Shown here: positions 1 through 64,000 of the stretch, one piece after another
Numbering within the stretch: the stretch's first letter is position 1
Layout: every line of letters starts with the position of its first letter
Assembly: GCA_019873645.1 (NCBI GenBank)
Contig: JAIOAX010000010.1
Span: 19,728-83,727 of the forward strand
From: Chloroflexota bacterium
GTDB taxonomy: Bacteria > Chloroflexota > Anaerolineae > B4-G1 > SLSP01
Length of the DNA stretch: 64,000 bases
Direction of reading: 5' to 3'
Made by a program: the position numbers and the translations under genes
Notes under the pieces: generated by a model
What the model saw: the letters and a program-made list of their open reading frames with translations, nothing else
Databases searched by the model: none
What the model was told of the DNA's origin: nothing

Positions 1-2
1 GT

Positions 3-383
3 GGCGAAAATCCACTGCCCCTGGTGCGCAATCTGCACCAGACGACGGCGTTGGCGCGCATCTTGCGCGGGTTTGCCACCTTACAAGCGCTCACCATCGT
101 CGGCAGTGTGGCCGGCGCCAGCGCGTTGGGGAAGTGGGCCATCGGGCCGGCGCCGCAATTCCTGCAGGTGCAGGGACTGGGATTGCTGCACAATGCTGTG
201 GTCGTGCCGCACTTCACGCGCACGGAAGATTCGGTGGTGTTGCGCTGCCTTTCGCAGCTTGGGACGGGATTGCTCGGCCTGGGGATTCCACACGGCACGG
301 CGCTCGCCTTCGGTCCGCAAGGCCAGGTCGAAACATGGGGAACCGGACAGGTGACGGCGGTAGTAAGTGCAGGCGGGGGATAG
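3..383 (+). CDS. Peptidase S51 (cyanophycinase/peptidase E)-like protein, 5'-partial
   Basis: Open frame from window edge. Motifs G-SVAGA (cf. G-TSAGA), GLGLL..VVVPHF and GLGI..GTAL are typical of S51. The nucleophile Ser position appears to be Val. Confidence 0.6.
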   Translation, partial: GENPLPLVRNLHQTTALARILRGFATLQALTIVGSVAGASALGKWAIGPAPQFLQVQGLGLLHNAVVVPHFTRTEDSVVLRCLSQLGTGLLGLGIPHGTALAFGPQGQVETWGTGQVTAVVSAGGG

Positions 384-447
384 TTTTGACAGGATTAACA
401 GGATTTTATCTTGTTAATCTTGTAAATCCTGTCCAGGGAATCACACT

Positions 448-1101
448 ATGAAGATTTCGACGGTACGCGAAATCGGCGAGATTGTCTACAACGCCAGTGG
501 CTTCGATCCCAAAAACTGGCGTCACGGCAAACCGGCGACGTTGCCGGAGCATGTGATTGACCTTTTTGCCTTGTTACGTGCGCGCCAGATTGATTATGTG
601 CTTGTCGGCGGGATCGCGTTGCTTCAGTACGTCGAGGGGCGCAACACACAAGATATTGATTTGATTGTTGCGTCAGACGCACTCAAGTCGCTGCCGGAAG
701 TGCAAATCGTGGAGCAAAACGTCTATTTCGTGCGCGGACAGTACCAAACACTCCACATTGATTTCCTTTTGACGGAGAATCCGCTCTTCAAGTGCGTGCA
801 ACAGGCCTATATCACGCAGCAGTAGCTATTCGATGCAGCTGTCATTCCATGTGCGACGGTTGAAGGGGTACTCTTGCTGAAGCTGTATGCACTGCCTTTG
901 CTCTATCGTCAGGGGGATTTTGCGCGGGTGGGTATGTATGAGAATGATATTGCGACGTTGATGTACTACTACACGCCGGCGATGCCACCTTTGCTGGCGG
1001 AACTGCGCACCTATCTCAGCGATTCTGATTGGCAAGAAGTGGGATGCATTGTTGAGGATATAGAAAAACGTTTGGCGCGTTTCGCGCAAGCGCAACGATA
1101 A
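448..1101 (+). pseudogene. Nucleotidyltransferase-like protein interrupted by an in-frame TAG (823-825)
   Basis: YVLVGGIAL...RNTQDIDL NTase motif. The reading frame continues after TAG (LFDAAVIPCATVEGVLLLKLYALP...) into ORF 874-1101 in the same frame. Confidence 0.7.
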
Positions 1102-1212
1102 TTGTTAAAATTGCACCGTTAATCTTTACGAGTTTGCACTGATTTTGATTGCCATTTGTGAAAATTCGTGTAGATTCGTTTGGATTCGTGGTTTATCTTT
1201 TGGAGGGATGAT

Positions 1213-3147
1213 ATGGGCAAAAACATCGTTCAGAAAATCTTAGACGCACATCTCGTTTCCGGGGAGCCGGTTCCCGGGCAGGAGGTCGCCATTCGCATTG
1301 ACCAGACCCTGACGCAGGACGCGACGGGCACGATGACGTATTTGCAGTTCGAGGCGATGGGGCTGGATGCGGTCAAGGCGGAGTTGTCGGTCAGCTACGT
1401 GGATCACAACACAATCCAGGTGGGTTTCGAGAACGCCGACGATCACCGTTACCTGCAAACCGTCGCGGCAAAGTATGGCATCGTCTTCAGTCGTGCCGGG
1501 AACGGCATCTGCCACCAGGTGCACCTGGAACGCTTTGGGCGACCCGGCAAGACGCTGCTTGGTGCAGACAGTCACACGCCCACGGGCGGCGGCGTCGGGA
1601 TGATTGCGATGGGCGCGGGCGGTCTTGACGTAGCGGTGGCGATGGGCGGCGGGCCGTTCTATCTCACTTATCCGAAAGTCTGCTTGATCCATCTGACCGG
1701 TAAACTGCAACCCTGGGTGAGCGCCAAAGACGTGATCCTCAAAATGCTGGAAATCTTCTCCACCAAAGGCAACGTCGGCTGGATCTTCGAGTATGGTGGG
1801 CCGGGCGTGGCGACTTTGAGCGTGCCGGAGCGCGCGACGATCACGAACATGGGCGCGGAGATGGGCGTGACCACGTCGGTCTTCCCCTCGGATGCTGAGA
1901 CGCGCCGCTTCCTGGCCGCGCAGGGACGCGAGGAACAATGGATCGAATTGCTACCCGACCCCGACGCAACTTATGACCGCGTTGTGGAACTGGATTTGAG
2001 CAGCCTTGAGCCGCTGACCGCTGCGCCGCACAGCCCCGGTAACGTGATTCCGGTGCGGCAGGTCGCCGGTATGCCGGTTCAGCAGGTCGCCATCGGTTCC
2101 TGTACGAACTCATCCTACGTGGATATGGTGCGGGTGGCGCACATCCTCAAAGGGCATCGCGTGCATCCCGACGTGAGCTTTATCGTCGCGCCGGGATCGC
2201 GCCAGGTCTTGCAGATGCTGGCCCGCGACGGTTCGTTGGCCAGTCTGCTCGACGCGGGCGCGCGGCTGATGGAGAGCGCGTGCGGCTTCTGCATCGGCAA
2301 CAGCCAGAGTCCGCAGAGCGGCGCGGTGAGCCTGCGCACGAACAACCGCAACTTCGAGGGCCGCAGCGGGACGAAGGACGCGCAAGTGTATCTCGTCAGC
2401 CCGGAGACCGCCGCCGCCGCCGTGATTACCGGCAAATTCACCGATCCGCGCGATCTGGGATTGGCGTATCCGCAGGTGGACATGCCGGAGCGGTTCTTCA
2501 TTGACGACAGTATGTTCATTTTCCCGGCGGATGTGACCGGCGAGGTGGAGATCGCGCGCGGCCCGAACATCGGCGTTCCGCCCAAGAACGCGCCGCTGCC
2601 CGCCACGATCCAGGGGCAGGCGACGCTCAAAGTCGGCGACAAGATCACCACCGATCACATTATGCCCGCCGGGCAACTGCTCAAATATCGCTCCAACGTG
2701 CCGAAGTACGCCACCTACGTCTTCTCGCCCGTAGACGAAACCTTCGCCAGGCGCGCCGCCGCCAACCGCGATGCGGGCATCCACAACATCATCGTCGCCG
2801 GAGAGAGTTACGGGCAAGGCTCCAGCCGCGAGCACGCTGCGCTGTGCCCGATGTACCTGGGCGTCAAGGCCGTCATCGCCAAGAGCTTCGAGCGCATCCA
2901 CATCGCCAACCTCATCAACTTCGGCATTGTGCCGCTCACGTTTGTCAATCCGGCGGACTATGACCGTATTCAGACCGGCGACGAGCTGATTATCCCCGAT
3001 ATTCGGGCCGCGCTTGGGGAAAAAGCCCCCATTTCTGTGGAAAACCGCACGCAAGGTGTGGAAATCTCTGTGGGAGCGAACCTCTCGGAGCGGCAGGTGA
3101 AGATTTTGTTGGCGGGTGGGTTGTTGAATACAGTAGCCGGAAGTTAA
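1213..3147 (+). CDS. acnA: Aconitate hydratase
   Basis: DHN, GICHQVH, DSHT, IGSCTNSS, CGFCIG, NRNFEGR, ITTDHI, YGQGSSREHA motifs. GGAGG RBS upstream of ATG 1213. Confidence 0.93.
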   Translation: MGKNIVQKILDAHLVSGEPVPGQEVAIRIDQTLTQDATGTMTYLQFEAMGLDAVKAELSVSYVDHNTIQVGFENADDHRYLQTVAAKYGIVFSRAGNGICHQVHLERFGRPGKTLLGADSHTPTGGGVGMIAMGAGGLDVAVAMGGGPFYLTYPKVCLIHLTGKLQPWVSAKDVILKMLEIFSTKGNVGWIFEYGGPGVATLSVPERATITNMGAEMGVTTSVFPSDAETRRFLAAQGREEQWIELLPDPDATYDRVVELDLSSLEPLTAAPHSPGNVIPVRQVAGMPVQQVAIGSCTNSSYVDMVRVAHILKGHRVHPDVSFIVAPGSRQVLQMLARDGSLASLLDAGARLMESACGFCIGNSQSPQSGAVSLRTNNRNFEGRSGTKDAQVYLVSPETAAAAVITGKFTDPRDLGLAYPQVDMPERFFIDDSMFIFPADVTGEVEIARGPNIGVPPKNAPLPATIQGQATLKVGDKITTDHIMPAGQLLKYRSNVPKYATYVFSPVDETFARRAAANRDAGIHNIIVAGESYGQGSSREHAALCPMYLGVKAVIAKSFERIHIANLINFGIVPLTFVNPADYDRIQTGDELIIPDIRAALGEKAPISVENRTQGVEISVGANLSERQVKILLAGGLLNTVAGS

Positions 3148-3177
3148 GAGATAAGCTCTGGGCAAAGGGAGTCAGGG

Positions 3178-3435
3178 ATGCCAACGATTTCCATATTCTA
3201 CGGTATCAAGATCACGATGAACTATAATAAGCACAATCCACCTCATTTTCATGCTGAGTATCAGGGATGTGAGGCCATTGTGGATGTACAAACCGGTGCT
3301 GTTAGCGGCATTATGCCACGACGGGCGCTTAAGTTAATCTAGGATTGGCTTGATGAGCATCAGGCGGAATTGCTCGTAAATTGGGAACGCGCGCGTGCGC
3401 GACAACCTTTGAATCCAATCGAGCCTTTACCATAA
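3178..3435 (+). pseudogene. DUF4160 family (DhiT-like toxin) with in-frame TAG at 3340-3342
   Basis: Translated by hand: MPTISIFYGIKITMNYNKHNPPHFHAEYQG...LKLI*DWLDEHQAELLVNWERAR...IEPLP. The HNPPHFHAEY motif is present and a DUF2442 gene follows. Confidence 0.8.
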
Positions 3436-3446
3436 AGAGGTGTGCT

Positions 3447-3851
3447 ATGTTTCTTCATGTGACTGCGGTTGAATATCTCGGCGACTATAAGCTGAAGCTG
3501 CAATTCAATAATGGCGCTGAGGGTATCGTAGATTTGGAATCGGAGCTGTACGGCGAAGTTTTCGAGCCATTGCGTGACAAGCATTTGTTCAAAGAAGTTT
3601 TCCTAACAAGTCGGACGATTGAATGGCCGAACGGGGCAGATTTTGCACCGGAGTTTTTGTATGAGAGTGCAGAATTGACTGTCGCCCCGACCCAAGAACA
3701 GGCGCAAATACGAGCTGAAGATATGCTGTGGAAAGCTACTTATGCTCAAAACCGTGAAAGGCTCGTCACGCTGGCTGATGTAGCTCGAGGAGAGGTTGCG
3801 GGTGCAGTGCAACCGGCATTCGATGAACGTGGAGAGTTCAAAGTCGAGTGA
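3447..3851 (+). CDS. DUF2442 family protein (DhiA-like antitoxin)
   Basis: MFLHVTAVEYLGDYKLKLQFNNG...GEVFEPL...TIEWPNGADFAPEFLY. GAGG RBS; paired with DUF4160. Confidence 0.85.
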   Translation: MFLHVTAVEYLGDYKLKLQFNNGAEGIVDLESELYGEVFEPLRDKHLFKEVFLTSRTIEWPNGADFAPEFLYESAELTVAPTQEQAQIRAEDMLWKATYAQNRERLVTLADVARGEVAGAVQPAFDERGEFKVE

Positions 3852-3953
3852 GGGTTTGACAACAGGAAATTGGTGATAAACAAATCATGATTAATATAAT
3901 CGTGATTTGTTTATCACTGTAGATTTTCTGCAAACTGAGTAAGTTAATGTTAA

Positions 3954-4808
3954 GTGATTCCTTGTGCAGATGTCGAGTGTAAACGCGCTTCTGACACGCG
4001 CAGTCGGCGTGAAGTCGTCGCGCAGATGTTGGATTATGCGGCGAATGGCATCGAATACTGGAGTATAGACCAAATACGCCAAATGGCTGTTGCGACGGCT
4101 CAAAAACAAGGCAAAGTTCTTGAAGAGGAACTCGGAAAGTTGTTGGATGATGATAATGTAACGATTGAGAGCTATTGGGAACAAGTCAAAGCTAATCTTG
4201 ATGCCAAACGAGTCCGTTTGCTATTTGTAATGGACACAATTCCGAAAGAACTCAGGCGGTTAGTGGAATTTCTGAATGAAGAAATGACGCATGTGCAAGT
4301 GTTGGCCGTTGAGGTAAAGCAATTCCAACGTGATACAGGTAAAGGGCTTAAGGCACTTGTTCCTCGTGTGATAGGCTTCACTGAGACCGCCCGCGATGTT
4401 AAGCAGGGGACCCCAGTGCGACAGAAACCGATGACGCTTGATGAGTTTATGGAGAAGTGTGATCCTGAAATTGCTCCTTTTTTTATGCGGGTGATAGAAC
4501 TTGCGGGGCAACATGGCTACCAAGTCTACTGGGGGGCAAAAAGCTTTTCGGTTAGAGGTCAATTTCAGGGTGAGCGAGGCAGTTTCTTGTATGGCTGGCC
4601 AACCAAAAGGTTTGATTTCTATTATGGCAGTTGGCGTTCACTGCTCAAAGATGAACTGCAATCTATGCAGGAGAAATTATTGGCATGGAAGGTCTTTGAA
4701 AGGACAGGGGAATGGTCACTGACAACAACTGTAACGAAAGAAAATATGGCGCGCCTTTATGAGATTTTTATCTTTGACGAGATCGATAAAATTGTACAAA
4801 GGCACTAA
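3954..4808 (+). pseudogene. 5'-truncated PD-(D/E)XK (NucS-like) nuclease-domain protein
   Basis: Begins at VECKR...RREVVAQMLDYAANG, the ExK/Q..Y part of the nuclease, without the upstream Asp strand or a clear RBS. Low GC. Confidence 0.55.
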
Positions 4809-4841
4809 ACGCAAAATTTCCAAATCAAAGGAGAGAAAATC

Positions 4842-6053
4842 ATGGAAAAAATTCACGTCAAAACGCCACTGGTCGAAATGGACGGCGACGAGATGACGCG
4901 CGTCATCTGGCAGATGATCAAAGATGAGCTGTTGATGCCCTACCTGGATATGCAGACCATTTACTTTGATCTCGGCCTCAAACACCGCGACGACACGGAT
5001 GATCAGGTGACGTTCGACGCGGCGCACGCTACGTTGCAATACGGCGTCGCCGTGAAATGTGCGACGATCACCCCCAACCAGGATCGCGTGGTCGAGTACG
5101 GTCTCAAGAAGGCGTGGCCCAGCCCCAACGGCACGATCCGCGGCATCCTCGATGGCACGGTCTTCCGCGCGCCGATCATTCTCAAGAACATCCACCCGAT
5201 GGTGCGCTCCTGGCGCAAACCGATTGTCATCGGGCGTCACGCTTACGGGGATGTGTACCGCAACCAGGAGTACAAGGTGCCCGGACCGGGCAAGGCGGAA
5301 TTGGTCTTCACCCCGGCGGACGGAGGCGAGCCGGTGCGTCTCACTATCCACGATTTCAAGGGGCCGGGCGTCATCCAGGGCATCCACAACACTGAGAAGT
5401 CCATCCGCAGCTTCGCCCGCGCCTGTATCCAGTTTGCCATCAGCCAGAAAATGCCGCTGTGGTTTTCTACAAAAGACACCATCTCCAAGACCTATCACAC
5501 CTTCTTCCGCGACATCTTCCAGGAAGAAGTGAACGCGCACAAGGCCGAAATGGACGCCGCCGGCGTCGAATACTTCTATACGCTGATTGACGACGCCGTC
5601 GCGCGCGTTATCCGGCACGAAGGCGGCTTCCTGTGGGCCTGCATGAACTACGACGGTGACGTGATGAGCGACATGCTGGCGACCGGTTTCGGCAGCCTGG
5701 CGTTGATGACCTCGGTGCTGGTGAATCCTGACGGTATCATGGAATTCGAGGCGGCGCACGGCACGGTTCAGCGTCACTACTACGCCTATTTGCGGGGCGA
5801 GAAAACCTCCACCAACCCCACGGCCTCCATTTTTGCGTGGACGGGCGGCCTGGCGCGGCGCGGTGAGCTGGACGGGACGCCGGACGTCGTGGCCTTCGCC
5901 AGGACGCTGGAAGCCGCCGTCATCGAAACCATCGAAGGCGGCGAGATGACCAAAGACCTCACCCTCCTCTGTGACCCGCCCGCCGACCACTACCTCACCA
6001 CCGAAGGCTTCATCCACGCCGTCCGCGCCAAGCTGGACGCGAAACTGGCCTGA
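4842..6053 (+). CDS. icd: Isocitrate dehydrogenase (NADP-dependent type)
   Basis: [49 protein letters not shown] motifs. Confidence 0.95.
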
Positions 6054-6283
6054 CGAACATGATTTTTTATGTCAGCAGACATCATGAGCGACGCGCTCAA
6101 CCCAGCATGAAAATGCATGTCAACGGATTAAACGGATTAGCTTTCAATTGTTGCATAAATCTGCTCAATCTGCTTAATCCGCTGACCATTTTCGGAATAG
6201 ATTAAGCAGGTTTAGCAGATTGTGTGCGTAACTCAATCAAAATCTGCTTAATCTGCTAAATCTGCTTACCAAAGAGGTGAATT

Positions 6284-7555
6284 ATGGCACGACGAGCAAT
6301 ACGCGAATATGACGCCAAGCGCCTGCTGGCGCGCTATCTGCCGGATTATCTTCCCGGTTTCAGTTATCCTGGCAAGATTGTCCTGGTGGAGGCCGACACA
6401 GACTGGGACCGCCTGATTGCCGAGCATCCCTGGTTGTTGACCGACCGGCTGGTAGTCAAACCCGACCAATTGTTCGGCAAACGGGGCAAACACGGCCTGC
6501 TGGGGCTAAACCTCGACTGCGCCGGCGCGAAAGCCTGGATTGCCGAACGGATGCACAAAGAAGTGACCGTCGGCAAGGTGACGGACAGACTTTCGGTCTT
6601 CATGATCGAGCCGTTCGTCCCCCATGACCAGCGCGATGAGATGTTCGTCGCGATCCGCACCGAGCGGGAACAGGACGTCATCTACTTTTCCCTGAAGGGC
6701 GGTATTGATATCGAAGAGAACTGGGATTCGGTGGTGCAAATCGGCGTGCCGGTGCTCAGCACCATCGAGAATGTAGATATTGCCGGACAACTGCCCAATT
6801 TTGAAGGTAAGCCGGGCGTCGTGGCGTTCATCACGGCGCTCTACAAGTTCTTTGTGGATCTGGCCTTCACGTATCTGGAAATTAACCCCTTCGCCCTGGT
6901 GCGCAACACCGTCATCCCCCTTGACTTTGTGGGGCAGGTGGATGATACGGCGGCCTTCGAGGCGGGGCGTAAGTGGGGAGAACTGCCTTTCCCGCCGGCG
7001 TTCGGGATGCACTACACACCGGAAGAGGCTTACATCCGCAGCCTCGACGAAAAGGGCGGTTCGAGCCTCAAACTGACCGTTCTCAATCCGCGTGGTCGCG
7101 TCTGGCCGATGATCGCCGGCGGCGGGGCCAGCGTCATCTACGCGGATACCGTCACCGATTTGGGCTATGCTGAGGAACTGGCCTGCTACGGTGAGTATTC
7201 CGGCAACCCCACTACCGACGAGACCCGCGAGTATGCCCGCACCTTGCTCGACCTGATGACCCGTCATCCTGACCCGCAGGGGCGTCCCAAATTCCTGCTC
7301 ATCGGCGGTGGCATCGCCAACTTCACCGATGTCGCCAAAACCTTCACCGGCATTGTGGACGCGCTGCGCGAATACAAAGATCGTTTGCGCGAGAACAACG
7401 TGCATATCTACGTGCGACGCGGCGGCCCCAATTACCAGGAAGGGCTGGCGTTGATGCGCAAGTTGGGCGACGAACTCGGCATACCGATTCAGGTCTACGG
7501 GCCGGAAACGCACATGACGCGCATTGTCACCATGGCCTTGGCGGAAGGGAGATAA
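6284..7555 (+). CDS. aclB: ATP-citrate lyase, beta subunit (ATP-grasp/citrate-binding)
   Basis: IREYDAK, VVKPDQLFGKRGK, LEINP, SLKLTVLNP.GRVW.MIAGGGASVIYAD, YGEYSGNP, GGGIANFTDVA, VRRGGPNY motifs. Confidence 0.92.
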   Translation: MARRAIREYDAKRLLARYLPDYLPGFSYPGKIVLVEADTDWDRLIAEHPWLLTDRLVVKPDQLFGKRGKHGLLGLNLDCAGAKAWIAERMHKEVTVGKVTDRLSVFMIEPFVPHDQRDEMFVAIRTEREQDVIYFSLKGGIDIEENWDSVVQIGVPVLSTIENVDIAGQLPNFEGKPGVVAFITALYKFFVDLAFTYLEINPFALVRNTVIPLDFVGQVDDTAAFEAGRKWGELPFPPAFGMHYTPEEAYIRSLDEKGGSSLKLTVLNPRGRVWPMIAGGGASVIYADTVTDLGYAEELACYGEYSGNPTTDETREYARTLLDLMTRHPDPQGRPKFLLIGGGIANFTDVAKTFTGIVDALREYKDRLRENNVHIYVRRGGPNYQEGLALMRKLGDELGIPIQVYGPETHMTRIVTMALAEGR

Positions 7556-7561
7556 ACAGCG

Positions 7562-9391
7562 ATGGACAAACCCTGGTACATCCTCTTTGATCGTTCGACA
7601 ACTGCAATTGTCTACGGCATGCAAACGGCCGCCGTGCAGCGCATGCTGGATTTCGATTACCTGTGCCGCCGCACGACGCCTTCGGTGGCGGCCATCGTCA
7701 ACCCGACAGGCGAGCCGGGGATTCACCGTCCGTTCTTCGGCAGCCGCGAAGTGATGATCCCCATCTACACCACGCTCGCCGAGGCAGCCGCCGCGCACCC
7801 GGAGGCGGACGTGATGATCAACTTTGCCAGCTTCCGCTCCGCTTTTGCTTCGACGATGGAGGCGCTGGCCCTGCCGAACATTCGCACCATCGCCGTCATT
7901 GCCGAGGGCGTGCCGGAGCGTCAATCACGCATCATGGCGGCGAAGGCGCGCCAACTGGGCAAGGTCATCATCGGCCCGGCGACGGTCGGCGGGTTGGCGG
8001 CGGGCGCGTTCAAGATCGGTAACACCGGCGGGCCTCCGGATAACATCATCGAAGCGAAACTTCATCGCCCCGGCAGCGTGGGGTATGTGGGCAAGAGCGG
8101 CGGCCTCACCAACGAGACCTTCAACATTGTCGCGCGCAACGCCGACGGCATTTACGAGGGCATCGCCATCGGCGGCGACGCCTATCCGGGTTCGCGCCTG
8201 ATTGACCACCTGTTGCGTTATGAGGCCAATCCCGACATCAAAATGCTCGTCTGTCTGGGTGAGCTAGGCGGCAACGAGGAATACGCCATCGTGGACGCGC
8301 TCAAGGATGGGCGCATCACCAAACCGTTGGTCATTTGGGTGACAGGCACCTGCGCCAAAGTCTTCCCCACGAGCGTGCAATTCGGACACGCGGGCGCGAA
8401 GGCCGGCGGCGCGGCGGAAACCGCCGACGCGAAGAATGCCGCGCTGCGCGAGGCCGGCGCGATTGTGCCGGATTCCTTCGACACCTTTGGCGACAAAATC
8501 CGCGAGGTTTACGAAAAGTTGCGGGCGGAAGGCAAAATCACGCCTATCGAGGAGCCAACGCCGCCTCCGATGCCGATGGATTACGCGACGGCCGTGCGTC
8601 AGGGGCTGATCCGCAAGCCCACCAACTTCATCTCCACCATCTCCGACGACCGCGGCGAAGAGCTAACCTACAACAAGATTCCCATCACCGAAGTCATCGC
8701 GCGCGAGATGGGGATCGGCGGCGTCATCGGGCTCCTGTGGTTCAAGCGCGAGCTGCCCGAATATGCCCGCCGTTTCATCGAGCTGACCCTGGTGATCGTG
8801 GCCGATCACGGGCCGGCGGTCAGCGCGGCGCACAACGCGATCGTGGCCGCGCGCGCCGGCAAGGACCTCATCTCCTCGCTGGTGAGCGGCCTGTTGACCG
8901 TTGGCCCGCGCTTTGGCGGCGCGATTGACGACGCTGCCCGCACCTTCAAGCGCGCTTTCGACCAGGGGATGACGCCGCAGCAGTTTGTGGATGATATGAA
9001 GGCCAAAGGCATCCTCATCCCCGGCATCGGCCACCGCATCAAGAGCGTGCAGAACCCGGATATGCGCGTCACCATCGTCAAGGAGTTCGCCAGGAGCCAC
9101 TTCACCGCGACGCCGCTGCTGGATTTTGCGCTGGAAGTTGAGAAGATCACTACGGCCAAGCGCAACAATCTGATCCTCAACGTGGACGGCTGTATCGGCA
9201 TCTGCCTGGTGGATATGTTGAGCAGTTGCGGCTTCACCCCGGCCGAAGTCAACGATATGGTTGAACTGGGCTACTTCAACGGCATCTTCGTCCTGGGGCG
9301 CAGCATCGGCGTGATGGGGCACTACTTCGATCAAGTGCGACTCAAGCAGCCGCTCTATCGCCATCCGTGGGACGATATTTTGTATTTGTGA
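7562..9391 (+). CDS. aclA: ATP-citrate lyase, alpha subunit
   Basis: [40 protein letters not shown] (phospho-His), [21 protein letters not shown] and LYRHPWDDI motifs. Confidence 0.93.
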
Positions 9392-9408
9392 GAGTTTGGC
9401 AGTTGAAT

Positions 9409-11995
9409 GTGAAACTATTATTCGCTGTGGCTATTCTGTTTTCGGTGATGACGTGTCTCCCGGCCTGCTCTTCGGCCACGGTAACGCCGCCTCCCACCTC
9501 AGACTCCGTCATACGCATCACTTTTCTGGCCGATACGGCTGTCTGGAACCATTATCGCCGCCTGGCCGAGATTTTCAACGCCCAGCAAGCTGCTGTCCAG
9601 GTCATTGTTCTAAACCCGGACGAGGCCGCGCCCGCGGCACAACCTCAAACTCCGGTGGAACGGTTGACGCAATTGGCCGCCTCCGCCGACGTCTTTTTGA
9701 GCGAGGCATTGGATCCCACCACCTTAGCCGCCAGCCGCGCCGTACAGAATGTGCAGCCTTTTCTGCAAACCGACGGCAATTTCAATCTCACCGATGTATA
9801 CACAGGCCTCTTGCCGCTGATGCAGTCCACTGCCGGCGTATGGGGTATCCCTGTGACCGTGCGCCCCTGGCTGATCTTCTACAACGCATCTTTGTTCGAT
9901 GCCGCCGGTCTCCCCTACCCTCAACCTGGATGGACGTTGGAAGATTTTTTGACCGCCGTTCAGACCCTGACCCGCCCTGACGCCGGTGTTTGGGGTTTCG
10001 CCGAGGCCGAGGCTTACCAGAGCGTCGAAGCCTTTGCACTGGCGTCTGGGAGCGCGTGGGTGGATGACCAGGCGCGCCCCATGTATACCGACGCGCAGTT
10101 GGAGGCAGCCGTCCGGTGGTACATGGAACTGGCGACGGTTTACCATGTCATGCCTGGCCCGGATTCGGCAGACGCACCGGGTAAAGGCGGACTACGTTTG
10201 GCGCAGCTGGATCGCGCGGGAATGTGGGCCGGAACGCCCGGTTTTGCCCTCGACGCGGATGTCGGCGTAGCGCCCTTCCCAGGCAGCTCACAGGGACGGG
10301 CCTTAGTGGAGATTGAAGCCGCTTACATCAGTGCGGGCAGTTCCAATCCGACAGCCACCTGGGAATGGGTCATATTTCTGACCCACCAGCTTCCGCCGAC
10401 AGGACGTTTGCCGGTGCGACAATCCGTCTATACCGAATCTTATCGCCGAACTCTCTCACCGGCGACCGAGGCCGTCTACCGGCACATTCTGGAACGCCTG
10501 ACGCCGACAGCGCGGCGCTACCCCTGGTTTCGCGCTTCGTGGGCCTGGTATGTGACTGAAGGCGTGCCGGCTATCTTGCGCAAGGAAACCACCCTCTCGA
10601 TGGCTCTGGAAGCTGCCTTAAACCATGCCTTAGCGGCGCAGGGACTTCCCTCTGTGACAACCAACACGCCGGTTGCTCTGACCCCACCGCCTCCCACGCA
10701 ACCCGGCGTTATTTATCTGAAGAGCCGCATCACCGGTATGCAATGGAGCGAACATGACTTACTGGCGCAACGCCTCCGGCAGCAATTTTACGAAAAACAC
10801 ACTGGCGTCCAGCTTGATTTCGTCGCGGTGCATATTCAGGGAACCGAAACCCTGACCGAGGTAGCTGCCAGCGCCGATGTCGTCCCCGTCTATCCTGGCT
10901 ATGCGCTTCAATCAGATATGTATTTCCTGGATCTAATGCCGTTTATAACTGCCGACGCAACTTTTGCCGAAGACGATTTCTACCCTGTGACGCTGGCCGT
11001 CTATCGTCATCGAGGAAAACAGTGGGGATTGCCGAGCACTGTAGATGCTACCTTGCTTTTTTACAACCGGGAGTTATTCGATGCTGCCGGTGTGGCTTAC
11101 CCACAGGCGGGGTGGACATGGGAAGATCTCCGGACCGCTGCGCAACAGCTCAGCTATGGTGAGGTTCCACAGCGGCAATGGGGGCTGGTCACCCTGAATA
11201 CGGGATGGCTGACGCTGCCACTCCTGCTCGCCGCGCAGCGCGGCGGCGCCCTGGTGGACAACCCGACCGCCCCTACAGCGCCCACGTTGGATGATCCGCG
11301 CCTGGCCGAAGCTGCGCGTTGGTTCCAGAATCTGGCTTACCAGGATCAGACGCTGGCGCCTCCCGCGTTTGATATGGGGGGTTTTTATGGATGGGGAAGC
11401 GTTATACTGTAACCATCAGGCAGCTATGTGGATTGCCAATGAGACTGCCGTGCAAACCTGGAAGGACTGTGATATTGCTCTGGGGATCGCGCCGGTGCCG
11501 GTGGATGGGCAGCCGGTAACGTTTTACACCATTTTTGGGCACGCCATTCCCAAGACCTCTTCCCATCCGCAGCTTGCCTGGGAGTGGCTTTCCTTCGCTA
11601 CCCATCAATCCCAACTCTGGCTAGGTATGCCGGCGCGCCGTTCATTGCTGGCGCGTGTCGAGATAACGAAATTTCCCCAAGACCCGGAGATGCAAATAGC
11701 CCTGCGGAAAGCTTACCAGGAAACCTTGAGCGTTTACCAATCCGCCGATGCGCTCCTGTTAGGGGTATCGCCCTGGGGCGACGTGCTGGAACGGCTGTAC
11801 GCGTAAGCGCTGCGTCAAAGCTGGACAACACGCGAGGACCCGGCCGAGCTTCTGCCGCTGGCGCAGGCCGCCGCACAAGCGTATGTCGCCTGTCTGGGAG
11901 ACGCTACCGATGACGTCCAGCACGCTGCCGCTTGTGAAACCCAGGCCGGCGTCCCCTCGTGGTTTGCGCTTTTTAACATCCCCGGCCAACCCTGA
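9409..11995 (+). pseudogene. Tandem two-domain sugar-type ABC solute-binding lipoprotein, with frameshift and premature stop
   Basis: Lipobox-like LPAC. Two SBP_bac_1-like repeats (IFYNASLFDAAGLPYPQPGWT and LFYNRELFDAAGVAYPQAGWT). Frame switches near the G6/T5 run at ~11376-11386. TAA at 11804-11806 is followed by plausible in-frame coding sequence to TGA 11995. Confidence 0.7.
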
Positions 11996-12104
11996 GACAA
12001 AGACTGTAGACATTTCTCTTTTTACGCTATAATAGCCGCTGCTGAGTTCTTCCTTGCGAAGGTCAACGGACACCTTCGCCAGGTTGTTGTTAGAGAGATG
12101 AAAA

Positions 12105-12947
12105 GTGAAACCAGGTCTTGTGGCAACTGATATTGACGGTACATTGGCGAACGATCAGGGTGTGTTATCCGACTTCACCGTGGCTGTGTTGCGGCAAGTC
12201 TTGGATCGCGGCGTGCCTGTGGTTCTCGTGACCGGGCTGAACCCATGGCCCACGCGCCGTTATGTTGAACAGATCGGCCACGGCGTCCGTGCCATCACGC
12301 TCAATGGCATCTTTCTGCTCGAAGACGGCGAGGTTCACGAGGGATTCCTGGTTGATCCGGCAGTGGCACGCGCGGCGGCAGAGTACATCGTGGCTCAAGG
12401 CTATGTTCCGCTGGTTTACGGCGTGGATGGCGTCAGCCGCTATCTGCCGGTAGATGGCAGTATGGCCGAGGTCGCGTGGCTCATTGCGCAGCGTCCCTAC
12501 CAGCCTTACCGGGCCGTCGAGTCCATAGACGCGCTCTTTGCCGTGCGCCCGGCGCAGGTCTCGGTTTGTGATCATGATGCGCGTGTGGCCGAATTGTATC
12601 CTTCCTTGACCGCAGCCTTCGGCGACCGGGCTTACGTCGTCTACGCGCCGGGGCGGCGCGCCTGGGTTGAAGTGAATCATCCGCAGGCGCGCAAAGATGT
12701 GGCATTGCTGGCGCTGGCGGCGCGTTTGGGCATTGCACCCGAGGCGATCGTCTATTTTGGCGACAGCCTCAACGACTTGGTGGTTTTCCGTGCGTTGCCC
12801 CATAGCGTGGCCGTCGAAAACGCCCGCCCTGAAGTCAAAGCGCTGGCGTGGCGGATCGCGCCTTCGAATAACGCCGATGGCGTCGCGCGGATGGTGGCGG
12901 AGTTATTGGGAATTGAGGTCGTTGACAAATCCGATATTTTGTTGTAG
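12105..12947 (+). CDS. Cof-type HAD-IIB hydrolase
   Basis: ATDIDGTL motif I, K motif III, FGDSLND motif IV, N.ADGVA. Confidence 0.88.
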   Translation: MKPGLVATDIDGTLANDQGVLSDFTVAVLRQVLDRGVPVVLVTGLNPWPTRRYVEQIGHGVRAITLNGIFLLEDGEVHEGFLVDPAVARAAAEYIVAQGYVPLVYGVDGVSRYLPVDGSMAEVAWLIAQRPYQPYRAVESIDALFAVRPAQVSVCDHDARVAELYPSLTAAFGDRAYVVYAPGRRAWVEVNHPQARKDVALLALAARLGIAPEAIVYFGDSLNDLVVFRALPHSVAVENARPEVKALAWRIAPSNNADGVARMVAELLGIEVVDKSDILL

Positions 12948-12983
12948 CATATTTGTAGACCAACTGAAGCACAGAGGTGTACT

Positions 12984-13239
12984 ATGGAATTTGTCACCGT
13001 GCGCGATCTCAGAATTCGCTCGGCAGAGATATGGGAAAAATTGCGCGAACAGGGTGAATTGGTGTTGACCAACAACGGCAAACCCATCACTATCCTCAGT
13101 GGTGTCGAGCAGAACTCTGTCGAAGAGGTTCTGGGCATGGTGCGGCGCGCGCGCGCAGGCTGCCGTCTCGCGGCTGCGTCAGGCGGCGGCGCAGACCGGC
13201 GTTGAGCAACTCTCGCTTGATGATGTGAATGTCGAATGA
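12984..13239 (+). pseudogene. Phd/YefM-type antitoxin, frameshifted and truncated
   Basis: MEFVTVRDLR...ELVLTNNGKP N-terminus. The frame slips in a GC dinucleotide run (~13145-13157) into QAAVSRLRQAAAQTG...SLDDVNVE, and ends where a repeat element begins. Confidence 0.65.
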
Positions 13240-13408
13240 AAAAACTAAAAATCTCACTACGGAGTCGCAGAGGGCACAAAGATTTTTATGTCGGATTCAA
13301 TAAGATTAAGTCTTTCGCGTTTGAGTAATAATTTATTGATTTAAACTTGAATTTTCTTCGGCATTCTTTGCGTCTCTGCGGTGAATTGGACTTTTTTCAG
13401 GAGAGTCA
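13237..13408. mobile_element. MITE-like palindromic element, family A, copy 1 (left end truncated)
   Basis: Highly similar to 55084-55266; AT-rich core; right end ...CTCTGCGGTGAATT(G/A)GACTTTTTTCAGGAGAGTCA. Confidence 0.7.
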
Positions 13409-13432
13409 TGAACATGGTACAGGATAACCATC

Positions 13433-13464
13433 GAAACGCCGTCCCCAAGTGGGACGGCGTTTTA
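13433..13464. terminator. Intrinsic terminator downstream of pheT (probably bidirectional)
   Basis: AAACGCCGTCCC-CAAGT-GGGACGGCGTTTT hairpin. Confidence 0.7.
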
Positions 13465-13481
13465 TGTAAGGATTGACAAAG

Positions 13482-16055
13482 TCACGCGCCGCGCACTGTG
13501 GCGTTGAGTTGCTTTTGCACCAGCTTGATGATGCGCTCGCGCAATTTGGCGACGTCGTGCTCATCCAGTGGCTTGCCTGGGGATTGATATGTCAGCGCGA
13601 AGGCCAGGCTCTTGCGCCCCGCGCCGATTTGTTCGCCCCGATAGACATCGAACAACAATGCCTGCGTGACCAGCGGGCGCCCCGCCTCCAGAATGGCGCG
13701 CTGGACTGTGGCGGCCGGCAGGTTCTCATCCACGATCAGAGCCAGGTCCTCGTAGACCGGCGGATAATTGGAGATTGCCCCGATCTTTTTCTCCGCATCG
13801 GCCTGGCGCGCGGCCGCAAGCAGCGCATCCACATCCCACTCCAACAGGGCGACCGGCTGCTCCGGCAGGTCGAACGCCTCGCGCACCAGTGGATGCACTT
13901 CCCCGACGAATCCAAGTGCACGCTCGGCGACCGTCACAGCAGCGCAGCGCCCCGGATGGAACGTCGGATGTTGCCCCTTGACCCATTGCGCCTTATCGTC
14001 CAATGCCAGCGCGCTTAAGAGCGCGTCCGCGATGCCTTTAAGATCGAAGTAGTCCATCATCTCGCGATCGGTCGGCGCAAACCAGCGCTCCTGGCGTGGA
14101 CCGGTCAGTAAAATACACAGGCGGCGCGGTTCGTCTACGCCGGTATCGGCGGTCTCGGTGTTCGGCTCACGCATGGCGTAGTAGATGCGTCCGATCTCGA
14201 AAATGGCAATGCGTTCCAGGAAACGCAGATTGCTCCAGGCGGTGCGCAAGGCACCGGGCAAGAGTGTGCGCCGCATTTGTGACCGTTCCGGTGCGAGGTA
14301 GTTCTGCAATGGCACCCGCTCTCCGGGTAGCTCCGGCGTCATTTGAGGATCGGGGTGCAGTCGCGCTTCGTCTTCAGGATCAATCAGGGAATAGGTGATC
14401 ACCTCATCCAGTCCCAGCCGCGTCAGGATGTCGCGGAGGCGTTCTTCCTCTTCCAGGGCTATGTTACGGCGCAGGGGCGGCAGTTCTTCCTCAATGAGCG
14501 TGACCGGGAATCTGTCGTAGCCCCAGACACGCCCGATGTCCTCCACCAGGTCTACCGGCAAACTCACATCCAGGCGGTAAGCGGGCACGGTCACGCGCCA
14601 TACATCCTCGTGTTCCCGCTGCCCCGGCTTGGGGAGATTCTCGGTAGTCTCCACGTGGAATTCCAGGGCGGTCAGAATACGCAATTGCTCCTCCGGCGAG
14701 ATGTTCAGCCCCAGGATGCGGTCGGCGAGCGCCGGGCTGTAGTGGATAACGCGTGGCGTTGGCTTGCCGGGGTACAGGTCACCGGCGACCGTATCCACAC
14801 GGGCACCCGCGAGTTGCGCCATCAACTCGGCGGCGCGCGCCGCTGCTACCAGGGCCAGTTCCGAATCCACCCGCTTGCCGAAGCGCGAACCGGCTTCGGT
14901 GGCGAGTTTGAGCATCTGACAGGTGCGGCGGATGTTGATGAAGTTGAAACTTGCGGCTTCCAGGAGGATGTCACGGGTATCCTCTTTTACTTCACTGTCC
15001 AGCCCGCCCATCACGCCGGCGATGCCGACCGGGCCGCCGCCGTCGGTGATAAGCAACATCTCGCCATCGAAGGTACGCCGCTCGCCGTCCAGCGTGGTCA
15101 TCTGTTCACCTGCGGCGGCGCGGCGCACGATGATGGTGGGTTTATCCGTGCCCGGACGCGGGCGGATTCTGGCGTAGTCGAAGGCGTGCAGCGGCTGACC
15201 CAATTCGAGCATGACATAGTTGGTGATGTCCACCACATTGTTGATGGGGCGCATACCGGCACGTTTAAGGCGCAGTTGCATCCATAGTGGCGACGGGCCG
15301 ATGTGCACATCGCGGATCATGGTGGCGGTATAGCGGGGGCACAGATCGGGATCGGCAATTTCCAGGGCGGCGAAGTCGGGCTGGGCTACCACGCTCAAGC
15401 CGAGACGCTGTACTGCTTCGATGGGCGTGCGTTTGAGCGGCCGGCGGAAGATGGCGGCGACCTCACGGGCGATGCCGTAGACCGATTGCAGGTGTCCGAA
15501 CGGCCCCTTGATCTCGAAATCCAGGATGTAGTCGCCGAGCACTTCCACCAGCGGCACGCCGACGGGCGTATCCTCGGGCAGGTAGATGATGTCCGTTTGC
15601 TCTTCGGCGAGACCCAACTCTTTCTCCGAGCACACCATCGCCCGTGAGGGGACCCCGCGGATTTTGGTGGGCTTGAGTTTGGCCTGCACCCAGCCCTCTT
15701 TGTGCCCGTCGTAAAGCGTTGCCCCTTCCCAGGCGAAGGCCACCTTGAGGTGCAGGCCGCTCTCGCCCTTGCGCTCGTACAGGCTCGGCGCCCCGGTCAC
15801 GACGATTTCCGTCTCCGCGCCGCCGTAGTTCACCTCGGCCAGCACCAGCCGGTCGGCATCGGGATGTGGACGCACGGCGAGCACCTCGGCGGTGACAATT
15901 TTCTGCGGGTCCCAGGGCAATTCGGCCTCCGGGTAGCCGATGGCCTCGATAGCCTCGACTTCCAGCCCCGCCAGGTCCAGCCGCGCGCGCAGGTCCGCGA
16001 TGGGGATGTCTTGGATATTCACATAATCGTTTAGCCAGGATAGTGGTATTTTCAT
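13482..16055 (-). CDS. pheT: Phenylalanine--tRNA ligase beta subunit
   Basis: MKIPLSWL, HPDADRL, RPINNVVDITNYVMLELGQPLHAFD, FDVYRGEQIG..RKSLAF motifs; downstream of pheS. Confidence 0.96.
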   Translation of the reverse strand: MKIPLSWLNDYVNIQDIPIADLRARLDLAGLEVEAIEAIGYPEAELPWDPQKIVTAEVLAVRPHPDADRLVLAEVNYGGAETEIVVTGAPSLYERKGESGLHLKVAFAWEGATLYDGHKEGWVQAKLKPTKIRGVPSRAMVCSEKELGLAEEQTDIIYLPEDTPVGVPLVEVLGDYILDFEIKGPFGHLQSVYGIAREVAAIFRRPLKRTPIEAVQRLGLSVVAQPDFAALEIADPDLCPRYTATMIRDVHIGPSPLWMQLRLKRAGMRPINNVVDITNYVMLELGQPLHAFDYARIRPRPGTDKPTIIVRRAAAGEQMTTLDGERRTFDGEMLLITDGGGPVGIAGVMGGLDSEVKEDTRDILLEAASFNFINIRRTCQMLKLATEAGSRFGKRVDSELALVAAARAAELMAQLAGARVDTVAGDLYPGKPTPRVIHYSPALADRILGLNISPEEQLRILTALEFHVETTENLPKPGQREHEDVWRVTVPAYRLDVSLPVDLVEDIGRVWGYDRFPVTLIEEELPPLRRNIALEEEERLRDILTRLGLDEVITYSLIDPEDEARLHPDPQMTPELPGERVPLQNYLAPERSQMRRTLLPGALRTAWSNLRFLERIAIFEIGRIYYAMREPNTETADTGVDEPRRLCILLTGPRQERWFAPTDREMMDYFDLKGIADALLSALALDDKAQWVKGQHPTFHPGRCAAVTVAERALGFVGEVHPLVREAFDLPEQPVALLEWDVDALLAAARQADAEKKIGAISNYPPVYEDLALIVDENLPAATVQRAILEAGRPLVTQALLFDVYRGEQIGAGRKSLAFALTYQSPGKPLDEHDVAKLRERIIKLVQKQLNATVRGA

Positions 16056-16555
16056 TGTGCACCTCTTTGATAAGGGATTAGGGACTGGGGATTGGTGAAG
16101 ATGTCATCGTTGTTGGATTCCCACTCATAAATCGAGGACATTTCTCGGAGTCTGCCGCCGGGCAATTCTCCACCCCGTTTATTTCGCTTGAGATAGGCGA
16201 CATAACCATTCAGGGTACGATGGGCAACTTCTATCAACGCTACTCCTTCGTCGTAAATAGAGCGTGGGATATAGTTCAAATCAAATGCTGTGACAAGGTG
16301 GTTGTAAGTCTCTACTAGAGAGCCACGCGCGATATAGCAAAATCGTATCGTCTCCTGGTAATAAAATCGGCCATACCCTTCCGCTGTGTTTGCCATTACG
16401 CTCTTTGATGCCCGCCGTATTTGCAAACTCAGGTCCCATTTTTCATCAGCAGGCAGAGCGGGGATAATCTGCTTGTGAACAAAAATCATTATTTCTCGCG
16501 CCTTTTGCCATGCCACAAGTGTGTCTAACCCCCGGTGAATTTCTTCTGTTTCCAT
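16052..16555 (-). CDS. Four-helix-bundle protein (23S rRNA IVP/bAvd-like family)
   Basis: L.AWQKA...LP.DEKWDL..QIRRASKSVMAN.AEGYGR...F.YIARGSL.E motif. Confidence 0.88.
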   Translation of the reverse strand: METEEIHRGLDTLVAWQKAREIMIFVHKQIIPALPADEKWDLSLQIRRASKSVMANTAEGYGRFYYQETIRFCYIARGSLVETYNHLVTAFDLNYIPRSIYDEGVALIEVAHRTLNGYVAYLKRNKRGGELPGGRLREMSSIYEWESNNDDIFTNPQSLIPYQRGAQ

Positions 16556-16599
16556 CGCCTTGTCCCCCTCCCTAATTCCCAATCCCTAATCCCTGACTA

Positions 16600-17646
16600 C
16601 TAAAACTGCCGCAAAAACCGCAAGTCATTCCCGTAGAAATAACGAATGTCGCTCACGTTGTATTTCAACATCGCCGGACGTTCAACGCCGAAGCCGAAGG
16701 CGAAGCCGCTCCATTCGTCGGGATCGTAGCCGCCGTTCTTGAGTACGACGGGATGCACCATTCCCGCGCCGGCGATCTCCAACCAGCCGGTGTATTTGCA
16801 CACCCGGCAGCCTTTGCCGCCGCAGAGGATGCAGTCCATATCCATCTCGATGCTCGGTTCGGTGAAGGGGAAGTATGAGCTACGCACGCGCATCTTGTGC
16901 CCTGGCCCGTAGAACATCGCCGCAAATTGGGTCAGCGTGCCGATGAGGTCGGTCATGGTGATGCGTTTCCCGACTGCCAGCCCTTCCACTTGATAGAATT
17001 GGTGCTCGCTGCGCGCGGTGATCTGCTCATAGCGGTAGCACTTCCCGGGCAGGATCACGCGGATCGGTTCGGGATAACGCTCACGCATGGCGCGCATCTG
17101 CCCCGGCGACGTGTGGGTGCGTAAGAGCAAGCGCGTCGGACTGTTATGGATTTGCTGCATCCAGAACGTGTCCCACATATCGCGCGCCGGATGGTACTCC
17201 GGGATGTTGAGCAGGTCGAAGTTGTAACTTTCCAGCTCCACATCCGGCGCGTCATAGACCTCGAATCCCATACGCGCGAAGATGGTGTAAATCTGGCGCA
17301 GCGTTTGGGTGGTCAGGTGCAGGTGTCCCAGAGGGACCGGGCGACCCGGCAGGGTCACATCTACCGCGCCGGCTTCCAGCTCGCGAGTCAACTCGGCTTG
17401 CTTGATGGCCTCGGCGCGCGCGGCATAGGCGGCTTCGAGTGCCTGTTTGATCTCGTTGACGCGCTTGCCGAACGCCGGGCGTTCTTCCGCCGGCAGTTGC
17501 CCGACCGAGCGCACCTGCAACGTGATCGCCCCTTTGCGCCCCAATGTGTCGGCGTACCAGGCTTCAAGGGCACTCGTATCTCCGGCGGCCTCCAGCGCGG
17601 CCTGAGCTGTTTGATAGGCTTGTTCCAGTGTTGCGAATAGGTTCAT
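16600..17646 (-). CDS. pheS: Phenylalanine--tRNA ligase alpha subunit
   Basis: HPARDMWDTF, LLRTHTSPGQ, FYQVEGL, YFPFTEPS, GMVHP, GFAFGFGVER motifs. Confidence 0.97.
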   Translation of the reverse strand: MNLFATLEQAYQTAQAALEAAGDTSALEAWYADTLGRKGAITLQVRSVGQLPAEERPAFGKRVNEIKQALEAAYAARAEAIKQAELTRELEAGAVDVTLPGRPVPLGHLHLTTQTLRQIYTIFARMGFEVYDAPDVELESYNFDLLNIPEYHPARDMWDTFWMQQIHNSPTRLLLRTHTSPGQMRAMRERYPEPIRVILPGKCYRYEQITARSEHQFYQVEGLAVGKRITMTDLIGTLTQFAAMFYGPGHKMRVRSSYFPFTEPSIEMDMDCILCGGKGCRVCKYTGWLEIAGAGMVHPVVLKNGGYDPDEWSGFAFGFGVERPAMLKYNVSDIRYFYGNDLRFLRQF

Positions 17647-17757
17647 TGTCTCCTCCAGGTGAGAAATGGGTAATGAGTAACGAGTAATCGGTGGTTGGTA
17701 ATCAGGGATTGCTGTGCTGTGGCCCTCATCACTGTTTACTCATTACTCGTTACCGAT

Positions 17758-18050
17758 TCAAACAAAACGCTCCCGTCCCTTGCCAGGACGAGAGCGCGTG
17801 ACTCCCGTGGTACCACCTCGCTTGCCCTGTAGGTACAGGGCCTCTTTTTTCCACAGCCATGATGAACGTGCACCTGGCGATGGATAGCCCTCATAACGCT
17901 GGGCATGCGGAGCCGCCTACTGGGGATGACCTGTTCAGCGGTCGGCTCAGGGGCGAACTTCGGCAGGTTTTCGCTGGACGGAACTTTCAGTCTATGGTTC
18001 CATCTCCCTGGCAGTTTGCGCCTGCTTACTTTTCCCCGTCACTGCCTTTA
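17758..18050 (-). promoter_or_regulatory. T-box riboswitch (Phe specifier) with terminator
   Basis: Minus strand: AGTA, AGGGGAG and GACTGAAAG boxes; specifier GAAG-UUC (Phe); T-box AGGTGGTACCACG; terminator CGCTCTCGTCC...GGGACGGGAGCGTTTTGTTT before pheS. Confidence 0.9.
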
Positions 18051-18078
18051 TTTATTTAGGACAGACTACAGTAACCTT

Positions 18079-18106
18079 ATTATCACCAGGAGGGCCAAAT
18101 TGTCAA
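18079..18106 (-). promoter_or_regulatory. Sigma70-like promoter for the pheST leader
   Basis: TTGACA-16nt-GATAAT on the minus strand just upstream of the T-box. The -35 overlaps the response regulator stop codon. Confidence 0.55.
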
Positions 18107-18483
18107 GCCTGCGATGGCTCTCGCGGTGTTCCCATACGTTCGGCCATCATACGGAGCTGCACGAAGCTGATTGGCTTAAGTAGGATGAGATCCGCCTCGC
18201 TGTGGAGCATATCGGCCATACCGGCGTCGGCCGTGGCCACAATGACACGGGTACGTTCAAGCCGTGTATCACCACGAATTTGCGTCAGCAACTGATCGCC
18301 GTCCACATGCGGGAGGTTGAGGTCCAGGACGACCACATCGGGACAGACTTCGTTGAGCCGTCGGCGGGCGACGGCGCCATCGTAGATGATTTCGGTTTGA
18401 AAGCTGGCGGCTTTGAGCGCCTCGGAGAAAATCGTCGCCAGATCCTCATCGTCCTCGATAATCAAAGCAAATTTTTTACTCAT
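18103..18483 (-). CDS. Single-domain response regulator (CheY-like)
   Basis: ALIIEDD, VLDLNLP (phospho-Asp), TA and KP motifs. Start overlaps the kinase 3' end. Confidence 0.9.
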   Translation of the reverse strand: MSKKFALIIEDDEDLATIFSEALKAASFQTEIIYDGAVARRRLNEVCPDVVVLDLNLPHVDGDQLLTQIRGDTRLERTRVIVATADAGMADMLHSEADLILLKPISFVQLRMMAERMGTPREPSQA

Positions 18484-19873
18484 GGTGTACCTCTCCCTTA
18501 GCCTGGTTAGTGTTTTTTTGCGGTGGGACAATCGGAATCTTCACCGTGAACGTGCTGCCGGCCCCGAGTTCGCTGACGACGCTCACGCTCCCCCCCATAA
18601 GTGTAGCCAATTGCTTGACAATGGAAAGTCCCAGTCCAAAACCGGTATGTTCCCGCGTTGACGACGTATCGGCTTGCCAGAAAGGCTCGAAGATGGAGGT
18701 CTGCGCCTCTTTAGGAATGCCCGGTCCGGTATCAGTCACGTCAAAGGCCCAATAATCGGTATCAGGACAGTAAAAATGGATGCTAATGCCGCCTTTTTCG
18801 GTGAATTTCATTGCGTTATTGACGAGGTTGACGAGAATCTGATACAAGCGTCTGCGGTCGCCTTCCAAAACAGCCGGCACCGCGGGCGAGGCGTGAACCT
18901 TAAGGAACAGTTTCTTTGTTTCCACCAGTATGCGCATGGTAGATTCCAGATCGTCAACCAGGTCCTGGATGGTAAACGGCTCGATGTGCAAAGAAATCTG
19001 GCCGGCCTCGATGCGCGCCTGATCCAGCAAGTCATTGACGAGATCGAGCAGGCGTTTGTCGTTGGTGGCAATGCGCTCCAGAGCGGCGTCTTGCCTGGAG
19101 GTAATCATCCCGTAGTTGCCGCTGCGCATGATTTCGGTGAATCCCAGAATGGCGTTGAGCGGTGTGCGCAGCTCGTGGGAGACAATGGAGAGGAAGCGTG
19201 ACTTGAGCCGATCCAGCTCCTGGAGTTTTTGGTAGGCGCGGGTCAGTTGTTCGTTGGCCTGTTGTAGTTCATGGGTGCGCTGCTCTACACGTGCCTCCAG
19301 TTCCACGTTGAACGCACGCACCTCGGCCAGCGCCCCTTCCAGGCTGCGCGTCGAGAGCCAGGCGACGAAGGCGATGGTGAAGAAGCCCAGGATGGTGGGG
19401 ACGGGGGGCGCTCCTTGAGCATAATCCGGCAAAGTGAGCATAGCAATAATGCTTATTACAACACCGCATACGCCCGCCGCCACAAAACTGGCCCACGGCC
19501 GCAGGATAACGCTGGACATCAGGATGGGGATGGTGAAGAGGAACAGCGCACGGCCTTCGACGACCTGGCGGGGTGCATCGGCAAAGGCGAAGGCACCCGT
19601 TAGCAGTAACACAAACGCTGAACTAGCTATCCAGCCGGACCAACGGCGATTGATAAGAAAAATAATAAGTATGCTTGCTAGCAGCCCGAGAATAACAGGC
19701 ACGAGTCTCTTTACATCTTCTAAGATAGCTAATCCCAGAAAGAAAGCAATTATAATACCAAATAATGTGAGTAATAGTAACGAGGCTGTTCCAAACAGGA
19801 GTATATTCAGCATTTGGCGACGGCGAATGTCTTCTGGATCTGTAGTAGAAACCGCTAATAGTTCAGCTAACAT
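18476..19873 (-). CDS. Membrane-bound sensor histidine kinase (multi-TM input domain, HisKA, HATPase)
   Basis: About six hydrophobic segments in the first ~180 aa, then a coiled coil, SHELRTPLNAI, NLVNNAMKF, DTGPGI and GFGLGL. Confidence 0.93.
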   Translation of the reverse strand: MLAELLAVSTTDPEDIRRRQMLNILLFGTASLLLLTLFGIIIAFFLGLAILEDVKRLVPVILGLLASILIIFLINRRWSGWIASSAFVLLLTGAFAFADAPRQVVEGRALFLFTIPILMSSVILRPWASFVAAGVCGVVISIIAMLTLPDYAQGAPPVPTILGFFTIAFVAWLSTRSLEGALAEVRAFNVELEARVEQRTHELQQANEQLTRAYQKLQELDRLKSRFLSIVSHELRTPLNAILGFTEIMRSGNYGMITSRQDAALERIATNDKRLLDLVNDLLDQARIEAGQISLHIEPFTIQDLVDDLESTMRILVETKKLFLKVHASPAVPAVLEGDRRRLYQILVNLVNNAMKFTEKGGISIHFYCPDTDYWAFDVTDTGPGIPKEAQTSIFEPFWQADTSSTREHTGFGLGLSIVKQLATLMGGSVSVVSELGAGSTFTVKIPIVPPQKNTNQAKGEVHHE

Positions 19874-21352
19874 TTATAATATACTTTCTGCTAAAGTGAG
19901 AGCGCTTAAAATTGCAGATCGAACGACTAATTCTGGACAATATAGACATTTACCGATCCAGAGCGGGGGATAGGGAAGATCCAAATGGTGTATTAACCAC
20001 TCTTGTCCTCGTTGAAGTACACTCTTATCAATGTAATTTTGGTGAGACCGCGACCAAAGTGTCAGAGCTTGCATACAATAAGCTGTTTCCTCAGCCGTGG
20101 GTGAATAATATCCCCAGGCCCCATCAGTGTCTTGGGTTGATAGAATCCAATCAATTGCCGAATTTGCCATTACAGAATCATAATTCATACATATTATTGC
20201 GGCATGGCTGGTTGTATAATATGGGGAAACATGCCACTTATCAAACCAAAAAGCTTCTTTTATTCTGGATTTGTTTAAAAAGAGCAATAGTTTCTTTACT
20301 GTCTCATGGGATGTCTTAAAATTAGCTCGTTGCAATGCGCCTAGAATGTGAATATTTGCACTAATAGAGGGGTTTGATTCTAGATCAAAGCAGCGGAAGT
20401 AAAAGGGCTTTTCATAAGAAAGGAGTGCCTCGGAGTCTACACAACGACCATAGTAGCTTAATACATCATAGACGATGCTAGTCTCGTCTCCATCCTTTGG
20501 AATGTAGTTTTGCGCAAAACCTGCTCCTATACCAGGCATCCAGCTTTGTTCTAGAAAGTCGAGATGAGTTTGGCAGAGATCTATTACTTCATTGTCTAGA
20601 AGATTTATGTTCCACTTTAAGTTCCATAATATCCATGCCGGTTCAAAAACATCAAATGGATATACATTAGGCGCGGTACCTGTGGAAGCGACTCTGTGCA
20701 GGTAATTCAAAGCTGCCAGATCACCCCGACGCACATACAAAGCATAGTAGGCCGTAGCCGAGGGGCTGTAACTGATAGAACCATCGTATTCTTGTAGATT
20801 ATCTATATCCAGTAACTTTTTTCCATCACTGCCGGCCATTTCTGCAGAAAATGCCATCGTTACAGACCGATTGATCATGCCGTTAGGCAATAAAGCTAAC
20901 TTGGCCGACCTGAGTGGGGCTAAGGATTTTAACACCTCTGTATTATCGTGATGGATGGCCCCCAAAGCCCGCGCCTCGTGAAGTAAAGTGGGGACAAGTA
21001 GCTCGAAGCCAATGGTTGCACCTGCCGGATCCTCTTGCAAATGCGGGGTCAGCATTTCCAGGGCGGCTTCTGCTGCCTCCAGGCGTTCGCGGTCGCTGCG
21101 TAGACCGCGCCTGGCCAGGGCGTTGATGGCCGCCAGGGTGCAAATCACGCGATCATGGTAGTAAAGCGGTTGTGCCGCGCCCCACGAACCGTCCGGCAAT
21201 TGATGCTCCCGCAACCATTGCAACGCCAGTTCTCCAATCGGTTCGCCGATCTCTACCAGACGCGCTATCCAGGCGGTATCGTAGGCCGTGGGCATCATTT
21301 TCCCCGGTCCGGCCTCTTGAAGGAGTTTGACCCATTCTGCGTGTAAATCCAT
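19874..21352 (-). CDS. Class II diterpene cyclase (copalyl/halimadienyl/kolavenyl-PP synthase type; Rv3377c/Haur_2145-like)
   Basis: TAYDTAWIAR, QW motifs QLPDGSWG and QDTDGAWG, D.....TLA, IGFEL, SPSATA, DGDET (DxDD-type acid motif), DKWHVSPYY, EETAY, LWIGK.LY.P. Confidence 0.9.
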   Translation of the reverse strand: MDLHAEWVKLLQEAGPGKMMPTAYDTAWIARLVEIGEPIGELALQWLREHQLPDGSWGAAQPLYYHDRVICTLAAINALARRGLRSDRERLEAAEAALEMLTPHLQEDPAGATIGFELLVPTLLHEARALGAIHHDNTEVLKSLAPLRSAKLALLPNGMINRSVTMAFSAEMAGSDGKKLLDIDNLQEYDGSISYSPSATAYYALYVRRGDLAALNYLHRVASTGTAPNVYPFDVFEPAWILWNLKWNINLLDNEVIDLCQTHLDFLEQSWMPGIGAGFAQNYIPKDGDETSIVYDVLSYYGRCVDSEALLSYEKPFYFRCFDLESNPSISANIHILGALQRANFKTSHETVKKLLLFLNKSRIKEAFWFDKWHVSPYYTTSHAAIICMNYDSVMANSAIDWILSTQDTDGAWGYYSPTAEETAYCMQALTLWSRSHQNYIDKSVLQRGQEWLIHHLDLPYPPLWIGKCLYCPELVVRSAILSALTLAESIL

Positions 21353-21411
21353 AGCTAATCAGGTTTTCCTGGACTTAAAAATATTTTCGGGAGGACTTGT
21401 TTTTGTATTTG

Positions 21412-21457
21412 ACCGGCTGAAGCCGGTGTGCACATGTGCGCACCGGCTTCAGCCGGT
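21412..21457. repeat. Nested palindrome upstream of the cyclase gene
   Basis: ACCGGCTGAAGCCGGTG-TGCACATGTGCG-CACCGGCTTCAGCCGGT. Confidence 0.7.
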
Positions 21458-21708
21458 TTTTTCCCCAGACACTCTCAATTTCACATTCATCCATGCCCAC
21501 AAAGGTCTAGTACACGGGGGCGGAAATGACTTCCCCGTTAAATTCTTCTCCCATCGCTCAAAGGGGAACGCCAGTTCCCCGTGCGGTCTTCGACGCGCCC
21601 ATTATGTCCGCCGCATAGCATCAGTGCTCGACATAACACCTCAAAACCGCAGATCTGACGATCCGCTTCAAGCCTCGCTAACCAACATGGAATTTTTGCC
21701 ATGATGGA

Positions 21709-22629
21709 CTAGACTACATTTGGAGACTGAATCTGAGCCTTAGGATACCAGACGCCTTTATACATTGTCCCGATACCCAGAATGTTTTCTGCATTCGTTT
21801 GGTAAAAGGCGCGCATTGCGGCCCAATCCGCCGGGGTCATTTCACTGTAATCGCTTTCTTCTTTGGGACGGGCGTACAGGTGGTCAAAAAGGATGGTGCG
21901 CAATTGTCGCGTATCCAGATATAACGAAGGGGCGACCGTGAAGTACAAGTCTTCGTTGCCCGTCGAAACCAGCGGCATATCGAAAGCGGTGAACTTATCA
22001 AACCCGATGAAAAAATCCACCGGCGTGACATACTCGCCATAGTAAGCTTCAACAATCTCGCGTTTGTTCGGCAAGCGACCATACGTCTGGTGAAACTGTG
22101 CGCCGATGGCCGCCACGGTTTCCGCCGCATCGTGAGCACACACGCCGAAGAAAAGCCGGTAGCGATTGTGTGAAGCCGTCCGTTGTTCAACGGCTTGAAA
22201 ATCGCGGATAAAACCGGCGTAAGGCGTTCCTTCAAAGTAACGCCGGTAATCACCGTACACGCGCACCCGCACATCGTAAGCCGCATAGAAATCCAGGAAG
22301 TCTTGCCCCCGCGCGAACCAGGATAACCCATCGCGGATCAAGGCGTCGTACTCCTCTCCGCGTTCTAAAATATCCGGGCCGAAAACCGGCGTCAGCAAGG
22401 TATCTATGCCGTGGTCAAAAAACAATTTATAGACTTCGACATGGCAACGCCCGGCAATATCCAGATAGGCTCTGACAAAATTTTCGGCAACCGCTTCAGG
22501 ATATTCCAGGATTAACCACCGCCGCGTTCCGTTGATCGGGAACACGCACACCTTCGGTCCGGCGGCGCGCACGATGCGCGCCACCTCCTCGGTGGGCAAG
22601 TTCAAAAAGGTCTCCAGGTCCATCTTCAT
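21709..22629 (-). CDS. Rv3378c/Haur_2146-like diterpenyl transferase/synthase (cis-prenyltransferase-like fold)
   Basis: FLNLPTEEVARIVRAAGPKVCVFPINGTRRW closely resembles recalled Rv3378c FLDLP..VAEIVR..GPKV.VFPFDGTRRW. Also FDHGIDT, RG..Y, VRVYGDY, LFFGV, YYGEYV, DLYF and LR.IL.DH. Start overlaps the GT87 stop (ATGA); alternative ATG at 22623. Confidence 0.85.
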   Translation of the reverse strand: MKMDLETFLNLPTEEVARIVRAAGPKVCVFPINGTRRWLILEYPEAVAENFVRAYLDIAGRCHVEVYKLFFDHGIDTLLTPVFGPDILERGEEYDALIRDGLSWFARGQDFLDFYAAYDVRVRVYGDYRRYFEGTPYAGFIRDFQAVEQRTASHNRYRLFFGVCAHDAAETVAAIGAQFHQTYGRLPNKREIVEAYYGEYVTPVDFFIGFDKFTAFDMPLVSTGNEDLYFTVAPSLYLDTRQLRTILFDHLYARPKEESDYSEMTPADWAAMRAFYQTNAENILGIGTMYKGVWYPKAQIQSPNVV

Positions 22630-23987
22630 GCTCCTGTGAGATGCCGGGCCGGCGCAGCGCGCCATAGACGCGCCAGCAAAACGGCGTACAGCATCAAAAT
22701 GGTTGCCATAATCAAAGGGAAATAAATGGCCGGATCGGTAGCGACGTAAGGGCCGGGCAAGATAATGTCCATTCCGCCGAAGATAAGGCTGCCTACCCGC
22801 CAGGGGTCCAGCAAGGCATAGGGAAGAAATGCCAGGTGTATCCACATTTTTCCTACTTGTGAAGATGTTGTCCCTAACAAATAAGGATAAAGCGCGACCC
22901 CCAGACACAATTCCCACACCATATCCAGCCAGATAAAAGCACCTAAGTACAGAATAAATGCGAAATCAAGGCCCAGTTGTGGCTTCTGGTCGCCACGTTG
23001 ATTGACCGGATAAAGAAGATGGCGCAAACAAACCACTCCCAGGGGAATCAAAAGCAGTATTTTAACCACGGTCGCCAGGTGTAATGTCTGCTGCGATACA
23101 CCGAGTCGGTAAACGACGATTTGTTTGATAGAATGATTATATCCCAAAAATGCCTTGTCCGGCCCGCGCCAGGGAAAATCTCGACTGAGTCGCCCCAGGA
23201 AAGCCACATAATCGCGGTATTGCCCCCACCCGTAAGCCGGCCCGACGACCAGAATGGTCATGCCGGTGATGACAATATAAACAAGCACCGTCAGCGCCAG
23301 CAATTGAAAGAAAAAACGCCGTCGTCCGAGCAAGAGAGGCACGGCCGCGGCGAAAGTCCAATGGGGTTTGATCTGGAGGATGATCGAGAGCCACAAGAGC
23401 GACCATCCCAGGTGTTCTGTCAGAATGGCTTCGATCAACAATGTGGCCAATAAGGCCATGATGATATAGATATTCAGGTAGCCCAGATCCGTCCAAAAAG
23501 ATGAAAAGAGCAACCACACCGGCAACACCCAGGCTAACATCCTAAGTGCGCGAGGAAGATTGAGGCGTTTGAAAATTCGTCCCCACATGATGTACATAAT
23601 CCCATAGGCGATGATGTGCAACAGAGTATGGACTACCGACGCGCCTACAGGGGATAGCCACGAAAAAGGTACGAAGGCCAGAGCGAAGGAAGGGGCATAA
23701 GGATAGTGATCTTCAAGCCGCGCCAGTGAGCCTTTCAGATACAAGTCTTGCCTGGCGCGCAGATGTTTGGCCGCATTGAGATAAATCTGCAGATCGGCCG
23801 GCACCACCGGCCCTTCCACATCTACCCATGCCGGCACACCCCCCAGGATTTTGGCTTCGGGGAACAGCATCATCGCCAAAACCACCCCCTGCACCACCAA
23901 CCGCAGCAAGGTATACACCGCCGCCGCGGTCAGCAACACGCGGTAGGTTCTGGAGCTGCGCCAGAGTTGCTTGATCTCGGAACCCAT
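22626..23987 (-). CDS. GT87/DUF2029-like membrane glycosyltransferase (GT-C fold)
   Basis: Polytopic. ADLQIYLNAA...LY...YPYAP.FAL.F.P, N, IKP and NHSI patterns are typical of GT87. Confidence 0.72.
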   Translation of the reverse strand: MGSEIKQLWRSSRTYRVLLTAAAVYTLLRLVVQGVVLAMMLFPEAKILGGVPAWVDVEGPVVPADLQIYLNAAKHLRARQDLYLKGSLARLEDHYPYAPSFALAFVPFSWLSPVGASVVHTLLHIIAYGIMYIMWGRIFKRLNLPRALRMLAWVLPVWLLFSSFWTDLGYLNIYIIMALLATLLIEAILTEHLGWSLLWLSIILQIKPHWTFAAAVPLLLGRRRFFFQLLALTVLVYIVITGMTILVVGPAYGWGQYRDYVAFLGRLSRDFPWRGPDKAFLGYNHSIKQIVVYRLGVSQQTLHLATVVKILLLIPLGVVCLRHLLYPVNQRGDQKPQLGLDFAFILYLGAFIWLDMVWELCLGVALYPYLLGTTSSQVGKMWIHLAFLPYALLDPWRVGSLIFGGMDIILPGPYVATDPAIYFPLIMATILMLYAVLLARLWRAAPARHLTGA

Positions 23988-23990
23988 AGC

Positions 23991-24533
23991 TTACATCAAC
24001 AACAGGTAACTGTAATCAATCGCGCTGATGAGCAGCGTCATAAACAAGGCCAGCAAGGCGGCGTTCAGCAAGGCCGTGCGCAACGGCTTGTCCTTCTGCT
24101 GCCGTAACGCACGCATTAACAAGGCGCCCACGAGGCCCAACGCCAGGCCGTGCAGGACTACGCCGATCCACGGGGCATTGCCCGCGGCTGCGCCTTGCGC
24201 CAGTGCCAACCCCACGCCCGTCAGCCCGCCGAAAAGGGCATCTATCTTCCGGTTGCTCCAGCGGCTTTCGGTGGCCAGGTAGGCGGCAAAGAGCACCTGC
24301 AAAATTCCAAAGGTCACAATGTTCACCACCGTGACCGCCCACGGCTCGTGGTAGCCGCTGATGAGCGGTTCGGTGTAGCGGATGAGCAACGAGCCTGCCA
24401 CGGCGCTGACGAGGCTGCACAGTACCGCGTCACGACGTCGGCCTCTGGCCCACAGCCATACTGCCGCCACGAATAAGATCAGCACGGGCGCGTTCTGGAC
24501 GAATTCCCAGAAGATGGCGTTGATGAATATCAT
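23991..24533 (-). CDS. Hypothetical multi-pass membrane protein
   Basis: 180 aa with ~6 hydrophobic segments, tightly packed in the operon. Confidence 0.75.
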   Translation of the reverse strand: MIFINAIFWEFVQNAPVLILFVAAVWLWARGRRRDAVLCSLVSAVAGSLLIRYTEPLISGYHEPWAVTVVNIVTFGILQVLFAAYLATESRWSNRKIDALFGGLTGVGLALAQGAAAGNAPWIGVVLHGLALGLVGALLMRALRQQKDKPLRTALLNAALLALFMTLLISAIDYSYLLLM

Positions 24534-24535
24534 CT

Positions 24536-26863
24536 CTATTCTCCCCGCAGGACCTGGACGATGGGAATCCGCGCTGCCCGCTTCCCCGGCAGATAGCTCC
24601 CCGCGACGCTGACGATGACCATCAGCACAGGGATCGCTGCAACGTATAAGCCATTCAGCGTTGTCTCCACTGCGCCGAATCCGTAAGTTTTCGAAAGCGC
24701 GGCCAATACGCTGTTAGTGAATCCCCATCCTAACGGCAACCCTGTCAAGGCCGCTAAAAATCCCAGGAAACCGGCCGCTGTGTTGACCATCAGCACAACC
24801 TGTCGGGGCGTGAAGCCGAGCGTCTTGAGCACACCGATCACGCGCAGCTTCTCCTGGACAGCTAACAGCGAGGTATTAAACACACTAACCAATGCTATAC
24901 CTATTAGAATACCGGATAATGCAAAAAGTGCAAGTTGCAGGTAGACCACGACGCCAGGAATGGCCTGCCCGGCGAAGGTTAGATTCAGGTCGGATTCCGG
25001 TTTGGGTTCGATATAACGCTTTAACAGCGCCGTGTCGGTATGCGGCGCGAGCTTCAGGTAGTAGACGGCCGGGCTTTCCCCTGGCAACAATCGCGCCAGC
25101 GTGGAGAAATTCGCCATGGCCATCTGCCCGGTGTTGACCGGCTCTGTATACGCGCCGACGATGCGCCAGGTGACGGGGCGGTTGCGGCGGCCATCCACAA
25201 TGACCGTCAACTCGTCGCCGACACGCAAGCCCAACCAATCTAACAATCCCTGCCCGGCCATCACCTCGTCGGTGTCTGGACGGATCAGCCGTCCTTCCAG
25301 GATTCTGAAGGGGAAGGAGGAAAGCTCGCCATCCACCGCGCGCACTTGAAAGCTCTCTCCCGTCGGCGTTTCGACGTCCACGCGGTATTCGCCGTAGAAG
25401 GCTGTCACGCCGGGCGCACGTTCCAGGAGATGGCGCACTTTGCTATCTGGCGTTATGCCGCGCGTGACGATGGCATCGTAGGCGATGCCCAACAGGTGCG
25501 GGTTGGCCTTGTAGGTTTCCAGCGTCTCGTTCAACGTCAACCCGAAGACGATGCCGACGACGCCGATCAACAGGTTCAGGCCGGTGCTCAACGAACGGAA
25601 CGGCCGGGCAAAGACATCGCTTAAGCCCAACACAAAGGGGATCGAGAAGCCCAGGCGTGCCGCCAGCCGCGGCAGCCAGAATTCCTTCTTGGCCGGGGCC
25701 TCCGCGCCGGTGGCGATGGCTTTGACGATGTTGGCTTGCGCCGCCCGCCGCGCCGAGCGCCACGCAGCCGCTGCGATGATCGTCGGGATGATGCCCAGCA
25801 CCAGCATAACGATCAGGGGGTTGAACGGCGGGCGGAAAGTGGTGCTCAACGCCGAGGCGACATTCCGCAGGGGCAGGGGCGAGAGCAGCAAACCGAGCAC
25901 CAGACCGATGGGGCAGCCGATCAGCCCCAAGACCAGGTATTGCCCCAGGTAGAGCCAGAGGATTTGCGCTTTGGTGAAACCTACGGCCTTGAGGATGCCC
26001 ACTTGCCGGAATTGCGACAGGACAAACGCGCTGATGCCGCTGACGATAACCAGCACCGTCGCCAGGATTGCGAACAGGCTGAAGGCGCCCAACAGGATGA
26101 AGTTGAGCCGCGCGCCGAAGTTGGCCGAACGCTTCACATCCCGCCAATCTGTGTGATTGCGCACGGCGTCGGGCTGGAGCAGTGCCTCGATCTGCGTCAG
26201 AACCTCGGTCACGGCTTCGGGGTCCGCCAGGCGCAGCCCCAGCGACCATTCCCAGGCGGTGGAATCGGGATACAGCTCCCGAAAGAGGCTTTGACTGACG
26301 TAGAGATAGGGTGGTTGGGTGTTGCGATAGGTGTCCCAGGTGGGGTTGTAGGCCAGTCCGATGACCGGCAAGCTGACTTTTTTGCCGTCTTGCCGGGTGA
26401 CGCCGATGCTGTCGCCGACTGCCAGCCCGTACAGGTCCGCCAGGTCGCGGCTGGCAAGCACTTCAGCTTGCCGGGGAAGCAGGTAGCGGCCCGCTTGCAC
26501 CAGCAGGCGGTTCACCCGCGGCGGTTGCAACGGCGTGTCGCGGATGCTCACCCAGACCCGCGTATCGCCGATTGACACCCGTGCTGTGACACTGTACTGG
26601 AGGCCGGTGCTGTCTGTCACTTCCGGCAGCGCTTCGAGGCGGGCGATGTCCCGGCGGGTGACTTTGGCGCGGTCGAAATACAACCACAGATGCGCGCCAT
26701 TCAGCGTGGCAAAGGAACGGTCGTAGGGCGCGCTGAGGTTGAGCAGTGTTGCCAGCGCCAGGGTCAGCAACATCGTCGCCGAGACAATCGTCATCAGTGT
26801 CAGGAGCGAGATGAACGGCCTTCCGACGACATCAGCTTTGAGTTTCTGCCAGATGGCTAACAT
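24536..26863 (-). CDS. ABC exporter permease, FtsX/MacB type (two repeats)
   Basis: Two GILKAVGFT / GVLKTLGFT FtsX motifs, each with a large extracytoplasmic domain. Confidence 0.9.
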   Translation of the reverse strand: MLAIWQKLKADVVGRPFISLLTLMTIVSATMLLTLALATLLNLSAPYDRSFATLNGAHLWLYFDRAKVTRRDIARLEALPEVTDSTGLQYSVTARVSIGDTRVWVSIRDTPLQPPRVNRLLVQAGRYLLPRQAEVLASRDLADLYGLAVGDSIGVTRQDGKKVSLPVIGLAYNPTWDTYRNTQPPYLYVSQSLFRELYPDSTAWEWSLGLRLADPEAVTEVLTQIEALLQPDAVRNHTDWRDVKRSANFGARLNFILLGAFSLFAILATVLVIVSGISAFVLSQFRQVGILKAVGFTKAQILWLYLGQYLVLGLIGCPIGLVLGLLLSPLPLRNVASALSTTFRPPFNPLIVMLVLGIIPTIIAAAAWRSARRAAQANIVKAIATGAEAPAKKEFWLPRLAARLGFSIPFVLGLSDVFARPFRSLSTGLNLLIGVVGIVFGLTLNETLETYKANPHLLGIAYDAIVTRGITPDSKVRHLLERAPGVTAFYGEYRVDVETPTGESFQVRAVDGELSSFPFRILEGRLIRPDTDEVMAGQGLLDWLGLRVGDELTVIVDGRRNRPVTWRIVGAYTEPVNTGQMAMANFSTLARLLPGESPAVYYLKLAPHTDTALLKRYIEPKPESDLNLTFAGQAIPGVVVYLQLALFALSGILIGIALVSVFNTSLLAVQEKLRVIGVLKTLGFTPRQVVLMVNTAAGFLGFLAALTGLPLGWGFTNSVLAALSKTYGFGAVETTLNGLYVAAIPVLMVIVSVAGSYLPGKRAARIPIVQVLRGE

Positions 26864-26866
26864 AGT

Positions 26867-26943
26867 GAATCAAGAATCAGCGAATGAGCGAATCAGCGAA
26901 TGAGCGAATCAGCGAATGAGCGAATCCCCCAATCCCCAATCCC
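26867..26943. repeat. Octamer tandem repeat (AGCGAATG/AGCGAATC) plus AATCCCC heptamers
   Basis: GAATCAGCGAATGAGCGAATCAGCGAATGAGCGAATC... Confidence 0.8.
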
Positions 26944-27677
26944 TACGTTTCGGTCAGGGTGATCATGAATTGGGCGATGCGCTGCACGTCCACGCCCGGC
27001 ATTTCTTCGACCAGCCGCCCATCGCGGATGAAGATGACGTGCTTGGCTTGCGCGGCGGCCGACGCGTCGTGCGTCACCATCAAAATTGTCTGCCCCTGCG
27101 CGTTACATTCACGCAAGATGTGCAGCACTTCCTGCCCGCTTTTGCTGTCCAGGTTACCCGTAGGTTCGTCGGCCAGCAGGAGCGTGGGCTGGTTGATCAG
27201 CGCCCGTGCGATGGCAACCCGCTGCTGTTGTCCGCCCGAAAGTTCCCACGGATGTTTGCGCGCTTGATCCAGAATCCCCAGGCGTTCCATCAACGCATTG
27301 GCCCGCTGCCGCACGGCTTTGCGCTCTCGTCCGCTCTGTAACAGCGCCGGCAACTCGATGTTGGCCTGGACCGTCAGGTTGTCAATCAGATTGAAGAACT
27401 GGAAGATAAAGCCGATGTGCGTGCGGCGGAATTTTGCCAGCGCCGTTTCGTTCATGGCGCTCAGGACGGCGTCCCGGACTTCGATCCGTCCGGCGGAGGG
27501 GCGATCCAGCCCCCCCAGCAGGTGCAGCAGGGTGGATTTTCCACTGCCCGACGGTCCCATCACCGCGACAAAATCACCTTCGGCCAGCTCCAGCGAGACA
27601 CCGCGCAAGGCGGTGAAGGCGACCGCGCCGGTTTTGTAGATTTTCTCGACGTTGACAAGCCTGACCAGCGCCGTCAT
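26943..27677 (-). CDS. ABC transporter ATP-binding protein (LolD/MacB type)
   Basis: GPSGSGKST, FIFQFFNL, LSGGQQQRVAIARAL, LLADEPTGNLDS. Confidence 0.93.
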   Translation of the reverse strand: MTALVRLVNVEKIYKTGAVAFTALRGVSLELAEGDFVAVMGPSGSGKSTLLHLLGGLDRPSAGRIEVRDAVLSAMNETALAKFRRTHIGFIFQFFNLIDNLTVQANIELPALLQSGRERKAVRQRANALMERLGILDQARKHPWELSGGQQQRVAIARALINQPTLLLADEPTGNLDSKSGQEVLHILRECNAQGQTILMVTHDASAAAQAKHVIFIRDGRLVEEMPGVDVQRIAQFMITLTET

Positions 27678-28474
27678 ACCTGCGTATAGCACGTGCGGGT
27701 GAAATAAGTCTTGAAGCCGGCGATGCGCAGGAAACGCTCGAAGGGCGCGCCGGCCGTCGTCTGCAACAGGGCGCGCCGGCAGCCCCAGGCATAAGCGTCG
27801 GCATAGACCTTGGCCGTCAGCCCGCTGAGCACTTTCAGCCCGCGCAGTCTGGAGATAATGCCTGCGCTTCCCACAATTGCCAGGTCTTCATGGCAGAGCA
27901 GAGTGCACACCCCTAGCGGTTGCCCGTCGAACGTCGCCACGTAGTGAAACATCCCCGGCAGACCGATGGAAGGCGTAAGCACCTCGGCCAGCGCTTCGGC
28001 GTACTCTTCCGGCATCCCAAAGGCTTTCAGGAAGACCTGTGCAAAGGTCGGCGCTTCGCTTTTGTCAATACTATGCACTTCCACGCGCGCGGGTACGGCC
28101 GATTGCACCAGGTCTTCCGGGCGTTCCAGGACCATCCAGGCTTCCTGTTCCTTTTGGCGGATGAAGCCCGCCTGCTCCAATTGGCGGGGCAAGTCTTCCG
28201 GCGTGCATGCCGGTGAAAGAAAGACCGTCGGTGGCAGTTCGCGTGAGGTGAAGTGTTCCATGATCTCGGCAATCAAATCCTGGGCCGTCTCGCGTGTGGC
28301 CCGCAACAGACAGGCGTGATTGACATCCGGTGTGGGGAAAATCTGACTGCTGGTGATGATCATATCATCCCGCAGGATCAACTCCACGCCCGGCGTTGCG
28401 GCAACCATCGGTTGCATCGCCACATAGTTTTGCCGTTCGAGAGCCGCCATTGCTTCAACCGTCACTTTTGTCAT
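27674..28474 (-). CDS. GNAT-fold acetyltransferase-like protein
   Basis: C-terminal GNAT-like pattern (YVA..DGQPLG..TL...LAIV...RG...LQT......GF). The acetyl-CoA motif is only partly conserved. Confidence 0.55.
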   Translation of the reverse strand: MTKVTVEAMAALERQNYVAMQPMVAATPGVELILRDDMIITSSQIFPTPDVNHACLLRATRETAQDLIAEIMEHFTSRELPPTVFLSPACTPEDLPRQLEQAGFIRQKEQEAWMVLERPEDLVQSAVPARVEVHSIDKSEAPTFAQVFLKAFGMPEEYAEALAEVLTPSIGLPGMFHYVATFDGQPLGVCTLLCHEDLAIVGSAGIISRLRGLKVLSGLTAKVYADAYAWGCRRALLQTTAGAPFERFLRIAGFKTYFTRTCYTQV

Positions 28475-28496
28475 ACCACATCTCCTTGTTCCAATT

Positions 28497-28537
28497 CTGC
28501 GGTGGCGCGGTCAAAGACCGGCCACAGCGAGAGATCT
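28497..28537. repeat. REP-like element, family R, copy 1
   Basis: GTGGCGCGGTCAAAGACCGGCCACAGC; related copies at 36453-36520, 40128-40206 and 50398-50493. Confidence 0.65.
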
Positions 28538-28572
28538 TCAGTGGCGCAGGCCGTACAAGAGTGGTTAAAGTA

Positions 28573-29415
28573 TTATTGCCGAGAGGCTACCAACCGCCCA
28601 TATCCTGCGAGGACCGACGCCACGATGGTACAGCTCAACAACATAGTATCTGCGGTGTGGCGCGTAAGCCCATCGGCAACGAACAATCCCATGCTCAACA
28701 GCGCAGCCATGACCGGCAAGCGTTCCGGCAGCGTCGTGGAGGGTGCGGCGCGCGGCGCGAACGTTGCCATTGCGGGAGGCCAGAGCGCATACACCGCCGC
28801 CGCGCCGGTTCCCACGTCCGACAACGACCAGAACCATCCGGCCAGCAGCGACGATGCCTCGAACACCTCCGAACGCACTCTGAAGTTGATCCAGTTTGCC
28901 AGGGTATAGGCGACTAGGGCGAGCATGAGTCCATGTAGGGTGACTCGCATGCGGGGATCGGCGGTATACGTTAGCGCTACCCAGGTCACATACAGCAGCG
29001 CGATGTCCATAATCGGGTATAACGCGCCGCCGAAGAAGAACAGCACGGGCTGCGCAATGGCCGCCATAACCGGTCGGAAAAGCGCCACCCAAATCACCGC
29101 CGTCGCCGCCGCCAGGAGCGCGCCGTAGGCCGCCCAACCGGCTTGCTGGGCGCGGCGGGGGTGACGCCAGAACGCCCCAAATAGCAGCCCGTAGCGGGCG
29201 ATGTAAAAGGCATCAATCAAACTGAAAACGGCCAAAGTCTTGCCGGTCACATAGTCGTGGATGCCCCAGGCGACGTTGCCGGCAATGCCCAGCGTCCAGG
29301 CCCAGGCCAGCAGCCGCCAAAAAGTACGGGCGTCGGCCGCAGAATGATATGCTGCCCACCATAGCACGCCGGCCACAAGGAGGGAGACGAGAAAAGCCGC
29401 GACAAAGCCCAACAT
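28573..29415 (-). CDS. Multi-pass membrane protein resembling membrane sensor input domains, with no output domain
   Basis: FWRLLA.AW...GN..W..D....S..DAFY..RY.LL and LYP..D..L patterns recall the N-terminal membrane regions of DGCs and kinases. Confidence 0.6.
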   Translation of the reverse strand: MLGFVAAFLVSLLVAGVLWWAAYHSAADARTFWRLLAWAWTLGIAGNVAWGIHDYVTGKTLAVFSLIDAFYIARYGLLFGAFWRHPRRAQQAGWAAYGALLAAATAVIWVALFRPVMAAIAQPVLFFFGGALYPIMDIALLYVTWVALTYTADPRMRVTLHGLMLALVAYTLANWINFRVRSEVFEASSLLAGWFWSLSDVGTGAAAVYALWPPAMATFAPRAAPSTTLPERLPVMAALLSMGLFVADGLTRHTADTMLLSCTIVASVLAGYGRLVASRQ

Positions 29416-29416
29416 C

Positions 29417-30772
29417 TTATTTTACTGGAGCCTCCTTCGTGCCGGATTTGCCCCGGAAAGGATAGCGCAGGAAGATGAAGAAAGCCGCCAGGAGCATCAC
29501 GCCGCCGACCACGCCGATGAGGCGCACGCCGAGCGGGCCATGGGGATCGCTGTGGCTGCGTCCCAACAACAACAGCAACGGCAGAAACGCCGCCACCACG
29601 CCGTTGATGACCTGATCCAGCAGGCCCCACATCGCGTAATACAGTCCCTCGCGGCGTTGCCCGGTCAACATGGCGTCGTGGTCGGCGATCTCGGCGCCGA
29701 AGGCCATCGGCAGCATGGTGACACCGGACAGCGCGGCGGCTTGCAGCGTCACCCAGGCAATTCCCTGCGCCATCAAAGGCAACGGCAGCCAATCGCCGAT
29801 GAGCATCAGGCCGGGCAGCACAATGGCTGACGCCAGCAGCGAACCGGCGAACACCTTCCACTTGCCTACGCGTCCTGCCAGCCATGTGACCAGAGGATAG
29901 CAGAGCAGCGAACCCAGGATCGCGGGGACGTAAAACCACAACATATCGCCCTCGCTCAGCAGACAGATCTCGGTGACGATGTAGGGGAGCGCCGATTGCA
30001 CCAGTGAGGTCAACCCCCAATAGAACAGACCTGCCGCCGTCATCACGACGAAGGCGCGGTTTTGCAGCAACGATTTGACAATCGCGCGCAGGTTGCGGCG
30101 CGGCAACGCGCCTTCCGCCGACGTTTGCCAGCGCTCCGGGCGTTCGCGCAACACCAGGAAGGGCAAGTAGAGCAACGGAAGCGCCGCGAACGCGTAGATA
30201 AGCATCGCGCCAACGTATCCCCGCCGTTCAATGAGCATCCCCGCCGCGCCGCTGAAGATCATCCCCAACAGCATAAAGCTGGAGGCCCAGGCAGACATCC
30301 GCACGCGATGCCGATCGGTCAGGGCAAGTTCCGGCAGCAGGGCGGTGTAGGGAATCTGATTTGTCGTATACGCCAGGTTGTACAGCACCAGCACTATTCC
30401 CAGGTACACGAGATTCCACGCCGAGAGGGTGCGCAACGGCGGCGTCCACAGCAGGACGAAGAGCGCGAGCATCGGCAGGCCGGAGGCGAACATCAGCGGC
30501 AGGCGGCGGCCCCAGCGTGTGCGCAGGTTATCCGATAGGTGCCCGATGAACGGTGACAGGACGGCGTTGAGCGCGCGCGTTCCCAGCACGACCACTCCGT
30601 ACCATGCCGCCGGTACAAGGGCATTTCTTTCTCCCGCCGGCGGCAGATAGAAGTAGAGCAGCCAACTGCCGAGAATGCTCCACAGCATAGCACTGGCCAG
30701 CGTGATCAGCGCGTAAGTCACGTCTATTTTCAAGGATGGTTGTGGCGTGTCGGTTGCCGTGGTTGTGGACAT
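29417..30772 (-). CDS. MFS transporter, GPH/MelB-like
   Basis: PFIGHLSD..RTRWGRRLP, PYTALLPEL, D...TGQRREG motifs; ~12 TM segments. Confidence 0.88.
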   Translation of the reverse strand: MSTTTATDTPQPSLKIDVTYALITLASAMLWSILGSWLLYFYLPPAGERNALVPAAWYGVVVLGTRALNAVLSPFIGHLSDNLRTRWGRRLPLMFASGLPMLALFVLLWTPPLRTLSAWNLVYLGIVLVLYNLAYTTNQIPYTALLPELALTDRHRVRMSAWASSFMLLGMIFSGAAGMLIERRGYVGAMLIYAFAALPLLYLPFLVLRERPERWQTSAEGALPRRNLRAIVKSLLQNRAFVVMTAAGLFYWGLTSLVQSALPYIVTEICLLSEGDMLWFYVPAILGSLLCYPLVTWLAGRVGKWKVFAGSLLASAIVLPGLMLIGDWLPLPLMAQGIAWVTLQAAALSGVTMLPMAFGAEIADHDAMLTGQRREGLYYAMWGLLDQVINGVVAAFLPLLLLLGRSHSDPHGPLGVRLIGVVGGVMLLAAFFIFLRYPFRGKSGTKEAPVK

Positions 30773-30894
30773 GGTTGTTCCTCAGATAAATCGTTTGGAC
30801 GTTGGAAAGTTAGCACGTTTGAACGTTGCTTTGTCCAGGGACACAACCTGATTATAACCAATTTGTGGGATAAATACAAAAGGCTGGCTACGGC

Positions 30895-31066
30895 GGGGTG
30901 CATTTCAGGATGGGGGCAGTTTTTTGCGTTTTCCCCTCTCACCCCCTGCCTCCGCTCTCCCCACCTGCGGGGAGAGCGGAGGGATTTCTCAAAGGGGGAT
31001 TTTGCGCGGCGAAGCCGCGCAAAATCCCCCTCTATTTACCTTTTCCCCCAAGTTGAAATGTCCCCC
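30895..31066. mobile_element. MITE-like element, family B, copy 1
   Basis: Ends GGGGTGCATTTCAGGATGGGGG ... CCCCAAGTTGAAATGTCCCC match 50364-50516; contains two internal hairpins. Confidence 0.55.
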
Positions 31067-31095
31067 TACGGCGAATATGCCTCTTTCGCGAGGTC

Positions 31096-31123
31096 TTGAC
31101 GTGCCCTCACGGACGGGTATAAT
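31096..31123 (+). promoter_or_regulatory. Sigma70-like promoter
   Basis: TTGACG-16nt-TATAAT, followed by a GAGG RBS and ATG 31139. Confidence 0.65.
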
Positions 31124-31138
31124 CCCGCCAGAGGTGAG

Positions 31139-32623
31139 ATGACAAACTGGCGTACGACCGTTCAAGACCTGTTGGAAAGTAGCCCGCTGCGACCGCTGCT
31201 GTTTAGCCGACGTCGCTGGCTGTTGATCGCTATCGCCGTGTTGCTGATGGCGGCATTGAGCATCGGCGGCGGCTGGCTGATTGCGGAACTGGGTGCGTTG
31301 CCGGTGCTCATCCTGCTGGTAGCCCTGGGTCTGTTTGTCTGGATTCTGCGGGACATCGAAATCGCCTATGCCGGGGTGATCGGCGTCATCACCCTGCTGC
31401 CTTTTGCCTCGCTGCCCTTCAGCATCGGCTTCAAACCGACGTTCCTGGACCTTGCCCTGGGCGGACTGTTCTTTGTCTGGCTGCTGCCCTATCTCCTGGG
31501 CGAAGAGCAACGTTTCGACGCCACACCGCTGGGCGCGCTGGTGCTTGTGTTTGCGTTTCTGGCTATCGGCACCTTTATCGCCGGTTTAGGCCACGCCGCG
31601 TTGACGGTCACTTTGGTCCGCCGTTTTGCGGAGACGCTGTTGAGCATCGCCCTCTTCTATCTTGTCGTCAACACGGTGCGCGACGCCGGACGGCTGGGGC
31701 GGTTGATGCGTTGGTTGATTCTAGGGGCGACGGCCGCCGCGGCCTTGGGGATCATCCTGTACTTTTTGCCGGATTTGTTGACGGTGCGCATCCTCTCCGC
31801 GTTAGGACGGCTCGGCTACCCTACCGGCGTGGGCGTGCTCCGTTACATCCGTGATGACCCTTCCTTGATGCAGCGCGCTACATCTACCTCCGTTGACCCA
31901 AATGTGCTCGGCAGCCTCCTGAATTTGGCCCTGGTGATGACGGTTCCCCAACTCTTTGCCAGACGGCCGTTGTTGCCGCGCTGGATGCTCATCGTCTGTC
32001 TTGGCTTGATGGGGATATGCCTGGGCTTGACCATTTCGCGCGGTTCGATGGCGGCGGCGGTTTTGGCCGTTTTGGCGATCAGCGTCCTGCGTTATCGTAA
32101 ACTGTTGCCCTGGTTCGCGGCGGCGCTGCTCCTGGTGCTGGTCCTCCCCTGGACACAGGCGTATCTCCAGCATTTTATCGAGGGGCTTCAACTTCAAGAT
32201 TTGTCTATGAAGATGCGCCTGGGAGAATACAAGGATGCGTTCATCCTTATCCGCCGTTATCCCTTGCTGGGCGTAGGATTTGCCGGCGCGCCGGACATTG
32301 ACATTTACACCGCCGTCGCCAGCGTCTACCTGACCATTGCCGAGCGGATGGGACTGATCGGCCTGACGGTTTTCCTGGTGATCGCCGGCGTGCTGCTCGC
32401 GCGTTTCTGGCGCTGGCGCAAAGTCGCCGAGACGTTGCCGGAACTGGAGCCCCTGTGGTATGGGATTCACGCAGCCATTATCGGCGGCTTGATTGCCGGG
32501 TTATCGGATCACTACTTCTTCAGCCTGGATTTCCACCATTCGGTGACGCTGTTCTGGTTGATCGTGGGGCTGGCGACCGCCTCGGTACAAATTGCCCGTT
32601 CATCTGTGAGTGGTAATCAGTAA
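31139..32623 (+). CDS. O-antigen ligase/polymerase (Wzy_C) family membrane protein
   Basis: Polytopic. RA.S...DPN.LG, LTISRG, S..MR, PLLGVG and YL..AE.GLIG motifs. Confidence 0.82.
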   Translation: MTNWRTTVQDLLESSPLRPLLFSRRRWLLIAIAVLLMAALSIGGGWLIAELGALPVLILLVALGLFVWILRDIEIAYAGVIGVITLLPFASLPFSIGFKPTFLDLALGGLFFVWLLPYLLGEEQRFDATPLGALVLVFAFLAIGTFIAGLGHAALTVTLVRRFAETLLSIALFYLVVNTVRDAGRLGRLMRWLILGATAAAALGIILYFLPDLLTVRILSALGRLGYPTGVGVLRYIRDDPSLMQRATSTSVDPNVLGSLLNLALVMTVPQLFARRPLLPRWMLIVCLGLMGICLGLTISRGSMAAAVLAVLAISVLRYRKLLPWFAAALLLVLVLPWTQAYLQHFIEGLQLQDLSMKMRLGEYKDAFILIRRYPLLGVGFAGAPDIDIYTAVASVYLTIAERMGLIGLTVFLVIAGVLLARFWRWRKVAETLPELEPLWYGIHAAIIGGLIAGLSDHYFFSLDFHHSVTLFWLIVGLATASVQIARSSVSGNQ

Positions 32624-32783
32624 CCGGTAATTCGGTAACTGGTAATCGGTGGCTCGTAATTCGTAATTCGCCATTCACCATTCCCCATTCACCACTCGCC
32701 ATTTGCTCCTCCTTGCCCTTTCCTCAGGGTAGAGTATACTGGGGATAATCGAAACTAAAATCAAACGTCTCAGGAGGCCCTCG

Positions 32784-33902
32784 ATGAAACTTTCTTGCTT
32801 GCAGGAAAATCTGGCTAAGGGATTGAGCATTGTCGGTCGAGCGGTGCCTTCCCGAACAACGATGCCTATTCTGGGAAACATCCTTCTGGCTACCGATCAC
32901 GGGCAGCTCAAACTGGCGGCCACCAATCTGGAGCTGAGTGTGGTGCATTGGGTCGGGGCGCGGGTCGAAACCGACGGCGCGTTGACCGTGCCGGCGCGCA
33001 ACTTTATTGATCTGGTGAACTCGCTGCCGCCCGATCAGGTAGACCTGGAGATGGACGCGGCCACGTTGTCGCTGGCATTGAACTGCGGCACGGTGAAGGC
33101 CACCTTTCGCGGCATCTCTGCCGAAGAGTTCCCGGTAGTACCTGAGCCTGAACAGGGAGATGGCTTCGCCGTCGAGGCCGCCGAATTGCGCAAAGGCCTG
33201 ACGCAGGTCACTTTTGCGGCTTCTACTGATGAAAGCCACCCGGTCCTTACCGGCGTCCTGGCCGAATTCGAGGGCAGCACGCTCACGTTGGCCGCAGCCG
33301 ATGGGTTCCGGCTCTCCATGCGCCAGATTCCGCTGATCCATCCGGTGCCGGCAGCGTTCAGCGTAATCATCCCCGCCCGGGCGCTCTCTGAGCTATCGCG
33401 CATCCTGGGGGGCCAGGAAGAACCGGTGAACATCTCGACGACACACCCACACAACCAGGTGCTGTTCAAACTCACCGATACGGTCTTGAATTCGCAGTTG
33501 GTGGATGGCAATTTCCCAGATGTGCGGCGCATCATTCCATCCGCATATCGGACGCGGGTGGTGTTGGGGCGTGAAGAAATCCTGCAGGCATGCAAGCGCG
33601 CTGCCATCTTTGCGCGCGATGTTGCCAACATCGTCACCTTAAAGATTGAAGCGGGCGAAGTCGTCGTATCGGCGGACTCCGCCGAATCGGGGCAAGGCTC
33701 CACGCGCTTGATGGCGAACGTCGAGGGCGATGGGCTGGAGATCGCGTTTAACGTGCGCTTCCTGGTGGATGTCTTCTCGGCGTTGGACACGCCGCAGGTG
33801 GCGCTGGAACTCAACGCCTCCACCAATCCCGGCGTCGTGCGGGCCGTGGGCGACGAAGCCTTCATCCACGTCGTCATGCCGATGCTCCTGGGGCGGCGTT
33901 AA
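32784..33902 (+). CDS. dnaN: DNA polymerase III beta sliding clamp
   Basis: PILGNILL, ATNLE, AEEFP, PVLTGV, AADGFRL, GNFPD, IAFNVRFL and VVMPM motifs. Confidence 0.95.
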   Translation: MKLSCLQENLAKGLSIVGRAVPSRTTMPILGNILLATDHGQLKLAATNLELSVVHWVGARVETDGALTVPARNFIDLVNSLPPDQVDLEMDAATLSLALNCGTVKATFRGISAEEFPVVPEPEQGDGFAVEAAELRKGLTQVTFAASTDESHPVLTGVLAEFEGSTLTLAAADGFRLSMRQIPLIHPVPAAFSVIIPARALSELSRILGGQEEPVNISTTHPHNQVLFKLTDTVLNSQLVDGNFPDVRRIIPSAYRTRVVLGREEILQACKRAAIFARDVANIVTLKIEAGEVVVSADSAESGQGSTRLMANVEGDGLEIAFNVRFLVDVFSALDTPQVALELNASTNPGVVRAVGDEAFIHVVMPMLLGRR

Positions 33903-34018
33903 GGATTGAGGGCACTGATTTGTAGTATGATTGGCGCGCCGGCCAACGGCGGGAACGGCGTGGCGCGTGGGATAGGGCGGCTAAACTTTTGAGACGTTGT
34001 GGAGAAAATCGAATAATT

Positions 34019-36478
34019 ATGGTATCTGAACTTGCCGCGGCGGCATTGTACCGCGCTTGTGATCCACAGAATTTCGCTTTCACGACGACCGCTGAGTTGC
34101 CATACACGCCGATGATTATCGGCCAGGAACGGGCCGTGGAAGCGATTCATTTTGGCCTGGACATTCAAAGTCCGGGCTTCAATGTGTTTGTCATGGGGCC
34201 GACCGGCACAGGGCGGCGCTCGATCTTGAGCCGCATCGTGCACGAGCAGGCGGCGCAGGCGCCGACGCCCAGGGATTGGGTGTACGTCAACCATTTTGCC
34301 GATCCGGCGACGCCCAGGGCCATCAGCCTGCCGCCGGGACGGGGCAGCGAATTGCGCGCCGATATGGAACGCTTCAGCAGTGGCCTGATGGATCGGCTGC
34401 TGCAAGCCTTCGACACCGACCAGTACGCGGCGGCGCGCGAGGCGTTGGAACAACAATTCCGTGAAACCCAGCAAAGCGAACTGGTGGCCGTAGACAACGC
34501 CTGTCGTGAGCGGGGGTTTGCGCTGGTACGTTCGCCTTCTGGCCTCTACATCTCGCCGGTGCGCGATGGCGAGCTGTTGACCCCGGAGGCGTTCAGCCAG
34601 TTGCAGGTCGGCGACCGCGCTTCCATCGAACAAAATTTGAATCAACTGGAAGATATGCTGGCCAGCGCCATGCGCCGCTGGCGCGAACTGGAACGGCGCA
34701 CCCAGGCCGAAATCGAACACCTGGATCGTGAAGTGGCAAATTTCACCGTCAGCCCGCTGGTGCAGGAACTGCGCGAAAAATATGCGGACGAGGCGGAAGT
34801 CCAGGAGTATCTCGATGAAGTCCTGCGCGACATCGTAGATAACGTGGACATTTTCCGCAGCGCCGGCGAGGGGGACGCCGAAGACGACAACAGCGGCTCC
34901 CTGCTTGATATCCCCTTGAATCAGCGTTACCGGGTCAACCTGTTGGTGGATAACGTCCAGCTCCAGGGTGCGCCGGTCGTCATCGAGGATGTGCCCACGT
35001 ATGACAAACTCTTCGGGCGGATCGAGTACGACATCCGCCGTGGCGCGACGATTACCGACTACACGTTGATCCGCCCCGGCGCGCTGCACCGTGCCAACGG
35101 TGGGTATCTCATCCTGGACGCCGAGGCGTTGATGGACGAACCTTACGTGTGGGCCGGACTGAAGCGCGCCTTATTCGGCGGTCTGATCCGCATCGAGTCG
35201 CCCGATGGACAGCAGTTGGTGCGCAGCGTTACCCCCATCCCTGAACCGATTCCGTTGCAGGTGAAGGTCATCCTGCGCGGCTCGCCGTACATCTATTATG
35301 CTTTGTATGCCTATGATGAGGATTTCGCCAAACTGTTCAAGGTGCTGGCCGATTTTGACGCAGAAATGGACCGCACGCCGGAGTCGGAGTACACCTACAT
35401 TCAATTTGTGCGCGCGTTGTGTGAGGACGAAAACCTGTTGCCGTTCACGCGCGAGGCCGTAGCCCGGGTCATCGAATACGGCGCACGGCTTGCCGAGTGT
35501 CAGGACCGGCTGAGTACCCAGTTTGGGTTGATTGCCGATCTGGTGCGCGAGGCCGCGTACTGGGCCAAAAAACAGCATCACCCGGCCGTACAGCATAGCG
35601 ACGTTCTGGAATCGCTGCGCCAGCAAAAACGCCGGGTCAGTTTGAGCGAAGAGTATACTCTGCGCGCTATCGCCGAAGGTCGCCACGTGATTGTCACATC
35701 CGGCGCGAGCGTCGGCCAGATCAACGGCTTGACGGTGGTGACGTTGGGCGGCTACACCTACGGCATCCCCAGCCGCATCACGGCGCGCGCGTATGTCGGA
35801 CGCGGCAATGTGCTGGACATCCAACGTGAAGTCCAGTTAAGCGGGCCGATTCACGGCAAAGGACTGCTGACGCTGGTGGGCTATTTCGGCGGACAGTACG
35901 GGATTGACGGTTCGCTTTCGATGGAAGCCAGCCTCAGCTTCGAGCAGACCTACGAAGACATTGACGGCGACAGCGCCTCGTGCGCCGAGCTGTATGTACT
36001 CATCTCGGCCGTGGCGCAAGTTCCCCTGCGGCAAGACCTGGCAGTGACCGGCGCGGTGGATCAGCATGGCCTGGTGTTGCCCATCGGCAAGGTCAACGAA
36101 AAAATCGAAGGGTTCTTTGATGTTTGTCAGCGCCGCGGGTTGACCGGAACACAGGGAGTGCTCATCCCGGCGCGCAATGTGAAGGATTTGATGTTGCGTG
36201 AGGATGTGGTCGCGGCGGTGCAGGCCGGGCAGTTCCACGTCTACGCTGTAGAGACGGTAGATGAAGGGCTGAGCTTGCTGACCGGTCTACCGGCCGGTGT
36301 GCGCGACGAGACCGGGCAATTCACCGAGGGATCCGTGCATGCCAGAGTCGCAGCGCGGCTCAAGCAATTCGCCGAGCGTGCCAAACCCGAAAAGGACAGT
36401 GATGACGACCCGCCGGATGAGACCGAACCGGAAGAGTGCAGATCAACTTCAGGGGATTTCGCTGTGGCTGGTCTCTGA
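34019..36478 (+). CDS. Lon-like protease (LonB/LonC, AAA_32 type)
   Basis: IGQERA, degenerate Walker A GPTGTGRRS, GALHRANGGYL, GQINGL, FEQTY..DGDSAS (catalytic Ser), NEKIEGF (catalytic Lys). Confidence 0.88.
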   Translation: MVSELAAAALYRACDPQNFAFTTTAELPYTPMIIGQERAVEAIHFGLDIQSPGFNVFVMGPTGTGRRSILSRIVHEQAAQAPTPRDWVYVNHFADPATPRAISLPPGRGSELRADMERFSSGLMDRLLQAFDTDQYAAAREALEQQFRETQQSELVAVDNACRERGFALVRSPSGLYISPVRDGELLTPEAFSQLQVGDRASIEQNLNQLEDMLASAMRRWRELERRTQAEIEHLDREVANFTVSPLVQELREKYADEAEVQEYLDEVLRDIVDNVDIFRSAGEGDAEDDNSGSLLDIPLNQRYRVNLLVDNVQLQGAPVVIEDVPTYDKLFGRIEYDIRRGATITDYTLIRPGALHRANGGYLILDAEALMDEPYVWAGLKRALFGGLIRIESPDGQQLVRSVTPIPEPIPLQVKVILRGSPYIYYALYAYDEDFAKLFKVLADFDAEMDRTPESEYTYIQFVRALCEDENLLPFTREAVARVIEYGARLAECQDRLSTQFGLIADLVREAAYWAKKQHHPAVQHSDVLESLRQQKRRVSLSEEYTLRAIAEGRHVIVTSGASVGQINGLTVVTLGGYTYGIPSRITARAYVGRGNVLDIQREVQLSGPIHGKGLLTLVGYFGGQYGIDGSLSMEASLSFEQTYEDIDGDSASCAELYVLISAVAQVPLRQDLAVTGAVDQHGLVLPIGKVNEKIEGFFDVCQRRGLTGTQGVLIPARNVKDLMLREDVVAAVQAGQFHVYAVETVDEGLSLLTGLPAGVRDETGQFTEGSVHARVAARLKQFAERAKPEKDSDDDPPDETEPEECRSTSGDFAVAGL

Positions 36479-36520
36479 CTGTGCCACTGTAGAGCCGGCG
36501 TGGTCTGGAGACCGGCCTGA
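36453..36520. repeat. REP-like element, family R, copy 2 (overlaps the protease 3' end)
   Basis: GCTGTGGCTGGTCTCTGACTGTGCCAC...GGTCTGGAGACCGGCC. Confidence 0.6.
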
Positions 36521-36602
36521 CTTTTCGTAGTTTAATTGATGTTTGAACGTTCCAACGTTCAAACGCTTAAATGCTCAAACGTTTTTTCAGGGAGGGTTGA
36601 TC

Positions 36603-37862
36603 ATGAATCTGTTACAGAATCCCGGTTTTGAAGGCAATTGGTGGCGTAAAACACACACGGGACAAGAATTCGGCGAGATTTTCGTCCCTGAAAAGTGGGT
36701 GGCTTTCTGGAAAGAAGGGGGACCGGTGCCGCATGATCCCGGCAATCCCATCGGCTACGGTCGCCCGGAAATCCACGTCATCAACCGTGAGCCGCCCTTC
36801 TTAAATCCGCTGCGCATCAAAGATGGCAATCGCGCCGTGAAACTCTTTACCTTCTTTCGCATCCACGATGGCGGCTTCTACCAGCGCGTTGAAGGCATCA
36901 CGCCGGGGGCACGCTTGCGGGGTACGGGGTGGGCGCATGCCTGGTCGAGCGGACAAGATAACCCCAATGTGAGCGATGGTGCCGGGGCCGGGCCGTATTT
37001 CATCCGCGCCGCCGATTACGACAAAGTGGATGGCGTGCGCAATTTCACCTTCAGTGTGGGCATTGACCCTACCGGCGGTACCGATCCCTGGGGGAGCACG
37101 GTCGTGTGGGGCGATGGGGCGCACATCTACAACGGTTACGCACAAATTCCACCGGTCGAGGTCACCGCGCAGGGGACAGCGGTGACGTTCTTTGTGCGCA
37201 GCTCGGTTTTGTGGCCGTTCAAGCACTGTGATGCGTATTTCGATGAGATGGAACTGACCGTAGTGGCAGGGGGCGGTGAACCGGTCACCCTCACGCTGTC
37301 CACAACGGAGCCGTTGCAAGGCGAGCCATTCGAGGTCACGGCTTCGGGCGGCCCAACGCCGGAGCAGATGACGCTGCACTTTGAAGGCGGCGAAGTGTTC
37401 CAGGGGCCGGTCGCACGGGTAGGGAACACGAACCGCTGGCGCTGTGTCGCCGTGACCCCTGGCACATACAGTGCTAAAGTTTCTGTCGGCGGCGCAGTCT
37501 TGAAAACGGCCGCGTTCACGGTCAAGGAACGCCCGGTCTCCGGCGGTGGAGCGACGCCCGGCTTCGTCCCGCCGCGCGAGAACTATGCCCGGACCTATCT
37601 GCTGCTTCCGCCCGGCGCCGGCGATGAGTGGCTGCGGGCGGTACTCGACAGTGGCGTGTGGAACAAATATCACTGGACGATTGGGGGCAGCGCCGACGAT
37701 GCCGGCGTCGGTCCGACCACCCGTAAAGTGATCAGCGTCAATCCGCAGAACTGGCCCGGCGACCTGCGCGCCTTCTTTGATCGCTACTATGCCGGCATAG
37801 ATTATGTCGCTATTGTGGCGCGAACCCCTGAAGACCTGCGGCGTGCACTGAGCACGATGTGA
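36603..37862 (+). CDS. Hypothetical protein with a CBM-like jelly-roll N-terminus and an Ig-like middle
   Basis: NLLQNPGFEG start, GIDPTGGTDP and DAYFD motifs. GGAGG RBS; no signal peptide seen. Confidence 0.7.
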   Translation: MNLLQNPGFEGNWWRKTHTGQEFGEIFVPEKWVAFWKEGGPVPHDPGNPIGYGRPEIHVINREPPFLNPLRIKDGNRAVKLFTFFRIHDGGFYQRVEGITPGARLRGTGWAHAWSSGQDNPNVSDGAGAGPYFIRAADYDKVDGVRNFTFSVGIDPTGGTDPWGSTVVWGDGAHIYNGYAQIPPVEVTAQGTAVTFFVRSSVLWPFKHCDAYFDEMELTVVAGGGEPVTLTLSTTEPLQGEPFEVTASGGPTPEQMTLHFEGGEVFQGPVARVGNTNRWRCVAVTPGTYSAKVSVGGAVLKTAAFTVKERPVSGGGATPGFVPPRENYARTYLLLPPGAGDEWLRAVLDSGVWNKYHWTIGGSADDAGVGPTTRKVISVNPQNWPGDLRAFFDRYYAGIDYVAIVARTPEDLRRALSTM

Positions 37863-37879
37863 CCGCTGCTCTATGGATG

Positions 37880-37910
37880 TCTGAAGCCCCGCATACTGCG
37901 GGGCTTCAGA
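37880..37910. terminator. Hairpin between convergent genes
   Basis: TCTGAAGCCCCGCA-TAC-TGCGGGGCTTCAGA. Confidence 0.6.
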
Positions 37911-37935
37911 ATATTTCAAGTTCTGGGGGAGCGGC

Positions 37936-38361
37936 TCAGTCTTCTCTTATTTCCACACCCTTGAGTGTGTAATAGAAAGCCAGCGATTCATTCATCCCGT
38001 CCTTGATCCGGCGTTGTATCTGATCCATAACGTCAACAAACAACACCTCCGTATCCCCTTTGGGCGCGATGATACCGAGTCGTGGTTTGTTGCCGGTCGT
38101 GTTCAGTCCCCATTCTCCACCGAAGCGGCGGCGAAAAGTTTCACCCAGGAATGTGCCCCAGGCCATGATGATCTCTTGAGACGGGCGTGGGAACTGTTTT
38201 AAGTGGCGGTCAATCCACTCATCGAGCAGTTGCAGTCCGACCACGTTGTACTCCACCTCGGTCTCAGCAAAACGACTGAGGCCCAGGCGCGCCCGTTCCG
38301 CCAGGTCGGCGAGCTGGCGGGCTTGTGGCGTCGGCAGCAATTGCAGGGGATTCTGGCTCAT
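37936..38361 (-). CDS. Hypothetical protein
   Basis: 141 aa ORF with a GAGG RBS; contains a G.FLGE.F....GGEW pattern. Confidence 0.7.
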   Translation of the reverse strand: MSQNPLQLLPTPQARQLADLAERARLGLSRFAETEVEYNVVGLQLLDEWIDRHLKQFPRPSQEIIMAWGTFLGETFRRRFGGEWGLNTTGNKPRLGIIAPKGDTEVLFVDVMDQIQRRIKDGMNESLAFYYTLKGVEIRED

Positions 38362-38483
38362 CTCAACCTCTGCATTTCATTATAGCACAACTCATATAGG
38401 ACAACAAACCGCTTCTTGCAATTAAACAAAAGAGCTTTCATATTTTCAGCCTTTTGTTATAATCCAGAGTATCTATTTCACCG

Positions 38484-38570
38484 CTTCGCTGATTCTTTAA
38501 TTCGCTGATTCTTTAATTCGCTGATTCTTTAATTCGCTGATTCTTTGCTTCGCTGATTCTTTGATTCTTT
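38484..38570. repeat. Tandem 16-bp repeat (TTCGCTGATTCTTTAA)
   Basis: About five imperfect copies upstream of the MBL-fold gene; same family as 26867-26943 and 40335-40408. Confidence 0.8.
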
Positions 38571-38588
38571 ACTCTTACGGAGCCTTTT

Positions 38589-39245
38589 ATGGAACTCACC
38601 TGGTATGGTTTGGGCTGTTTTCGCATTATCGAACGCGGGTACCCGGCTGTGGTGATGGATCCCTTCAACGAAGAGGAAACCGGCCTGGTTTTGCCGCGTA
38701 GTCGTTCCGAGATCGTCACATCGAGTGTGCTGCTGGACGAACCGCAGCAGGCGCGCTGGAAGGGGTTGCGCGGCGTCTCACGCACCCTGGCCGGGCCCGG
38801 CGAATATGAGATCGGCGGGGTCTTCATCACCGGCGTCGCCACCTTCCGTGACCGTAAACACGGCGCAGAAGCAGGGCAGAATATCGCGTATGCGGTGAAT
38901 GTGAACGGCGTGGTGGTCTGTCACCTCGGCGAGATTGGCCATACGCCCTCGCAGGCGCAAGTGGAAGCCTTGGGATCGGTCAATGTGCTCTTGATCCCTG
39001 TGGGTGTGCCGGGGGGCCTGACGCCCGCAATGGCCTCTGAGATCGTGAGCCTCATCGAACCGGACATTGTTGTGCCGATGAACTATCACACTCCCGGATT
39101 GCGTCTTAAACGCAATCCGGTGGATCGCTTCTTGAAAGAAATGGGGGTGACCTGGGGCGACGCACAGCCAAGCCTGAAGGTCCTCTCGGCCGGCGTCGAA
39201 GCCGAAGAGACCCAGGTCGTGTTGTTGCAACCCCAACAAGGATAA
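38589..39245 (+). CDS. MBL-fold protein (Lactamase_B_3-like) lacking metal ligands
   Basis: MELTWYGLGCF, DPF, GPGEYEIGGV, HLGE, L.PVG and VPMNY motifs. The HxHxDH position reads SVLLDE. Confidence 0.8.
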   Translation: MELTWYGLGCFRIIERGYPAVVMDPFNEEETGLVLPRSRSEIVTSSVLLDEPQQARWKGLRGVSRTLAGPGEYEIGGVFITGVATFRDRKHGAEAGQNIAYAVNVNGVVVCHLGEIGHTPSQAQVEALGSVNVLLIPVGVPGGLTPAMASEIVSLIEPDIVVPMNYHTPGLRLKRNPVDRFLKEMGVTWGDAQPSLKVLSAGVEAEETQVVLLQPQQG

Positions 39246-39301
39246 AATGTCAACGGATTTCCTAACGTTCAGACGTTCCAACGCTTTTCAAGGGGGTAAG
39301 T

Positions 39302-40090
39302 ATGGAGAAACAAGGACGGTTGTTGATTGTCGGCGTGATCGCAGTCGTGGTCATTGTCGGCTTTTTCCTGGCGCTGCGCTGGCCTTTCTCGTCGGCGAAG
39401 AAAGCGGCCGAGGTGAACATGGACGCCGTCAAGGCACAGATGGATGCCGGTGAGTATGCGGCGGCGCGCGATGCTTTGCAACAGGCTGTGGCGGCGAACC
39501 CGACCAATGCTGAGGCGCATTTCTTGTTAGGATTGGCATACTTCAATCTGGAAGATTACCCTAAAGCGCGTGAATCTTTTATGAAAGCCCTGGAATTAGA
39601 ACCCGCGCGCGCGGCGGCCGTCCATCACAATCTGGGCGCACTGGCCTATCAAACCGGCGATATGGAGACGGCCGTTAAAGAATTTAAGGCTGCGTTGGAA
39701 GCCGACCCGGATGATCCCGACAGCCACTATCAACTGGGGGCGACCTACCTGCAAATCGCCAGTGCGACGGCAGACATGACGTATCTGACACAAGCCGAGG
39801 CCGAATTTCAGAAGGTGCTGGCGCTCTCGCCCGGAAAACCCGAAGCCCTGGTGGGACTGGGAACCCTTTACATGAACCAGAACAAGGTCTCTGAGGCCGT
39901 GACCGTGTTGAAACAGGCACTGGAGGCCAATCCCCAGATGCGCGAGGCATTGTTTGCGCTGGGCCTGGCCTATTACGCCCAAGGCGAAACGGCGTTGGCG
40001 AAAGAAACTCTCCAAAAATTCCTGGATACACAGCCCCCGGAGCGTTGGGCCAAAGAGGCGCAGGACATCCTGACGCAGTTAGGGCAATGA
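39302..40090 (+). CDS. Membrane-anchored tetratricopeptide repeat protein
   Basis: N-terminal TM segment and ~6 TPR motifs (AHFLLGLAY, VHHNLGALAY, SHYQLGATY...). Confidence 0.88.
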   Translation: MEKQGRLLIVGVIAVVVIVGFFLALRWPFSSAKKAAEVNMDAVKAQMDAGEYAAARDALQQAVAANPTNAEAHFLLGLAYFNLEDYPKARESFMKALELEPARAAAVHHNLGALAYQTGDMETAVKEFKAALEADPDDPDSHYQLGATYLQIASATADMTYLTQAEAEFQKVLALSPGKPEALVGLGTLYMNQNKVSEAVTVLKQALEANPQMREALFALGLAYYAQGETALAKETLQKFLDTQPPERWAKEAQDILTQLGQ

Positions 40091-40127
40091 TCGGACCGGC
40101 TTTGTTGATTTTGGGGGCATTTCAACG

Positions 40128-40206
40128 TGGGGATCTCGCTGTGGGATCTTGCTGTGACCGGTCTCTGAGCGCGCCACAGCAGGGCTAAACGGGCGCGGTC
40201 AAGAGA
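40128..40206. repeat. REP-like element, family R, copy 3
   Basis: GCTGTGACCGGTCTCTGAGCGCGCCACAGC...GGCGCGGTCAAGAG. Confidence 0.55.
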
Positions 40207-40334
40207 GCAATCCCCAATTATTTGTCCTATACCTCGTTGGAATGGTCATTTAGCCAGGGTGGTCATTTAGCTTTTTTGATGGTATACTACATATATGATG
40301 GAGCCATGTTTATCGTCATAACATATTCCTCTCG

Positions 40335-40408
40335 CCATTCGCCGATTCTTTGATTCGCCGATTCGCCGATTCTTAGATTCGCTGATTCTTAGATTCGCTG
40401 ATTCTTTG
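40335..40408. repeat. Octamer tandem repeat (ATTCGCCG/ATTCTTAG)
   Basis: ATTCGCCGATTCTTTGATTCGCCGATTCGCCGATTCTTAG... Confidence 0.75.
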
Positions 40409-40429
40409 ATATTCACAGAGGAGGTTATC

Positions 40430-43400
40430 ATGGTAGGAAAAGTCCAATTGTCCCCTGTTGTGCTCCACAAGCGTTTGTGGTATGGTTTCGGCGCGGCCTG
40501 TATTGGCCTGGTTGCGCTGTTACTCTTGTTGTCTTTCAGCAAAAATGCTGGATTGGCGGCGCCGCTTGCACCGACGGCCATCACCATCACTAAAAGCAGC
40601 ACCACTTCGATTATCGGGACCAACAACACGGCTTCACAGGCCGTGGCCGGCGAGCTGGTCACGGTGACGGTGGTGTATACCATCTCTGCCGGTGAATCGC
40701 TTTACAACGTCTCACCGCGCGTCCTGTTGCAAGATGGCTTGATGCCCTACGCCTCTGATCCTGCCTGGATCACGATGACGACCGGGACGATGGCAAATTT
40801 GCGCATCATTGAGCCGCAAGCGGCGCGCAACGGCGCGATTGTGGTCTTCCCCTACCAGGGCGACATCACCGGACCCCGGGTGCTTACGATGACCGTGTAC
40901 GCCCGCCGTCCGCAATACTTATATGTGACCTCTGGTGAAATCGGACACAATACAAACCTGCGTGTCCAGGCCGTGTTGCGCTGGTGTGTGGATGCGGCTT
41001 GCAGTAGCCAGAGTTTCTCTAATGAAGATACGACGGCTGCTCAAATTACGGCCATTCGTCCGGCTCTGGCGACGACAATCACACCCGTATACCTGGATGC
41101 GGACGGCATCGGTGTGGGCGGCGGACAGGCGCGTTTCACCTTCAACACCACCAACACTGCCGGACGTCCTACCACCTATGATGTGGTTTTCACGGCGACG
41201 CTCGGTTCAGGGTTGACCTATGTGGCTTCCAGCGGCGATAACGACGCCGGTCCGGGGACAGTCAGTGTCGTGGGGGGAGTCACCTACATTGTCTGGAATG
41301 TGCCTGTGGGGCTGGCAGGCGGTGCGAGCTGGCGCGCCATAGTAACGGCGACGCTCCCCACAACCTTCACGGTCGGTCAGGGATTTACCGCCGGTTACGC
41401 CGGGCTGTATGAGACCTTTGCGGGACCAATGCTTGATGAAGGTAAGTATACCCTGGCTGCGACTCAGCAAACGTTATATCCCCCCGCCCTTACCGTTGTC
41501 AAAACCTCGGTTCCCGGCGGCGGCGCGGTAACGATGGGCGACCGGGTGACCTACACGGTGGTTTTCAAACAGGGAGCCAATACGCTGTTGCGGGCGCCGC
41601 AAATCGTGGACACCCAGCCGCTGGGTTTCCACTACATCTCCGGTACGCTCGAGGTGCAAAATGCCACCGTGACCTCGGTAGGCACCTCCCAGGGTACCAC
41701 CGAAGGGACTGGGGCTGCCTTACGCCACTACGAGAATTTGACCTGGACGATGAGCGACCTGCCGCCGGTATCCACAACCCGCGTGGTCACGGCGACCTAT
41801 GTGGCGTTGAATACGGGTCTGGACTATAACAACTTACCGGTATATACCCTGGCGGCCGATCTGAAAGCCTCCAAGCCGACCATCAGCGGCACTAAGACCG
41901 GGGCCGTGCTCTCCTGGACGCCGCCGGCCGGTTCGACGTACAGCAGTGCTACGCGCGCCAACGCCGGCGCCCTGGGCGTGATTCAGCCGTTTATGGGCGA
42001 TAATTTCAGTACGGTGCGCACGGATGCTGGCGCACGGGAAGTGGGCCAGGACCTCCAGTTTTCGACGCGCTTCCGCAACAACGGGTATAGCGCCGCCGGC
42101 ATTCCGGCGATCCCGGCGTATGAGTTGCAGATTTGCGACACGTTGCCTGCGGGGCTTGTCTTCCAGACCGATAACGGCTGTTTCCTCACCGGGACTTCAA
42201 ATACCTGCTCATTCTCCTACACACCACCGTCGGTTGGCGCCACGGGCGCAATTTGTTGGTCGGTGCCGGCGTTGGAAAAACGCGCCGACACGAACACCTA
42301 CGAATTCCGTTACGCAGTGCGGGTGACAGATGCAGCTTATCCCGGCGTGTACGGCAACCTGGCGTTCGTCAAAACCTATAGCAGCAAAGCCGGAACGGTG
42401 GAGGGCGAGCGTGTCTATGCGGATATCCCGACGGCGCTGGCCTCGGCGACTTGTGGTGCGAACTGCTATACCATCCTGGGGCTGAACGCCTCAAAGACAA
42501 CCGCCCGGAGTCGTGTGGCGCCGGGCGATCTGATCACCTACGTTTTGGCGTATACTGATACCAGCGCCGCCAATCTTTATACCGGTTTGGTGGTTGTGGA
42601 TACTTATGATTCGCTGCTCACGTTTGTCTCTGCGAACCCGGCGCCGAGCAATCACAATGTCGGCGCGCGGCAACTGACGTGGAATCTGGGAGCTTTGCCG
42701 GATAATACCAGCGACCGAATCACGTTGGTAATGCGGGTAGCCGCAACGGTCGCCGGACGCTATATGATAACCAACACGATGATGCTGGACAGCGACCAGA
42801 CCGCGCCGCGCACCTGGATCAAAACGACCCCGATTGAAGTCGCTACTTTGCATCTCAGCATGAGCGGCCCGGCGCGCACGCACGCGGGCGAGGACATTGT
42901 CTATACGGTAGTTTACTCCAACACCGGTTCCTGGAACAACGCGCCGGTTACGTTGACGTTGACCTATGGCAACTACGTCACTTTTGTCAGCGCCTCAAGG
43001 ACGCCGGTGGATGCAGAAAAGCGGGTATTTGTGGACAATGTCCCGAACGACGGCAGCAACCGCACCTTGACGGTAAACCTGCGGGTGCAGGCGCCGTTGC
43101 CGTACACGCTGGCCGGCCCGCTGATGGCTTCGGCCCTGCTTGAGAGTCCCGGCGCAGCCACGCAGTCGGCCAATATCTCTATGCTCCTGGATCGGCCCAT
43201 CCTCACACTGGAGAAAATCGGGCCGGCGGTAGCGCCTGGTCAAGGAAACATCATACCTTACGAAATCCGCATTCGCAACTCCGGCACCTACACTGCGACT
43301 TCGGCGGTCATCACCGATACCTGGAGCGCCCATTTGACGTATAACGCCACGGCAAACTCGGCTTTCGGATGGACGTTGTCGGGAAGCGGGACCTATGCCA

Positions 43401-46042
43401 CGCAGGCACTGCCGCCATTGGCGCCTGGCGCGGTGGTGAGCCGCTCATTCTATGCCAATGTCGGGGCCATGGCCACATACTACACCAATACGGTGGATTT
43501 GACCACGTATCAAACCACGCGCCAGACGGATACCGAATGGACGTGGCAGGTGACGATTGCGTCGTCCAAGTCGGCGATGCCGGTGCCGGCGTTCCCCGGT
43601 CGCGTGTTGACATATACGATCTATTATACCAACACCGGCGGCGCGATGCTTAATGCCCTGATCACCGATACCTTGCCTGCGGCTTTCACCTATCAGGGAC
43701 AATCAACGGAGCATGCCGGCGGATGTCAGGATCCCTGGACGTTCACCCCGCCGTCCGCTGGCAATCAAGTCGTCTGGTCATGTAATGCTCTACAGGCTGC
43801 TGCGAGTGGGTATTTCCAAATCTGGGGAGTGGTAGATGTCAACGCCGAAGGTACAAACCTGGAGAACCGGACGACGACCTCGGCCGACAATACCCCGGTG
43901 CGTCCCATTGAGAAACCGTTACTGACGCGCGTGGCGCGTCCGTGGCTGCGGGTAGACAAGACGGCCGCGCCGACCCATCCGGTGGCGCCGGGGGATCGGG
44001 TCACCTACACGTTGACCTATGAGAACTACGGCACAGACACAGCCTACGGCGTAATCATCAAGGATCAACTGCCCCCGCAAATGGATTTTATAAGCTGCTC
44101 CGGTGCGGATAGTTGCGCCGAGTCAGGCGGTGTCGTGACCTGGAACCTCGCGGAGTTGCCGGTCAGCACGATAGGCACGGTGCAGTTTGTGGCGCAAGTC
44201 AAGGCCGGCACGGCGGGACAGACGGCAATCAATGAGGACTACACGATTGAATGTAGCCTGTTGTCCATTGCCGAAACCCAAACAGGGGATGCCGTCTCTA
44301 CGGTCATTCTCGAACCGCATGTGAGCGTGACCAAGACGGCGACGCCAACTCTGGTAACTGTGCCGAACGCGCCGATTACTTACACCATTGCGTATGTTAA
44401 TGATGGCGGCGGAACATTGACCAATGTGGTGCTCACCGACGAATTGGCGATCAAAACCCAATTCTCTTCAGCGTCACCGGGATGCCAGGGGCCAGAAAGC
44501 GGCGTCGGCGGCGTGGTCAACTGTGCCCTGGGTACCCTGGCGCAAGGGCAGTCCGGTGAGGTGCAGATCGTTGTCCTGGCTGCTACGGAAGGCTTGATCA
44601 CAAACACGGCCGTCATTGACAGCGATCAGACGTCGCCGCTGGAAACAACCCCACCAACCCAGGTTTACTTTTCAACCGGTGGTTGTATTCCGCCCTACAA
44701 TGTGGATTTCACGGTTTCTCCGAATCCTCTGGCCGGTAAAGTTATCACATTTACCGGCGTGGCTCTGGGTGATACACCGTTGTCTTACGAGTGGACCTTT
44801 GGCGATAGTTCTACCGGCAGTGGTCAAATCGTGCAACACACATACGCAGTATCCAATACTTACACTGTCAGGTTGACCGTCTGGAATACATGTAACCCCG
44901 CCGGCGTCAATGTGCAAAAGTCGGTCTTTGTACCGGGCGCGGCGGAGATTACGTGGACGCCAACGAGCTTCGCCAAGTCGGCAGAGGCCGGTTCGACGAC
45001 AAGCCTCACGGACACCTTGAGGGTCGGGAATGTGGGGGCTAAGGCATTGCTTTGGAGCGTGGAAGTCTCGCCGACGACGGCGACGTGGCTGAAGGTGTCC
45101 ACAGGCGGCGGGATGCCGTCTGGCTCGCTGACCGGCCTGAGCACTGCGCCGGACGCGCAGACGCTTGTGACCGTGCACTTCGATCCGACCGGCCTGGCAG
45201 TGGGCACCTACAACGCAGTGCTGCACATCGTAAGCAACGATCCAGACGCCAGTGACGCGGTCGTGGATATCCCGGTCACATTCACGATCACCGGCGCACC
45301 GGTGCTGGCGTGGACGCCGACGAGCTTCTCGAAGTCCGCGGAAGCTGGTTCAACGACGAGCCTCACAGATACCTTGAAGGTGAACAATAACGGCAACGTG
45401 GTCTTGCAGTGGAGTGTGGAAGTCTCGCCGACGACGGCGACGTGGCTGAAGGTGTCCACAGGCGGCGGGACGCCGTCTGGCTCACTGACCGGCCTGAGCA
45501 CTGCGCCGGACGCGCAGACGCTTGTGACCGTACACTTCGATCCGACCGGCCTGGCAGTGGGCACCTACAACGCAGTGTTGCACATCACGAGCGATGACCC
45601 GGCCCATGCCGTCGTGGATATCCCGGTCACATTCACGATCACCGGCGCACCGGTGCTGGCATGGATGCCGGAGAGCTTCTCGAACTCCGCCGAAGTCGGT
45701 TCGACGACGAGCCTCACAGATACCTTGAAGGTGAACAATAACGGCAACGTGGTCTTGCTTTGGAGCGTGGAAGTCTCGCCGACGACGGCGACGTGGCTGA
45801 AGGTGTCCACAGGCGGCGGGACGCCGTCTGGCTCACTGACCGGCCTGAGCACTGCGCCGGGCGCGCAGACGCTTGTGACCGTACACTTCGATCCGACCGG
45901 CCTGGCAGTGGGCACCTACAACGCAGTGTTGCATATCACGAGCGATGACCTGGCCCATGCCGTCGTGAATATCCCGGCTACGTTTACGGTTGTGCGGACC
46001 AAATACTTCATCTTCTTGCCTCTAGTGCTCAGAAACCAATGA
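40430..46042 (+). CDS. Large cell-surface protein: multiple DUF11-like Ig domains, a PKD domain, three Ig/BACON-like repeats and a C-terminal FLPLVLR tail
   Basis: Hydrophobic N-terminal signal; repeated K....PGD.VTYT...N.G...I.D.LP motifs; YEWTFGD...HTY (PKD); ends KYFIFLPLVLRNQ. Confidence 0.88.
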   Translation: MVGKVQLSPVVLHKRLWYGFGAACIGLVALLLLLSFSKNAGLAAPLAPTAITITKSSTTSIIGTNNTASQAVAGELVTVTVVYTISAGESLYNVSPRVLLQDGLMPYASDPAWITMTTGTMANLRIIEPQAARNGAIVVFPYQGDITGPRVLTMTVYARRPQYLYVTSGEIGHNTNLRVQAVLRWCVDAACSSQSFSNEDTTAAQITAIRPALATTITPVYLDADGIGVGGGQARFTFNTTNTAGRPTTYDVVFTATLGSGLTYVASSGDNDAGPGTVSVVGGVTYIVWNVPVGLAGGASWRAIVTATLPTTFTVGQGFTAGYAGLYETFAGPMLDEGKYTLAATQQTLYPPALTVVKTSVPGGGAVTMGDRVTYTVVFKQGANTLLRAPQIVDTQPLGFHYISGTLEVQNATVTSVGTSQGTTEGTGAALRHYENLTWTMSDLPPVSTTRVVTATYVALNTGLDYNNLPVYTLAADLKASKPTISGTKTGAVLSWTPPAGSTYSSATRANAGALGVIQPFMGDNFSTVRTDAGAREVGQDLQFSTRFRNNGYSAAGIPAIPAYELQICDTLPAGLVFQTDNGCFLTGTSNTCSFSYTPPSVGATGAICWSVPALEKRADTNTYEFRYAVRVTDAAYPGVYGNLAFVKTYSSKAGTVEGERVYADIPTALASATCGANCYTILGLNASKTTARSRVAPGDLITYVLAYTDTSAANLYTGLVVVDTYDSLLTFVSANPAPSNHNVGARQLTWNLGALPDNTSDRITLVMRVAATVAGRYMITNTMMLDSDQTAPRTWIKTTPIEVATLHLSMSGPARTHAGEDIVYTVVYSNTGSWNNAPVTLTLTYGNYVTFVSASRTPVDAEKRVFVDNVPNDGSNRTLTVNLRVQAPLPYTLAGPLMASALLESPGAATQSANISMLLDRPILTLEKIGPAVAPGQGNIIPYEIRIRNSGTYTATSAVITDTWSAHLTYNATANSAFGWTLSGSGTYATQALPPLAPGAVVSRSFYANVGAMATYYTNTVDLTTYQTTRQTDTEWTWQVTIASSKSAMPVPAFPGRVLTYTIYYTNTGGAMLNALITDTLPAAFTYQGQSTEHAGGCQDPWTFTPPSAGNQVVWSCNALQAAASGYFQIWGVVDVNAEGTNLENRTTTSADNTPVRPIEKPLLTRVARPWLRVDKTAAPTHPVAPGDRVTYTLTYENYGTDTAYGVIIKDQLPPQMDFISCSGADSCAESGGVVTWNLAELPVSTIGTVQFVAQVKAGTAGQTAINEDYTIECSLLSIAETQTGDAVSTVILEPHVSVTKTATPTLVTVPNAPITYTIAYVNDGGGTLTNVVLTDELAIKTQFSSASPGCQGPESGVGGVVNCALGTLAQGQSGEVQIVVLAATEGLITNTAVIDSDQTSPLETTPPTQVYFSTGGCIPPYNVDFTVSPNPLAGKVITFTGVALGDTPLSYEWTFGDSSTGSGQIVQHTYAVSNTYTVRLTVWNTCNPAGVNVQKSVFVPGAAEITWTPTSFAKSAEAGSTTSLTDTLRVGNVGAKALLWSVEVSPTTATWLKVSTGGGMPSGSLTGLSTAPDAQTLVTVHFDPTGLAVGTYNAVLHIVSNDPDASDAVVDIPVTFTITGAPVLAWTPTSFSKSAEAGSTTSLTDTLKVNNNGNVVLQWSVEVSPTTATWLKVSTGGGTPSGSLTGLSTAPDAQTLVTVHFDPTGLAVGTYNAVLHITSDDPAHAVVDIPVTFTITGAPVLAWMPESFSNSAEVGSTTSLTDTLKVNNNGNVVLLWSVEVSPTTATWLKVSTGGGTPSGSLTGLSTAPGAQTLVTVHFDPTGLAVGTYNAVLHITSDDLAHAVVNIPATFTVVRTKYFIFLPLVLRNQ
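44932..45990 (+). repeat. Three near-identical intragenic repeats (~351-357 bp, ~117-119 aa)
   Basis: Units start near 44932, 45290 and 45641. WSVEVSPTTATWLKVSTGGG...FDPTGLAVGTYNAVLHI is repeated with near-identical DNA. Confidence 0.92.
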
Positions 46043-46086
46043 GCGTAACCTACGGGGGCATGCGTCAGTGAAACGCATGCCCCCAT

Positions 46087-46412
46087 TTCCCAACGAGGAT
46101 ATGCCGATGAATGAGCCGGTTAAGCTGGTGATGACCTGGGACATCAAACAGGGCCAGGAGAAGCAGTACTTCGCGTTCATCCAGGAGTTTGCTATGGTTT
46201 TGCAGCAGGCCGGATTTCAGTTGAGCGATGCCTGGTACACGTTGTACGGCGCATGGCCGCAGATCAGTATGGGCTTTGTGAGCGAGGACCTGCGCTCTGT
46301 CGAAAGTTTCTTAGCCTCAGAGTTGTGGTTGAATACCAAACACCGCCTGTTGGCTTACATCCAGGGGTATCGGCAGAAGGTTGTGCCGGCGCGCGGTGGG
46401 TTTCAGATTTAA
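46087..46412 (+). CDS. Hypothetical protein
   Basis: Compact ORF (KLVMTWDI..GQE..YF.F...DAWYT.YG); start uncertain (46068-46087). Confidence 0.7.
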
Positions 46413-46532
46413 TTGCCGACGGGCGGCTTGAACTCCGCACTCAGCGCGACGAAATACTGGTCTTTGTGCCACACGTATCGGCGACGGAAGCGAAATAGGC
46501 AAGTGCAGCATAGCCTCGGGCTACTCAAATAC

Positions 46533-46563
46533 TACTGCCCCTCAGAATGTTCTGAGGGGCAGT
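46533..46563. terminator. Hairpin downstream of tRNA-Pro
   Basis: ACTGCCCCTCAGAA-TG-TTCTGAGGGGCAGT. Confidence 0.6.
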
Positions 46564-46599
46564 CATATTTATTGGTAGTCTCCAGGGGGAAACAAGCAG

Positions 46600-46673
46600 T
46601 CGGGGCATGCGGATTTGAACCGCAGACCTCACGGACCCGAACCGTGCGCGCTACCAAACTGCGCTATGCCCCG
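46600..46673 (-). tRNA. tRNA-Pro (anticodon CGG)
   Basis: Reverse complement CGGGGCATAGCGCAGTTTGGTAGCGCGCACGGTT-CGG-GTCCGTGAGGTCTGCGGTTCAAATCCGCATGCCCCGA forms a cloverleaf. CCA not encoded; TTGTCA-16-TATAAT promoter upstream. Confidence 0.95.
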
Positions 46674-46735
46674 AGTGCTCGACATTATACCGCACTTTGA
46701 ACTTTTGACAAGCTCCGCCTTCTTGCTTCTTGCCC

Positions 46736-46907
46736 TAGGGCTATCGCATTTGGAAAACTTTGTCCCGTCGTGCTGTCTGTTGTGCCGCTAAAGCGGCGTT
46801 TTTAGGGGGATTTTTGTGGCGGGGCGAAGCCCCGCCACAAAAATCCCCCTTTCCCCGGCCTTTAGGCCGTATTCAGTTGCCGGAAGCGGCCAAATGCGAT
46901 AGCCCTA
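46736..46907. mobile_element. MITE-like element, family C (18-bp perfect terminal inverted repeat, TA ends)
   Basis: TAGGGCTATCGCATTTGG ... CCAAATGCGATAGCCCTA, with internal hairpin GGGGGATTTTTGTGGCGGGGC-GAA-GCCCCGCCACAAAAATCCCCC. Confidence 0.7.
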
Positions 46908-46965
46908 TCTTGCCCTTTTTCCCGATGCTGCTATGATAGCCACATTTGTAGCCGGAGGTGACGAC

Positions 46966-47772
46966 GTGACACTGTGGCAAGCCATACTTTTGGGCATCTT
47001 ACAAGGCGCAACTGAATTCCTGCCGGTGAGCAGCTCGGGGCATCTGGTCATCATCCCCTATCTGCTCCAGTGGCCCGATCCCGGTCTGACGCTGGACGCC
47101 CTTCTGCACCTGGGGACGCTGGTGGCAATTGTGGCCTATTTCTGGAAAGACCTGTGGCATCTGCTACAGGCCGCGCTGTGCAGTCTGCGTCTGCGCACGC
47201 TTGACGATCCCGATGCGCGGCTGGCCTGGGCGCTGGTCATAGCCTCGGTTCCGGGGGCACTCATCGGATTTTTGTTCGAGGAGCAGTTTGAGCAGTTGTT
47301 CGGCATGCCCAAAGCTGCGGCGGGATTTTTGCTGGTGACCGCCGCGCTGTTGCTGCTGGCGGAGTATTTCTCCAGGCGTGAGTTGTCACTGCAAGTGATG
47401 TCCTGGTGGCATGCTGTGTTAATCGGCCTGGCGCAAGCCCTGGCCATTGCGCCAGGCTTGAGTCGTTCTGGCGCAACGATTGCCACTGGGCTTTTCCTGG
47501 GCTATCGGCGTGAAGAGGCGACCCGCTTCAGCTTCCTGCTTGCAGTGCCCATCGTAGCGGGCAGTGGGCTGTACCAATTGTTGAAGGTTTTTCGCGCCGG
47601 CCTGGGAACAATCCAGACGTCGGTCGTCGTTGCCGGTCTCCTTGCCGCAACCATCAGCGGCTATCTGGCGATTGCCGGATTGTTGGTGTTGGTGCGCCGC
47701 CGCAGCCTGTGGGGATTTGCCGTCTACTGCGCCGCGCTGGGCGTCCTGGTGTTGACCGGAGTGCTGGGGTGA
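46966..47772 (+). CDS. uppP: Undecaprenyl-diphosphate phosphatase
   Basis: GILQGATEFLPVSSSGH, HLGT, PGLSRSGATI and FSFLL motifs; GGAGG RBS before GTG. Confidence 0.95.
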   Translation: MTLWQAILLGILQGATEFLPVSSSGHLVIIPYLLQWPDPGLTLDALLHLGTLVAIVAYFWKDLWHLLQAALCSLRLRTLDDPDARLAWALVIASVPGALIGFLFEEQFEQLFGMPKAAAGFLLVTAALLLLAEYFSRRELSLQVMSWWHAVLIGLAQALAIAPGLSRSGATIATGLFLGYRREEATRFSFLLAVPIVAGSGLYQLLKVFRAGLGTIQTSVVVAGLLAATISGYLAIAGLLVLVRRRSLWGFAVYCAALGVLVLTGVLG

Positions 47773-48617
47773 ACCGTTGGTCTGTAGCGTGGCTGATGTT
47801 GCTAGGCCTGGTGACGGGATGCATGGCCCCGGCGGCGCTTGTCCCTACGCCGACGCCGCTGCCCCCACCGGTCACGCCGCAGCTTGTGCAGATCGCCTGC
47901 CCCGAAAATCTGGCCCCGTTGATGATGGCGCTCGCTTCGGCGTATCAGCGTGAAGAACCGGCGGTACAACTTGTGGTGGTGGAACGCGCGGACATCCTGG
48001 CCTATCAGGCGTTGGTCAACGGCGATGTTGAGATCGCGGCGCTGACCTGGATCCCCACATCTCTCTCCGAGCAGACCTGGCGAGTTCCTTTTGCGCGGGA
48101 TGGACTGGCGGTGGTGGTGAACACCCGCAATGGGTTACCGGGTTTGACATTGGATCAGGTACGGCAACTTTTCCGTGGGCGGATCGAGGACTGGGAACCG
48201 TGGGGCGGACTGCCGGGCGCACCCCAGGTCATCAGCCGTGAAGAAGCCTCCGGCGATTTTCTCTTTTTCCAGGCGCAGGTAATGCGCGATGCGCGCGTTG
48301 CCTTGACAGCGTTGCTTGCGCCCACCAGCGCCGCCATGCGCGAGAGCGTCGGCAGCGATGCTCTCGCGGTCGGCTACCTTTCGACGGCATGGCTGGACGG
48401 GAACGTGCGCGCCCTGACGATTGAGGGCATTCCGCCGGCGAACGAGGCCATCGCTGCCGGACTGTATCCCCTCTCCCGCGAGCTGCAATTTGTGACCCTG
48501 GGGGAACCGCAAGGCGCCGCCCGCGATTTCATCCAATGGACGCTCGGCCCACAAGGCCAAAACATCGTCACGGCCCAACGCTTCATCCCCTTGCCGGAGT
48601 CGTCCTTAGTCGAATAG
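47769..48617 (+). CDS. PstS/PBP_like_2 substrate-binding lipoprotein
   Basis: Lipobox LVTGC; ARDGLAVVVN, I..W...GG, SREEASG and G.YPLSR.L motifs. Confidence 0.78.
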   Translation: MNRWSVAWLMLLGLVTGCMAPAALVPTPTPLPPPVTPQLVQIACPENLAPLMMALASAYQREEPAVQLVVVERADILAYQALVNGDVEIAALTWIPTSLSEQTWRVPFARDGLAVVVNTRNGLPGLTLDQVRQLFRGRIEDWEPWGGLPGAPQVISREEASGDFLFFQAQVMRDARVALTALLAPTSAAMRESVGSDALAVGYLSTAWLDGNVRALTIEGIPPANEAIAAGLYPLSRELQFVTLGEPQGAARDFIQWTLGPQGQNIVTAQRFIPLPESSLVE

Positions 48618-48683
48618 TTCAGATAGTCCTTAGTCGAATAGTCAGATAGTCCTTAGTCGAATAGTCAGATAGTCCTTAGTCAG
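48602..48683. repeat. 23-bp tandem repeat (TAGTCCTTAGTCGAATAGTCAGA), ~3.5 copies
   Basis: Directly visible; built from TAGTC sub-units; overlaps the PBP gene stop. Confidence 0.85.
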
Positions 48684-48709
48684 CCCTTTCCCCCTGCCCC
48701 TTGCCCCTT

Positions 48710-50155
48710 TTATTCCGCACCGTTAAAGAACCGGTAAACGAGTTGCCCGATAGTCGCAAAAGTCGGTGCGCTCTCGTTCCACACCAGCCACTCCGGTTGA
48801 TACAAATACACTACCAGTACCAGATCGGTCTGCGGGCCGTACAGCAACGCGATAGCGGCGTGCGTCTTATTGGCCCAGCCATGTTTATGCGCAACGCGCG
48901 TACTGGCCGGCAGCGCCGCACTTAACAGCGGATTGACCGGATTGCGTTCCAGGCTATCGAGCAGTGCCTGACATTCTGCAGCGGTGATCTGCTGGGGGTA
49001 AACCGCGCGCAGGAAACCTCCATCCTTCGTCCCATAATATAACCCTTCCATCAACAAACCCATTTCCAGCGGTGTGGTTTGCAACAGGGGATCGGGGCGG
49101 GTGCGGTTATCTGAACTTGAGGCCGCAGCGATGTCCGGCGGGACGGTTGCGCCGGTGATGTCGTAGGGCGCAGCGATGAAAGTGTGGTGCAACCCCAATC
49201 CCCACAGCATATCGGTCACGCGCAACGCGCCGCTATAGGGGTCGCCCGCCCCAATTTGAGTCAGCAGCGCATTGGCGACCGTGTTGTCGCTCTCGGCGAA
49301 CAATGCATCCATTTGCGCACGGGTGCTGGTATCTGATGTCGTGTCAAGCATTGCATACAGGCTGAGGGCAATGGCAATCTTCAGCCCGCCGACGCCTGAA
49401 AAGACGACCTCGCAATTGTAACAAAATTCTTGCCCCTTGCGCAGTCCTTTGGCGAAGATACCCGCCACACCGTCAAAATCGCGCAGGGCCGCATCCAGGG
49501 CCTGCCGCAGGATGATGAAGGAGGCTTCCGGCGCCGGTTCGACGTTCACCACCAGATGCACTTCACGCTGCTCCGGCGCGGCCGCCAGGATCGCTTTGAT
49601 GAGCAAGGGCAATGAGGCTTGAATATCCAGGGTTGTGCCATCTTGTGGAGGACGGAAAGTTCCGGCCTCCGGCAGAAGCACAGCATTTTGTGGGGGCCGG
49701 TCATACTTCTGGGCCGTGCGTGCCAGAAAAGCATCCACGCGCTCGCGGGAATAGGTGACGACGGCTGTCACTTCCTGAGCTTCTGGCGCATTGTGCCGGA
49801 GTTGCTCCATCAAGTAGGTAAGAAACCCCCGGATGCCGCTGCGCGCAACAAGCACTTTATCAAGGTTCTGCGCTGTAGTTACCTCGTCGAGTTGCAGTTC
49901 CACCATCTCCGGCAGCAGGAGCGGCGTGAGCTTACCGGCGTAATAGACCGTGATCGGTCGGGTGTATGCCAGCGCAATCGCATTGAGTGCCTGCTCGCGG
50001 GTCATGCCGCCCATCGGCAGTCCGTTGATGGTCAGCCCCGGCGGCAGCATCGTCTGGCTCGATTTCCAGTTCGTATACGCCCACGCCCCTCCCAGGATGA
50101 ACACGGTCAGCAGGAAGAAAATCGGCCAGGCAATTCTGAAACGTCCTTGTCTCAA
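48710..50155 (-). CDS. Membrane-anchored serine hydrolase (class A beta-lactamase-like fold with PG_binding_4-like N-domain), probably non-catalytic
   Basis: N-terminal TM; ESDN and HKHG motifs; the SxxK position reads GGLK. TTG start after GAGG is assumed. Confidence 0.75.
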   Translation of the reverse strand: MRQGRFRIAWPIFFLLTVFILGGAWAYTNWKSSQTMLPPGLTINGLPMGGMTREQALNAIALAYTRPITVYYAGKLTPLLLPEMVELQLDEVTTAQNLDKVLVARSGIRGFLTYLMEQLRHNAPEAQEVTAVVTYSRERVDAFLARTAQKYDRPPQNAVLLPEAGTFRPPQDGTTLDIQASLPLLIKAILAAAPEQREVHLVVNVEPAPEASFIILRQALDAALRDFDGVAGIFAKGLRKGQEFCYNCEVVFSGVGGLKIAIALSLYAMLDTTSDTSTRAQMDALFAESDNTVANALLTQIGAGDPYSGALRVTDMLWGLGLHHTFIAAPYDITGATVPPDIAAASSSDNRTRPDPLLQTTPLEMGLLMEGLYYGTKDGGFLRAVYPQQITAAECQALLDSLERNPVNPLLSAALPASTRVAHKHGWANKTHAAIALLYGPQTDLVLVVYLYQPEWLVWNESAPTFATIGQLVYRFFNGAE

Positions 50156-50216
50156 GTCAACCTCATAGAGTAACAACGTACTATATGATTAGGCGTTACG
50201 CCGCTCGCCATTTTCT

Positions 50217-50288
50217 GACAGGATTAACAGGATTTTCAGGATTAAAGAAGGCTTTGTAGGAGCCTTTTCATCCTGTCAATCCTGTCCA
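50217..50288. repeat. Nonamer inverted repeat cluster (ACAGGATTA/AATCCTGT family)
   Basis: GACAGGATTAACAGGATT...ATCCTGTCAATCCTGTCC; same family at 388-434. Confidence 0.7.
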
Positions 50289-50363
50289 AAGAAACGAACT
50301 GCGTAACTACTGTATATATATTGAGACAGTATAGTGGGGTTAGCAGAAGCGTCAAATTTCGAG

Positions 50364-50516
50364 GGGGTACATTTCAGGACGGGGGCGATTGATCGATGCG
50401 GCGACCGGACGCGGCTCAGGCCGGTCTCCAGACCGTGCCTGCGCAGCGACTGATCCCGCAGTGGCACGGTCAGAGACCGGCCACAGCAAGATTTGCCCCG
50501 AAGTTGAAATGTACCC
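50364..50516. mobile_element. MITE-like element, family B, copy 2 (carries a family R REP)
   Basis: GGGTACATTTCA...TGAAATGTACCC 12-bp inverted ends; internal GGCACGGTCAGAGACCGGCCACAGC. Confidence 0.55.
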
Positions 50517-50656
50517 ATTTCGAGGCATAGTTCACTCGACCTGCGCCTCCGCGCCATTGAAGATAGACTCAGCATCCCGATTTTGTACAAATATGTGGAA
50601 CATGTATACTGTAGGGTTTGCAGGAAAGTCATATATCACCAGTTAGAGGAGAACCT

Positions 50657-51337
50657 ATGTCAAACTCTAAAAGTGCCCTGGCAATCGCTGCCGTTGTATT
50701 GGGCGGCGGTCTGAAAAAAGTCGAAGTCTTGGGACAGAGCCGGTACGAACCTGAAGAGCAGGCTAAAGCGCGACTGGATCAAGCCTATGACCTCTTTATA
50801 GACGGTAAAGTTAATTATATCGTTTCGACAGGAAAATATTCCATTGCAGCGACGGTTGACCCCAACGTGACCGGCCCGTTTACGGAAGCCGAGGTGGGGA
50901 AACAGTACCTTATTGCCAAGGCACAAACTCAAGGCGGTGCCGCCGCGGCGCAGCGGATCGCGGCGAGGATTCTTTGCGAAGACCGGTCCATTGATACGAT
51001 CAGCAATGCCTGGTATGCCAAAAAGCTGTGTCTCGAACCGCACGGCATCACGTCATGTATCCTCGTGACTTCGGACTATCACATGGAACGCGCCAGGATC
51101 ATTTTCGAGTGGGTTTTAGGCCCCCGCTACACCATCACGTGTGTGGAAGCCCCATCGCCACTCTATGGTGAGGAAAGAACACACCGGGAGCAATTCGAGA
51201 AAATGCTGACCGATTACGTCAAGACACGTTGGATCGCCAGCATCGCTCCCGGTGACGATGAAGCTCTACAGCGATTCATGGAAACCGAACACCGACAGAT
51301 GTTTTCCGGCATTCCTCTATCCCAACCTGCTGCCTAG
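50657..51337 (+). CDS. YdcF/DUF218 family protein
   Basis: VVLGGG, RLD.A, EAE, EDRS.DT..NA and LVTSDYHMERA motifs. Confidence 0.88.
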   Translation: MSNSKSALAIAAVVLGGGLKKVEVLGQSRYEPEEQAKARLDQAYDLFIDGKVNYIVSTGKYSIAATVDPNVTGPFTEAEVGKQYLIAKAQTQGGAAAAQRIAARILCEDRSIDTISNAWYAKKLCLEPHGITSCILVTSDYHMERARIIFEWVLGPRYTITCVEAPSPLYGEERTHREQFEKMLTDYVKTRWIASIAPGDDEALQRFMETEHRQMFSGIPLSQPAA

Positions 51338-51585
51338 CTTTCAATCTGTAGCCATTTTCCCGCGGCGTGCAGATACGGTCACCCTGTTGATCAGGATAGA
51401 TATATCCCCTTGACGCTTCGTCTACTGGCCTGAGGTACAGGTTCAAATTCGTTCTGGCGGGCAATCCTTTTTTCCCGCATTTCATTTATAATCGGATGTA
51501 ATGGGTTGTGGGTGGGGGGTGATATATAATTCTAACCTGAATCCCTACAACTCTTAACTCGCAACTCGCAGGTGGAGGGGATTCG

Positions 51586-52506
51586 ATGAGCACGGTTACC
51601 GTTTCGCATGTCAGTAAATCTTTCGGCGCGGTGAAAGCTGTACAGGACGTTTCTTTCGAGGTCTATCCGGGCGAGGTGTTTGGTCTGCTGGGACCGAACG
51701 GCGCCGGCAAGACGACGACGATCCGCATGATGTTGGATATTTTTCGGCCCGACAGCGGCGCGATCAGCATCTTCGACGGCGAGCTGACCGAAGATAAGAA
51801 AAACCGCATCGGCTATATGCCGGAAGAGCGTGGATTGTACAAAGACTTAAAGTTGGAACCGACGCTGATCTTCCTGGCCACGCTCAAGGGCCTTGACGAG
51901 ACTACGGCGCGCGCACGGCTAGGTCCGTGGCTGGAACGCTTCGAGCTGACCGACTTCCGGCAGCAGAAAATTCAAAATCTCAGCAAAGGTATGCAGCAGA
52001 AGGCCCAGCTCATTGCCACGCTGCTCCACGATCCCGATTTGCTGGTGGTGGATGAGCCATTCTCTGGACTGGACCCGGTGAACACGCGGTTGGTAAAGGA
52101 CATCATCGAGGAGCTGCGTCAACAGGGCAAGACGATCATCATGTCGGCCCACCAGATGCATCAGGTGGAGGCGTTGTGTAACCGCATCGTGCTCATCAAT
52201 CACGGGCGCACCGTCCTTTACGGCGAAGTGAGCAAGATCAAACGCGACTTTGCCGGCAACGCGCTCACCATCGAGGGGCAGGGGGATTTTAACGGCCTAC
52301 CCGGGGTGTTGGAAGCCCGCCATCATAACGGCACGTGGAATCTGACGCTGGATGTGGGTGTGGATTCGCAGGACGTGCTGCGGGCGATTATGCGCCGGGA
52401 TAACATCAAGCTGGAGCGTTTTGAAATCGCCGAACCTTCGTTGGAGGATATCTTCGTTACCGTCGTGCAGCGCGCCAGAGAAGATACGGAGGCGACGTAT
52501 GCGTAA
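51586..52506 (+). CDS. ABC-2 transporter ATP-binding protein (NatA/YhaQ-like)
   Basis: GPNGAGKTT, GYMPEERGLY, LSKGMQQK, DEPFSGLDPVN and PSLEDIF motifs. Confidence 0.93.
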   Translation: MSTVTVSHVSKSFGAVKAVQDVSFEVYPGEVFGLLGPNGAGKTTTIRMMLDIFRPDSGAISIFDGELTEDKKNRIGYMPEERGLYKDLKLEPTLIFLATLKGLDETTARARLGPWLERFELTDFRQQKIQNLSKGMQQKAQLIATLLHDPDLLVVDEPFSGLDPVNTRLVKDIIEELRQQGKTIIMSAHQMHQVEALCNRIVLINHGRTVLYGEVSKIKRDFAGNALTIEGQGDFNGLPGVLEARHHNGTWNLTLDVGVDSQDVLRAIMRRDNIKLERFEIAEPSLEDIFVTVVQRAREDTEATYA

Positions 52507-53731
52507 GTTCTGGCTCATCGCCAAACACGAGTACCTGAAAATTGTCCGGCAGAAGTCGTTCTTGGTCGGCACGCTCGGCATGCCGGTGTTGATCGTCCTG
52601 GTCATGGCGGTTGCCATTCTGGTAGCCGTGGGGCAGCGTGGGAAACTGCCAGTGGGCTACGTGGATCACACGGGTCTCTTGAGTGAATCCATCACCCTAC
52701 CTACCCCCAAAAGGGGCGTACCGCCGGTTGCTATGCGCGCCTTCAGTGATGAAGCTGCCGCGCAGACCGCGCTGGAAGCCAATGTCATCCAGGCGTACTA
52801 CGTCGTACCCGCCGACTACGTGCAATCCGGGCGTGTGCAGCTCTTCTTCCTCAGCAAGCGCCCCGGCGAACGTGTCCAGGAAGACTTCGCGGATTTCCTG
52901 CGGGCCAATCTGCTGGCCGCGTATCCCACCGACGTGCAACGGCGTTTGCTGGAAGGCTCCGCGGTGACGTTCCGTTCCATAGATGGCGGACGGGAACTGC
53001 AAAGCGACAACATGCTCGGATTCATCGTGCCGTTTGTGGCCGCGTTCTTCTTCGTCTTTGCAGTGATGAATTCAAGCGGTTATATGCTTCAGGCAGTGAC
53101 CGATGAAAAGGAGAATCGCACCATCGAAGTCCTCGCCACATCCGTCCGTCCTGAAGAATTGATCGGCGGTAAGGCGCTGGGGCTGATGAGTGTGGGGCTG
53201 ACGCAATTGGGCCTCTGGGTGCTCACCAGCGTCGGTGCGCTGTTGATCGCCGCGCCCTTCGTGCCGGAGGTGCAAGGTTTGCGCATGCCGTGGTCGTTGC
53301 TGGGCATTACGGCGCTCTTTTTCCTGCCGGCCTACGCGCTGATCGCCGGATTAATGACCGCCATAGGAGGTATGGCGACCGATCTGCGTCAGGGGCAACA
53401 GATTGCAGGTCTGCTCAACCTTTTCTTCACGCTGCCCTTTTTCTTCCTGGCGTTAATTATGGTTAAACCCAACAGCCCGCTGATCATCGCTTTGACGTTG
53501 TTCCCGACAACGGCCTTCGTCACCATCACCATGCGCTGGGCCATAACGACGGTGCCGCTATGGCAACTGGGGGTGAGCTGGGTGCTGTTGGTCACAGCGG
53601 CGGTGATCAGTGTGTGGCTTGCAGCGCGCATTTTCCGCCTGGGGATGTTACAGTACGGACAATCGCTGAAGGTCAAAACGATCATCGCGGCGCTGCGCAG
53701 CGACAACCGTTCGCCAGTGCAACGGTTATAA
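52499..53731 (+). CDS. ABC-2 permease (NatB/YhaP-like)
   Basis: EKENRTIEVLATSVRP.EL..GK motif; six TM segments. Confidence 0.9.
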   Translation: MRKFWLIAKHEYLKIVRQKSFLVGTLGMPVLIVLVMAVAILVAVGQRGKLPVGYVDHTGLLSESITLPTPKRGVPPVAMRAFSDEAAAQTALEANVIQAYYVVPADYVQSGRVQLFFLSKRPGERVQEDFADFLRANLLAAYPTDVQRRLLEGSAVTFRSIDGGRELQSDNMLGFIVPFVAAFFFVFAVMNSSGYMLQAVTDEKENRTIEVLATSVRPEELIGGKALGLMSVGLTQLGLWVLTSVGALLIAAPFVPEVQGLRMPWSLLGITALFFLPAYALIAGLMTAIGGMATDLRQGQQIAGLLNLFFTLPFFFLALIMVKPNSPLIIALTLFPTTAFVTITMRWAITTVPLWQLGVSWVLLVTAAVISVWLAARIFRLGMLQYGQSLKVKTIIAALRSDNRSPVQRL

Positions 53732-53744
53732 ATGAGGTGCTACC

Positions 53745-55001
53745 ATGCGCAATGTGCTGATTGTCATCAAACATGAGATTCGCAGTACCTTGGGAAAGCC
53801 TTCCTTCTGGCTGACCACCTTTCTGTTGCCGGCTGTCATCATGGTCTTCAGCTTCGGCTCACAATTTCTCAGCCGTAGAGCATTCGAGACTGAAGAAGAT
53901 GTATTATCCAGCGGCGCCGAAGGCGGGGCCTGGACCATCGGTTACGTGGATTATGCCCATCTGATCCAAACGCTGCCTCCCGACGTCCCACCGACGCTCG
54001 TGCAGGCGTTCCCCGATGAAAACGCCGCCCATGCCGCTCTGACCGCCGGTCAACTGCGCGAATATTACATCATCCCGGCAGATTATGTGGCGACCGGCAA
54101 ACTCACGGCGGTGGAGAAGGAATTTGCGCCGCTGGGGGGCATCAGTACGGCCGATATCTTCTCTTACATCGTGCATTACAATTTGATTGGGGATGCGCCA
54201 TTAGCCAGACGGATTTCCGATCCGCTTTATAGCGTGGAAACGACAGCCGTGGCCGCGCCGGACTCCAATGCCGGGGAAGACTATGGGACCCGTTTCATCG
54301 TGGGCTACGGTGTGCTCTTCATCTTCTTTTTCGTGCTGACGATGAGCAGTAGCTTTATGTTGCAAAGCGTCTCGCGGGAAAAAGAGAATCGCACGGTGGA
54401 AGTGTTACTGGTCAGCCTGCGCCCGCGTGAGTTAATGTTGGGGAAGGTGTTGGGGCTGGGGCTTGTGGCCTTGCTCCAAATGCTGGTTTGGCTTGGTGGC
54501 AGCTATTTGACGTTGAATCGTGGCGGCTCGGCCCTGGCGACGCTCGGCGTCGCCGTCAGCAGCCTGGTCCTGCCCAAGGGGTTCTTTGTGTGGGGACTGC
54601 TCTATTTTGTGCTTGGCTACATTCTGTACGCTTCGATTCTGGGCGCAATCGGCGCGCTGGCGCCGAGCGCCCGCGAGACGGGGCAATTTACCTTCCTCGC
54701 CATGCTGCCGCTGATGCTTCCCTTGTGGTTCAACAGCATCTTTGTCGAAGCGCCCAACGATACCCTGGCAGTCATTCTAAGCCTCATTCCCCTGACCGCG
54801 CCGACCGCGATGCTGCCGCGGCTGGCCGCGGGCGGCGTACCGCTCTGGCAACCGCTGGCCGGTCTGGCCGGTCTGGCCGTGACGACGTATCTGTTTGTCC
54901 TCATCGCAGCGCGCTTCTTCCGCGCCGATACGCTGCTCTCCAGCGCGAGCATGAGCTGGGCGCGGGTGAAGGAGGAGTTCAAGAAGGGGAATGTTCAGTA
55001 A
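53745..55001 (+). CDS. ABC-2 permease (NatB/YhaP-like), second paralog
   Basis: EKENRTVEVLLVSLRP.ELMLGK motif. Confidence 0.9.
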   Translation: MRNVLIVIKHEIRSTLGKPSFWLTTFLLPAVIMVFSFGSQFLSRRAFETEEDVLSSGAEGGAWTIGYVDYAHLIQTLPPDVPPTLVQAFPDENAAHAALTAGQLREYYIIPADYVATGKLTAVEKEFAPLGGISTADIFSYIVHYNLIGDAPLARRISDPLYSVETTAVAAPDSNAGEDYGTRFIVGYGVLFIFFFVLTMSSSFMLQSVSREKENRTVEVLLVSLRPRELMLGKVLGLGLVALLQMLVWLGGSYLTLNRGGSALATLGVAVSSLVLPKGFFVWGLLYFVLGYILYASILGAIGALAPSARETGQFTFLAMLPLMLPLWFNSIFVEAPNDTLAVILSLIPLTAPTAMLPRLAAGGVPLWQPLAGLAGLAVTTYLFVLIAARFFRADTLLSSASMSWARVKEEFKKGNVQ

Positions 55002-55083
55002 TCGGTAACTGGTGATTGGTAACTGGTAATTGGGTGATCACTTATATCCTCCCAATTACCGATTACTGATTACCGATTACTGA

Positions 55084-55266
55084 TGAGTCTACTGAAAAAA
55101 ACTAAAGATCTCACCGCAGAGTCGCAGAGGGCGCAAAGATTTTTATGTAGGATTCAATAAAATTAAGTCTTTCGCGTTTCATTACTAATTTTATTGATAT
55201 AAACTTGAATTTTTCTCGGCGTTCTTTGCGTCTCTGCGGTGAATTAGACTTTTTTCAGGAGAGTCA
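55084..55266. mobile_element. MITE-like palindromic element, family A, copy 2 (complete)
   Basis: Imperfect terminal inverted repeats TGAGTCTACTGAAAAAA...CACCGCAGAG / CTCTGCGGTG...TTTTTTCAGGAGAGTCA. Confidence 0.7.
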
Positions 55267-55277
55267 CTGATGACTCG

Positions 55278-56648
55278 CTACTTCAAAATATAATACGTCC
55301 CCCGTTTCTCCCCGATCTTGATGAGTATGCCGCGGTCCACAAGATCGGCGAGGTCCAGGCGCAGGGTTTCAGCAGTCACATCGGGGCAGAGCGCCTGGTA
55401 GTCGCGGTTGGTGATGCGGTCATGCTGCTGTAGAAAGGCTAACGCCTTCGCCTGCCGTTCGTTCATCGTCAGATCGGTGCCGGCTGGCAAGAGCACCGGC
55501 TGACGCTGTTGGGTGCTCTCAAAAACGACGGTAAACGAATAATCCGTGGGGCGGAACTGTGGCGGTGGATGGCCCGCGTTCACCATATCTTGAATCATGA
55601 GGTCCACTCCCAGTCCCAACTCCTCAATGTACCCCCACTGATACAACCCGTTGACAATGCGCGGGTTGCGCGAGAAGTGCTCATCTACGATGTTATCCAA
55701 TGTGATGTAGCCGGGCAAGCCGCCGGGGCTGGAAATTTCCAGCCGATTGCTGAACATGCGTACCTCGATGGCCCGGCCACGCAAGCGATAGTCGCGGTGC
55801 GCTACCGCATTGACCAACGCCTCGCGGATAGCGGTTGGTGGATACAGCCATTGTTCTTTGCGCTCCAAACCGCGCACCACTGCGCCCAGGCGGATCTCAG
55901 CTTGCAAAGTATCCCACGCCTGCCGGATGATATGCGCCAGTGGGCCGTCGAACTCTACGCGCCGCCCGTACCCCGGCTCGCCGCTCTCTTTGTGCACATA
56001 CACACCGTCAAATCGCACGAACGTCAAGCCGCTACGCGGTATGAACATTTGTGGTTTTCTCCCAAACAATAACATGCCGGCTACGGTTGGCCGACCGCCG
56101 GGGAGCAACCACCCCATCTCCAATAACATATCATCCATGGGCCGGCTCAACGGGCGGCCCTGGCGTTTTTCCCACATCTCGGCAAATTCGCGCAGCGTTT
56201 CAGGATCGAGGTCCTCGCGCGTTGCGCCGGGAACCGGCTCGGCTTCGTATTCGCCGGCGGAACGGCTGGCGGCAAGCTGCTGCAACTGCTCACCGCTCAG
56301 CGGACGGTTCTCCATGCCGGTACGGATGAGTACCCGGCCATCGTGCAGGGTATGCAGCTCGGCGCTGCGCTGCACACGTCCCACAAAGACGAACGCCCCG
56401 CCGACTTCCACCTGCTCCCATGCGATAGGAACCGGGGGACGGCAAAGCCTTTCAGCTTGCTGCACGGTCTCGCCGAACTCTTCAGGATAGACATCGCCGC
56501 TCGGGGTGCCATCCTCGTCAACACCGACGTAGACCGTCCCACCATCAGCATTGGCAAACGCGGTGAGCGTCTCGGCCAGCGATAGCGCATCTGCCGTCGG
56601 TAACAAAGCCATCAACTGACTGGGGTGAGGTCGAAACGCATCATGCAT
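55278..56648 (-). CDS. AlbA_2 (Schlafen-like) domain + HATPase_c_4 + winged-HTH protein
   Basis: AFANADGG.VYVGVD, REALVNAVAHRDY, SPGGL, SRNP.I, ELGLG and ITNRDY motifs. Confidence 0.88.
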   Translation of the reverse strand: MHDAFRPHPSQLMALLPTADALSLAETLTAFANADGGTVYVGVDEDGTPSGDVYPEEFGETVQQAERLCRPPVPIAWEQVEVGGAFVFVGRVQRSAELHTLHDGRVLIRTGMENRPLSGEQLQQLAASRSAGEYEAEPVPGATREDLDPETLREFAEMWEKRQGRPLSRPMDDMLLEMGWLLPGGRPTVAGMLLFGRKPQMFIPRSGLTFVRFDGVYVHKESGEPGYGRRVEFDGPLAHIIRQAWDTLQAEIRLGAVVRGLERKEQWLYPPTAIREALVNAVAHRDYRLRGRAIEVRMFSNRLEISSPGGLPGYITLDNIVDEHFSRNPRIVNGLYQWGYIEELGLGVDLMIQDMVNAGHPPPQFRPTDYSFTVVFESTQQRQPVLLPAGTDLTMNERQAKALAFLQQHDRITNRDYQALCPDVTAETLRLDLADLVDRGILIKIGEKRGTYYILK

Positions 56649-56736
56649 AGGGAGTCCCCCTTTTAGGAAAATACCCCGCCAGGTGATAGAGCGGCGGGGC
56701 ATTTTCTCTTCTATGACGGCTCAACGTGGGCGCCGA

Positions 56737-56964
56737 TTATCCCTTCTTATAAATCAGGAAATAGTACCCCACATAGAGAAGTGCCGCAACTACGGCAACG
56801 ATCAGCGTAATGGGCAAAGCCGCCTTGATCGCCATCCAGATCGTGCCGGTGAGCGGCCTGATCCACACATAGACATAAGCCGTCACCGCCGCGAAGACGA
56901 TCAACACACTTGCAAAGAGCCAATACGCCAACAAACGGAGCTTCTTTTGCTTGTCTTCTGCCAT
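56737..56964 (-). CDS. Small two-TM membrane protein
   Basis: 75 aa with two hydrophobic helices; GGGAGG RBS. Confidence 0.7.
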   Translation of the reverse strand: MAEDKQKKLRLLAYWLFASVLIVFAAVTAYVYVWIRPLTGTIWMAIKAALPITLIVAVVAALLYVGYYFLIYKKG

Positions 56965-57060
56965 ATTCCCTCCCTAAATACAACACCACTCATGAAGTTT
57001 TAGATATTCCGGCCGGCAAACCCCAACGGGTTTTACCTAACAGGCAATCAAAACATACGG

Positions 57061-57333
57061 TCATGGCCTCGGGGCTCCGGATTCGACATGGAATCGCACT
57101 GCTGTGCGTTCCTTGCCCTCAATGGAAATCTCCGAAAACGAAGGGATGCAGTAGATGTAAATGTTGTCTAGCTCAAGGTACCCCCGTGCGATGGCAATCG
57201 CTTTAACGGCCTGGTTCACGGCCCCCGCGCCGATCGCTTGTACATCCACATGTCCTTGCTCACGGATGACGCCGGCGATGGCACCGGCCACGGATGTAGA
57301 ACGAGAGGTCGTGGCGACCTTGATCACATTCAT
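57061..57333 (-). CDS. spoVS: Stage V sporulation protein S family
   Basis: SVAGAIAG...VQAIGAGAVNQAVKAIAIARG...P.F....GKERTA. TTGCAA-17-TATAAT promoter upstream. Confidence 0.93.
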   Translation of the reverse strand: MNVIKVATTSRSTSVAGAIAGVIREQGHVDVQAIGAGAVNQAVKAIAIARGYLELDNIYIYCIPSFSEISIEGKERTAVRFHVESGAPRP

Positions 57334-57449
57334 AGCATGGCCTCCCCGGTCAGGCTACATCCACCAAGGGCGGAACTTGTCCGCTCATGCCCAATTCACA
57401 ATTAAATTATAGTGATTTTTTTCTGAAATTGCAAGTCACCTTAAAGAGC

Positions 57450-58649
57450 CTACCCTTCCAACACTGCACGGATTTCACCCACAGCCCACGTCAGTACATC
57501 TTCAGGGATGATGAGTGGCGGCGCAAAGCGAATGACGGTGTGATGCGTTTCCAGCATTAGCAGACCGCGCTCTTTCAACAACTTGCAGAACCGTCGCGCG
57601 CTGCCCACCTCCTCTTTGAGCGCGATGCCGATGAGCAGTCCCTTGCCGCGTACTTCCGCGACATAAGGGCTGCGCATAGCCCGCAGTTCACGCATAGCAT
57701 ACGCCCCTAATTCGCAGGCGCGTTCCGGCAACCGCTCCTCGATGATCACCCGGAGCGCCTCGCGCGCTACCGCCGCCCCCAGCGGATTTCCTCCAAAAGT
57801 GGAACCGTGCATCCCCGGCCCGAACAATTCCATGATCTCCTGCCGGCCGAGGGTGGCGGAAACCGGCATCATACCGCCGGATAGGGCCTTGCCCATGACG
57901 AGTAAATCCGGCCGTACCCCTTCCCATTCACAAGCGAAAAGTTTCCCCGTGCGGCCCAAACCGGTCTGAATTTCATCGGCTATGAGCAGGACGTTATGAC
58001 GATCACAGATTTCCCGCACCGCATGCAGATATCCCGTCGGCGGAACGATGACGCCGCCCTCTCCCTGGATCGGTTCAACCAGGAAGCCTACGGTATGCGG
58101 CGTAATAGCGGCCTCAAGCGCAGCGGCGTCGCCGAAGGGAACTGCCCTGAATCCCGGCGTCAGAGGCCCAAAACCATGCTTGTACAACGGCGTCGTTGAG
58201 AGTGAGATAACGGTAATGGTGCGCCCATGAAAGTTATGATCGCAGACCAGAATCTCGGCCTGCTCATCGGGGACGCCCTTGACCCGATACCCCCACAGCC
58301 GTGCGGCTTTGAGAGCCGCTTCAACCGCTTCGGCGCCGGAATTCATGACAATCACCCGTGGATAACCGGTCAACTCGCACAATTCTTTGACCAGCAGGGG
58401 AAACTGATTGTTATAGAACGCGCGCGAGGTGAGGGTCACACGCTGCGCTTGCTCGATTAAGGCCTGGACGATGCGTGGGTGACGGTGTCCCTGGTTGAGT
58501 GCAGAATAGCCGCTCAGGCAGTCGAGATACCGTTTTCCCTCGACATCCCAGACCCATACCCCTTCACCGCGGGCAATCACCACTTCCAGGGGATTGTAGG
58601 TGTTCGTGGCATAACGTTTTTCCAGTTCGATATAATCCTCAGTATGCAT
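57450..58649 (-). CDS. rocD: Ornithine--oxo-acid aminotransferase (class III PLP)
   Basis: YLDCLSGYSALNQGHRHP, LTSRAF, NSGAEAVE, NFHGRT, EPIQGEGG, DEIQTGLGRTG, GKALSGG and HGSTFGGNP motifs. Confidence 0.9.
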   Translation of the reverse strand: MHTEDYIELEKRYATNTYNPLEVVIARGEGVWVWDVEGKRYLDCLSGYSALNQGHRHPRIVQALIEQAQRVTLTSRAFYNNQFPLLVKELCELTGYPRVIVMNSGAEAVEAALKAARLWGYRVKGVPDEQAEILVCDHNFHGRTITVISLSTTPLYKHGFGPLTPGFRAVPFGDAAALEAAITPHTVGFLVEPIQGEGGVIVPPTGYLHAVREICDRHNVLLIADEIQTGLGRTGKLFACEWEGVRPDLLVMGKALSGGMMPVSATLGRQEIMELFGPGMHGSTFGGNPLGAAVAREALRVIIEERLPERACELGAYAMRELRAMRSPYVAEVRGKGLLIGIALKEEVGSARRFCKLLKERGLLMLETHHTVIRFAPPLIIPEDVLTWAVGEIRAVLEG

Positions 58650-58867
58650 GGTTGTCGCTCCTCCTAAAGACTGCTTGAACGTCAGCACGTTCCACCGCAG
58701 CATGTGTGTTCATCGTAACATGCCCATAAACAGGGTCAAGTGATGCTTATCCGTTTGCTGTCGGGTAAATGGCAGACCCGCATCACACAGTCATTTGCAA
58801 GACACCGGATGATTTGCCGTGAACTTCAAATGGACTATACTAACTCTGAATTCAGCCAGGAGTCGCG

Positions 58868-60928
58868 ATGATGTCTACGGGATTTTGGAGCGATCAGCCG
58901 CCGGTAAGCGCTGCAGAGGATTATTTTGGTTTTCAGGACTATGCAGAGGCGTTAGGACAGGCGATCCTTACCTGTAGTACCCCCTTGACCATCGGTATTT
59001 TTGGACCACGCGGTGCCGGCAAGACGAGCCTGCTGCGTTTGATGTGGTTGTACCTGGCGGAACAGCGCGCGCTTGAGACGCGCCGGCCCTACGGCATCTG
59101 GTTCGATGCGCGCTGTGACCCCGCCGCCACAGCGCCGTGGCGGCGTTTGTTGCTGCAAGTGCTCGCCGAACTTAAGCAAGCGGCGCTCACTCCCGCCGAT
59201 ATTCACGACCTTACGCAGTGGGAGACGTTGCTCACGGCCGATCGGCAACCTGTGGGGCGCGTTGCCACACAGCTTGCTACTGCTCCCGCCTCCCGCGAAC
59301 TTATGGAAGAATTCCGCACCGGCTTTGCCCGGTTGATGACCGAGCGTTTGTGGAATCACGGCAGTTTGCTCGCCGTCTTCATAGATGAGCTGGATGACTG
59401 TGCTCCTGACCATGTCCTGGCGTTATGTGATACCATCCTTAGCTTTCTCGCCGTGCCCGGATGTGTGGTTGTGTTGGGCGCCGATCGCGGGCATCTCACC
59501 GAAGTTCTCCGCCAACGCCATGCCGATCCTGCAGGTATCCTTGAAAAGCTAATCCAGTTGCCGTTTATACTGCCGCCCCTCCAGGAGACCCACAGCGAAC
59601 GTTTTCTGACACATATCGCGCCCGATGTTCCCGGCGAAGCACGCCGTATTTTGATTGAAGGCTTGCCGCCAAGCCCCAGGAGGCTCAAACGCATCCTTAA
59701 TTTCTTCCGGCTGCTGCTGGAATTGGCAAGCCAGCGCAGCATCCGCGGAAGTACAGCAACCGTTGATCCCGGGTTGCTGGCAAAAATCATCGTCATCTAT
59801 GAACGCTACCCTGCGCTCTATCAGGACTTGTGCACTTACCCCCAACTGCTTCAGGAATTGGAAGCCCACGCCCGCGGCCTTCCGCCTGAACCGGGGGACG
59901 CTTTCCTGCCTGGCGCCGACACCGTTGCGGCATTGCGCGAACGCTATGCCGGCGAACAAACTCTGGTGCGCATCCTGTGCAGCGGGGCGTCGTTCGCAAC
60001 ACTCCCACTACCGGAGGTCAGCCGCTACATTCATTTAACGTTGCTCACGGCGGCCGATCAAAAGATTGCGGTAGGGTCAGAACAACGGTTGTGGGAGGAT
60101 ATGCTCAGCGGCGACCTGGGACGTATCCGCGCCGCCGTCAAAATGGCGCAGCAGCGCGAATGGCATCCCCGCTACGTCAATGCCCTGGTTCAATTCGTAC
60201 AACGTCGGCGCCCTACGCCCGTGGAACAGCGTCTCTCGGCGGCCTGGGCTTTGGGGTATCTCGGCGATCCACGCAACTTCGATGAAGTGGTGGAGATTCC
60301 TGCCGGTGAATTTCCCTGCGGCGAAGCGGGTCTGCCGTACTACCTGCTGGCCTATCGCATCCGTCGTTACCTCGTCACCAACGCCGAATATGCCGAGTTC
60401 CTCCAGGCGCACCCGGATGTGCCGGTTCCACAGGCGCGGGAAGATTGGGCGCGCGCCTACAATTGGGACCCGGAACAGCGCACCTATCCGCCCGGCAAAG
60501 GCAATCATCCGGTCGTGCTCGTCACATGGGACGAGGCCGCGGCCTACTGTGCCTGGGTAGGCGGACGGTTGCCCACCCAAGAAGAATGGGAACGTGCCGC
60601 GCGCGGACATGATGGGCGCATCTATCCATGGGGCAATGACTTTACCTCCGGGCGCGCCAATACACGCGAGAGCGGCCTGGGCAGTCCCACACCGGTGGGC
60701 GTCTTTGTGGATGGCGAGAGCGCCGAGGGCCTTTTGGATATGGCCGGCAATGTCTGGGAATGGACCGCCAGCGACTACGACTTGCAAACAAAGGTGCTCC
60801 GCGGCGGCGCATGGAACTTCCCGGCTGAATCGGCTAAGGTGTTCGCCTTTGAGCGCAGCCGTCCCGATAACCGCTCACATGCCATCGGCTTTCGCGTCGT
60901 CTTCCCGCCGCTCAAAAAACCGGCTTGA
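58868..60928 (+). CDS. KAP-family P-loop NTPase fused to a HEAT-like linker and an FGE-sulfatase (SUMF1-like) domain
   Basis: TIGIFGPRGAGKTS, VFIDELDDC, EKLIQLPF.LP and PRRLKR (KAP); VTNAEY, HPVV.VTW, RLPT.EEWE.AARG, DMAGNVWEW, RGGAW and GFR (FGE). Confidence 0.88.
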   Translation: MMSTGFWSDQPPVSAAEDYFGFQDYAEALGQAILTCSTPLTIGIFGPRGAGKTSLLRLMWLYLAEQRALETRRPYGIWFDARCDPAATAPWRRLLLQVLAELKQAALTPADIHDLTQWETLLTADRQPVGRVATQLATAPASRELMEEFRTGFARLMTERLWNHGSLLAVFIDELDDCAPDHVLALCDTILSFLAVPGCVVVLGADRGHLTEVLRQRHADPAGILEKLIQLPFILPPLQETHSERFLTHIAPDVPGEARRILIEGLPPSPRRLKRILNFFRLLLELASQRSIRGSTATVDPGLLAKIIVIYERYPALYQDLCTYPQLLQELEAHARGLPPEPGDAFLPGADTVAALRERYAGEQTLVRILCSGASFATLPLPEVSRYIHLTLLTAADQKIAVGSEQRLWEDMLSGDLGRIRAAVKMAQQREWHPRYVNALVQFVQRRRPTPVEQRLSAAWALGYLGDPRNFDEVVEIPAGEFPCGEAGLPYYLLAYRIRRYLVTNAEYAEFLQAHPDVPVPQAREDWARAYNWDPEQRTYPPGKGNHPVVLVTWDEAAAYCAWVGGRLPTQEEWERAARGHDGRIYPWGNDFTSGRANTRESGLGSPTPVGVFVDGESAEGLLDMAGNVWEWTASDYDLQTKVLRGGAWNFPAESAKVFAFERSRPDNRSHAIGFRVVFPPLKKPA

Positions 60929-60952
60929 CGCAATCTAACTTTTTCCTATAAT
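60925..60952 (+). promoter_or_regulatory. Sigma70-like promoter
   Basis: TTGACG-16nt-TATAAT upstream of the response regulator gene. Confidence 0.6.
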
Positions 60953-60993
60953 GGAGTAAGGAGTATGAAGTGGGGAGTAAGGAGTAGGGACAA

Positions 60994-61851
60994 GTGGAAG
61001 GTCGCGTGTTGTTGATAGAAGACCACGAGGGCAACCGTCTCTTGCTCTCACAGCAATTTGTCAAAGAGGGTTTTGAGGTTGCCGAAGCTACCACGGCTGC
61101 GGAGGGGATCAAGACCGCCATCCGCTTAATGCCGCAGGTGATTGTCTTGAGCATGAGCCTGCCGGATATGTCCGGGATGGAAGTCGTGCGGCGATTGCGC
61201 GCCATCAACCGCACCAAACATACCTTCCTTATGCTCATCGGTGATAAAAATGACCGCCAGCAGCGACTTGACGGCCTGGATATCGGCGCCAACGATTTCA
61301 TTGATAGCCCCTTTGATCCTGAACTGGTCGCTCTGCGTGTGCGCAATGCCATCCACCGCAAAAACCTGGATAACCTCACCGATCCCATCACCGGCCTGCC
61401 CGCCGGCCGCCAGGTCCACGATGAGCTACTCAATCTATTGCAGTCACCCACCGGGGATTGGGCCCTCATGCGTTTCCGCATCCTCAAGCTGGAGCCGCTG
61501 CGCGAAGTCTACGGGTTAAGTGCCGGCGAAAAACTGGTCAACAGCGTCGCCCGGCTCCTTGCCGAGGCGTTAGCGCATGATGAGATTCACAATGACTTCC
61601 TCGGCTATGGTGGACACGACGACTTCATTATCATCACCCACAAAGACCGCGCTGCAACTCTCGAGGCCGAAGTACGCGCTCGCTTTGCCGATGCCGTCAA
61701 CACCTGCTACAGCGATGCTGATCGCGAGCGCGGGTACCTCGAATGGGACGGACAACATTGCCCTTTTGCGACTTTGCGCGTCCGCTGCGTGACTCCCGCC
61801 GATGGCCCCTTCTACGACATCCGCTCCCTGAGTGAGGCCATCGCCGGTTAA
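60994..61851 (+). CDS. Receiver domain + degenerate GGDEF domain protein
   Basis: REC domain with Ser at the phospho-Asp site (VLSMSLP); DPITGLP; GGHDDF in place of GGDEF. Confidence 0.8.
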   Translation: MEGRVLLIEDHEGNRLLLSQQFVKEGFEVAEATTAAEGIKTAIRLMPQVIVLSMSLPDMSGMEVVRRLRAINRTKHTFLMLIGDKNDRQQRLDGLDIGANDFIDSPFDPELVALRVRNAIHRKNLDNLTDPITGLPAGRQVHDELLNLLQSPTGDWALMRFRILKLEPLREVYGLSAGEKLVNSVARLLAEALAHDEIHNDFLGYGGHDDFIIITHKDRAATLEAEVRARFADAVNTCYSDADRERGYLEWDGQHCPFATLRVRCVTPADGPFYDIRSLSEAIAG

Positions 61852-61869
61852 ATCCGCCGGCTGGAGGGG

Positions 61870-64000
61870 ATGACCCCGCTGGTGATCTTTGCGCTGGCCT
61901 GGGCTGGAGGTGAACTTCTGGCCCAGGCCGCTCGTTTTCCCCTGGCATGGTTGTTGTTGGCGTTTCCCGCGCTGCTGGTCCTGCACTTCGGCTGGAATGA
62001 ACATCCCAACGCCCGCCGCGCCGTCATTGGACTCTTCGGCATCCTGTGCGGCGCGGGACGCCTGGCGCTGGCCCAACCGCACATTGACGCCGGACACATT
62101 GCCTTTTACAACGATGCCGGCCGCGTGATCCTCGAAGGTGTTGTCGTCCGTGAGCCTGACCACCGCCCCGCCCTCACCAACCTGTATGTGGATGTGCGCG
62201 CTCTCGTCCTGGCCGATGGAGAACATCTGCCGTTGCAAGGACATGTTCTGGTCAAGGCGCCGCCTTACACCGCAGTCGAGTACGGAGATCTCATCCGCGC
62301 GGCCGGTTGGCTGGAGACCCCGCCGGTTTTCGAGAGTTTCTCGTACCGCGATTACCTGGTCCGTCAGGGCGTACACTCACTGTTGCGCAAAGCCGAAGTT
62401 GAGGTTTTGGTTTCGCATCAGGGCTTTTTCCTTTTGGAGTGGCTATATCGCTTCAAAGCGCATGCCTTGAGCATACTGCTTTCGTTGTTGCCGGAACCAC
62501 AAGCCTCACTGCTGGCCGGTATCCTGCTCGGCGTGGAAAGCGGCATCCCCGATGACCTCAATGAGGCCTTCGTCGCCACCGGCACAAGTCACATCGTCGC
62601 CATCTCCGGCTTTAACCTCTCGATCATTGCCGGCGTTTTTGTGCAACTGACGGAACGGTTGTTAAAGGGGCGCGGCAAAACCCTCCTGCCGCTTATCGGA
62701 TTGTGGCTGTATACCATTCTGGTTGGCGCGGCGGCGGCAGTGATGCGCGCTGCGGTGATGGCGACGGTGATGATCATCGCTCGCCGCGAGGAGCGCAGCA
62801 CTCACGGCCCGACCTCGCTGGCGGCGGCGGCGCTGGTGATGATGCTGCTCAATCCCTATGTGTTGTGGGATGTGGGATTCCAGCTCAGCCTGGCAGCAAC
62901 GCTGGGGTTGATTCTATACACCGAGCCACTGACCAGGGGATTTCAGCGGTTCTGCGAGCGGTTGACCGACCAGGAACGCGCCCAACGCATCGTCGGCGTG
63001 TTGAGTGATGCGCTCATCGTCACGCTGGCCGCACAGATCACGACGACCGGGGTGATCATCGGCGTTTTCCGGCGGCTATCACTGGTCACACTGCTGACCA
63101 ACCTGTTCGTTTTGCCGGCCCAACCCTACGTGATGCTGTTCGGCGGTGTAGCCCTCGTCGTTGCGCTGCCGGTGTACCCGCTGGGACAGGCATTGAGCTG
63201 GCTGGCCTGGGTATTCCTCACCTACACCATCGCGGTTGTGCGTTGGACAGCGGCCTTCCCACTGGCGTCCGTCGAATTAGGCAACGTTACCTTGCCGCTG
63301 GTATGGGGCTATTACCTCGCATTGGCGCTGGTGACGTGGTGGTTTTCCCGGTCCACAGAAGAACGCCGGCATTCCTTGCAGGCGCTCAAAGGGGTACCCT
63401 CCTGGCAGATAACCGCCGGCGTCGCGGCGCTGGCATTGCTGATGGGTTACCTTTACACGACGCCGGATGGACGGCTGCATGTCTGGGTGCTCGATGTGGG
63501 AACAGGGGATGCCCTCTTCATCCAGACGCCGGGGGGCCGACAGGTGCTCATTGACGGCGGCGGTGACGCGCGGCGGGTCCTGGCGCAGCTAGGACGACGG
63601 ATGCCCTTTTGGGATCGCCGTCTGGACATGGTGATTCTCACCTCGCCGGACATGGAGCGACTGGCGGGATTGGTGCCCGTGTTGGAACGATACAAGGTTG
63701 ACTTTGTCGGTGTGGGGCCGGAAACCGGGCAAGGCAATGTGTATGAACGTTGGGCAGCATTGCTGGTAGCGCGCCCGGCGGGGAGCGTGGGGACGCTATG
63801 GGCGGGGACGGTGTGGGCATTAGACGCCGGCGTTACTCTGCGGTCGCTTTGGCCGGAGCGTGAAGACACCGGGCCGCTGGTTTTGCGGCTCGGCTATGGC
63901 GATACAAGTTTGCTGTTCGGCGGCGACGCGACGGCGTGGGTGGAGGAGTCACTGGTTGCCCGCGACGCTGGCGCGCTGCACAGCACGGCGCTAGTATTGG
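61870..64000 (+). CDS. comEC: ComEC/Rec2 DNA uptake channel, 3'-partial
   Basis: Frame open to the window end (so absent from the ORF track). MTPLVIF start; DUF4131-like region (FSYRDYL.RQG); TGTSHIVAISGFN, RAAVM, DVGFQLS, LDVGTGDA and VLIDGG motifs. Confidence 0.9.
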   Translation, partial: MTPLVIFALAWAGGELLAQAARFPLAWLLLAFPALLVLHFGWNEHPNARRAVIGLFGILCGAGRLALAQPHIDAGHIAFYNDAGRVILEGVVVREPDHRPALTNLYVDVRALVLADGEHLPLQGHVLVKAPPYTAVEYGDLIRAAGWLETPPVFESFSYRDYLVRQGVHSLLRKAEVEVLVSHQGFFLLEWLYRFKAHALSILLSLLPEPQASLLAGILLGVESGIPDDLNEAFVATGTSHIVAISGFNLSIIAGVFVQLTERLLKGRGKTLLPLIGLWLYTILVGAAAAVMRAAVMATVMIIARREERSTHGPTSLAAAALVMMLLNPYVLWDVGFQLSLAATLGLILYTEPLTRGFQRFCERLTDQERAQRIVGVLSDALIVTLAAQITTTGVIIGVFRRLSLVTLLTNLFVLPAQPYVMLFGGVALVVALPVYPLGQALSWLAWVFLTYTIAVVRWTAAFPLASVELGNVTLPLVWGYYLALALVTWWFSRSTEERRHSLQALKGVPSWQITAGVAALALLMGYLYTTPDGRLHVWVLDVGTGDALFIQTPGGRQVLIDGGGDARRVLAQLGRRMPFWDRRLDMVILTSPDMERLAGLVPVLERYKVDFVGVGPETGQGNVYERWAALLVARPAGSVGTLWAGTVWALDAGVTLRSLWPEREDTGPLVLRLGYGDTSLLFGGDATAWVEESLVARDAGALHSTALVL

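Follow-up and report, generated by a model that had tools for sequence, protein, structure and literature searches.

The closest described counterpart of the genes studied here is the 1-tuberculosinyladenosine (1-TbAd)/isotuberculosinol locus of Mycobacterium tuberculosis, where the transferase gene Rv3378c is followed by the cyclase gene Rv3377c, the same order as in the present locus. Within Chloroflexota, genes Haur_2145-2147 of Herpetosiphon aurantiacus, which Nakano is said to have described in 2015 as the O-methylkolavelool cluster, comprise a class II cyclase, an Rv3378c homologue and a methyltransferase, their likeness to our locus being taken from the description only. A resemblance of another kind is offered by the CqsA/CqsS, LuxM/LuxN and AgrBD/AgrC systems, in which, as here, a membrane-only multi-helix sensor is joined to a kinase core with the synthase adjoining; to our knowledge, no diterpenoid ligand has been described for receptors of this type. 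According to the respective sources, the M. tuberculosis operon contains isoprenoid-supply genes without a two-component system (PMC3470408) and is minimally regulated, 1-TbAd is a lysosomotropic base that counters acidification (both PMC11476799), and CqsS has six helices (PMC4821796).

ORF calls placed eleven co-oriented genes on the minus strand at positions 18103-30772 of the window (the whole 64,000-nucleotide stretch of DNA analyzed). The row opens with a 451-aa transporter of the MFS_2/glycoside-pentoside-hexuronide (GPH) type (29417-30772; Pfam MFS_2, 2.3e-54; NCBIfam GPH, 3.5e-37, which lies under the family cut-off), followed at a spacing of 1 by a 280-aa polytopic membrane protein with about six hydrophobic peaks (p280, 28573-29415), for which Pfam and NCBIfam searches gave no match. 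The next gene encodes a soluble protein of 266 aa (p266, 27674-28474), described as GNAT in the sequence-only reading; a language-model atlas feature search pointed the same way (GNAT clusters scored 0.97, and the ten best named matches all fell in one family), although sequence searches of Pfam, NCBIfam and PDB yielded no match, and we take the GNAT likeness as a lead only. Overlapping p266 (spacing -19) is an ABC ATPase of the MacB/LolD type (26943-27692; Pfam ABC_tran, 5.5e-35), the closest NCBIfam similarity being to MacB/LolD at scores under the cut-offs, and then comes a 775-aa permease (24536-26863) in which both FtsX (Pfam, 3.6e-29) and MacB_PCD (1.5e-15) are duplicated, each matching two stretches. 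A 180-aa membrane protein with five hydrophobic peaks and no family match in Pfam or NCBIfam (m180, 23991-24533) follows at a spacing of 2, and at a spacing of 3 a 453-aa membrane glycosyltransferase of the GT87 family (GT-C type; 22626-23987; Pfam GT87, 1.4e-07, 31.9 bits where the cut-off is 25).

The Rv3378c-like diterpenyl transferase (21709-22629; 306 aa) overlaps the GT87 gene by ATGA, or is set at +2 from it if the alternative ATG at 22623 is used, which would give 304 aa. Beyond a structured spacer of 356 bp (21353-21708) lie the Rv3377c-like class II diterpene cyclase (19874-21352; 492 aa), a sensor histidine kinase (18476-19873; 465 aa; Pfam HisKA, 3.5e-18; HATPase_c, 2.7e-30) and, as the last gene of the unit, a stand-alone receiver (18103-18483; 126 aa; Pfam Response_reg, 1.5e-16). 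The kinase start at 19873 directly follows the cyclase stop at 19874 (junction of 0 bp), just as first read, and the kinase and receiver genes share 8 nt where the one ends and the other begins. For the receiver, the TTG start proposed earlier at 18531 gives way to a more likely ATG at 18483, which is preceded by a GGGAGAGG motif. The row of eleven genes thus stands as to coordinates, strand and tight junctions, but because of the spacer between transferase and cyclase it is not seamless. On the 3' side of the receiver are a promoter-like site and the pheS T-box leader.

Both enzymes proved to be full-length homologues of proteins of solved structure, in agreement with their earlier assignment. 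The transferase matched Rv3378c (PDB 3wqk/3wqn; E ~3e-74) over query residues 4-293, with 2500 homologues at E<=1e-5, and the cyclase matched Rv3377c (PDB 6vpt_A; E 7.5e-130) over residues 12-489; roughly half of the residues, as estimated by eye, are identical in these alignments. The acid motif of the cyclase, D287-G-D289-E, is intact, with D289 invariant in 31 clade-B sequences, and reads DGDE in place of the DCDT of M. tuberculosis. Similarity to Rv3377c amounted to 437 bits for the window cyclase, 490 bits for that of locus L071 and 226 bits for one clade A cyclase; judged by sequence, the window cyclase is a member of the clade nearest Rv3377c. In the xDGTRRW motif of the transferase, Asn replaces the Asp of Rv3378c, so that the product and the chemistry may differ. 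The same Asn stands in 25/25 homologues collected with HMMER; such invariance speaks for a variant that functions and against decay. With respect to M. tuberculosis, the window further differs by the kinase and receiver after the cyclase and by the GT87, GNAT-like, MFS and MacB genes before the transferase.

The kinase consists of a six-helix membrane domain (approximately residues 1-185), a signalling helix, HisKA and HATPase_c. In the AlphaFold model (pLDDT 86.2 for the whole kinase and 92.9 for the sensor domain) the six predicted helices are joined by loops of at most ~11 residues, which bears out the earlier description of a purely membrane-embedded input. Pfam and NCBIfam matches begin at about residue 168 and cover nothing but the signalling helix and the kinase core, and neither database assigned the sensor domain of ~185 residues to a family, no Pfam MASE model matching it; nor has it any sequence-family relation to CqsS, LuxN or AgrC. 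In architecture it resembles MASE-type domains and the membrane anchors of adenylyl and diguanylate cyclases, which are six-helix bundle inputs whose ligands are unknown or lipid. A fold search with the sensor model returned no match at E<=0.001; ImcA (8wcn_A) came out best, at a probability of 0.97 and a TM-score of 0.54, together with the human adenylyl cyclases 5 and 8, and the MASE2/6/7/8/11 clusters were among its atlas feature neighbours (0.93-0.95; leads only). Conserved loop residues of the sensor, D-x-P-x-x-V-x-x-G-R, would lie on the outer face. The sensor family comprises 1114 representatives at E<=1e-3, a number that includes long PAS/GAF kinases and exceeds the set placed in gene context, and most kinases of the family carry a cytoplasmic PAS domain.

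H233 of the kinase H-box is invariant, as are E10, D11, D54 and K103 of the receiver in 33 sequences, with T84 almost so. The receiver has no Pfam domain besides Response_reg, and the response regulators across the loci examined are all receiver-only, with no DNA-binding or other output domain. The circuit therefore differs from that of AgrC/AgrA, where the receptor feeds simply into transcription, and since no conserved target gene follows the receiver in the loci compared, the signalling loop cannot be closed.

For comparison we used the best 80 of 270 confirmed loci, ranked by match to the window transferase, all from Chloroflexota and representing 78 genomes in five classes. A kinase with the same type of six-helix domain, detected with a sensor HMM at no more than 6 kb from the transferase gene, was present in 54 of the 58 loci that extend 3 kb or more downstream, on the same strand in 53, and was missing despite room in four (L018, L043, L047 and L069). 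Of 54 loci with a cyclase and 1 kb or more of downstream sequence, 49 had a same-strand kinase no further than 400 bp away, all 49 sharing the N-terminal multi-helix domain; in a fiftieth cyclase-kinase locus, L072, an rve-integrase insertion sequence breaks the arrangement. These counts bear out the predicted conservation of kinase and receiver beside cyclase homologues, and such recurrence makes the arrangement more than chance. The sensor HMM found 58 ORFs, spread over 55 of the 80 loci and every one in or beside the clusters, and did not match five other kinases in the flanks. One genome has three clusters, and a separate kinase accompanies each.

The kinase is kept where a geranylgeranyl-reductase-like gene (L034 and L051) or a SAM methyltransferase (L054) replaces the cyclase, and an ICMT/PEMT-type membrane methyltransferase domain is fused N-terminally to the kinase in P0195, P0230 and P0234; the link therefore follows a lipid pathway and not a single enzyme. 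A methyltransferase of this type is also fused to the transferase in P0057, and its gene precedes the transferase in 13/80 loci, recalling the methyltransferase of the Herpetosiphon cluster; the window has none. Tailoring genes differ among loci (B12-radical-SAM, sulfotransferase, ICMT, GT87). Families of the upstream genes were found in 36/80 loci for GT87, mostly immediately upstream of the transferase, 30/80 for the FtsX/MacB_PCD permease, 19/80 for p266, 18/80 for m180 and four for p280 (family 18). Among the kinase-bearing loci, 33 had 8 kb or more of upstream sequence; of these, just 15 contained MacB and 12 MFS_2. Hence, of the synthase-exporter-receptor layout proposed in the sequence-only reading, the kinase beside the synthase is conserved, but the exporter is not a core part and the regulators are bare receivers.

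The GC3 of the block from GT87 to receiver was 0.38-0.66 versus 0.72-0.80 in its flanks (window, L001, L004 and L009), the window cyclase standing at 0.44 versus ~0.77. Between the window and its closest relative, L001, nucleotide identity fell to 73.1% over cyclase and kinase and 71.9% over the receiver, compared with mostly 84-88% in the flanks and 79.7% in the p280 gene. The low GC3 and the joint divergence support inheritance of the block as a unit. The label of cyclase clade changed 7 times on the sensor-domain tree and 4 times on the transferase tree, only 2 of the changes being forced by well-supported branches, and the sensor of L027, whose cyclase belongs to clade B, falls among those of clade A loci; there is thus no sign of the sensor co-diversifying with the diterpene skeleton.

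Retention of the kinase linkage in most related genomes suggests that the cell monitors the lipid or signals with it. We give about even chances to the reading that the locus is one instance of a module conserved in Chloroflexota, a pathway-dedicated two-component system monitoring a lipid or the membrane, in which the transferase and, usually, the cyclase would be co-transcribed with a dedicated kinase and receiver-only regulator. Geranylgeranyl diphosphate would be cyclized and the bicyclic diterpenyl group passed to an acceptor; in the window, the GT87 and GNAT-like proteins may decorate the product and the MFS and MacB-type ABC transporters carry it across or out of the membrane. The six-helix domain would read the level of a pathway lipid, or a bilayer change caused by it, and the kinase would phosphorylate the stand-alone receiver, acting presumably through protein contact and not DNA binding, the outcome being a self-contained loop that monitors a membrane diterpenoid or feeds back on it. 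Conceivably, the kinase binds the product itself and the product serves as an exported signal. Weighing against the monitoring reading are the four loci that lack the kinase despite room, the absence of co-diversification between sensor and diterpene skeleton, the receiver with neither output domain nor conserved target, the Asn in the transferase motif, the choice of loci by their match to the window transferase, and a sensor family larger than the set placed in gene context. A full-text literature search found no description of a terpenoid-enzyme/kinase linkage, and the sequence-only reading had been aware of none either.

It is possible, though we doubt it, that the kinase reads an unrelated cue (such as pH, membrane damage or an antimicrobial) and turns on the terpenoid pathway to protect the envelope. 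DesK and Bce/Lia-type kinases are membrane-only sensors of bilayer or envelope state, an analogy that would fit this idea, as would the general indifference of the sensor sequence to cyclase clade and the second input that a PAS domain could give. The counteracting of acidification by 1-TbAd (PMC11476799) is also consistent with it. One would not, however, expect a generic stress sensor to stay with one biosynthetic pair in 54/58 loci, to come in a separate copy with every one of a genome's three clusters or to form fusions with a lipid methyltransferase, and a transcriptional response needs a DNA-binding regulator, of which none is encoded. Cell-to-cell signalling, with a released diterpenoid building up outside and read as an autoinducer by the six-helix kinase, seems to us rather unlikely. 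It would account for the conserved position of synthase beside receptor, the export genes of the window, the separate kinases of the three clusters, the joint divergence of cyclase, kinase and receiver from L001 and the locus-to-locus variation in tailoring genes, and were it true, cyclase and tailoring variants would yield different 'dialects'; the modelled membrane-only sensor also shares the six-helix design of CqsS (PMC4821796). Yet the exporter is missing in over half of the testable kinase-bearing loci, sensor and cyclase clade do not go together, and the output is a bare receiver. Moreover, agr specificity groups have a hypervariable sensor part, unlike the sensors of the window and L001, which are 77% identical as against 71% for the whole kinase.

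Extremely unlikely is flux sensing of the BceRS-BceAB kind, in which the kinase would lack a ligand and instead follow how active the MacB-type transporter is. An FtsX/MacB-type transporter and a kinase without extracytoplasmic domain do stand in one row, and the solved BceAB-S complex turned up when the full kinase model was compared with known structures, though via the kinase core (8g3a_D, rank 43). Bce kinases, however, have two helices and not six, BceR has an OmpR-type DNA-binding domain that the regulator here lacks, the kinase adjoins the cyclase and not the transporter, and synteny disfavours the idea, with the transporter missing from most related loci. Very unlikely, too, is the absence of any functional link, with kinase and receiver as co-transcribed passengers or the enzymes as inactive relics. 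The Asn in the transferase motif could be so interpreted, but its invariance, the intact catalytic residues of cyclase, kinase and receiver, the translational coupling and the conservation over 78 genomes in five classes all argue against it. The spacer between transferase and cyclase, missing in L001 and matching no Rfam family, contains a perfect 20-bp hairpin at 21412-21457, an RNA fold with a z-score of -6.06 and a 54-codon ORF at 21538-21702.

Eleven open reading frames lie in the same orientation on the minus strand between 18103 and 30772, as the sequence-only reading had described. By Pfam, NCBIfam and solved-structure searches, the row runs from an MFS_2/GPH-type transporter through a 280-aa membrane protein (p280), a 266-aa soluble protein, a MacB/LolD-type ABC ATPase, a 775-aa permease (two FtsX and two MacB_PCD domains), a 180-aa membrane protein and a GT87 glycosyltransferase to an Rv3378c-like transferase (21709-22629), a class II diterpene cyclase (19874-21352), a HisKA/HATPase kinase (18476-19873) and a receiver (18103-18483). 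The cyclase stop codon does adjoin the kinase start (gap of 0 bp), the kinase and receiver genes overlap by 8 nt, and an ATGA joins GT87 to the transferase; the one loose junction is a 356-bp spacer (21353-21708) between transferase and cyclase. This spacer contains a perfect 20-bp hairpin (21412-21457) with a T-run on the plus strand only, and a Cys-rich 54-codon ORF on the minus strand (21538-21702), and its RNA folds far better than shuffled versions (z-score -6.06). The hairpin motif has no second occurrence within the window, and an Rfam search assigned no family to the spacer, its only two matches in the window being a pheS T-box and a tRNA. The closest relative of the cluster (locus L001) lacks the spacer, its transferase and cyclase genes being 48 bp apart. 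Downstream of the receiver, a promoter-like site close to the consensus (TTGACA-16-GATAAT) overlaps the stop codon of the receiver gene and precedes the T-box leader of pheS (17781-18106; Rfam, 97.2 bits), so we place the end of the unit at the receiver. Between pheS and pheT lies an ORF of the 23S-rRNA-intervening-sequence family (16052-16582, GC 0.475), which overlaps the start of pheT by 4 nt and is absent from L001.

The GNAT identity proposed for the 266-aa protein survived only as a resemblance in language-model features, with zero profile matches; a PDB sequence search gave no significant match (best E 0.027), and membership in a FemAB/GNAT-like family found in 28 other loci was rejected (BLASTP E 7.6, no similarity). 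The GT87 protein had no match below E 0.1 in the PDB sequence search, and scans of 16 and 30 window ORFs revealed no polyprenyl (GGPP) synthase.

The two enzymes were identified by the sequence-only reading as homologues of the Rv3378c and Rv3377c proteins of Mycobacterium tuberculosis, and structure-linked searches bore this out. Residues 4-293 of a 303-aa transferase query match Rv3378c structures (3wqk, 3wqn and 4kt8; E about 3e-74), and residues 12-489 of the cyclase match residues 9-497 of the Rv3377c chain (6vpt_A, E 7.5e-130), a full-length homology of beta-gamma type that is accompanied by a Pfam SQHop_cyclase_C match (3.3e-13). The cyclase residues D287-G-D289-E align with D-C-D-T of the M. 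tuberculosis enzyme; this is a DxDD-type motif, the central Asp of which we take to be the general acid of a class II cyclase. Cyclases of related loci fall into three clades with differing motifs (DGDTT vs DGDDT). The window cyclase belongs to clade B, in which D289 is invariant and D287 nearly so (31 sequences), and which is the closest to Rv3377c (6vpt): the window protein scores 437 bits and that of locus L071 490 bits, compared with 226 bits for a clade A member. Halimadienyl (tuberculosinyl) diphosphate is a candidate for the cyclase product. In the transferase, the motif I-N-G-T-R-R-W replaces F-D-G-T-R-R-W of the M. tuberculosis protein; it lacks the Asp of xDGTRRW, which presumably corresponds to the catalytic residue in cis-prenyltransferases. 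Asn occupies this position in all 25 homologues collected by HMMER and in 80 of 80 related loci, the latter count being biased because the scan used two patterns and NGTRRW was part of one of them. On similarity alone, some databases label relatives of the transferase 'adenosine tuberculosinyltransferase' or 'tuberculosinol/isotuberculosinol synthase'; adenosine is a candidate acceptor, and a nucleoside-linked product only one among the possibilities. Homologues of the transferase number 2500 protein clusters at E<=1e-5, and those with a taxonomic name among the 120 matches listed all belong to Anaerolineae or Chloroflexi.

A genome scan confirmed 270 transferase loci, and the best 80 of these, from 78 Chloroflexota genomes (Anaerolineae, Chloroflexia, Thermoflexia, Ardenticatenia and Caldilineae), were analyzed by BLASTP of their ORFs against the window proteins and by a sensor HMM built from the first 185 residues of the kinase. 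A cyclase follows the transferase in 69 of the 80 loci. Among the 54 loci having a cyclase and at least 1 kb beyond it, 49 carry a kinase on the same strand within 400 bp, and in a fiftieth (L072) an rve-integrase insertion sequence separates the two genes. The sensor HMM matched 59 ORFs, namely the window kinase and 58 others in 55 loci, every one of them within a cluster or next to one; it did not match five further kinases of the flanking regions. A kinase and receiver not conserved next to cyclase homologues had been named by the sequence-only reading as one observation that would refute it. This was not borne out: of the 58 loci in which the sequence extends 3 kb or more beyond the transferase, 54 have this kinase, at no more than 6 kb from the transferase and on the same strand in 53 cases. 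The four loci with room and no such kinase are L018, L043, L047 and L069, and 22 more end too early to be counted. Transferase, cyclase, kinase and receiver make up the conserved core.

The genes around this core vary. The exporter, presented by the sequence-only reading as part of the layout, does not belong to the core, as MacB occurs in only 15 of the 33 loci that have the kinase and 8 kb or more of upstream sequence; in these same 33 loci GT87 occurs in 18, MFS_2 in 12 and the GNAT-like gene in 11. Other putative tailoring genes include FemAB/GNAT-like genes (28 loci), an ICMT/PEMT methyltransferase (13 loci), a sulfotransferase (L068) and a B12-radical-SAM gene placed between transferase and cyclase in L009, L052, L065 and L069 according to Pfam, and in L029 and L035 by clustering with L009. 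The cyclase itself is replaced in three loci, where its position is held by a geranylgeranyl-reductase-like flavoprotein (L034, 9878-11080; L051, 2304-3566) or a SAM methyltransferase (L054, 4517-5422) and the sensor kinase still comes next. In-frame fusions of ICMT/PEMT-type membrane methyltransferase domains were also found, at the N-terminus of the kinase in three protein clusters (P0195, P0230 and P0234) and at that of the transferase in one (P0057); they might be assembly or gene-calling artefacts. A single metagenome-assembled genome (isolate Zod_Metabat.1307) has three transferase-cyclase clusters (L002, L029 and L063), each with its own sensor kinase, with a receiver in L029 and L063 and none in L002, and with an added B12-radical-SAM gene in one cluster. 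Bce-type kinases have two helices, an OmpR-type regulator and an obligate pairing with a BceAB-type transporter; flux sensing of this kind was rejected here on synteny and architecture (six helices, a receiver only, and MacB in 15 of 33 testable loci).

The block from GT87 to the receiver (18103-23987) has a GC3 of 0.38-0.66, compared with 0.72-0.80 for the flanking MFS/MacB and pheST genes, in the window and in loci L001, L004 and L009, with the cyclase lowest (0.38-0.49). The dip is confined to the lineage of the window, being absent from L012 and L027, and suggests that the five genes were acquired as one island. Nucleotide identity between the window and L001 is mostly 84-88% in the flanks (79.7% for the p280 gene), compared with 73.1% across cyclase and kinase and 71.9% for the receiver. 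Because accessory-gene variation, cyclase replacements, fusions, the multi-cluster genome, GC3 and the drop in identity all concur, the kinase and receiver are linked with the enzymes of the prenyl lipid, and not with the exporter or the flanking host genes.

The kinase has clear HisKA (3.5e-18) and HATPase_c (2.7e-30) domains by Pfam, with H233 invariant in 58 sequences. As the sequence-only reading had proposed, its input is predicted to be purely membrane-embedded, with six helices, loops of at most about 11 residues and no extracytoplasmic domain; the AlphaFold model has a pLDDT of 86.2 for the whole kinase and 92.9 for the sensor domain, and its helix 6 continues straight into HisKA. About six hydrophobic helices within the first 185 or so residues are common to all 49 downstream kinases. 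Conserved motifs lie before helix 1 (DPxDARRRxLLN), after helix 2 (NRY), between helices 3 and 4 (D-x-P-x-x-V-x-x-G-R), after helix 4 (RP-x-ASF) and at the lead into the signalling helix (SWLSARSLE). Given a cytoplasmic kinase domain, the topology would place the D-x-P...G-R loop, with its conserved residues D99, P101, G107 and R108, on the outer face. Residues 1 to about 167, the sensor, had no above-threshold match to a Pfam or NCBIfam model; a TM_PetC stretch at residues 15-46 was sub-threshold (24.7 bits vs a cut-off of 37.1), and matches to LuxQ, TorS and other NCBIfam and Pfam models were confined to the signalling helix and the kinase core. The nearest language-model feature neighbours of the sensor were unnamed Chloroflexota clusters, followed by clusters partly carrying MASE2, MASE6, MASE7, MASE8 or MASE11 (feature scores of 0.93-0.95), which points to a possible likeness to MASE-type domains; Pfam gave no MASE match. 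A fold search with the whole kinase returned kinase cores only, and one with the sensor alone returned nothing at E<=0.001; its best matches, none of them significant, were membrane anchors with six helices, from the diguanylate cyclase ImcA (E 0.36, TM-score 0.54) and from human adenylyl cyclases. The sensor profile retrieved 1114 proteins at E<=1e-3 (266 at E<=1e-30) from 1.84 billion representatives, nearly always as an N-terminal domain; what comes after it is a PAS domain, a PAS/GAF array, one or two fused receivers or no further domain. These analyses define a hitherto undescribed sensor domain of six helices, for which a lipid is a candidate ligand.

On the output side, the receiver has the acidic pocket, Asp and Lys of a two-component regulator, with E10, D11, D54 and K103 unchanged in all 33 sequences compared. 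Neither the window regulator nor 32 related ones (about 118-135 aa) nor the five longest ORFs carry a DNA-binding or other output domain. By our own reading of the BLASTP tables, separate receivers occur in 38 of the 49 loci, in some as two to four in tandem; the remainder comprise six hybrid kinases with fused receivers, four loci cut by contig ends and one (L002) without a receiver.

The clustering is real and robustly conserved, and comparative genomics supports well a functional coupling between a dedicated membrane sensor kinase and a diterpenoid-lipid pathway. The kinase may sense the product of this pathway, and the product in turn might serve as an intercellular signal. That the kinase monitors the product or the state of the membrane seems to us about evenly balanced. 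An environmental cue unrelated to the lipid appears unlikely. The resemblance to autoinducer receptor kinases (CqsS, LuxN and AgrC) bears on true autoinducer signalling by the diterpenoid: these also have a multi-helix membrane sensor without an extracytoplasmic domain, of six helices in CqsS (PMC4821796), and they share the conserved adjacency of synthase and receptor, seen here in 54 of 58 loci. Pfam and NCBIfam models gave no sign of membership in their sensor families. Cyclase-clade labels change seven times on the sensor-domain tree (at least two of the seven forced by supported branches, with 23 of 45 inner branches unresolved) and four times on the transferase tree, both counts being far lower than with shuffled labels, as linkage of the genes would predict; the sensor thus gave no sign of following the diterpene skeleton more closely than that. 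This would weaken the case for a skeleton-specific receptor and has no bearing on a sensor that reads a common head group or an effect on the bilayer. We regard true autoinducer signalling as unlikely.

A broader proposal, that Chloroflexota use cyclic diterpenoid lipids related to the terpene nucleosides of tuberculosis as dedicated chemical signals and that each cluster is a self-contained signal-plus-receptor cassette, is doubtful as well. The six-helix kinase domain would recognize the lipid that the neighbouring genes produce and the bare receiver would relay the signal, while cyclase swaps and tailoring by B12-radical-SAM, ICMT, sulfotransferase and GT87 enzymes would give rise to distinct 'dialects', several cassettes being able to coexist in one genome. 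Were this so, the 1-TbAd genes of tuberculosis would descend from a signalling or membrane-monitoring module, minus its receptor. The coupling of kinase and pathway offers a testable idea on the role of such lipids outside pathogenesis, namely that the cell monitors them or communicates by them.

To our knowledge, the Rv3377c/Rv3378c enzyme pair is known almost only from M. tuberculosis, where its product helps the bacterium resist the macrophage; another known case is the O-methylkolavelool cluster of Herpetosiphon aurantiacus (Haur_2145-2147). The clusters described here show the pair to be common in environmental Chloroflexota and, in nearly every case, coupled to a membrane sensor kinase of its own, and they offer non-pathogenic organisms for the study of this enzyme family. 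A full-text literature search found nothing linking enzymes of these types to a kinase or to Chloroflexota, in agreement with the sequence-only reading, which knew of no description of such a system. According to a 2024 study (PMC11476799), no orthologues could be traced beyond the mycobacteria, the donor was proposed from nucleotide composition alone to be a plasmid of plant-associated bacteria, and the M. tuberculosis locus is minimally regulated; another paper (PMC3470408) describes its operon as five isoprenoid genes without regulators. Rv3378c and Rv3377c are adjacent in M. tuberculosis in the same order as their homologues in the window (19874-22629) and in loci L001-L080. This shared order, the 270 loci, clade B cyclases scoring up to 490 bits and the finding of no transferase homologue among 72,556 PLSDB plasmids make Chloroflexota-like bacteria a candidate reservoir for the tuberculosis locus.

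Elsewhere, the window encodes an ATP-citrate-lyase-like CoA-ligase/citrate-synthase fusion (7562-9391), a LonC-like protease (33989-36478), an 1878-aa DUF11/PKD repeat protein (40406-46042) and a KAP-NTPase fused to an FGE-sulfatase domain (58868-60928).

Follow-up and report, generated by a model that had tools for sequence, protein, structure and literature searches.

An AT-rich hypervariable core spanning a diterpene cyclase and the adjoining sensor kinase in an Anaerolineae gene cluster

Hypervariable cassettes that unite a synthase with a sensor are a genomic hallmark of private cell-cell signalling in the peptide systems agr and com. The hypervariable region of the staphylococcal agr locus comprises the 3' part of agrB, agrD and the 5' part of agrC, and the comQXP region of Bacillus is also polymorphic. 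Among Chloroflexota, the Herpetosiphon aurantiacus genes Haur_2145, Haur_2146 and Haur_2147 form the O-methylkolavelool cluster, for which we know of no report of a linked kinase, exporter or hypervariable block. Haur_2145 is described as a kolavenyl diphosphate synthase in passages of PMC9814783, which also identify PDB entry 6VPT as Rv3377c, give the central Asp of the DxDD-type motif as the general acid, discuss W380 and Y479 of Rv3377c (the latter as the base suggested to lead to the halimane product) and mention in general terms that genome mining has noted such enzyme pairs. Passages of a 2024 study describe the Mycobacterium tuberculosis Rv3377c-Rv3378c genes as atypical in GC as well, and orthologues of the pair as not found outside mycobacteria (PMC11476799).

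We analysed a window of 64,000 nucleotides from a Chloroflexota bacterium, in which a conserved Anaerolineae cluster runs in the order ABC exporter, GT87, Rv3378c-like gene, Rv3377c-like cyclase, six-helix kinase and regulator (Table 1). The window's own locus is called WIN below, and L-numbers denote the related loci compared with it. The exporter was syntenic in those loci whose upstream sequence is present, and the kinase lay directly 3' of the cyclase wherever both matches shared a contig, which held for the close and the distant clade alike. The TAA of the cyclase abuts the kinase ATG directly; between this stop and this start there is no ORF and no gene for a ribosomal peptide signal. 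The likely start of the response regulator is an internal ATG near 18483, which overlaps the kinase stop. In five loci from four distinct sources, an optional B12-radical-SAM tailoring gene separates the Rv3378c-like gene from the cyclase. At this position WIN has a spacer, mostly (~310 nt) an insertion relative to L029 as judged from alignment gaps of that length, which contains a dispersed ~200-nt repeat (65 matches in its own genome, with a depth spike in run X1) and an inverted repeat forming a perfect-centre palindrome at 21412-21457. An Rfam scan of 16000-25000 returned a T-box leader and a sub-threshold match of a miRNA model to this palindrome as its sole findings, with zero matches inside the AT-rich block described below.

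Table 1. Features of the cluster in the window (coordinates in nucleotides).
Feature	Position	Strand	Evidence or remarks
Response regulator, receiver domain only	18103..18531	-	Pfam Response_reg 1.5e-16
Sensor histidine kinase, 465 aa	18476..19873	-	Pfam HisKA 3.5e-18, HATPase_c 2.7e-30
AT-rich hypervariable core	19649..20834	-	Cyclase aa ~173-492 and kinase aa 1-75; GC 0.39-0.41, GC3 0.30-0.40
Class II (type B) diterpene cyclase, Rv3377c-like, 492 aa	19874..21352	-	PDB 6vpt, Pfam SQHop_cyclase_C
Intergenic spacer, Rv3378c-like gene / cyclase	21353..21708	.	Repeat and palindrome
Rv3378c-like prenyl (tuberculosinyl) transferase / diterpene synthase homologue, 305 aa	21709..22626	-	PDB 3wqk/3wqn
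GT87-family membrane glycosyltransferase, 453 aa	22626..23987	-	Pfam GT87 1.4e-07; syntenic in relatives
Membrane protein without family, 180 aa	23991..24533	-	Syntenic in L029-L036
MacB/FtsX-type ABC permease, 775 aa	24536..26863	-	Pfam FtsX, MacB_PCD; syntenic in close and distant clade
ABC transporter ATPase	26943..27692	-	Pfam ABC_tran 5.5e-35; synteny

The cyclase matched PDB 6vpt, a class II diterpene cyclase solved as a beta-gamma didomain, over aa 12-489 (E = 7.5e-130) and the ent-CPP synthase 5bp8 at 1.6e-41. D287-G-D289-E-T (aa 287-291; 20494-20480) stands in for DxDD. D289 is invariant in 16/16 aligned sequences, while motif positions 1 and 4 differ among alleles, the residues around this catalytic Asp reading DGDE, GGDE, DSDV, DADG, DSDG, DGDD or DADV by allele group. 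W373 of DKWH (aa 371-374; 20242-20231) and Y471 of LYC (aa 470-472) align to Rv3377c W380 and Y479 and are invariant in the cyclase alignment, and FWFDKWH, SPYY, WGYY, AEETAYC and PLWIGKCLYC are kept in all close alleles. Homologues are annotated at source as 'halimadienyl-diphosphate synthase' or 'type B diterpene cyclase'; going by such annotations, the product would be halimadienyl/tuberculosinyl diphosphate. The Rv3378c-like protein matched PDB 3wqk/3wqn ('Diterpene synthase, RV3378C') at E = 2e-74 over aa 5-295 of 305 and had zero matches to Pfam or NCBIfam models.

Hydropathy and Pfam place six predicted transmembrane (TM) helices at aa ~24-175 of the kinase, followed by HisKA and HATPase_c; the loops are short and an extracytoplasmic domain is absent. 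With these two domains and an adjoining receiver gene that overlaps its 3' end, the protein is a HisKA-type kinase. Its sensor part matches no named sensor family. A language-model look-up suggested a MASE-like sensor, which we take as a lead only. In the alignment, TM1-loop-TM2 (aa 27-72) is hypervariable.

GC was 39-41% across 19649-~20830, compared with a genome mean of 58.6%. Taken over 19640-20960 it was 0.413, against a mean of 0.586 (sd 0.038) in 1300-bp windows of the genome, and equally low values occurred in just 0.05% of 24,064 such windows; the 4.9-Mb genome holds 10 merged regions with GC of at most 0.43. Four hand counts in the sequence-only reading, which had first pointed to the dip, were exact (19741-19800, 0.333; 20221-20280, 0.317; 19321-19380, 0.717; 21061-21120, 0.750). 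The drop is carried by synonymous sites, GC3 being 0.30-0.40 in the block and 0.6-0.85 in its flanks; GC1 and GC2 are lower as well. By codon, GC3 was 0.27-0.47 for cyclase codons ~160-492 as well as for kinase codons 1-80; outside the block, cyclase codons 1-150 had 0.57-0.77 and kinase codons 91-340 had 0.57-0.93. Maximum-likelihood two-breakpoint segmentation placed a sharp boundary at 19649 (2-lnL range 19600-19659) and a diffuse one at 20669 (20656-20966), with an LLR of 40.9; among 300 random 4.5-kb stretches drawn from this genome, 11 reached that value, such heterogeneity thus being uncommon, not unique. DGDET and DKWH lie inside the block, as had been stated; its extent, given as three-quarters of the cyclase and ~90 aa of the kinase, shrank to the C-terminal ~65-70% of the former and to ~75 aa at the start of the latter, which comprise the N-terminal tail with TM1 and TM2. 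Both ORFs are intact despite the GC steps inside them.

A composition step in a metagenome-assembled genome with 5.7% contamination might stem from a chimeric assembly at one or both junctions. In an independent assembly of run X1, which may be the source sample, a single 4125-nt contig of even depth 17 spans 17452-21576 with 0 differences and bridges both junctions. Moreover, the same mosaic composition occurs in at least 12 independently assembled loci, and both ORFs are full-length relative to their PDB homologues. The junctions are thus sound, and we assign a chimera a practically negligible probability. Run X2, from another study, yielded contigs of a close relative (3.4-4x) that are 96-100% identical over the flanks; its coverage is patchy elsewhere too, with ~19437-21305 uncovered and no contig joining across, and we read nothing into this gap.

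Nucleotide identity of WIN to its closest relative, L029, was 0.80-0.83 at 21284-20835, fell to 0.61-0.71 in 8/8 windows of 20834-19641 and returned to 0.80-0.87 at 19640-19191. The resulting breakpoints, 19641 and 20834, are close to those predicted from composition, near 19600 and 21000. By comparison, the dip-free control pair L042/L043 of the distant clade showed a uniform identity of 0.83-0.97 without a valley. Trees built separately for the inside and outside segments were incongruent: the flank tree joined WIN and L002 (96/96) and rejected WIN+L005 (p = 7e-14), whereas the block alignment rejected WIN+L002 (p-AU = 0.005) and L005+L021 (p = 2.5e-5), all of these p-values being optimistic because the clades for AU testing were named after quick trees and identity profiles had been seen. 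The block branches of WIN (0.33) and L002 (0.30) are long and lie within one five-member clade, so that for WIN part of the signal could be acceleration instead of exchange. A PheS species tree, with 88-93% identity to 10/10 congeners found, was too flat to tell which segment is vertical. Uniform identity across the junctions with congruent trees, or chimeric junctions, would have spoken against the sequence-only reading; neither was observed.

Distances among 10 close loci (45 pairs) linked the two parts of the block. Those for cyclase aa 181-492 and kinase aa 20-80 correlated with rho = 0.87, a value reached by 1 of 5000 permutations, whereas distances for the kinase N-terminus showed correlations of -0.14 with the cyclase N-terminus and 0.15 with the kinase core. 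The C-terminal part of the cyclase and the N-terminal part of the kinase hence co-vary with each other, as anticipated, and not with the other halves of their own genes. Physical linkage alone accounts for this co-variation, which by itself is no proof of pherotypes.

The clearest case of exchange comes from a sister species of the window's own and is a single pair at conspecific level, L030 and G002:C14. Of the upstream 150-nt windows, 40/43 were at least 0.95 identical; 14 windows at 0.62-0.81 followed, and identity then returned to 0.93-0.99. Over most of 6.4 kb the two contigs are thus 95-100% identical, while their cassettes are 62-81% identical. The divergent stretch covers the last third of the Rv3378c-like gene, the cyclase, and the kinase to aa ~100; dS was 0.05-0.36 in the flanks and 1.6-2.8 in the cassette, and the tree path between the two was 0.024 for the outer segments and 0.43 for the block, in which L030 groups with L003, L004 and L002 (96). 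Very different cassettes are thus documented in near-identical backgrounds in this one pair, and deeply diverged alleles may segregate within one species. The replaced piece takes in the higher-GC cyclase N-terminus, so that GC boundaries and breakpoints differ. Together, these data make a recombining hypervariable cassette well supported.

Rate heterogeneity might produce some of the same patterns: a weakly constrained cyclase C-terminus and kinase TM1-TM2 would evolve fast and drift towards AT, with no genealogy of their own. Such a view fits the long block branches of WIN and L002 and the correlation of amino acid identity with GC3 (rho = 0.60 in 59 windows), which persists outside the block (rho = 0.40, n = 45). 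It is improbable, however, given that dS jumps from 0.05-0.36 to 1.6-2.8 in L005/L030, something that altered constraint on the protein could not bring about, and that the ratio of block to flank distance varies from ~0.85 to ~18 depending on the pair, with nearest neighbours switching and not distances alone changing. Block windows with at least 0.8 amino acid identity still had a GC3 of 0.42-0.47, compared with 0.47-0.55 in poorly conserved windows outside. Low conservation as the sole cause of the dip was ruled out on these grounds; conservation alone fails to explain it, and the cause of AT-richness that we propose below is one we infer.

The dip is shared among relatives. Block GC3 was at least 0.15 below flank GC3 in 13/20 distinct loci with a cyclase at least 58% identical and in 0/33 loci below that identity, a threshold chosen after the data had been seen. 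Besides WIN, 12 distinct loci of other species and metagenomes carry it in the same position, and lower-GC hosts dip too (L014: block GC3 0.25, flank 0.41, GC of the adjacent 20 kb of contig 0.48). Four loci come from bin G017, which is probably a mixture (9% contamination, contig GC 0.41-0.52). The block occupies an orthologous site in the relatives and is therefore not an insertion; both boundaries fall within ORFs and have neither mobility genes nor tRNA genes beside them, unlike those of an island, which would be missing from relatives and flanked by mobility genes, tRNA or direct repeats. Every allele of the WIN-type clade has the dip, which is an ancient trait of this position throughout the clade.

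This bears on the view that a low-GC fragment was recently imported and replaced parts of two resident genes, to which the sharp GC3 step at kinase codon ~75-90 and the dip of WIN, with 0.28 the largest of all loci, would conform. In a donor search of 5.8 billion proteins, the best match to the block part of the cyclase (aa 151-492) was 73% identical among the best 120 of 2158 homologues, no closer than the match to the rest of the protein. With the dip in place in 12 other loci, no sign of fast amelioration and neither mobility genes nor tRNA at the boundaries, we consider recent import very improbable. The proposal that low GC marks a swap into this genome accordingly fails, since the dip is clade-wide and a closer donor was absent among the matches examined, and the GC boundaries do not serve as limits of the swap, breakpoints in other pairs departing from them. 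What stands of the 'recombined specificity cassette' is a recombining history of its own, borne out by the identity steps, the incongruent trees and the sister-species pair; the recent low-GC swap does not.

Synonymous sites are saturated between alleles (dS at least 1 or not computable), and all alleles have a GC3 of 0.25-0.43. For third positions in the block, a rough parsimony count of polarised changes in four independent pairs gave 206 W>S and 160 S>W, where ~3.3:1 would be expected were the block relaxing towards flank GC3; like the dN/dS values (Nei-Gojobori), these counts stem from near-saturated, compositionally skewed sites. Block composition thus appears to be near equilibrium.

We consider it likely that this segment is the AT-rich hypervariable core of an Anaerolineae diterpenoid cluster, inherited as a unit, with alleles swapped by homologous recombination. 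The cluster would make, export and sense a putative diterpenoid. Its core would combine the kinase tail, TM1 and TM2 with the part of the cyclase that bears the catalytic Asp motif and the bulk of the beta domain, and would pass on as one unit with a genealogy different from that of the flanking gene halves. Homologous recombination may exchange alleles between lineages by crossovers in conserved flanking stretches, on one side in the Rv3378c-like gene or the first third of the cyclase, on the other in the kinase motifs FLINRxWSGW or DEPRQVVEGRxLFLFTIPILM, which would place deeply diverged alleles in otherwise similar backgrounds. Low GC would be a long-standing property of the position and not the trace of a recent import; AT-richness may arise because the core has diverged too far for recombination within it, which would weaken the forces that restore GC, whether biased gene conversion or effective selection, and diversity may be kept by selection on the specificity of sensor, product or both.

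Whether the core is in addition a functional pherotype cassette is a separate matter. Cyclase alleles would then differ in product, or the same product would be read differently, with TM1-TM2 tuning recognition and each allele forming a private signal-receptor pair under frequency-dependent selection. All the evidence for a cassette (identity valley, sister-species pair, tree conflict, distance correlation) agrees with this. Six helices with short loops suit a membrane-soluble ligand, a conserved exporter lies upstream, the residues flanking the invariant central Asp vary by allele group, the B12-radical-SAM gene offers optional tailoring, and the sensor N-terminus, with a dN/dS of 0.12-0.24 within allele types, is constrained and not freely drifting. 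On the other hand, adjacency by itself yields co-variation, the conserved cyclase motifs from FWFDKWH to PLWIGKCLYC argue for a single cyclisation chemistry, and discrete allele classes within a species were seen in one pair only. In the pair L016/L017, the codon-based comparison showed kinase aa 1-60 to be 47% identical and the cyclase 92-98%, the sensor N-terminus having changed without the cyclase. A pherotype or signal-receptor meaning of the cassette is something that we infer, and on balance we regard the functional cassette as doubtful. L016/L017 also speaks against physical contact, in which the cyclase beta domain would dock on the kinase tail, TM1 and TM2 so that the interfaces are inherited together. 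The co-inherited unit spans exactly those two parts and the abutting stop and start codons suggest coupled translation, but in that pair the kinase part alone changed, and we think such docking decidedly improbable.

The hypervariable core, as we prefer to read it, resembles several known systems in part. Like AT-rich accessory or horizontally acquired islands, it has a GC well below the host mean and a history unlike that of its neighbours; unlike these, it has its boundaries inside two intact genes, lacks mobility genes and keeps an orthologous place across the clade. As in the M. tuberculosis Rv3377c-Rv3378c locus for 1-tuberculosinyladenosine, homologues of both enzymes are adjacent, and the cyclase has the equivalents of the central catalytic Asp, W380 and Y479; here, however, the Rv3378c-like gene precedes the cyclase, the fourth motif residue is E and not T, and the pair has GT87, an ABC exporter and its own two-component system as cluster neighbours. 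Homologues of these M. tuberculosis terpene-nucleoside enzymes are thus co-linear and widespread in Anaerolineae. The Herpetosiphon cluster, by its description, is likewise from Chloroflexota and likewise pairs an Rv3378c-type enzyme with a class II diterpene cyclase. In open-access full text, we found no paper in which a diterpene cyclase is connected either with a hypervariable kinase cassette or with two-component systems of Anaerolineae.

Apart from any signalling, a composition anomaly inside intact genes that has outlasted saturated synonymous divergence bears on how bacteria maintain GC. For signalling, the locus is a concrete candidate for a lipid or terpenoid system with allelic specificity in an abundant, largely uncultured phylum. 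At its furthest, this would make it a terpenoid counterpart of peptide pherotypes: a diterpenoid, possibly a nucleoside or glycoside given the Rv3377c-like, Rv3378c-like and GT87 proteins, would be made, exported by the MacB-type transporter and sensed within the membrane by the dedicated kinase, and the cassette, uniting the catalytic part of the cyclase with helices 1-2 of the sensor, would define private types, an old balanced polymorphism shuffled between species. We hold this picture to be quite doubtful. Compared with agr and comQXP, a peptide precursor gene is absent and, with a class II diterpene cyclase as the enzyme, any signal would be terpenoid; an unnamed six-helix domain makes up the sensor, allele-specific activation or cross-inhibition could be proposed only by analogy, and AT-richness relative to the host is the feature that flagged the segment. 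The agr/com architecture itself is nevertheless found here, with a hypervariable segment over a synthesis gene and a kinase sensor part between conserved flanks. As in agr and comQXP, this contiguous segment runs across gene boundaries and links part of a putative signal-enzyme gene with the membrane-sensing portion of the neighbouring kinase, conservation is seen in the kinase catalytic core and at the far ends, and the segment is shuffled between lineages by recombination.

The AT-rich block covers the 3' part of a class II diterpene cyclase gene and the 5' start of a histidine kinase gene (~19649-20834), within a cluster of ~9.6 kb (18103-27692). Its source is a metagenome-assembled genome of 4.9 Mb and 58.6% GC (window: G000:C10:19728-83727). 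The closest protein relatives of the window are annotated as Anaerolineae or Chloroflexota according to database source names, and the sequencing runs containing its sequence are recorded as hot-spring metagenomes. Both block junctions are bridged by a second assembly with even depth.

Features of the gene cluster and its downstream leader (window positions)
Feature	Position	Strand	Best match or score
ABC ATPase	26943-27692	-	
MacB/FtsX-type permease	24536-26863	-	
180-aa membrane protein	23991-24533	-	
GT87 glycosyltransferase	22626-23987	-	
M. tuberculosis Rv3378c homologue	21709-22626	-	PDB 3wqk, E 2e-74
Class II diterpene cyclase, most like Rv3377c	19874-21352	-	PDB 6vpt, E 7.5e-130
Histidine kinase	18476-19873	-	
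Response regulator, receiver only	18103-18531	-	
T-box leader 5' of pheS	17781-18051	-	97 bits, above gathering score

The order GT87, Rv3378c-like gene, cyclase, kinase, regulator recurs throughout the genus and its family, and also in another family of the same order. Exporter synteny is kept in every locus with upstream sequence, and cyclase-kinase adjacency is invariable in all loci having sequence for both genes. Six membrane helices joined by short loops are predicted for the kinase, which lacks an extracytoplasmic domain, and its ATG abuts the cyclase stop codon TAA. Downstream of the regulator follow the T-box leader and pheS; a 23S-rRNA-intervening-sequence-protein gene (16052-16582) lies between pheS and pheT. 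The whole cluster is syntenic in the close clade. Distant-clade loci carry the same cluster, the small membrane protein excepted, and their kinase has the same six-helix N-terminus plus an extra insert of ~110 aa before HisKA (locus L042, 8468-10204).

The four GC counts made by hand in the sequence-only reading proved exact. GC in the block is 41%, a level as low as in only 0.05% of 24,064 genome windows of the same size, and the fall is greatest at third codon positions (GC3 0.30-0.40 versus 0.6-0.85). The left boundary is sharp (19649, kinase codon 75) and the right one diffuse (20656-20966). Since 11 of 300 random 4.5-kb stretches gave similar change-point scores, the block is extreme more in level than in contrast. 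Amino-acid conservation and GC3 were correlated (rho 0.60); however, conserved windows inside the block stay AT-rich and variable windows outside do not turn AT-rich, so that AT-richness is a regional property. Nine further regions of the genome have GC of 0.43 or less in 1300-bp windows (C65:3401-5701, C3:244401-246501, C17:63001-64901 and six others; minimum 0.345), and window positions 3001-5000 have GC of 0.46-0.48.

The low-GC block had been read as swapped in, but recent import is very unlikely in view of a dip shared across loci, saturated divergence and the lack of a close donor among the best homologues. In a survey of 53 distinct loci, with a threshold of 58% cyclase identity to the window that was picked after the data had been seen, block GC3 fell short of flank GC3 by 0.15 or more in 13 of the 20 loci at or above the threshold and in none of the 33 below it; the dip is present even on lower-GC contigs. 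Synonymous divergence between block alleles is at least 1 or saturated, so that any foreign composition ought to have been lost. In a rough test, third-position changes in the block, polarised in four independent pairs, numbered 206 AT-to-GC and 160 GC-to-AT, far from the ~3.3:1 expected under relaxation to flank composition and close to expectation for equilibrium plus parsimony bias. Among the best 120 of 2158 homologues, no donor for the block part was closer than 73%. Our preferred guess is that reduced biased gene conversion keeps the core AT-rich, the core being too diverged for internal recombination.

We compared the window with its nearest relative, L029, which is syntenic from exporter to pheS and identical to L002 (genome G001) over the compared cyclase segment. 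Nucleotide identity was 0.75-0.92 in the flanks, 0.80-0.83 at 21284-20835 and 0.80-0.87 at 19640-19191; each of the eight windows of 20834-19641 had 0.61-0.71. The breaks at 19641 and 20834 lie close to the predicted ones (near 19600 and 21000); the kinase-side break coincides with the GC boundary and the cyclase-side one lies inside the diffuse boundary. By protein windows, L005 replaces L002 as the nearest relative between cyclase residue ~181 and kinase residue ~60. Separate trees, as the same reading had anticipated, disagree: the flank tree joins the window and L002 (support 96/96) and rejects the window with L005, whereas the block alignment rejects the window with L002 (p-AU 0.005, for clades named after quick trees had been seen). 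Because the clades were named post hoc and the block branches of the window and L002 are long, part of this signal could be acceleration.

A second stretch divergent from the nearest relative (18127-19190; identity 0.61-0.77) covers the kinase catalytic core and regulator and has ordinary GC (0.50-0.59). An exploratory quick tree (SH-aLRT 87) of these parts groups the nearest relative with the congener loci L016 and L017, a grouping suggestive of a recombination event distinct from that of the block.

The decisive case for a genealogy of the block's own is a pair of contigs in one sister species, L030 and G002:C14. Upstream, 40 of 43 windows of 150 nt are at least 0.95 identical, and downstream identity is 0.93-0.99, versus 0.62-0.81 in the 14 windows of a cassette that comprises the final third of the Rv3378c-like gene, the whole cyclase and the kinase up to residue ~100. 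Synonymous divergence rises abruptly, from 0.05-0.36 to 1.6-2.8, an effect that a change in protein constraint cannot have. The L030 cassette clusters with cassettes from two other species. No such identity valley was present in one control pair, from the distant clade and without the dip.

Among ten close loci, distances in cyclase residues 181-492 and kinase residues 20-80 were correlated (rho 0.87; reached in 1 of 5000 permutations), and neither showed a correlation with the remaining half of its own gene or of the neighbouring one. Strict signal-receptor pairing of cyclase and kinase alleles might produce such co-inheritance, but three points speak against it: adjacency alone explains the co-inheritance, the cyclase active-site core is conserved among alleles, and between L016 and L017 the sensor N-terminus has changed (47% identity) with the cyclase near-constant (92-98%).

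In the kinase, TM1, its short loop and TM2 (residues 27-72) are variable, although dN/dS of this part within allele types is still 0.12-0.24. Conserved elements are the motif (V/I)PS.DP.D.RRR.LLNILL at the N-terminus, the FLINRxWSGW loop and a stretch reading DEPRQVVEGRxLFLFTIPILM. In the cyclase, residues around the catalytic Asp vary by allele group (DGDE, GGDE, DSDV, DADG, DSDG, DGDD, DADV); the central Asp, FWFDKWH, SPYY, WGYY, AEETAYC and PLWIGKCLYC are conserved, including the equivalents of Rv3377c W380 and Y479.

Gene content varies as well. An optional B12-binding radical-SAM gene (531 aa) lies between the Rv3378c-like gene and the cyclase in five loci of four distinct sources, of both clades (L027, 8116-9711, from G011, which contributes twice; L026, L082, L047, L077). 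The window's cluster lacks this gene, the best match in the same genome being 33% identical and on another contig. At its position the window has a ~360-nt spacer (21353-21708) with a dispersed repeat of ~200 nt (65 matches in the genome, of which ~15 extend over 100 nt or more with 69-89% identity) and a palindrome of 46 nt (21412-21457), also present in relatives; ~310 nt of the spacer are an insertion relative to L029, with a ~20-fold read-depth spike. At the same chromosomal site beside pheS, itself 89-93% identical, G003:C52 and G009:C26 (L016, L017) carry a different cluster (Rv3378c-like protein 50-51% and kinase 51-54% identical to the window's), apparently a replacement of the entire cluster at a fixed locus. 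Bin G017 (L003, L012, L013, L014; L024-L026) holds four cluster copies on contigs of GC 0.41-0.52 and, with 9% contamination, is probably a mixture of populations; L003 and L012 are near each other in kinase core and regulator and distant in biosynthetic genes.

PMC9814783 identifies 6VPT as Rv3377c and reports Rv3378c equivalents in 44% of clusters with Rv3377c homologues; bioRxiv 10.1101/2025.02.07.637177 places many Chloroflexota sequences among bacterial diterpene cyclases. We found 2158 cyclase homologues (E<=0.001) and, in 57 metagenome loci, an Rv3378c-like gene. Side-by-side homologues of the two M. tuberculosis enzymes of the 1-tuberculosinyladenosine pathway are widespread in Anaerolineae (window 19874-22626; L002-L098), whereas section 12 of PMC11476799 (2024) states that no orthologues were found outside mycobacteria. 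A search of open-access full texts found no paper that describes a hypervariable form or one linked to a kinase.

Together, these data make it likely, as an evolutionary description, that the block forms the AT-rich core of an allelic cassette that recombines, within a conserved gene cluster of synthesis, export and sensing. The kinase may respond to the lipid product of the cluster: its invariable adjacency to the cyclase, the coupling of stop and start codons, a sensor confined to the membrane and the presence of the exporter would all fit. The agr and com systems display the same cassette pattern as this cyclase-kinase block of Anaerolineae.
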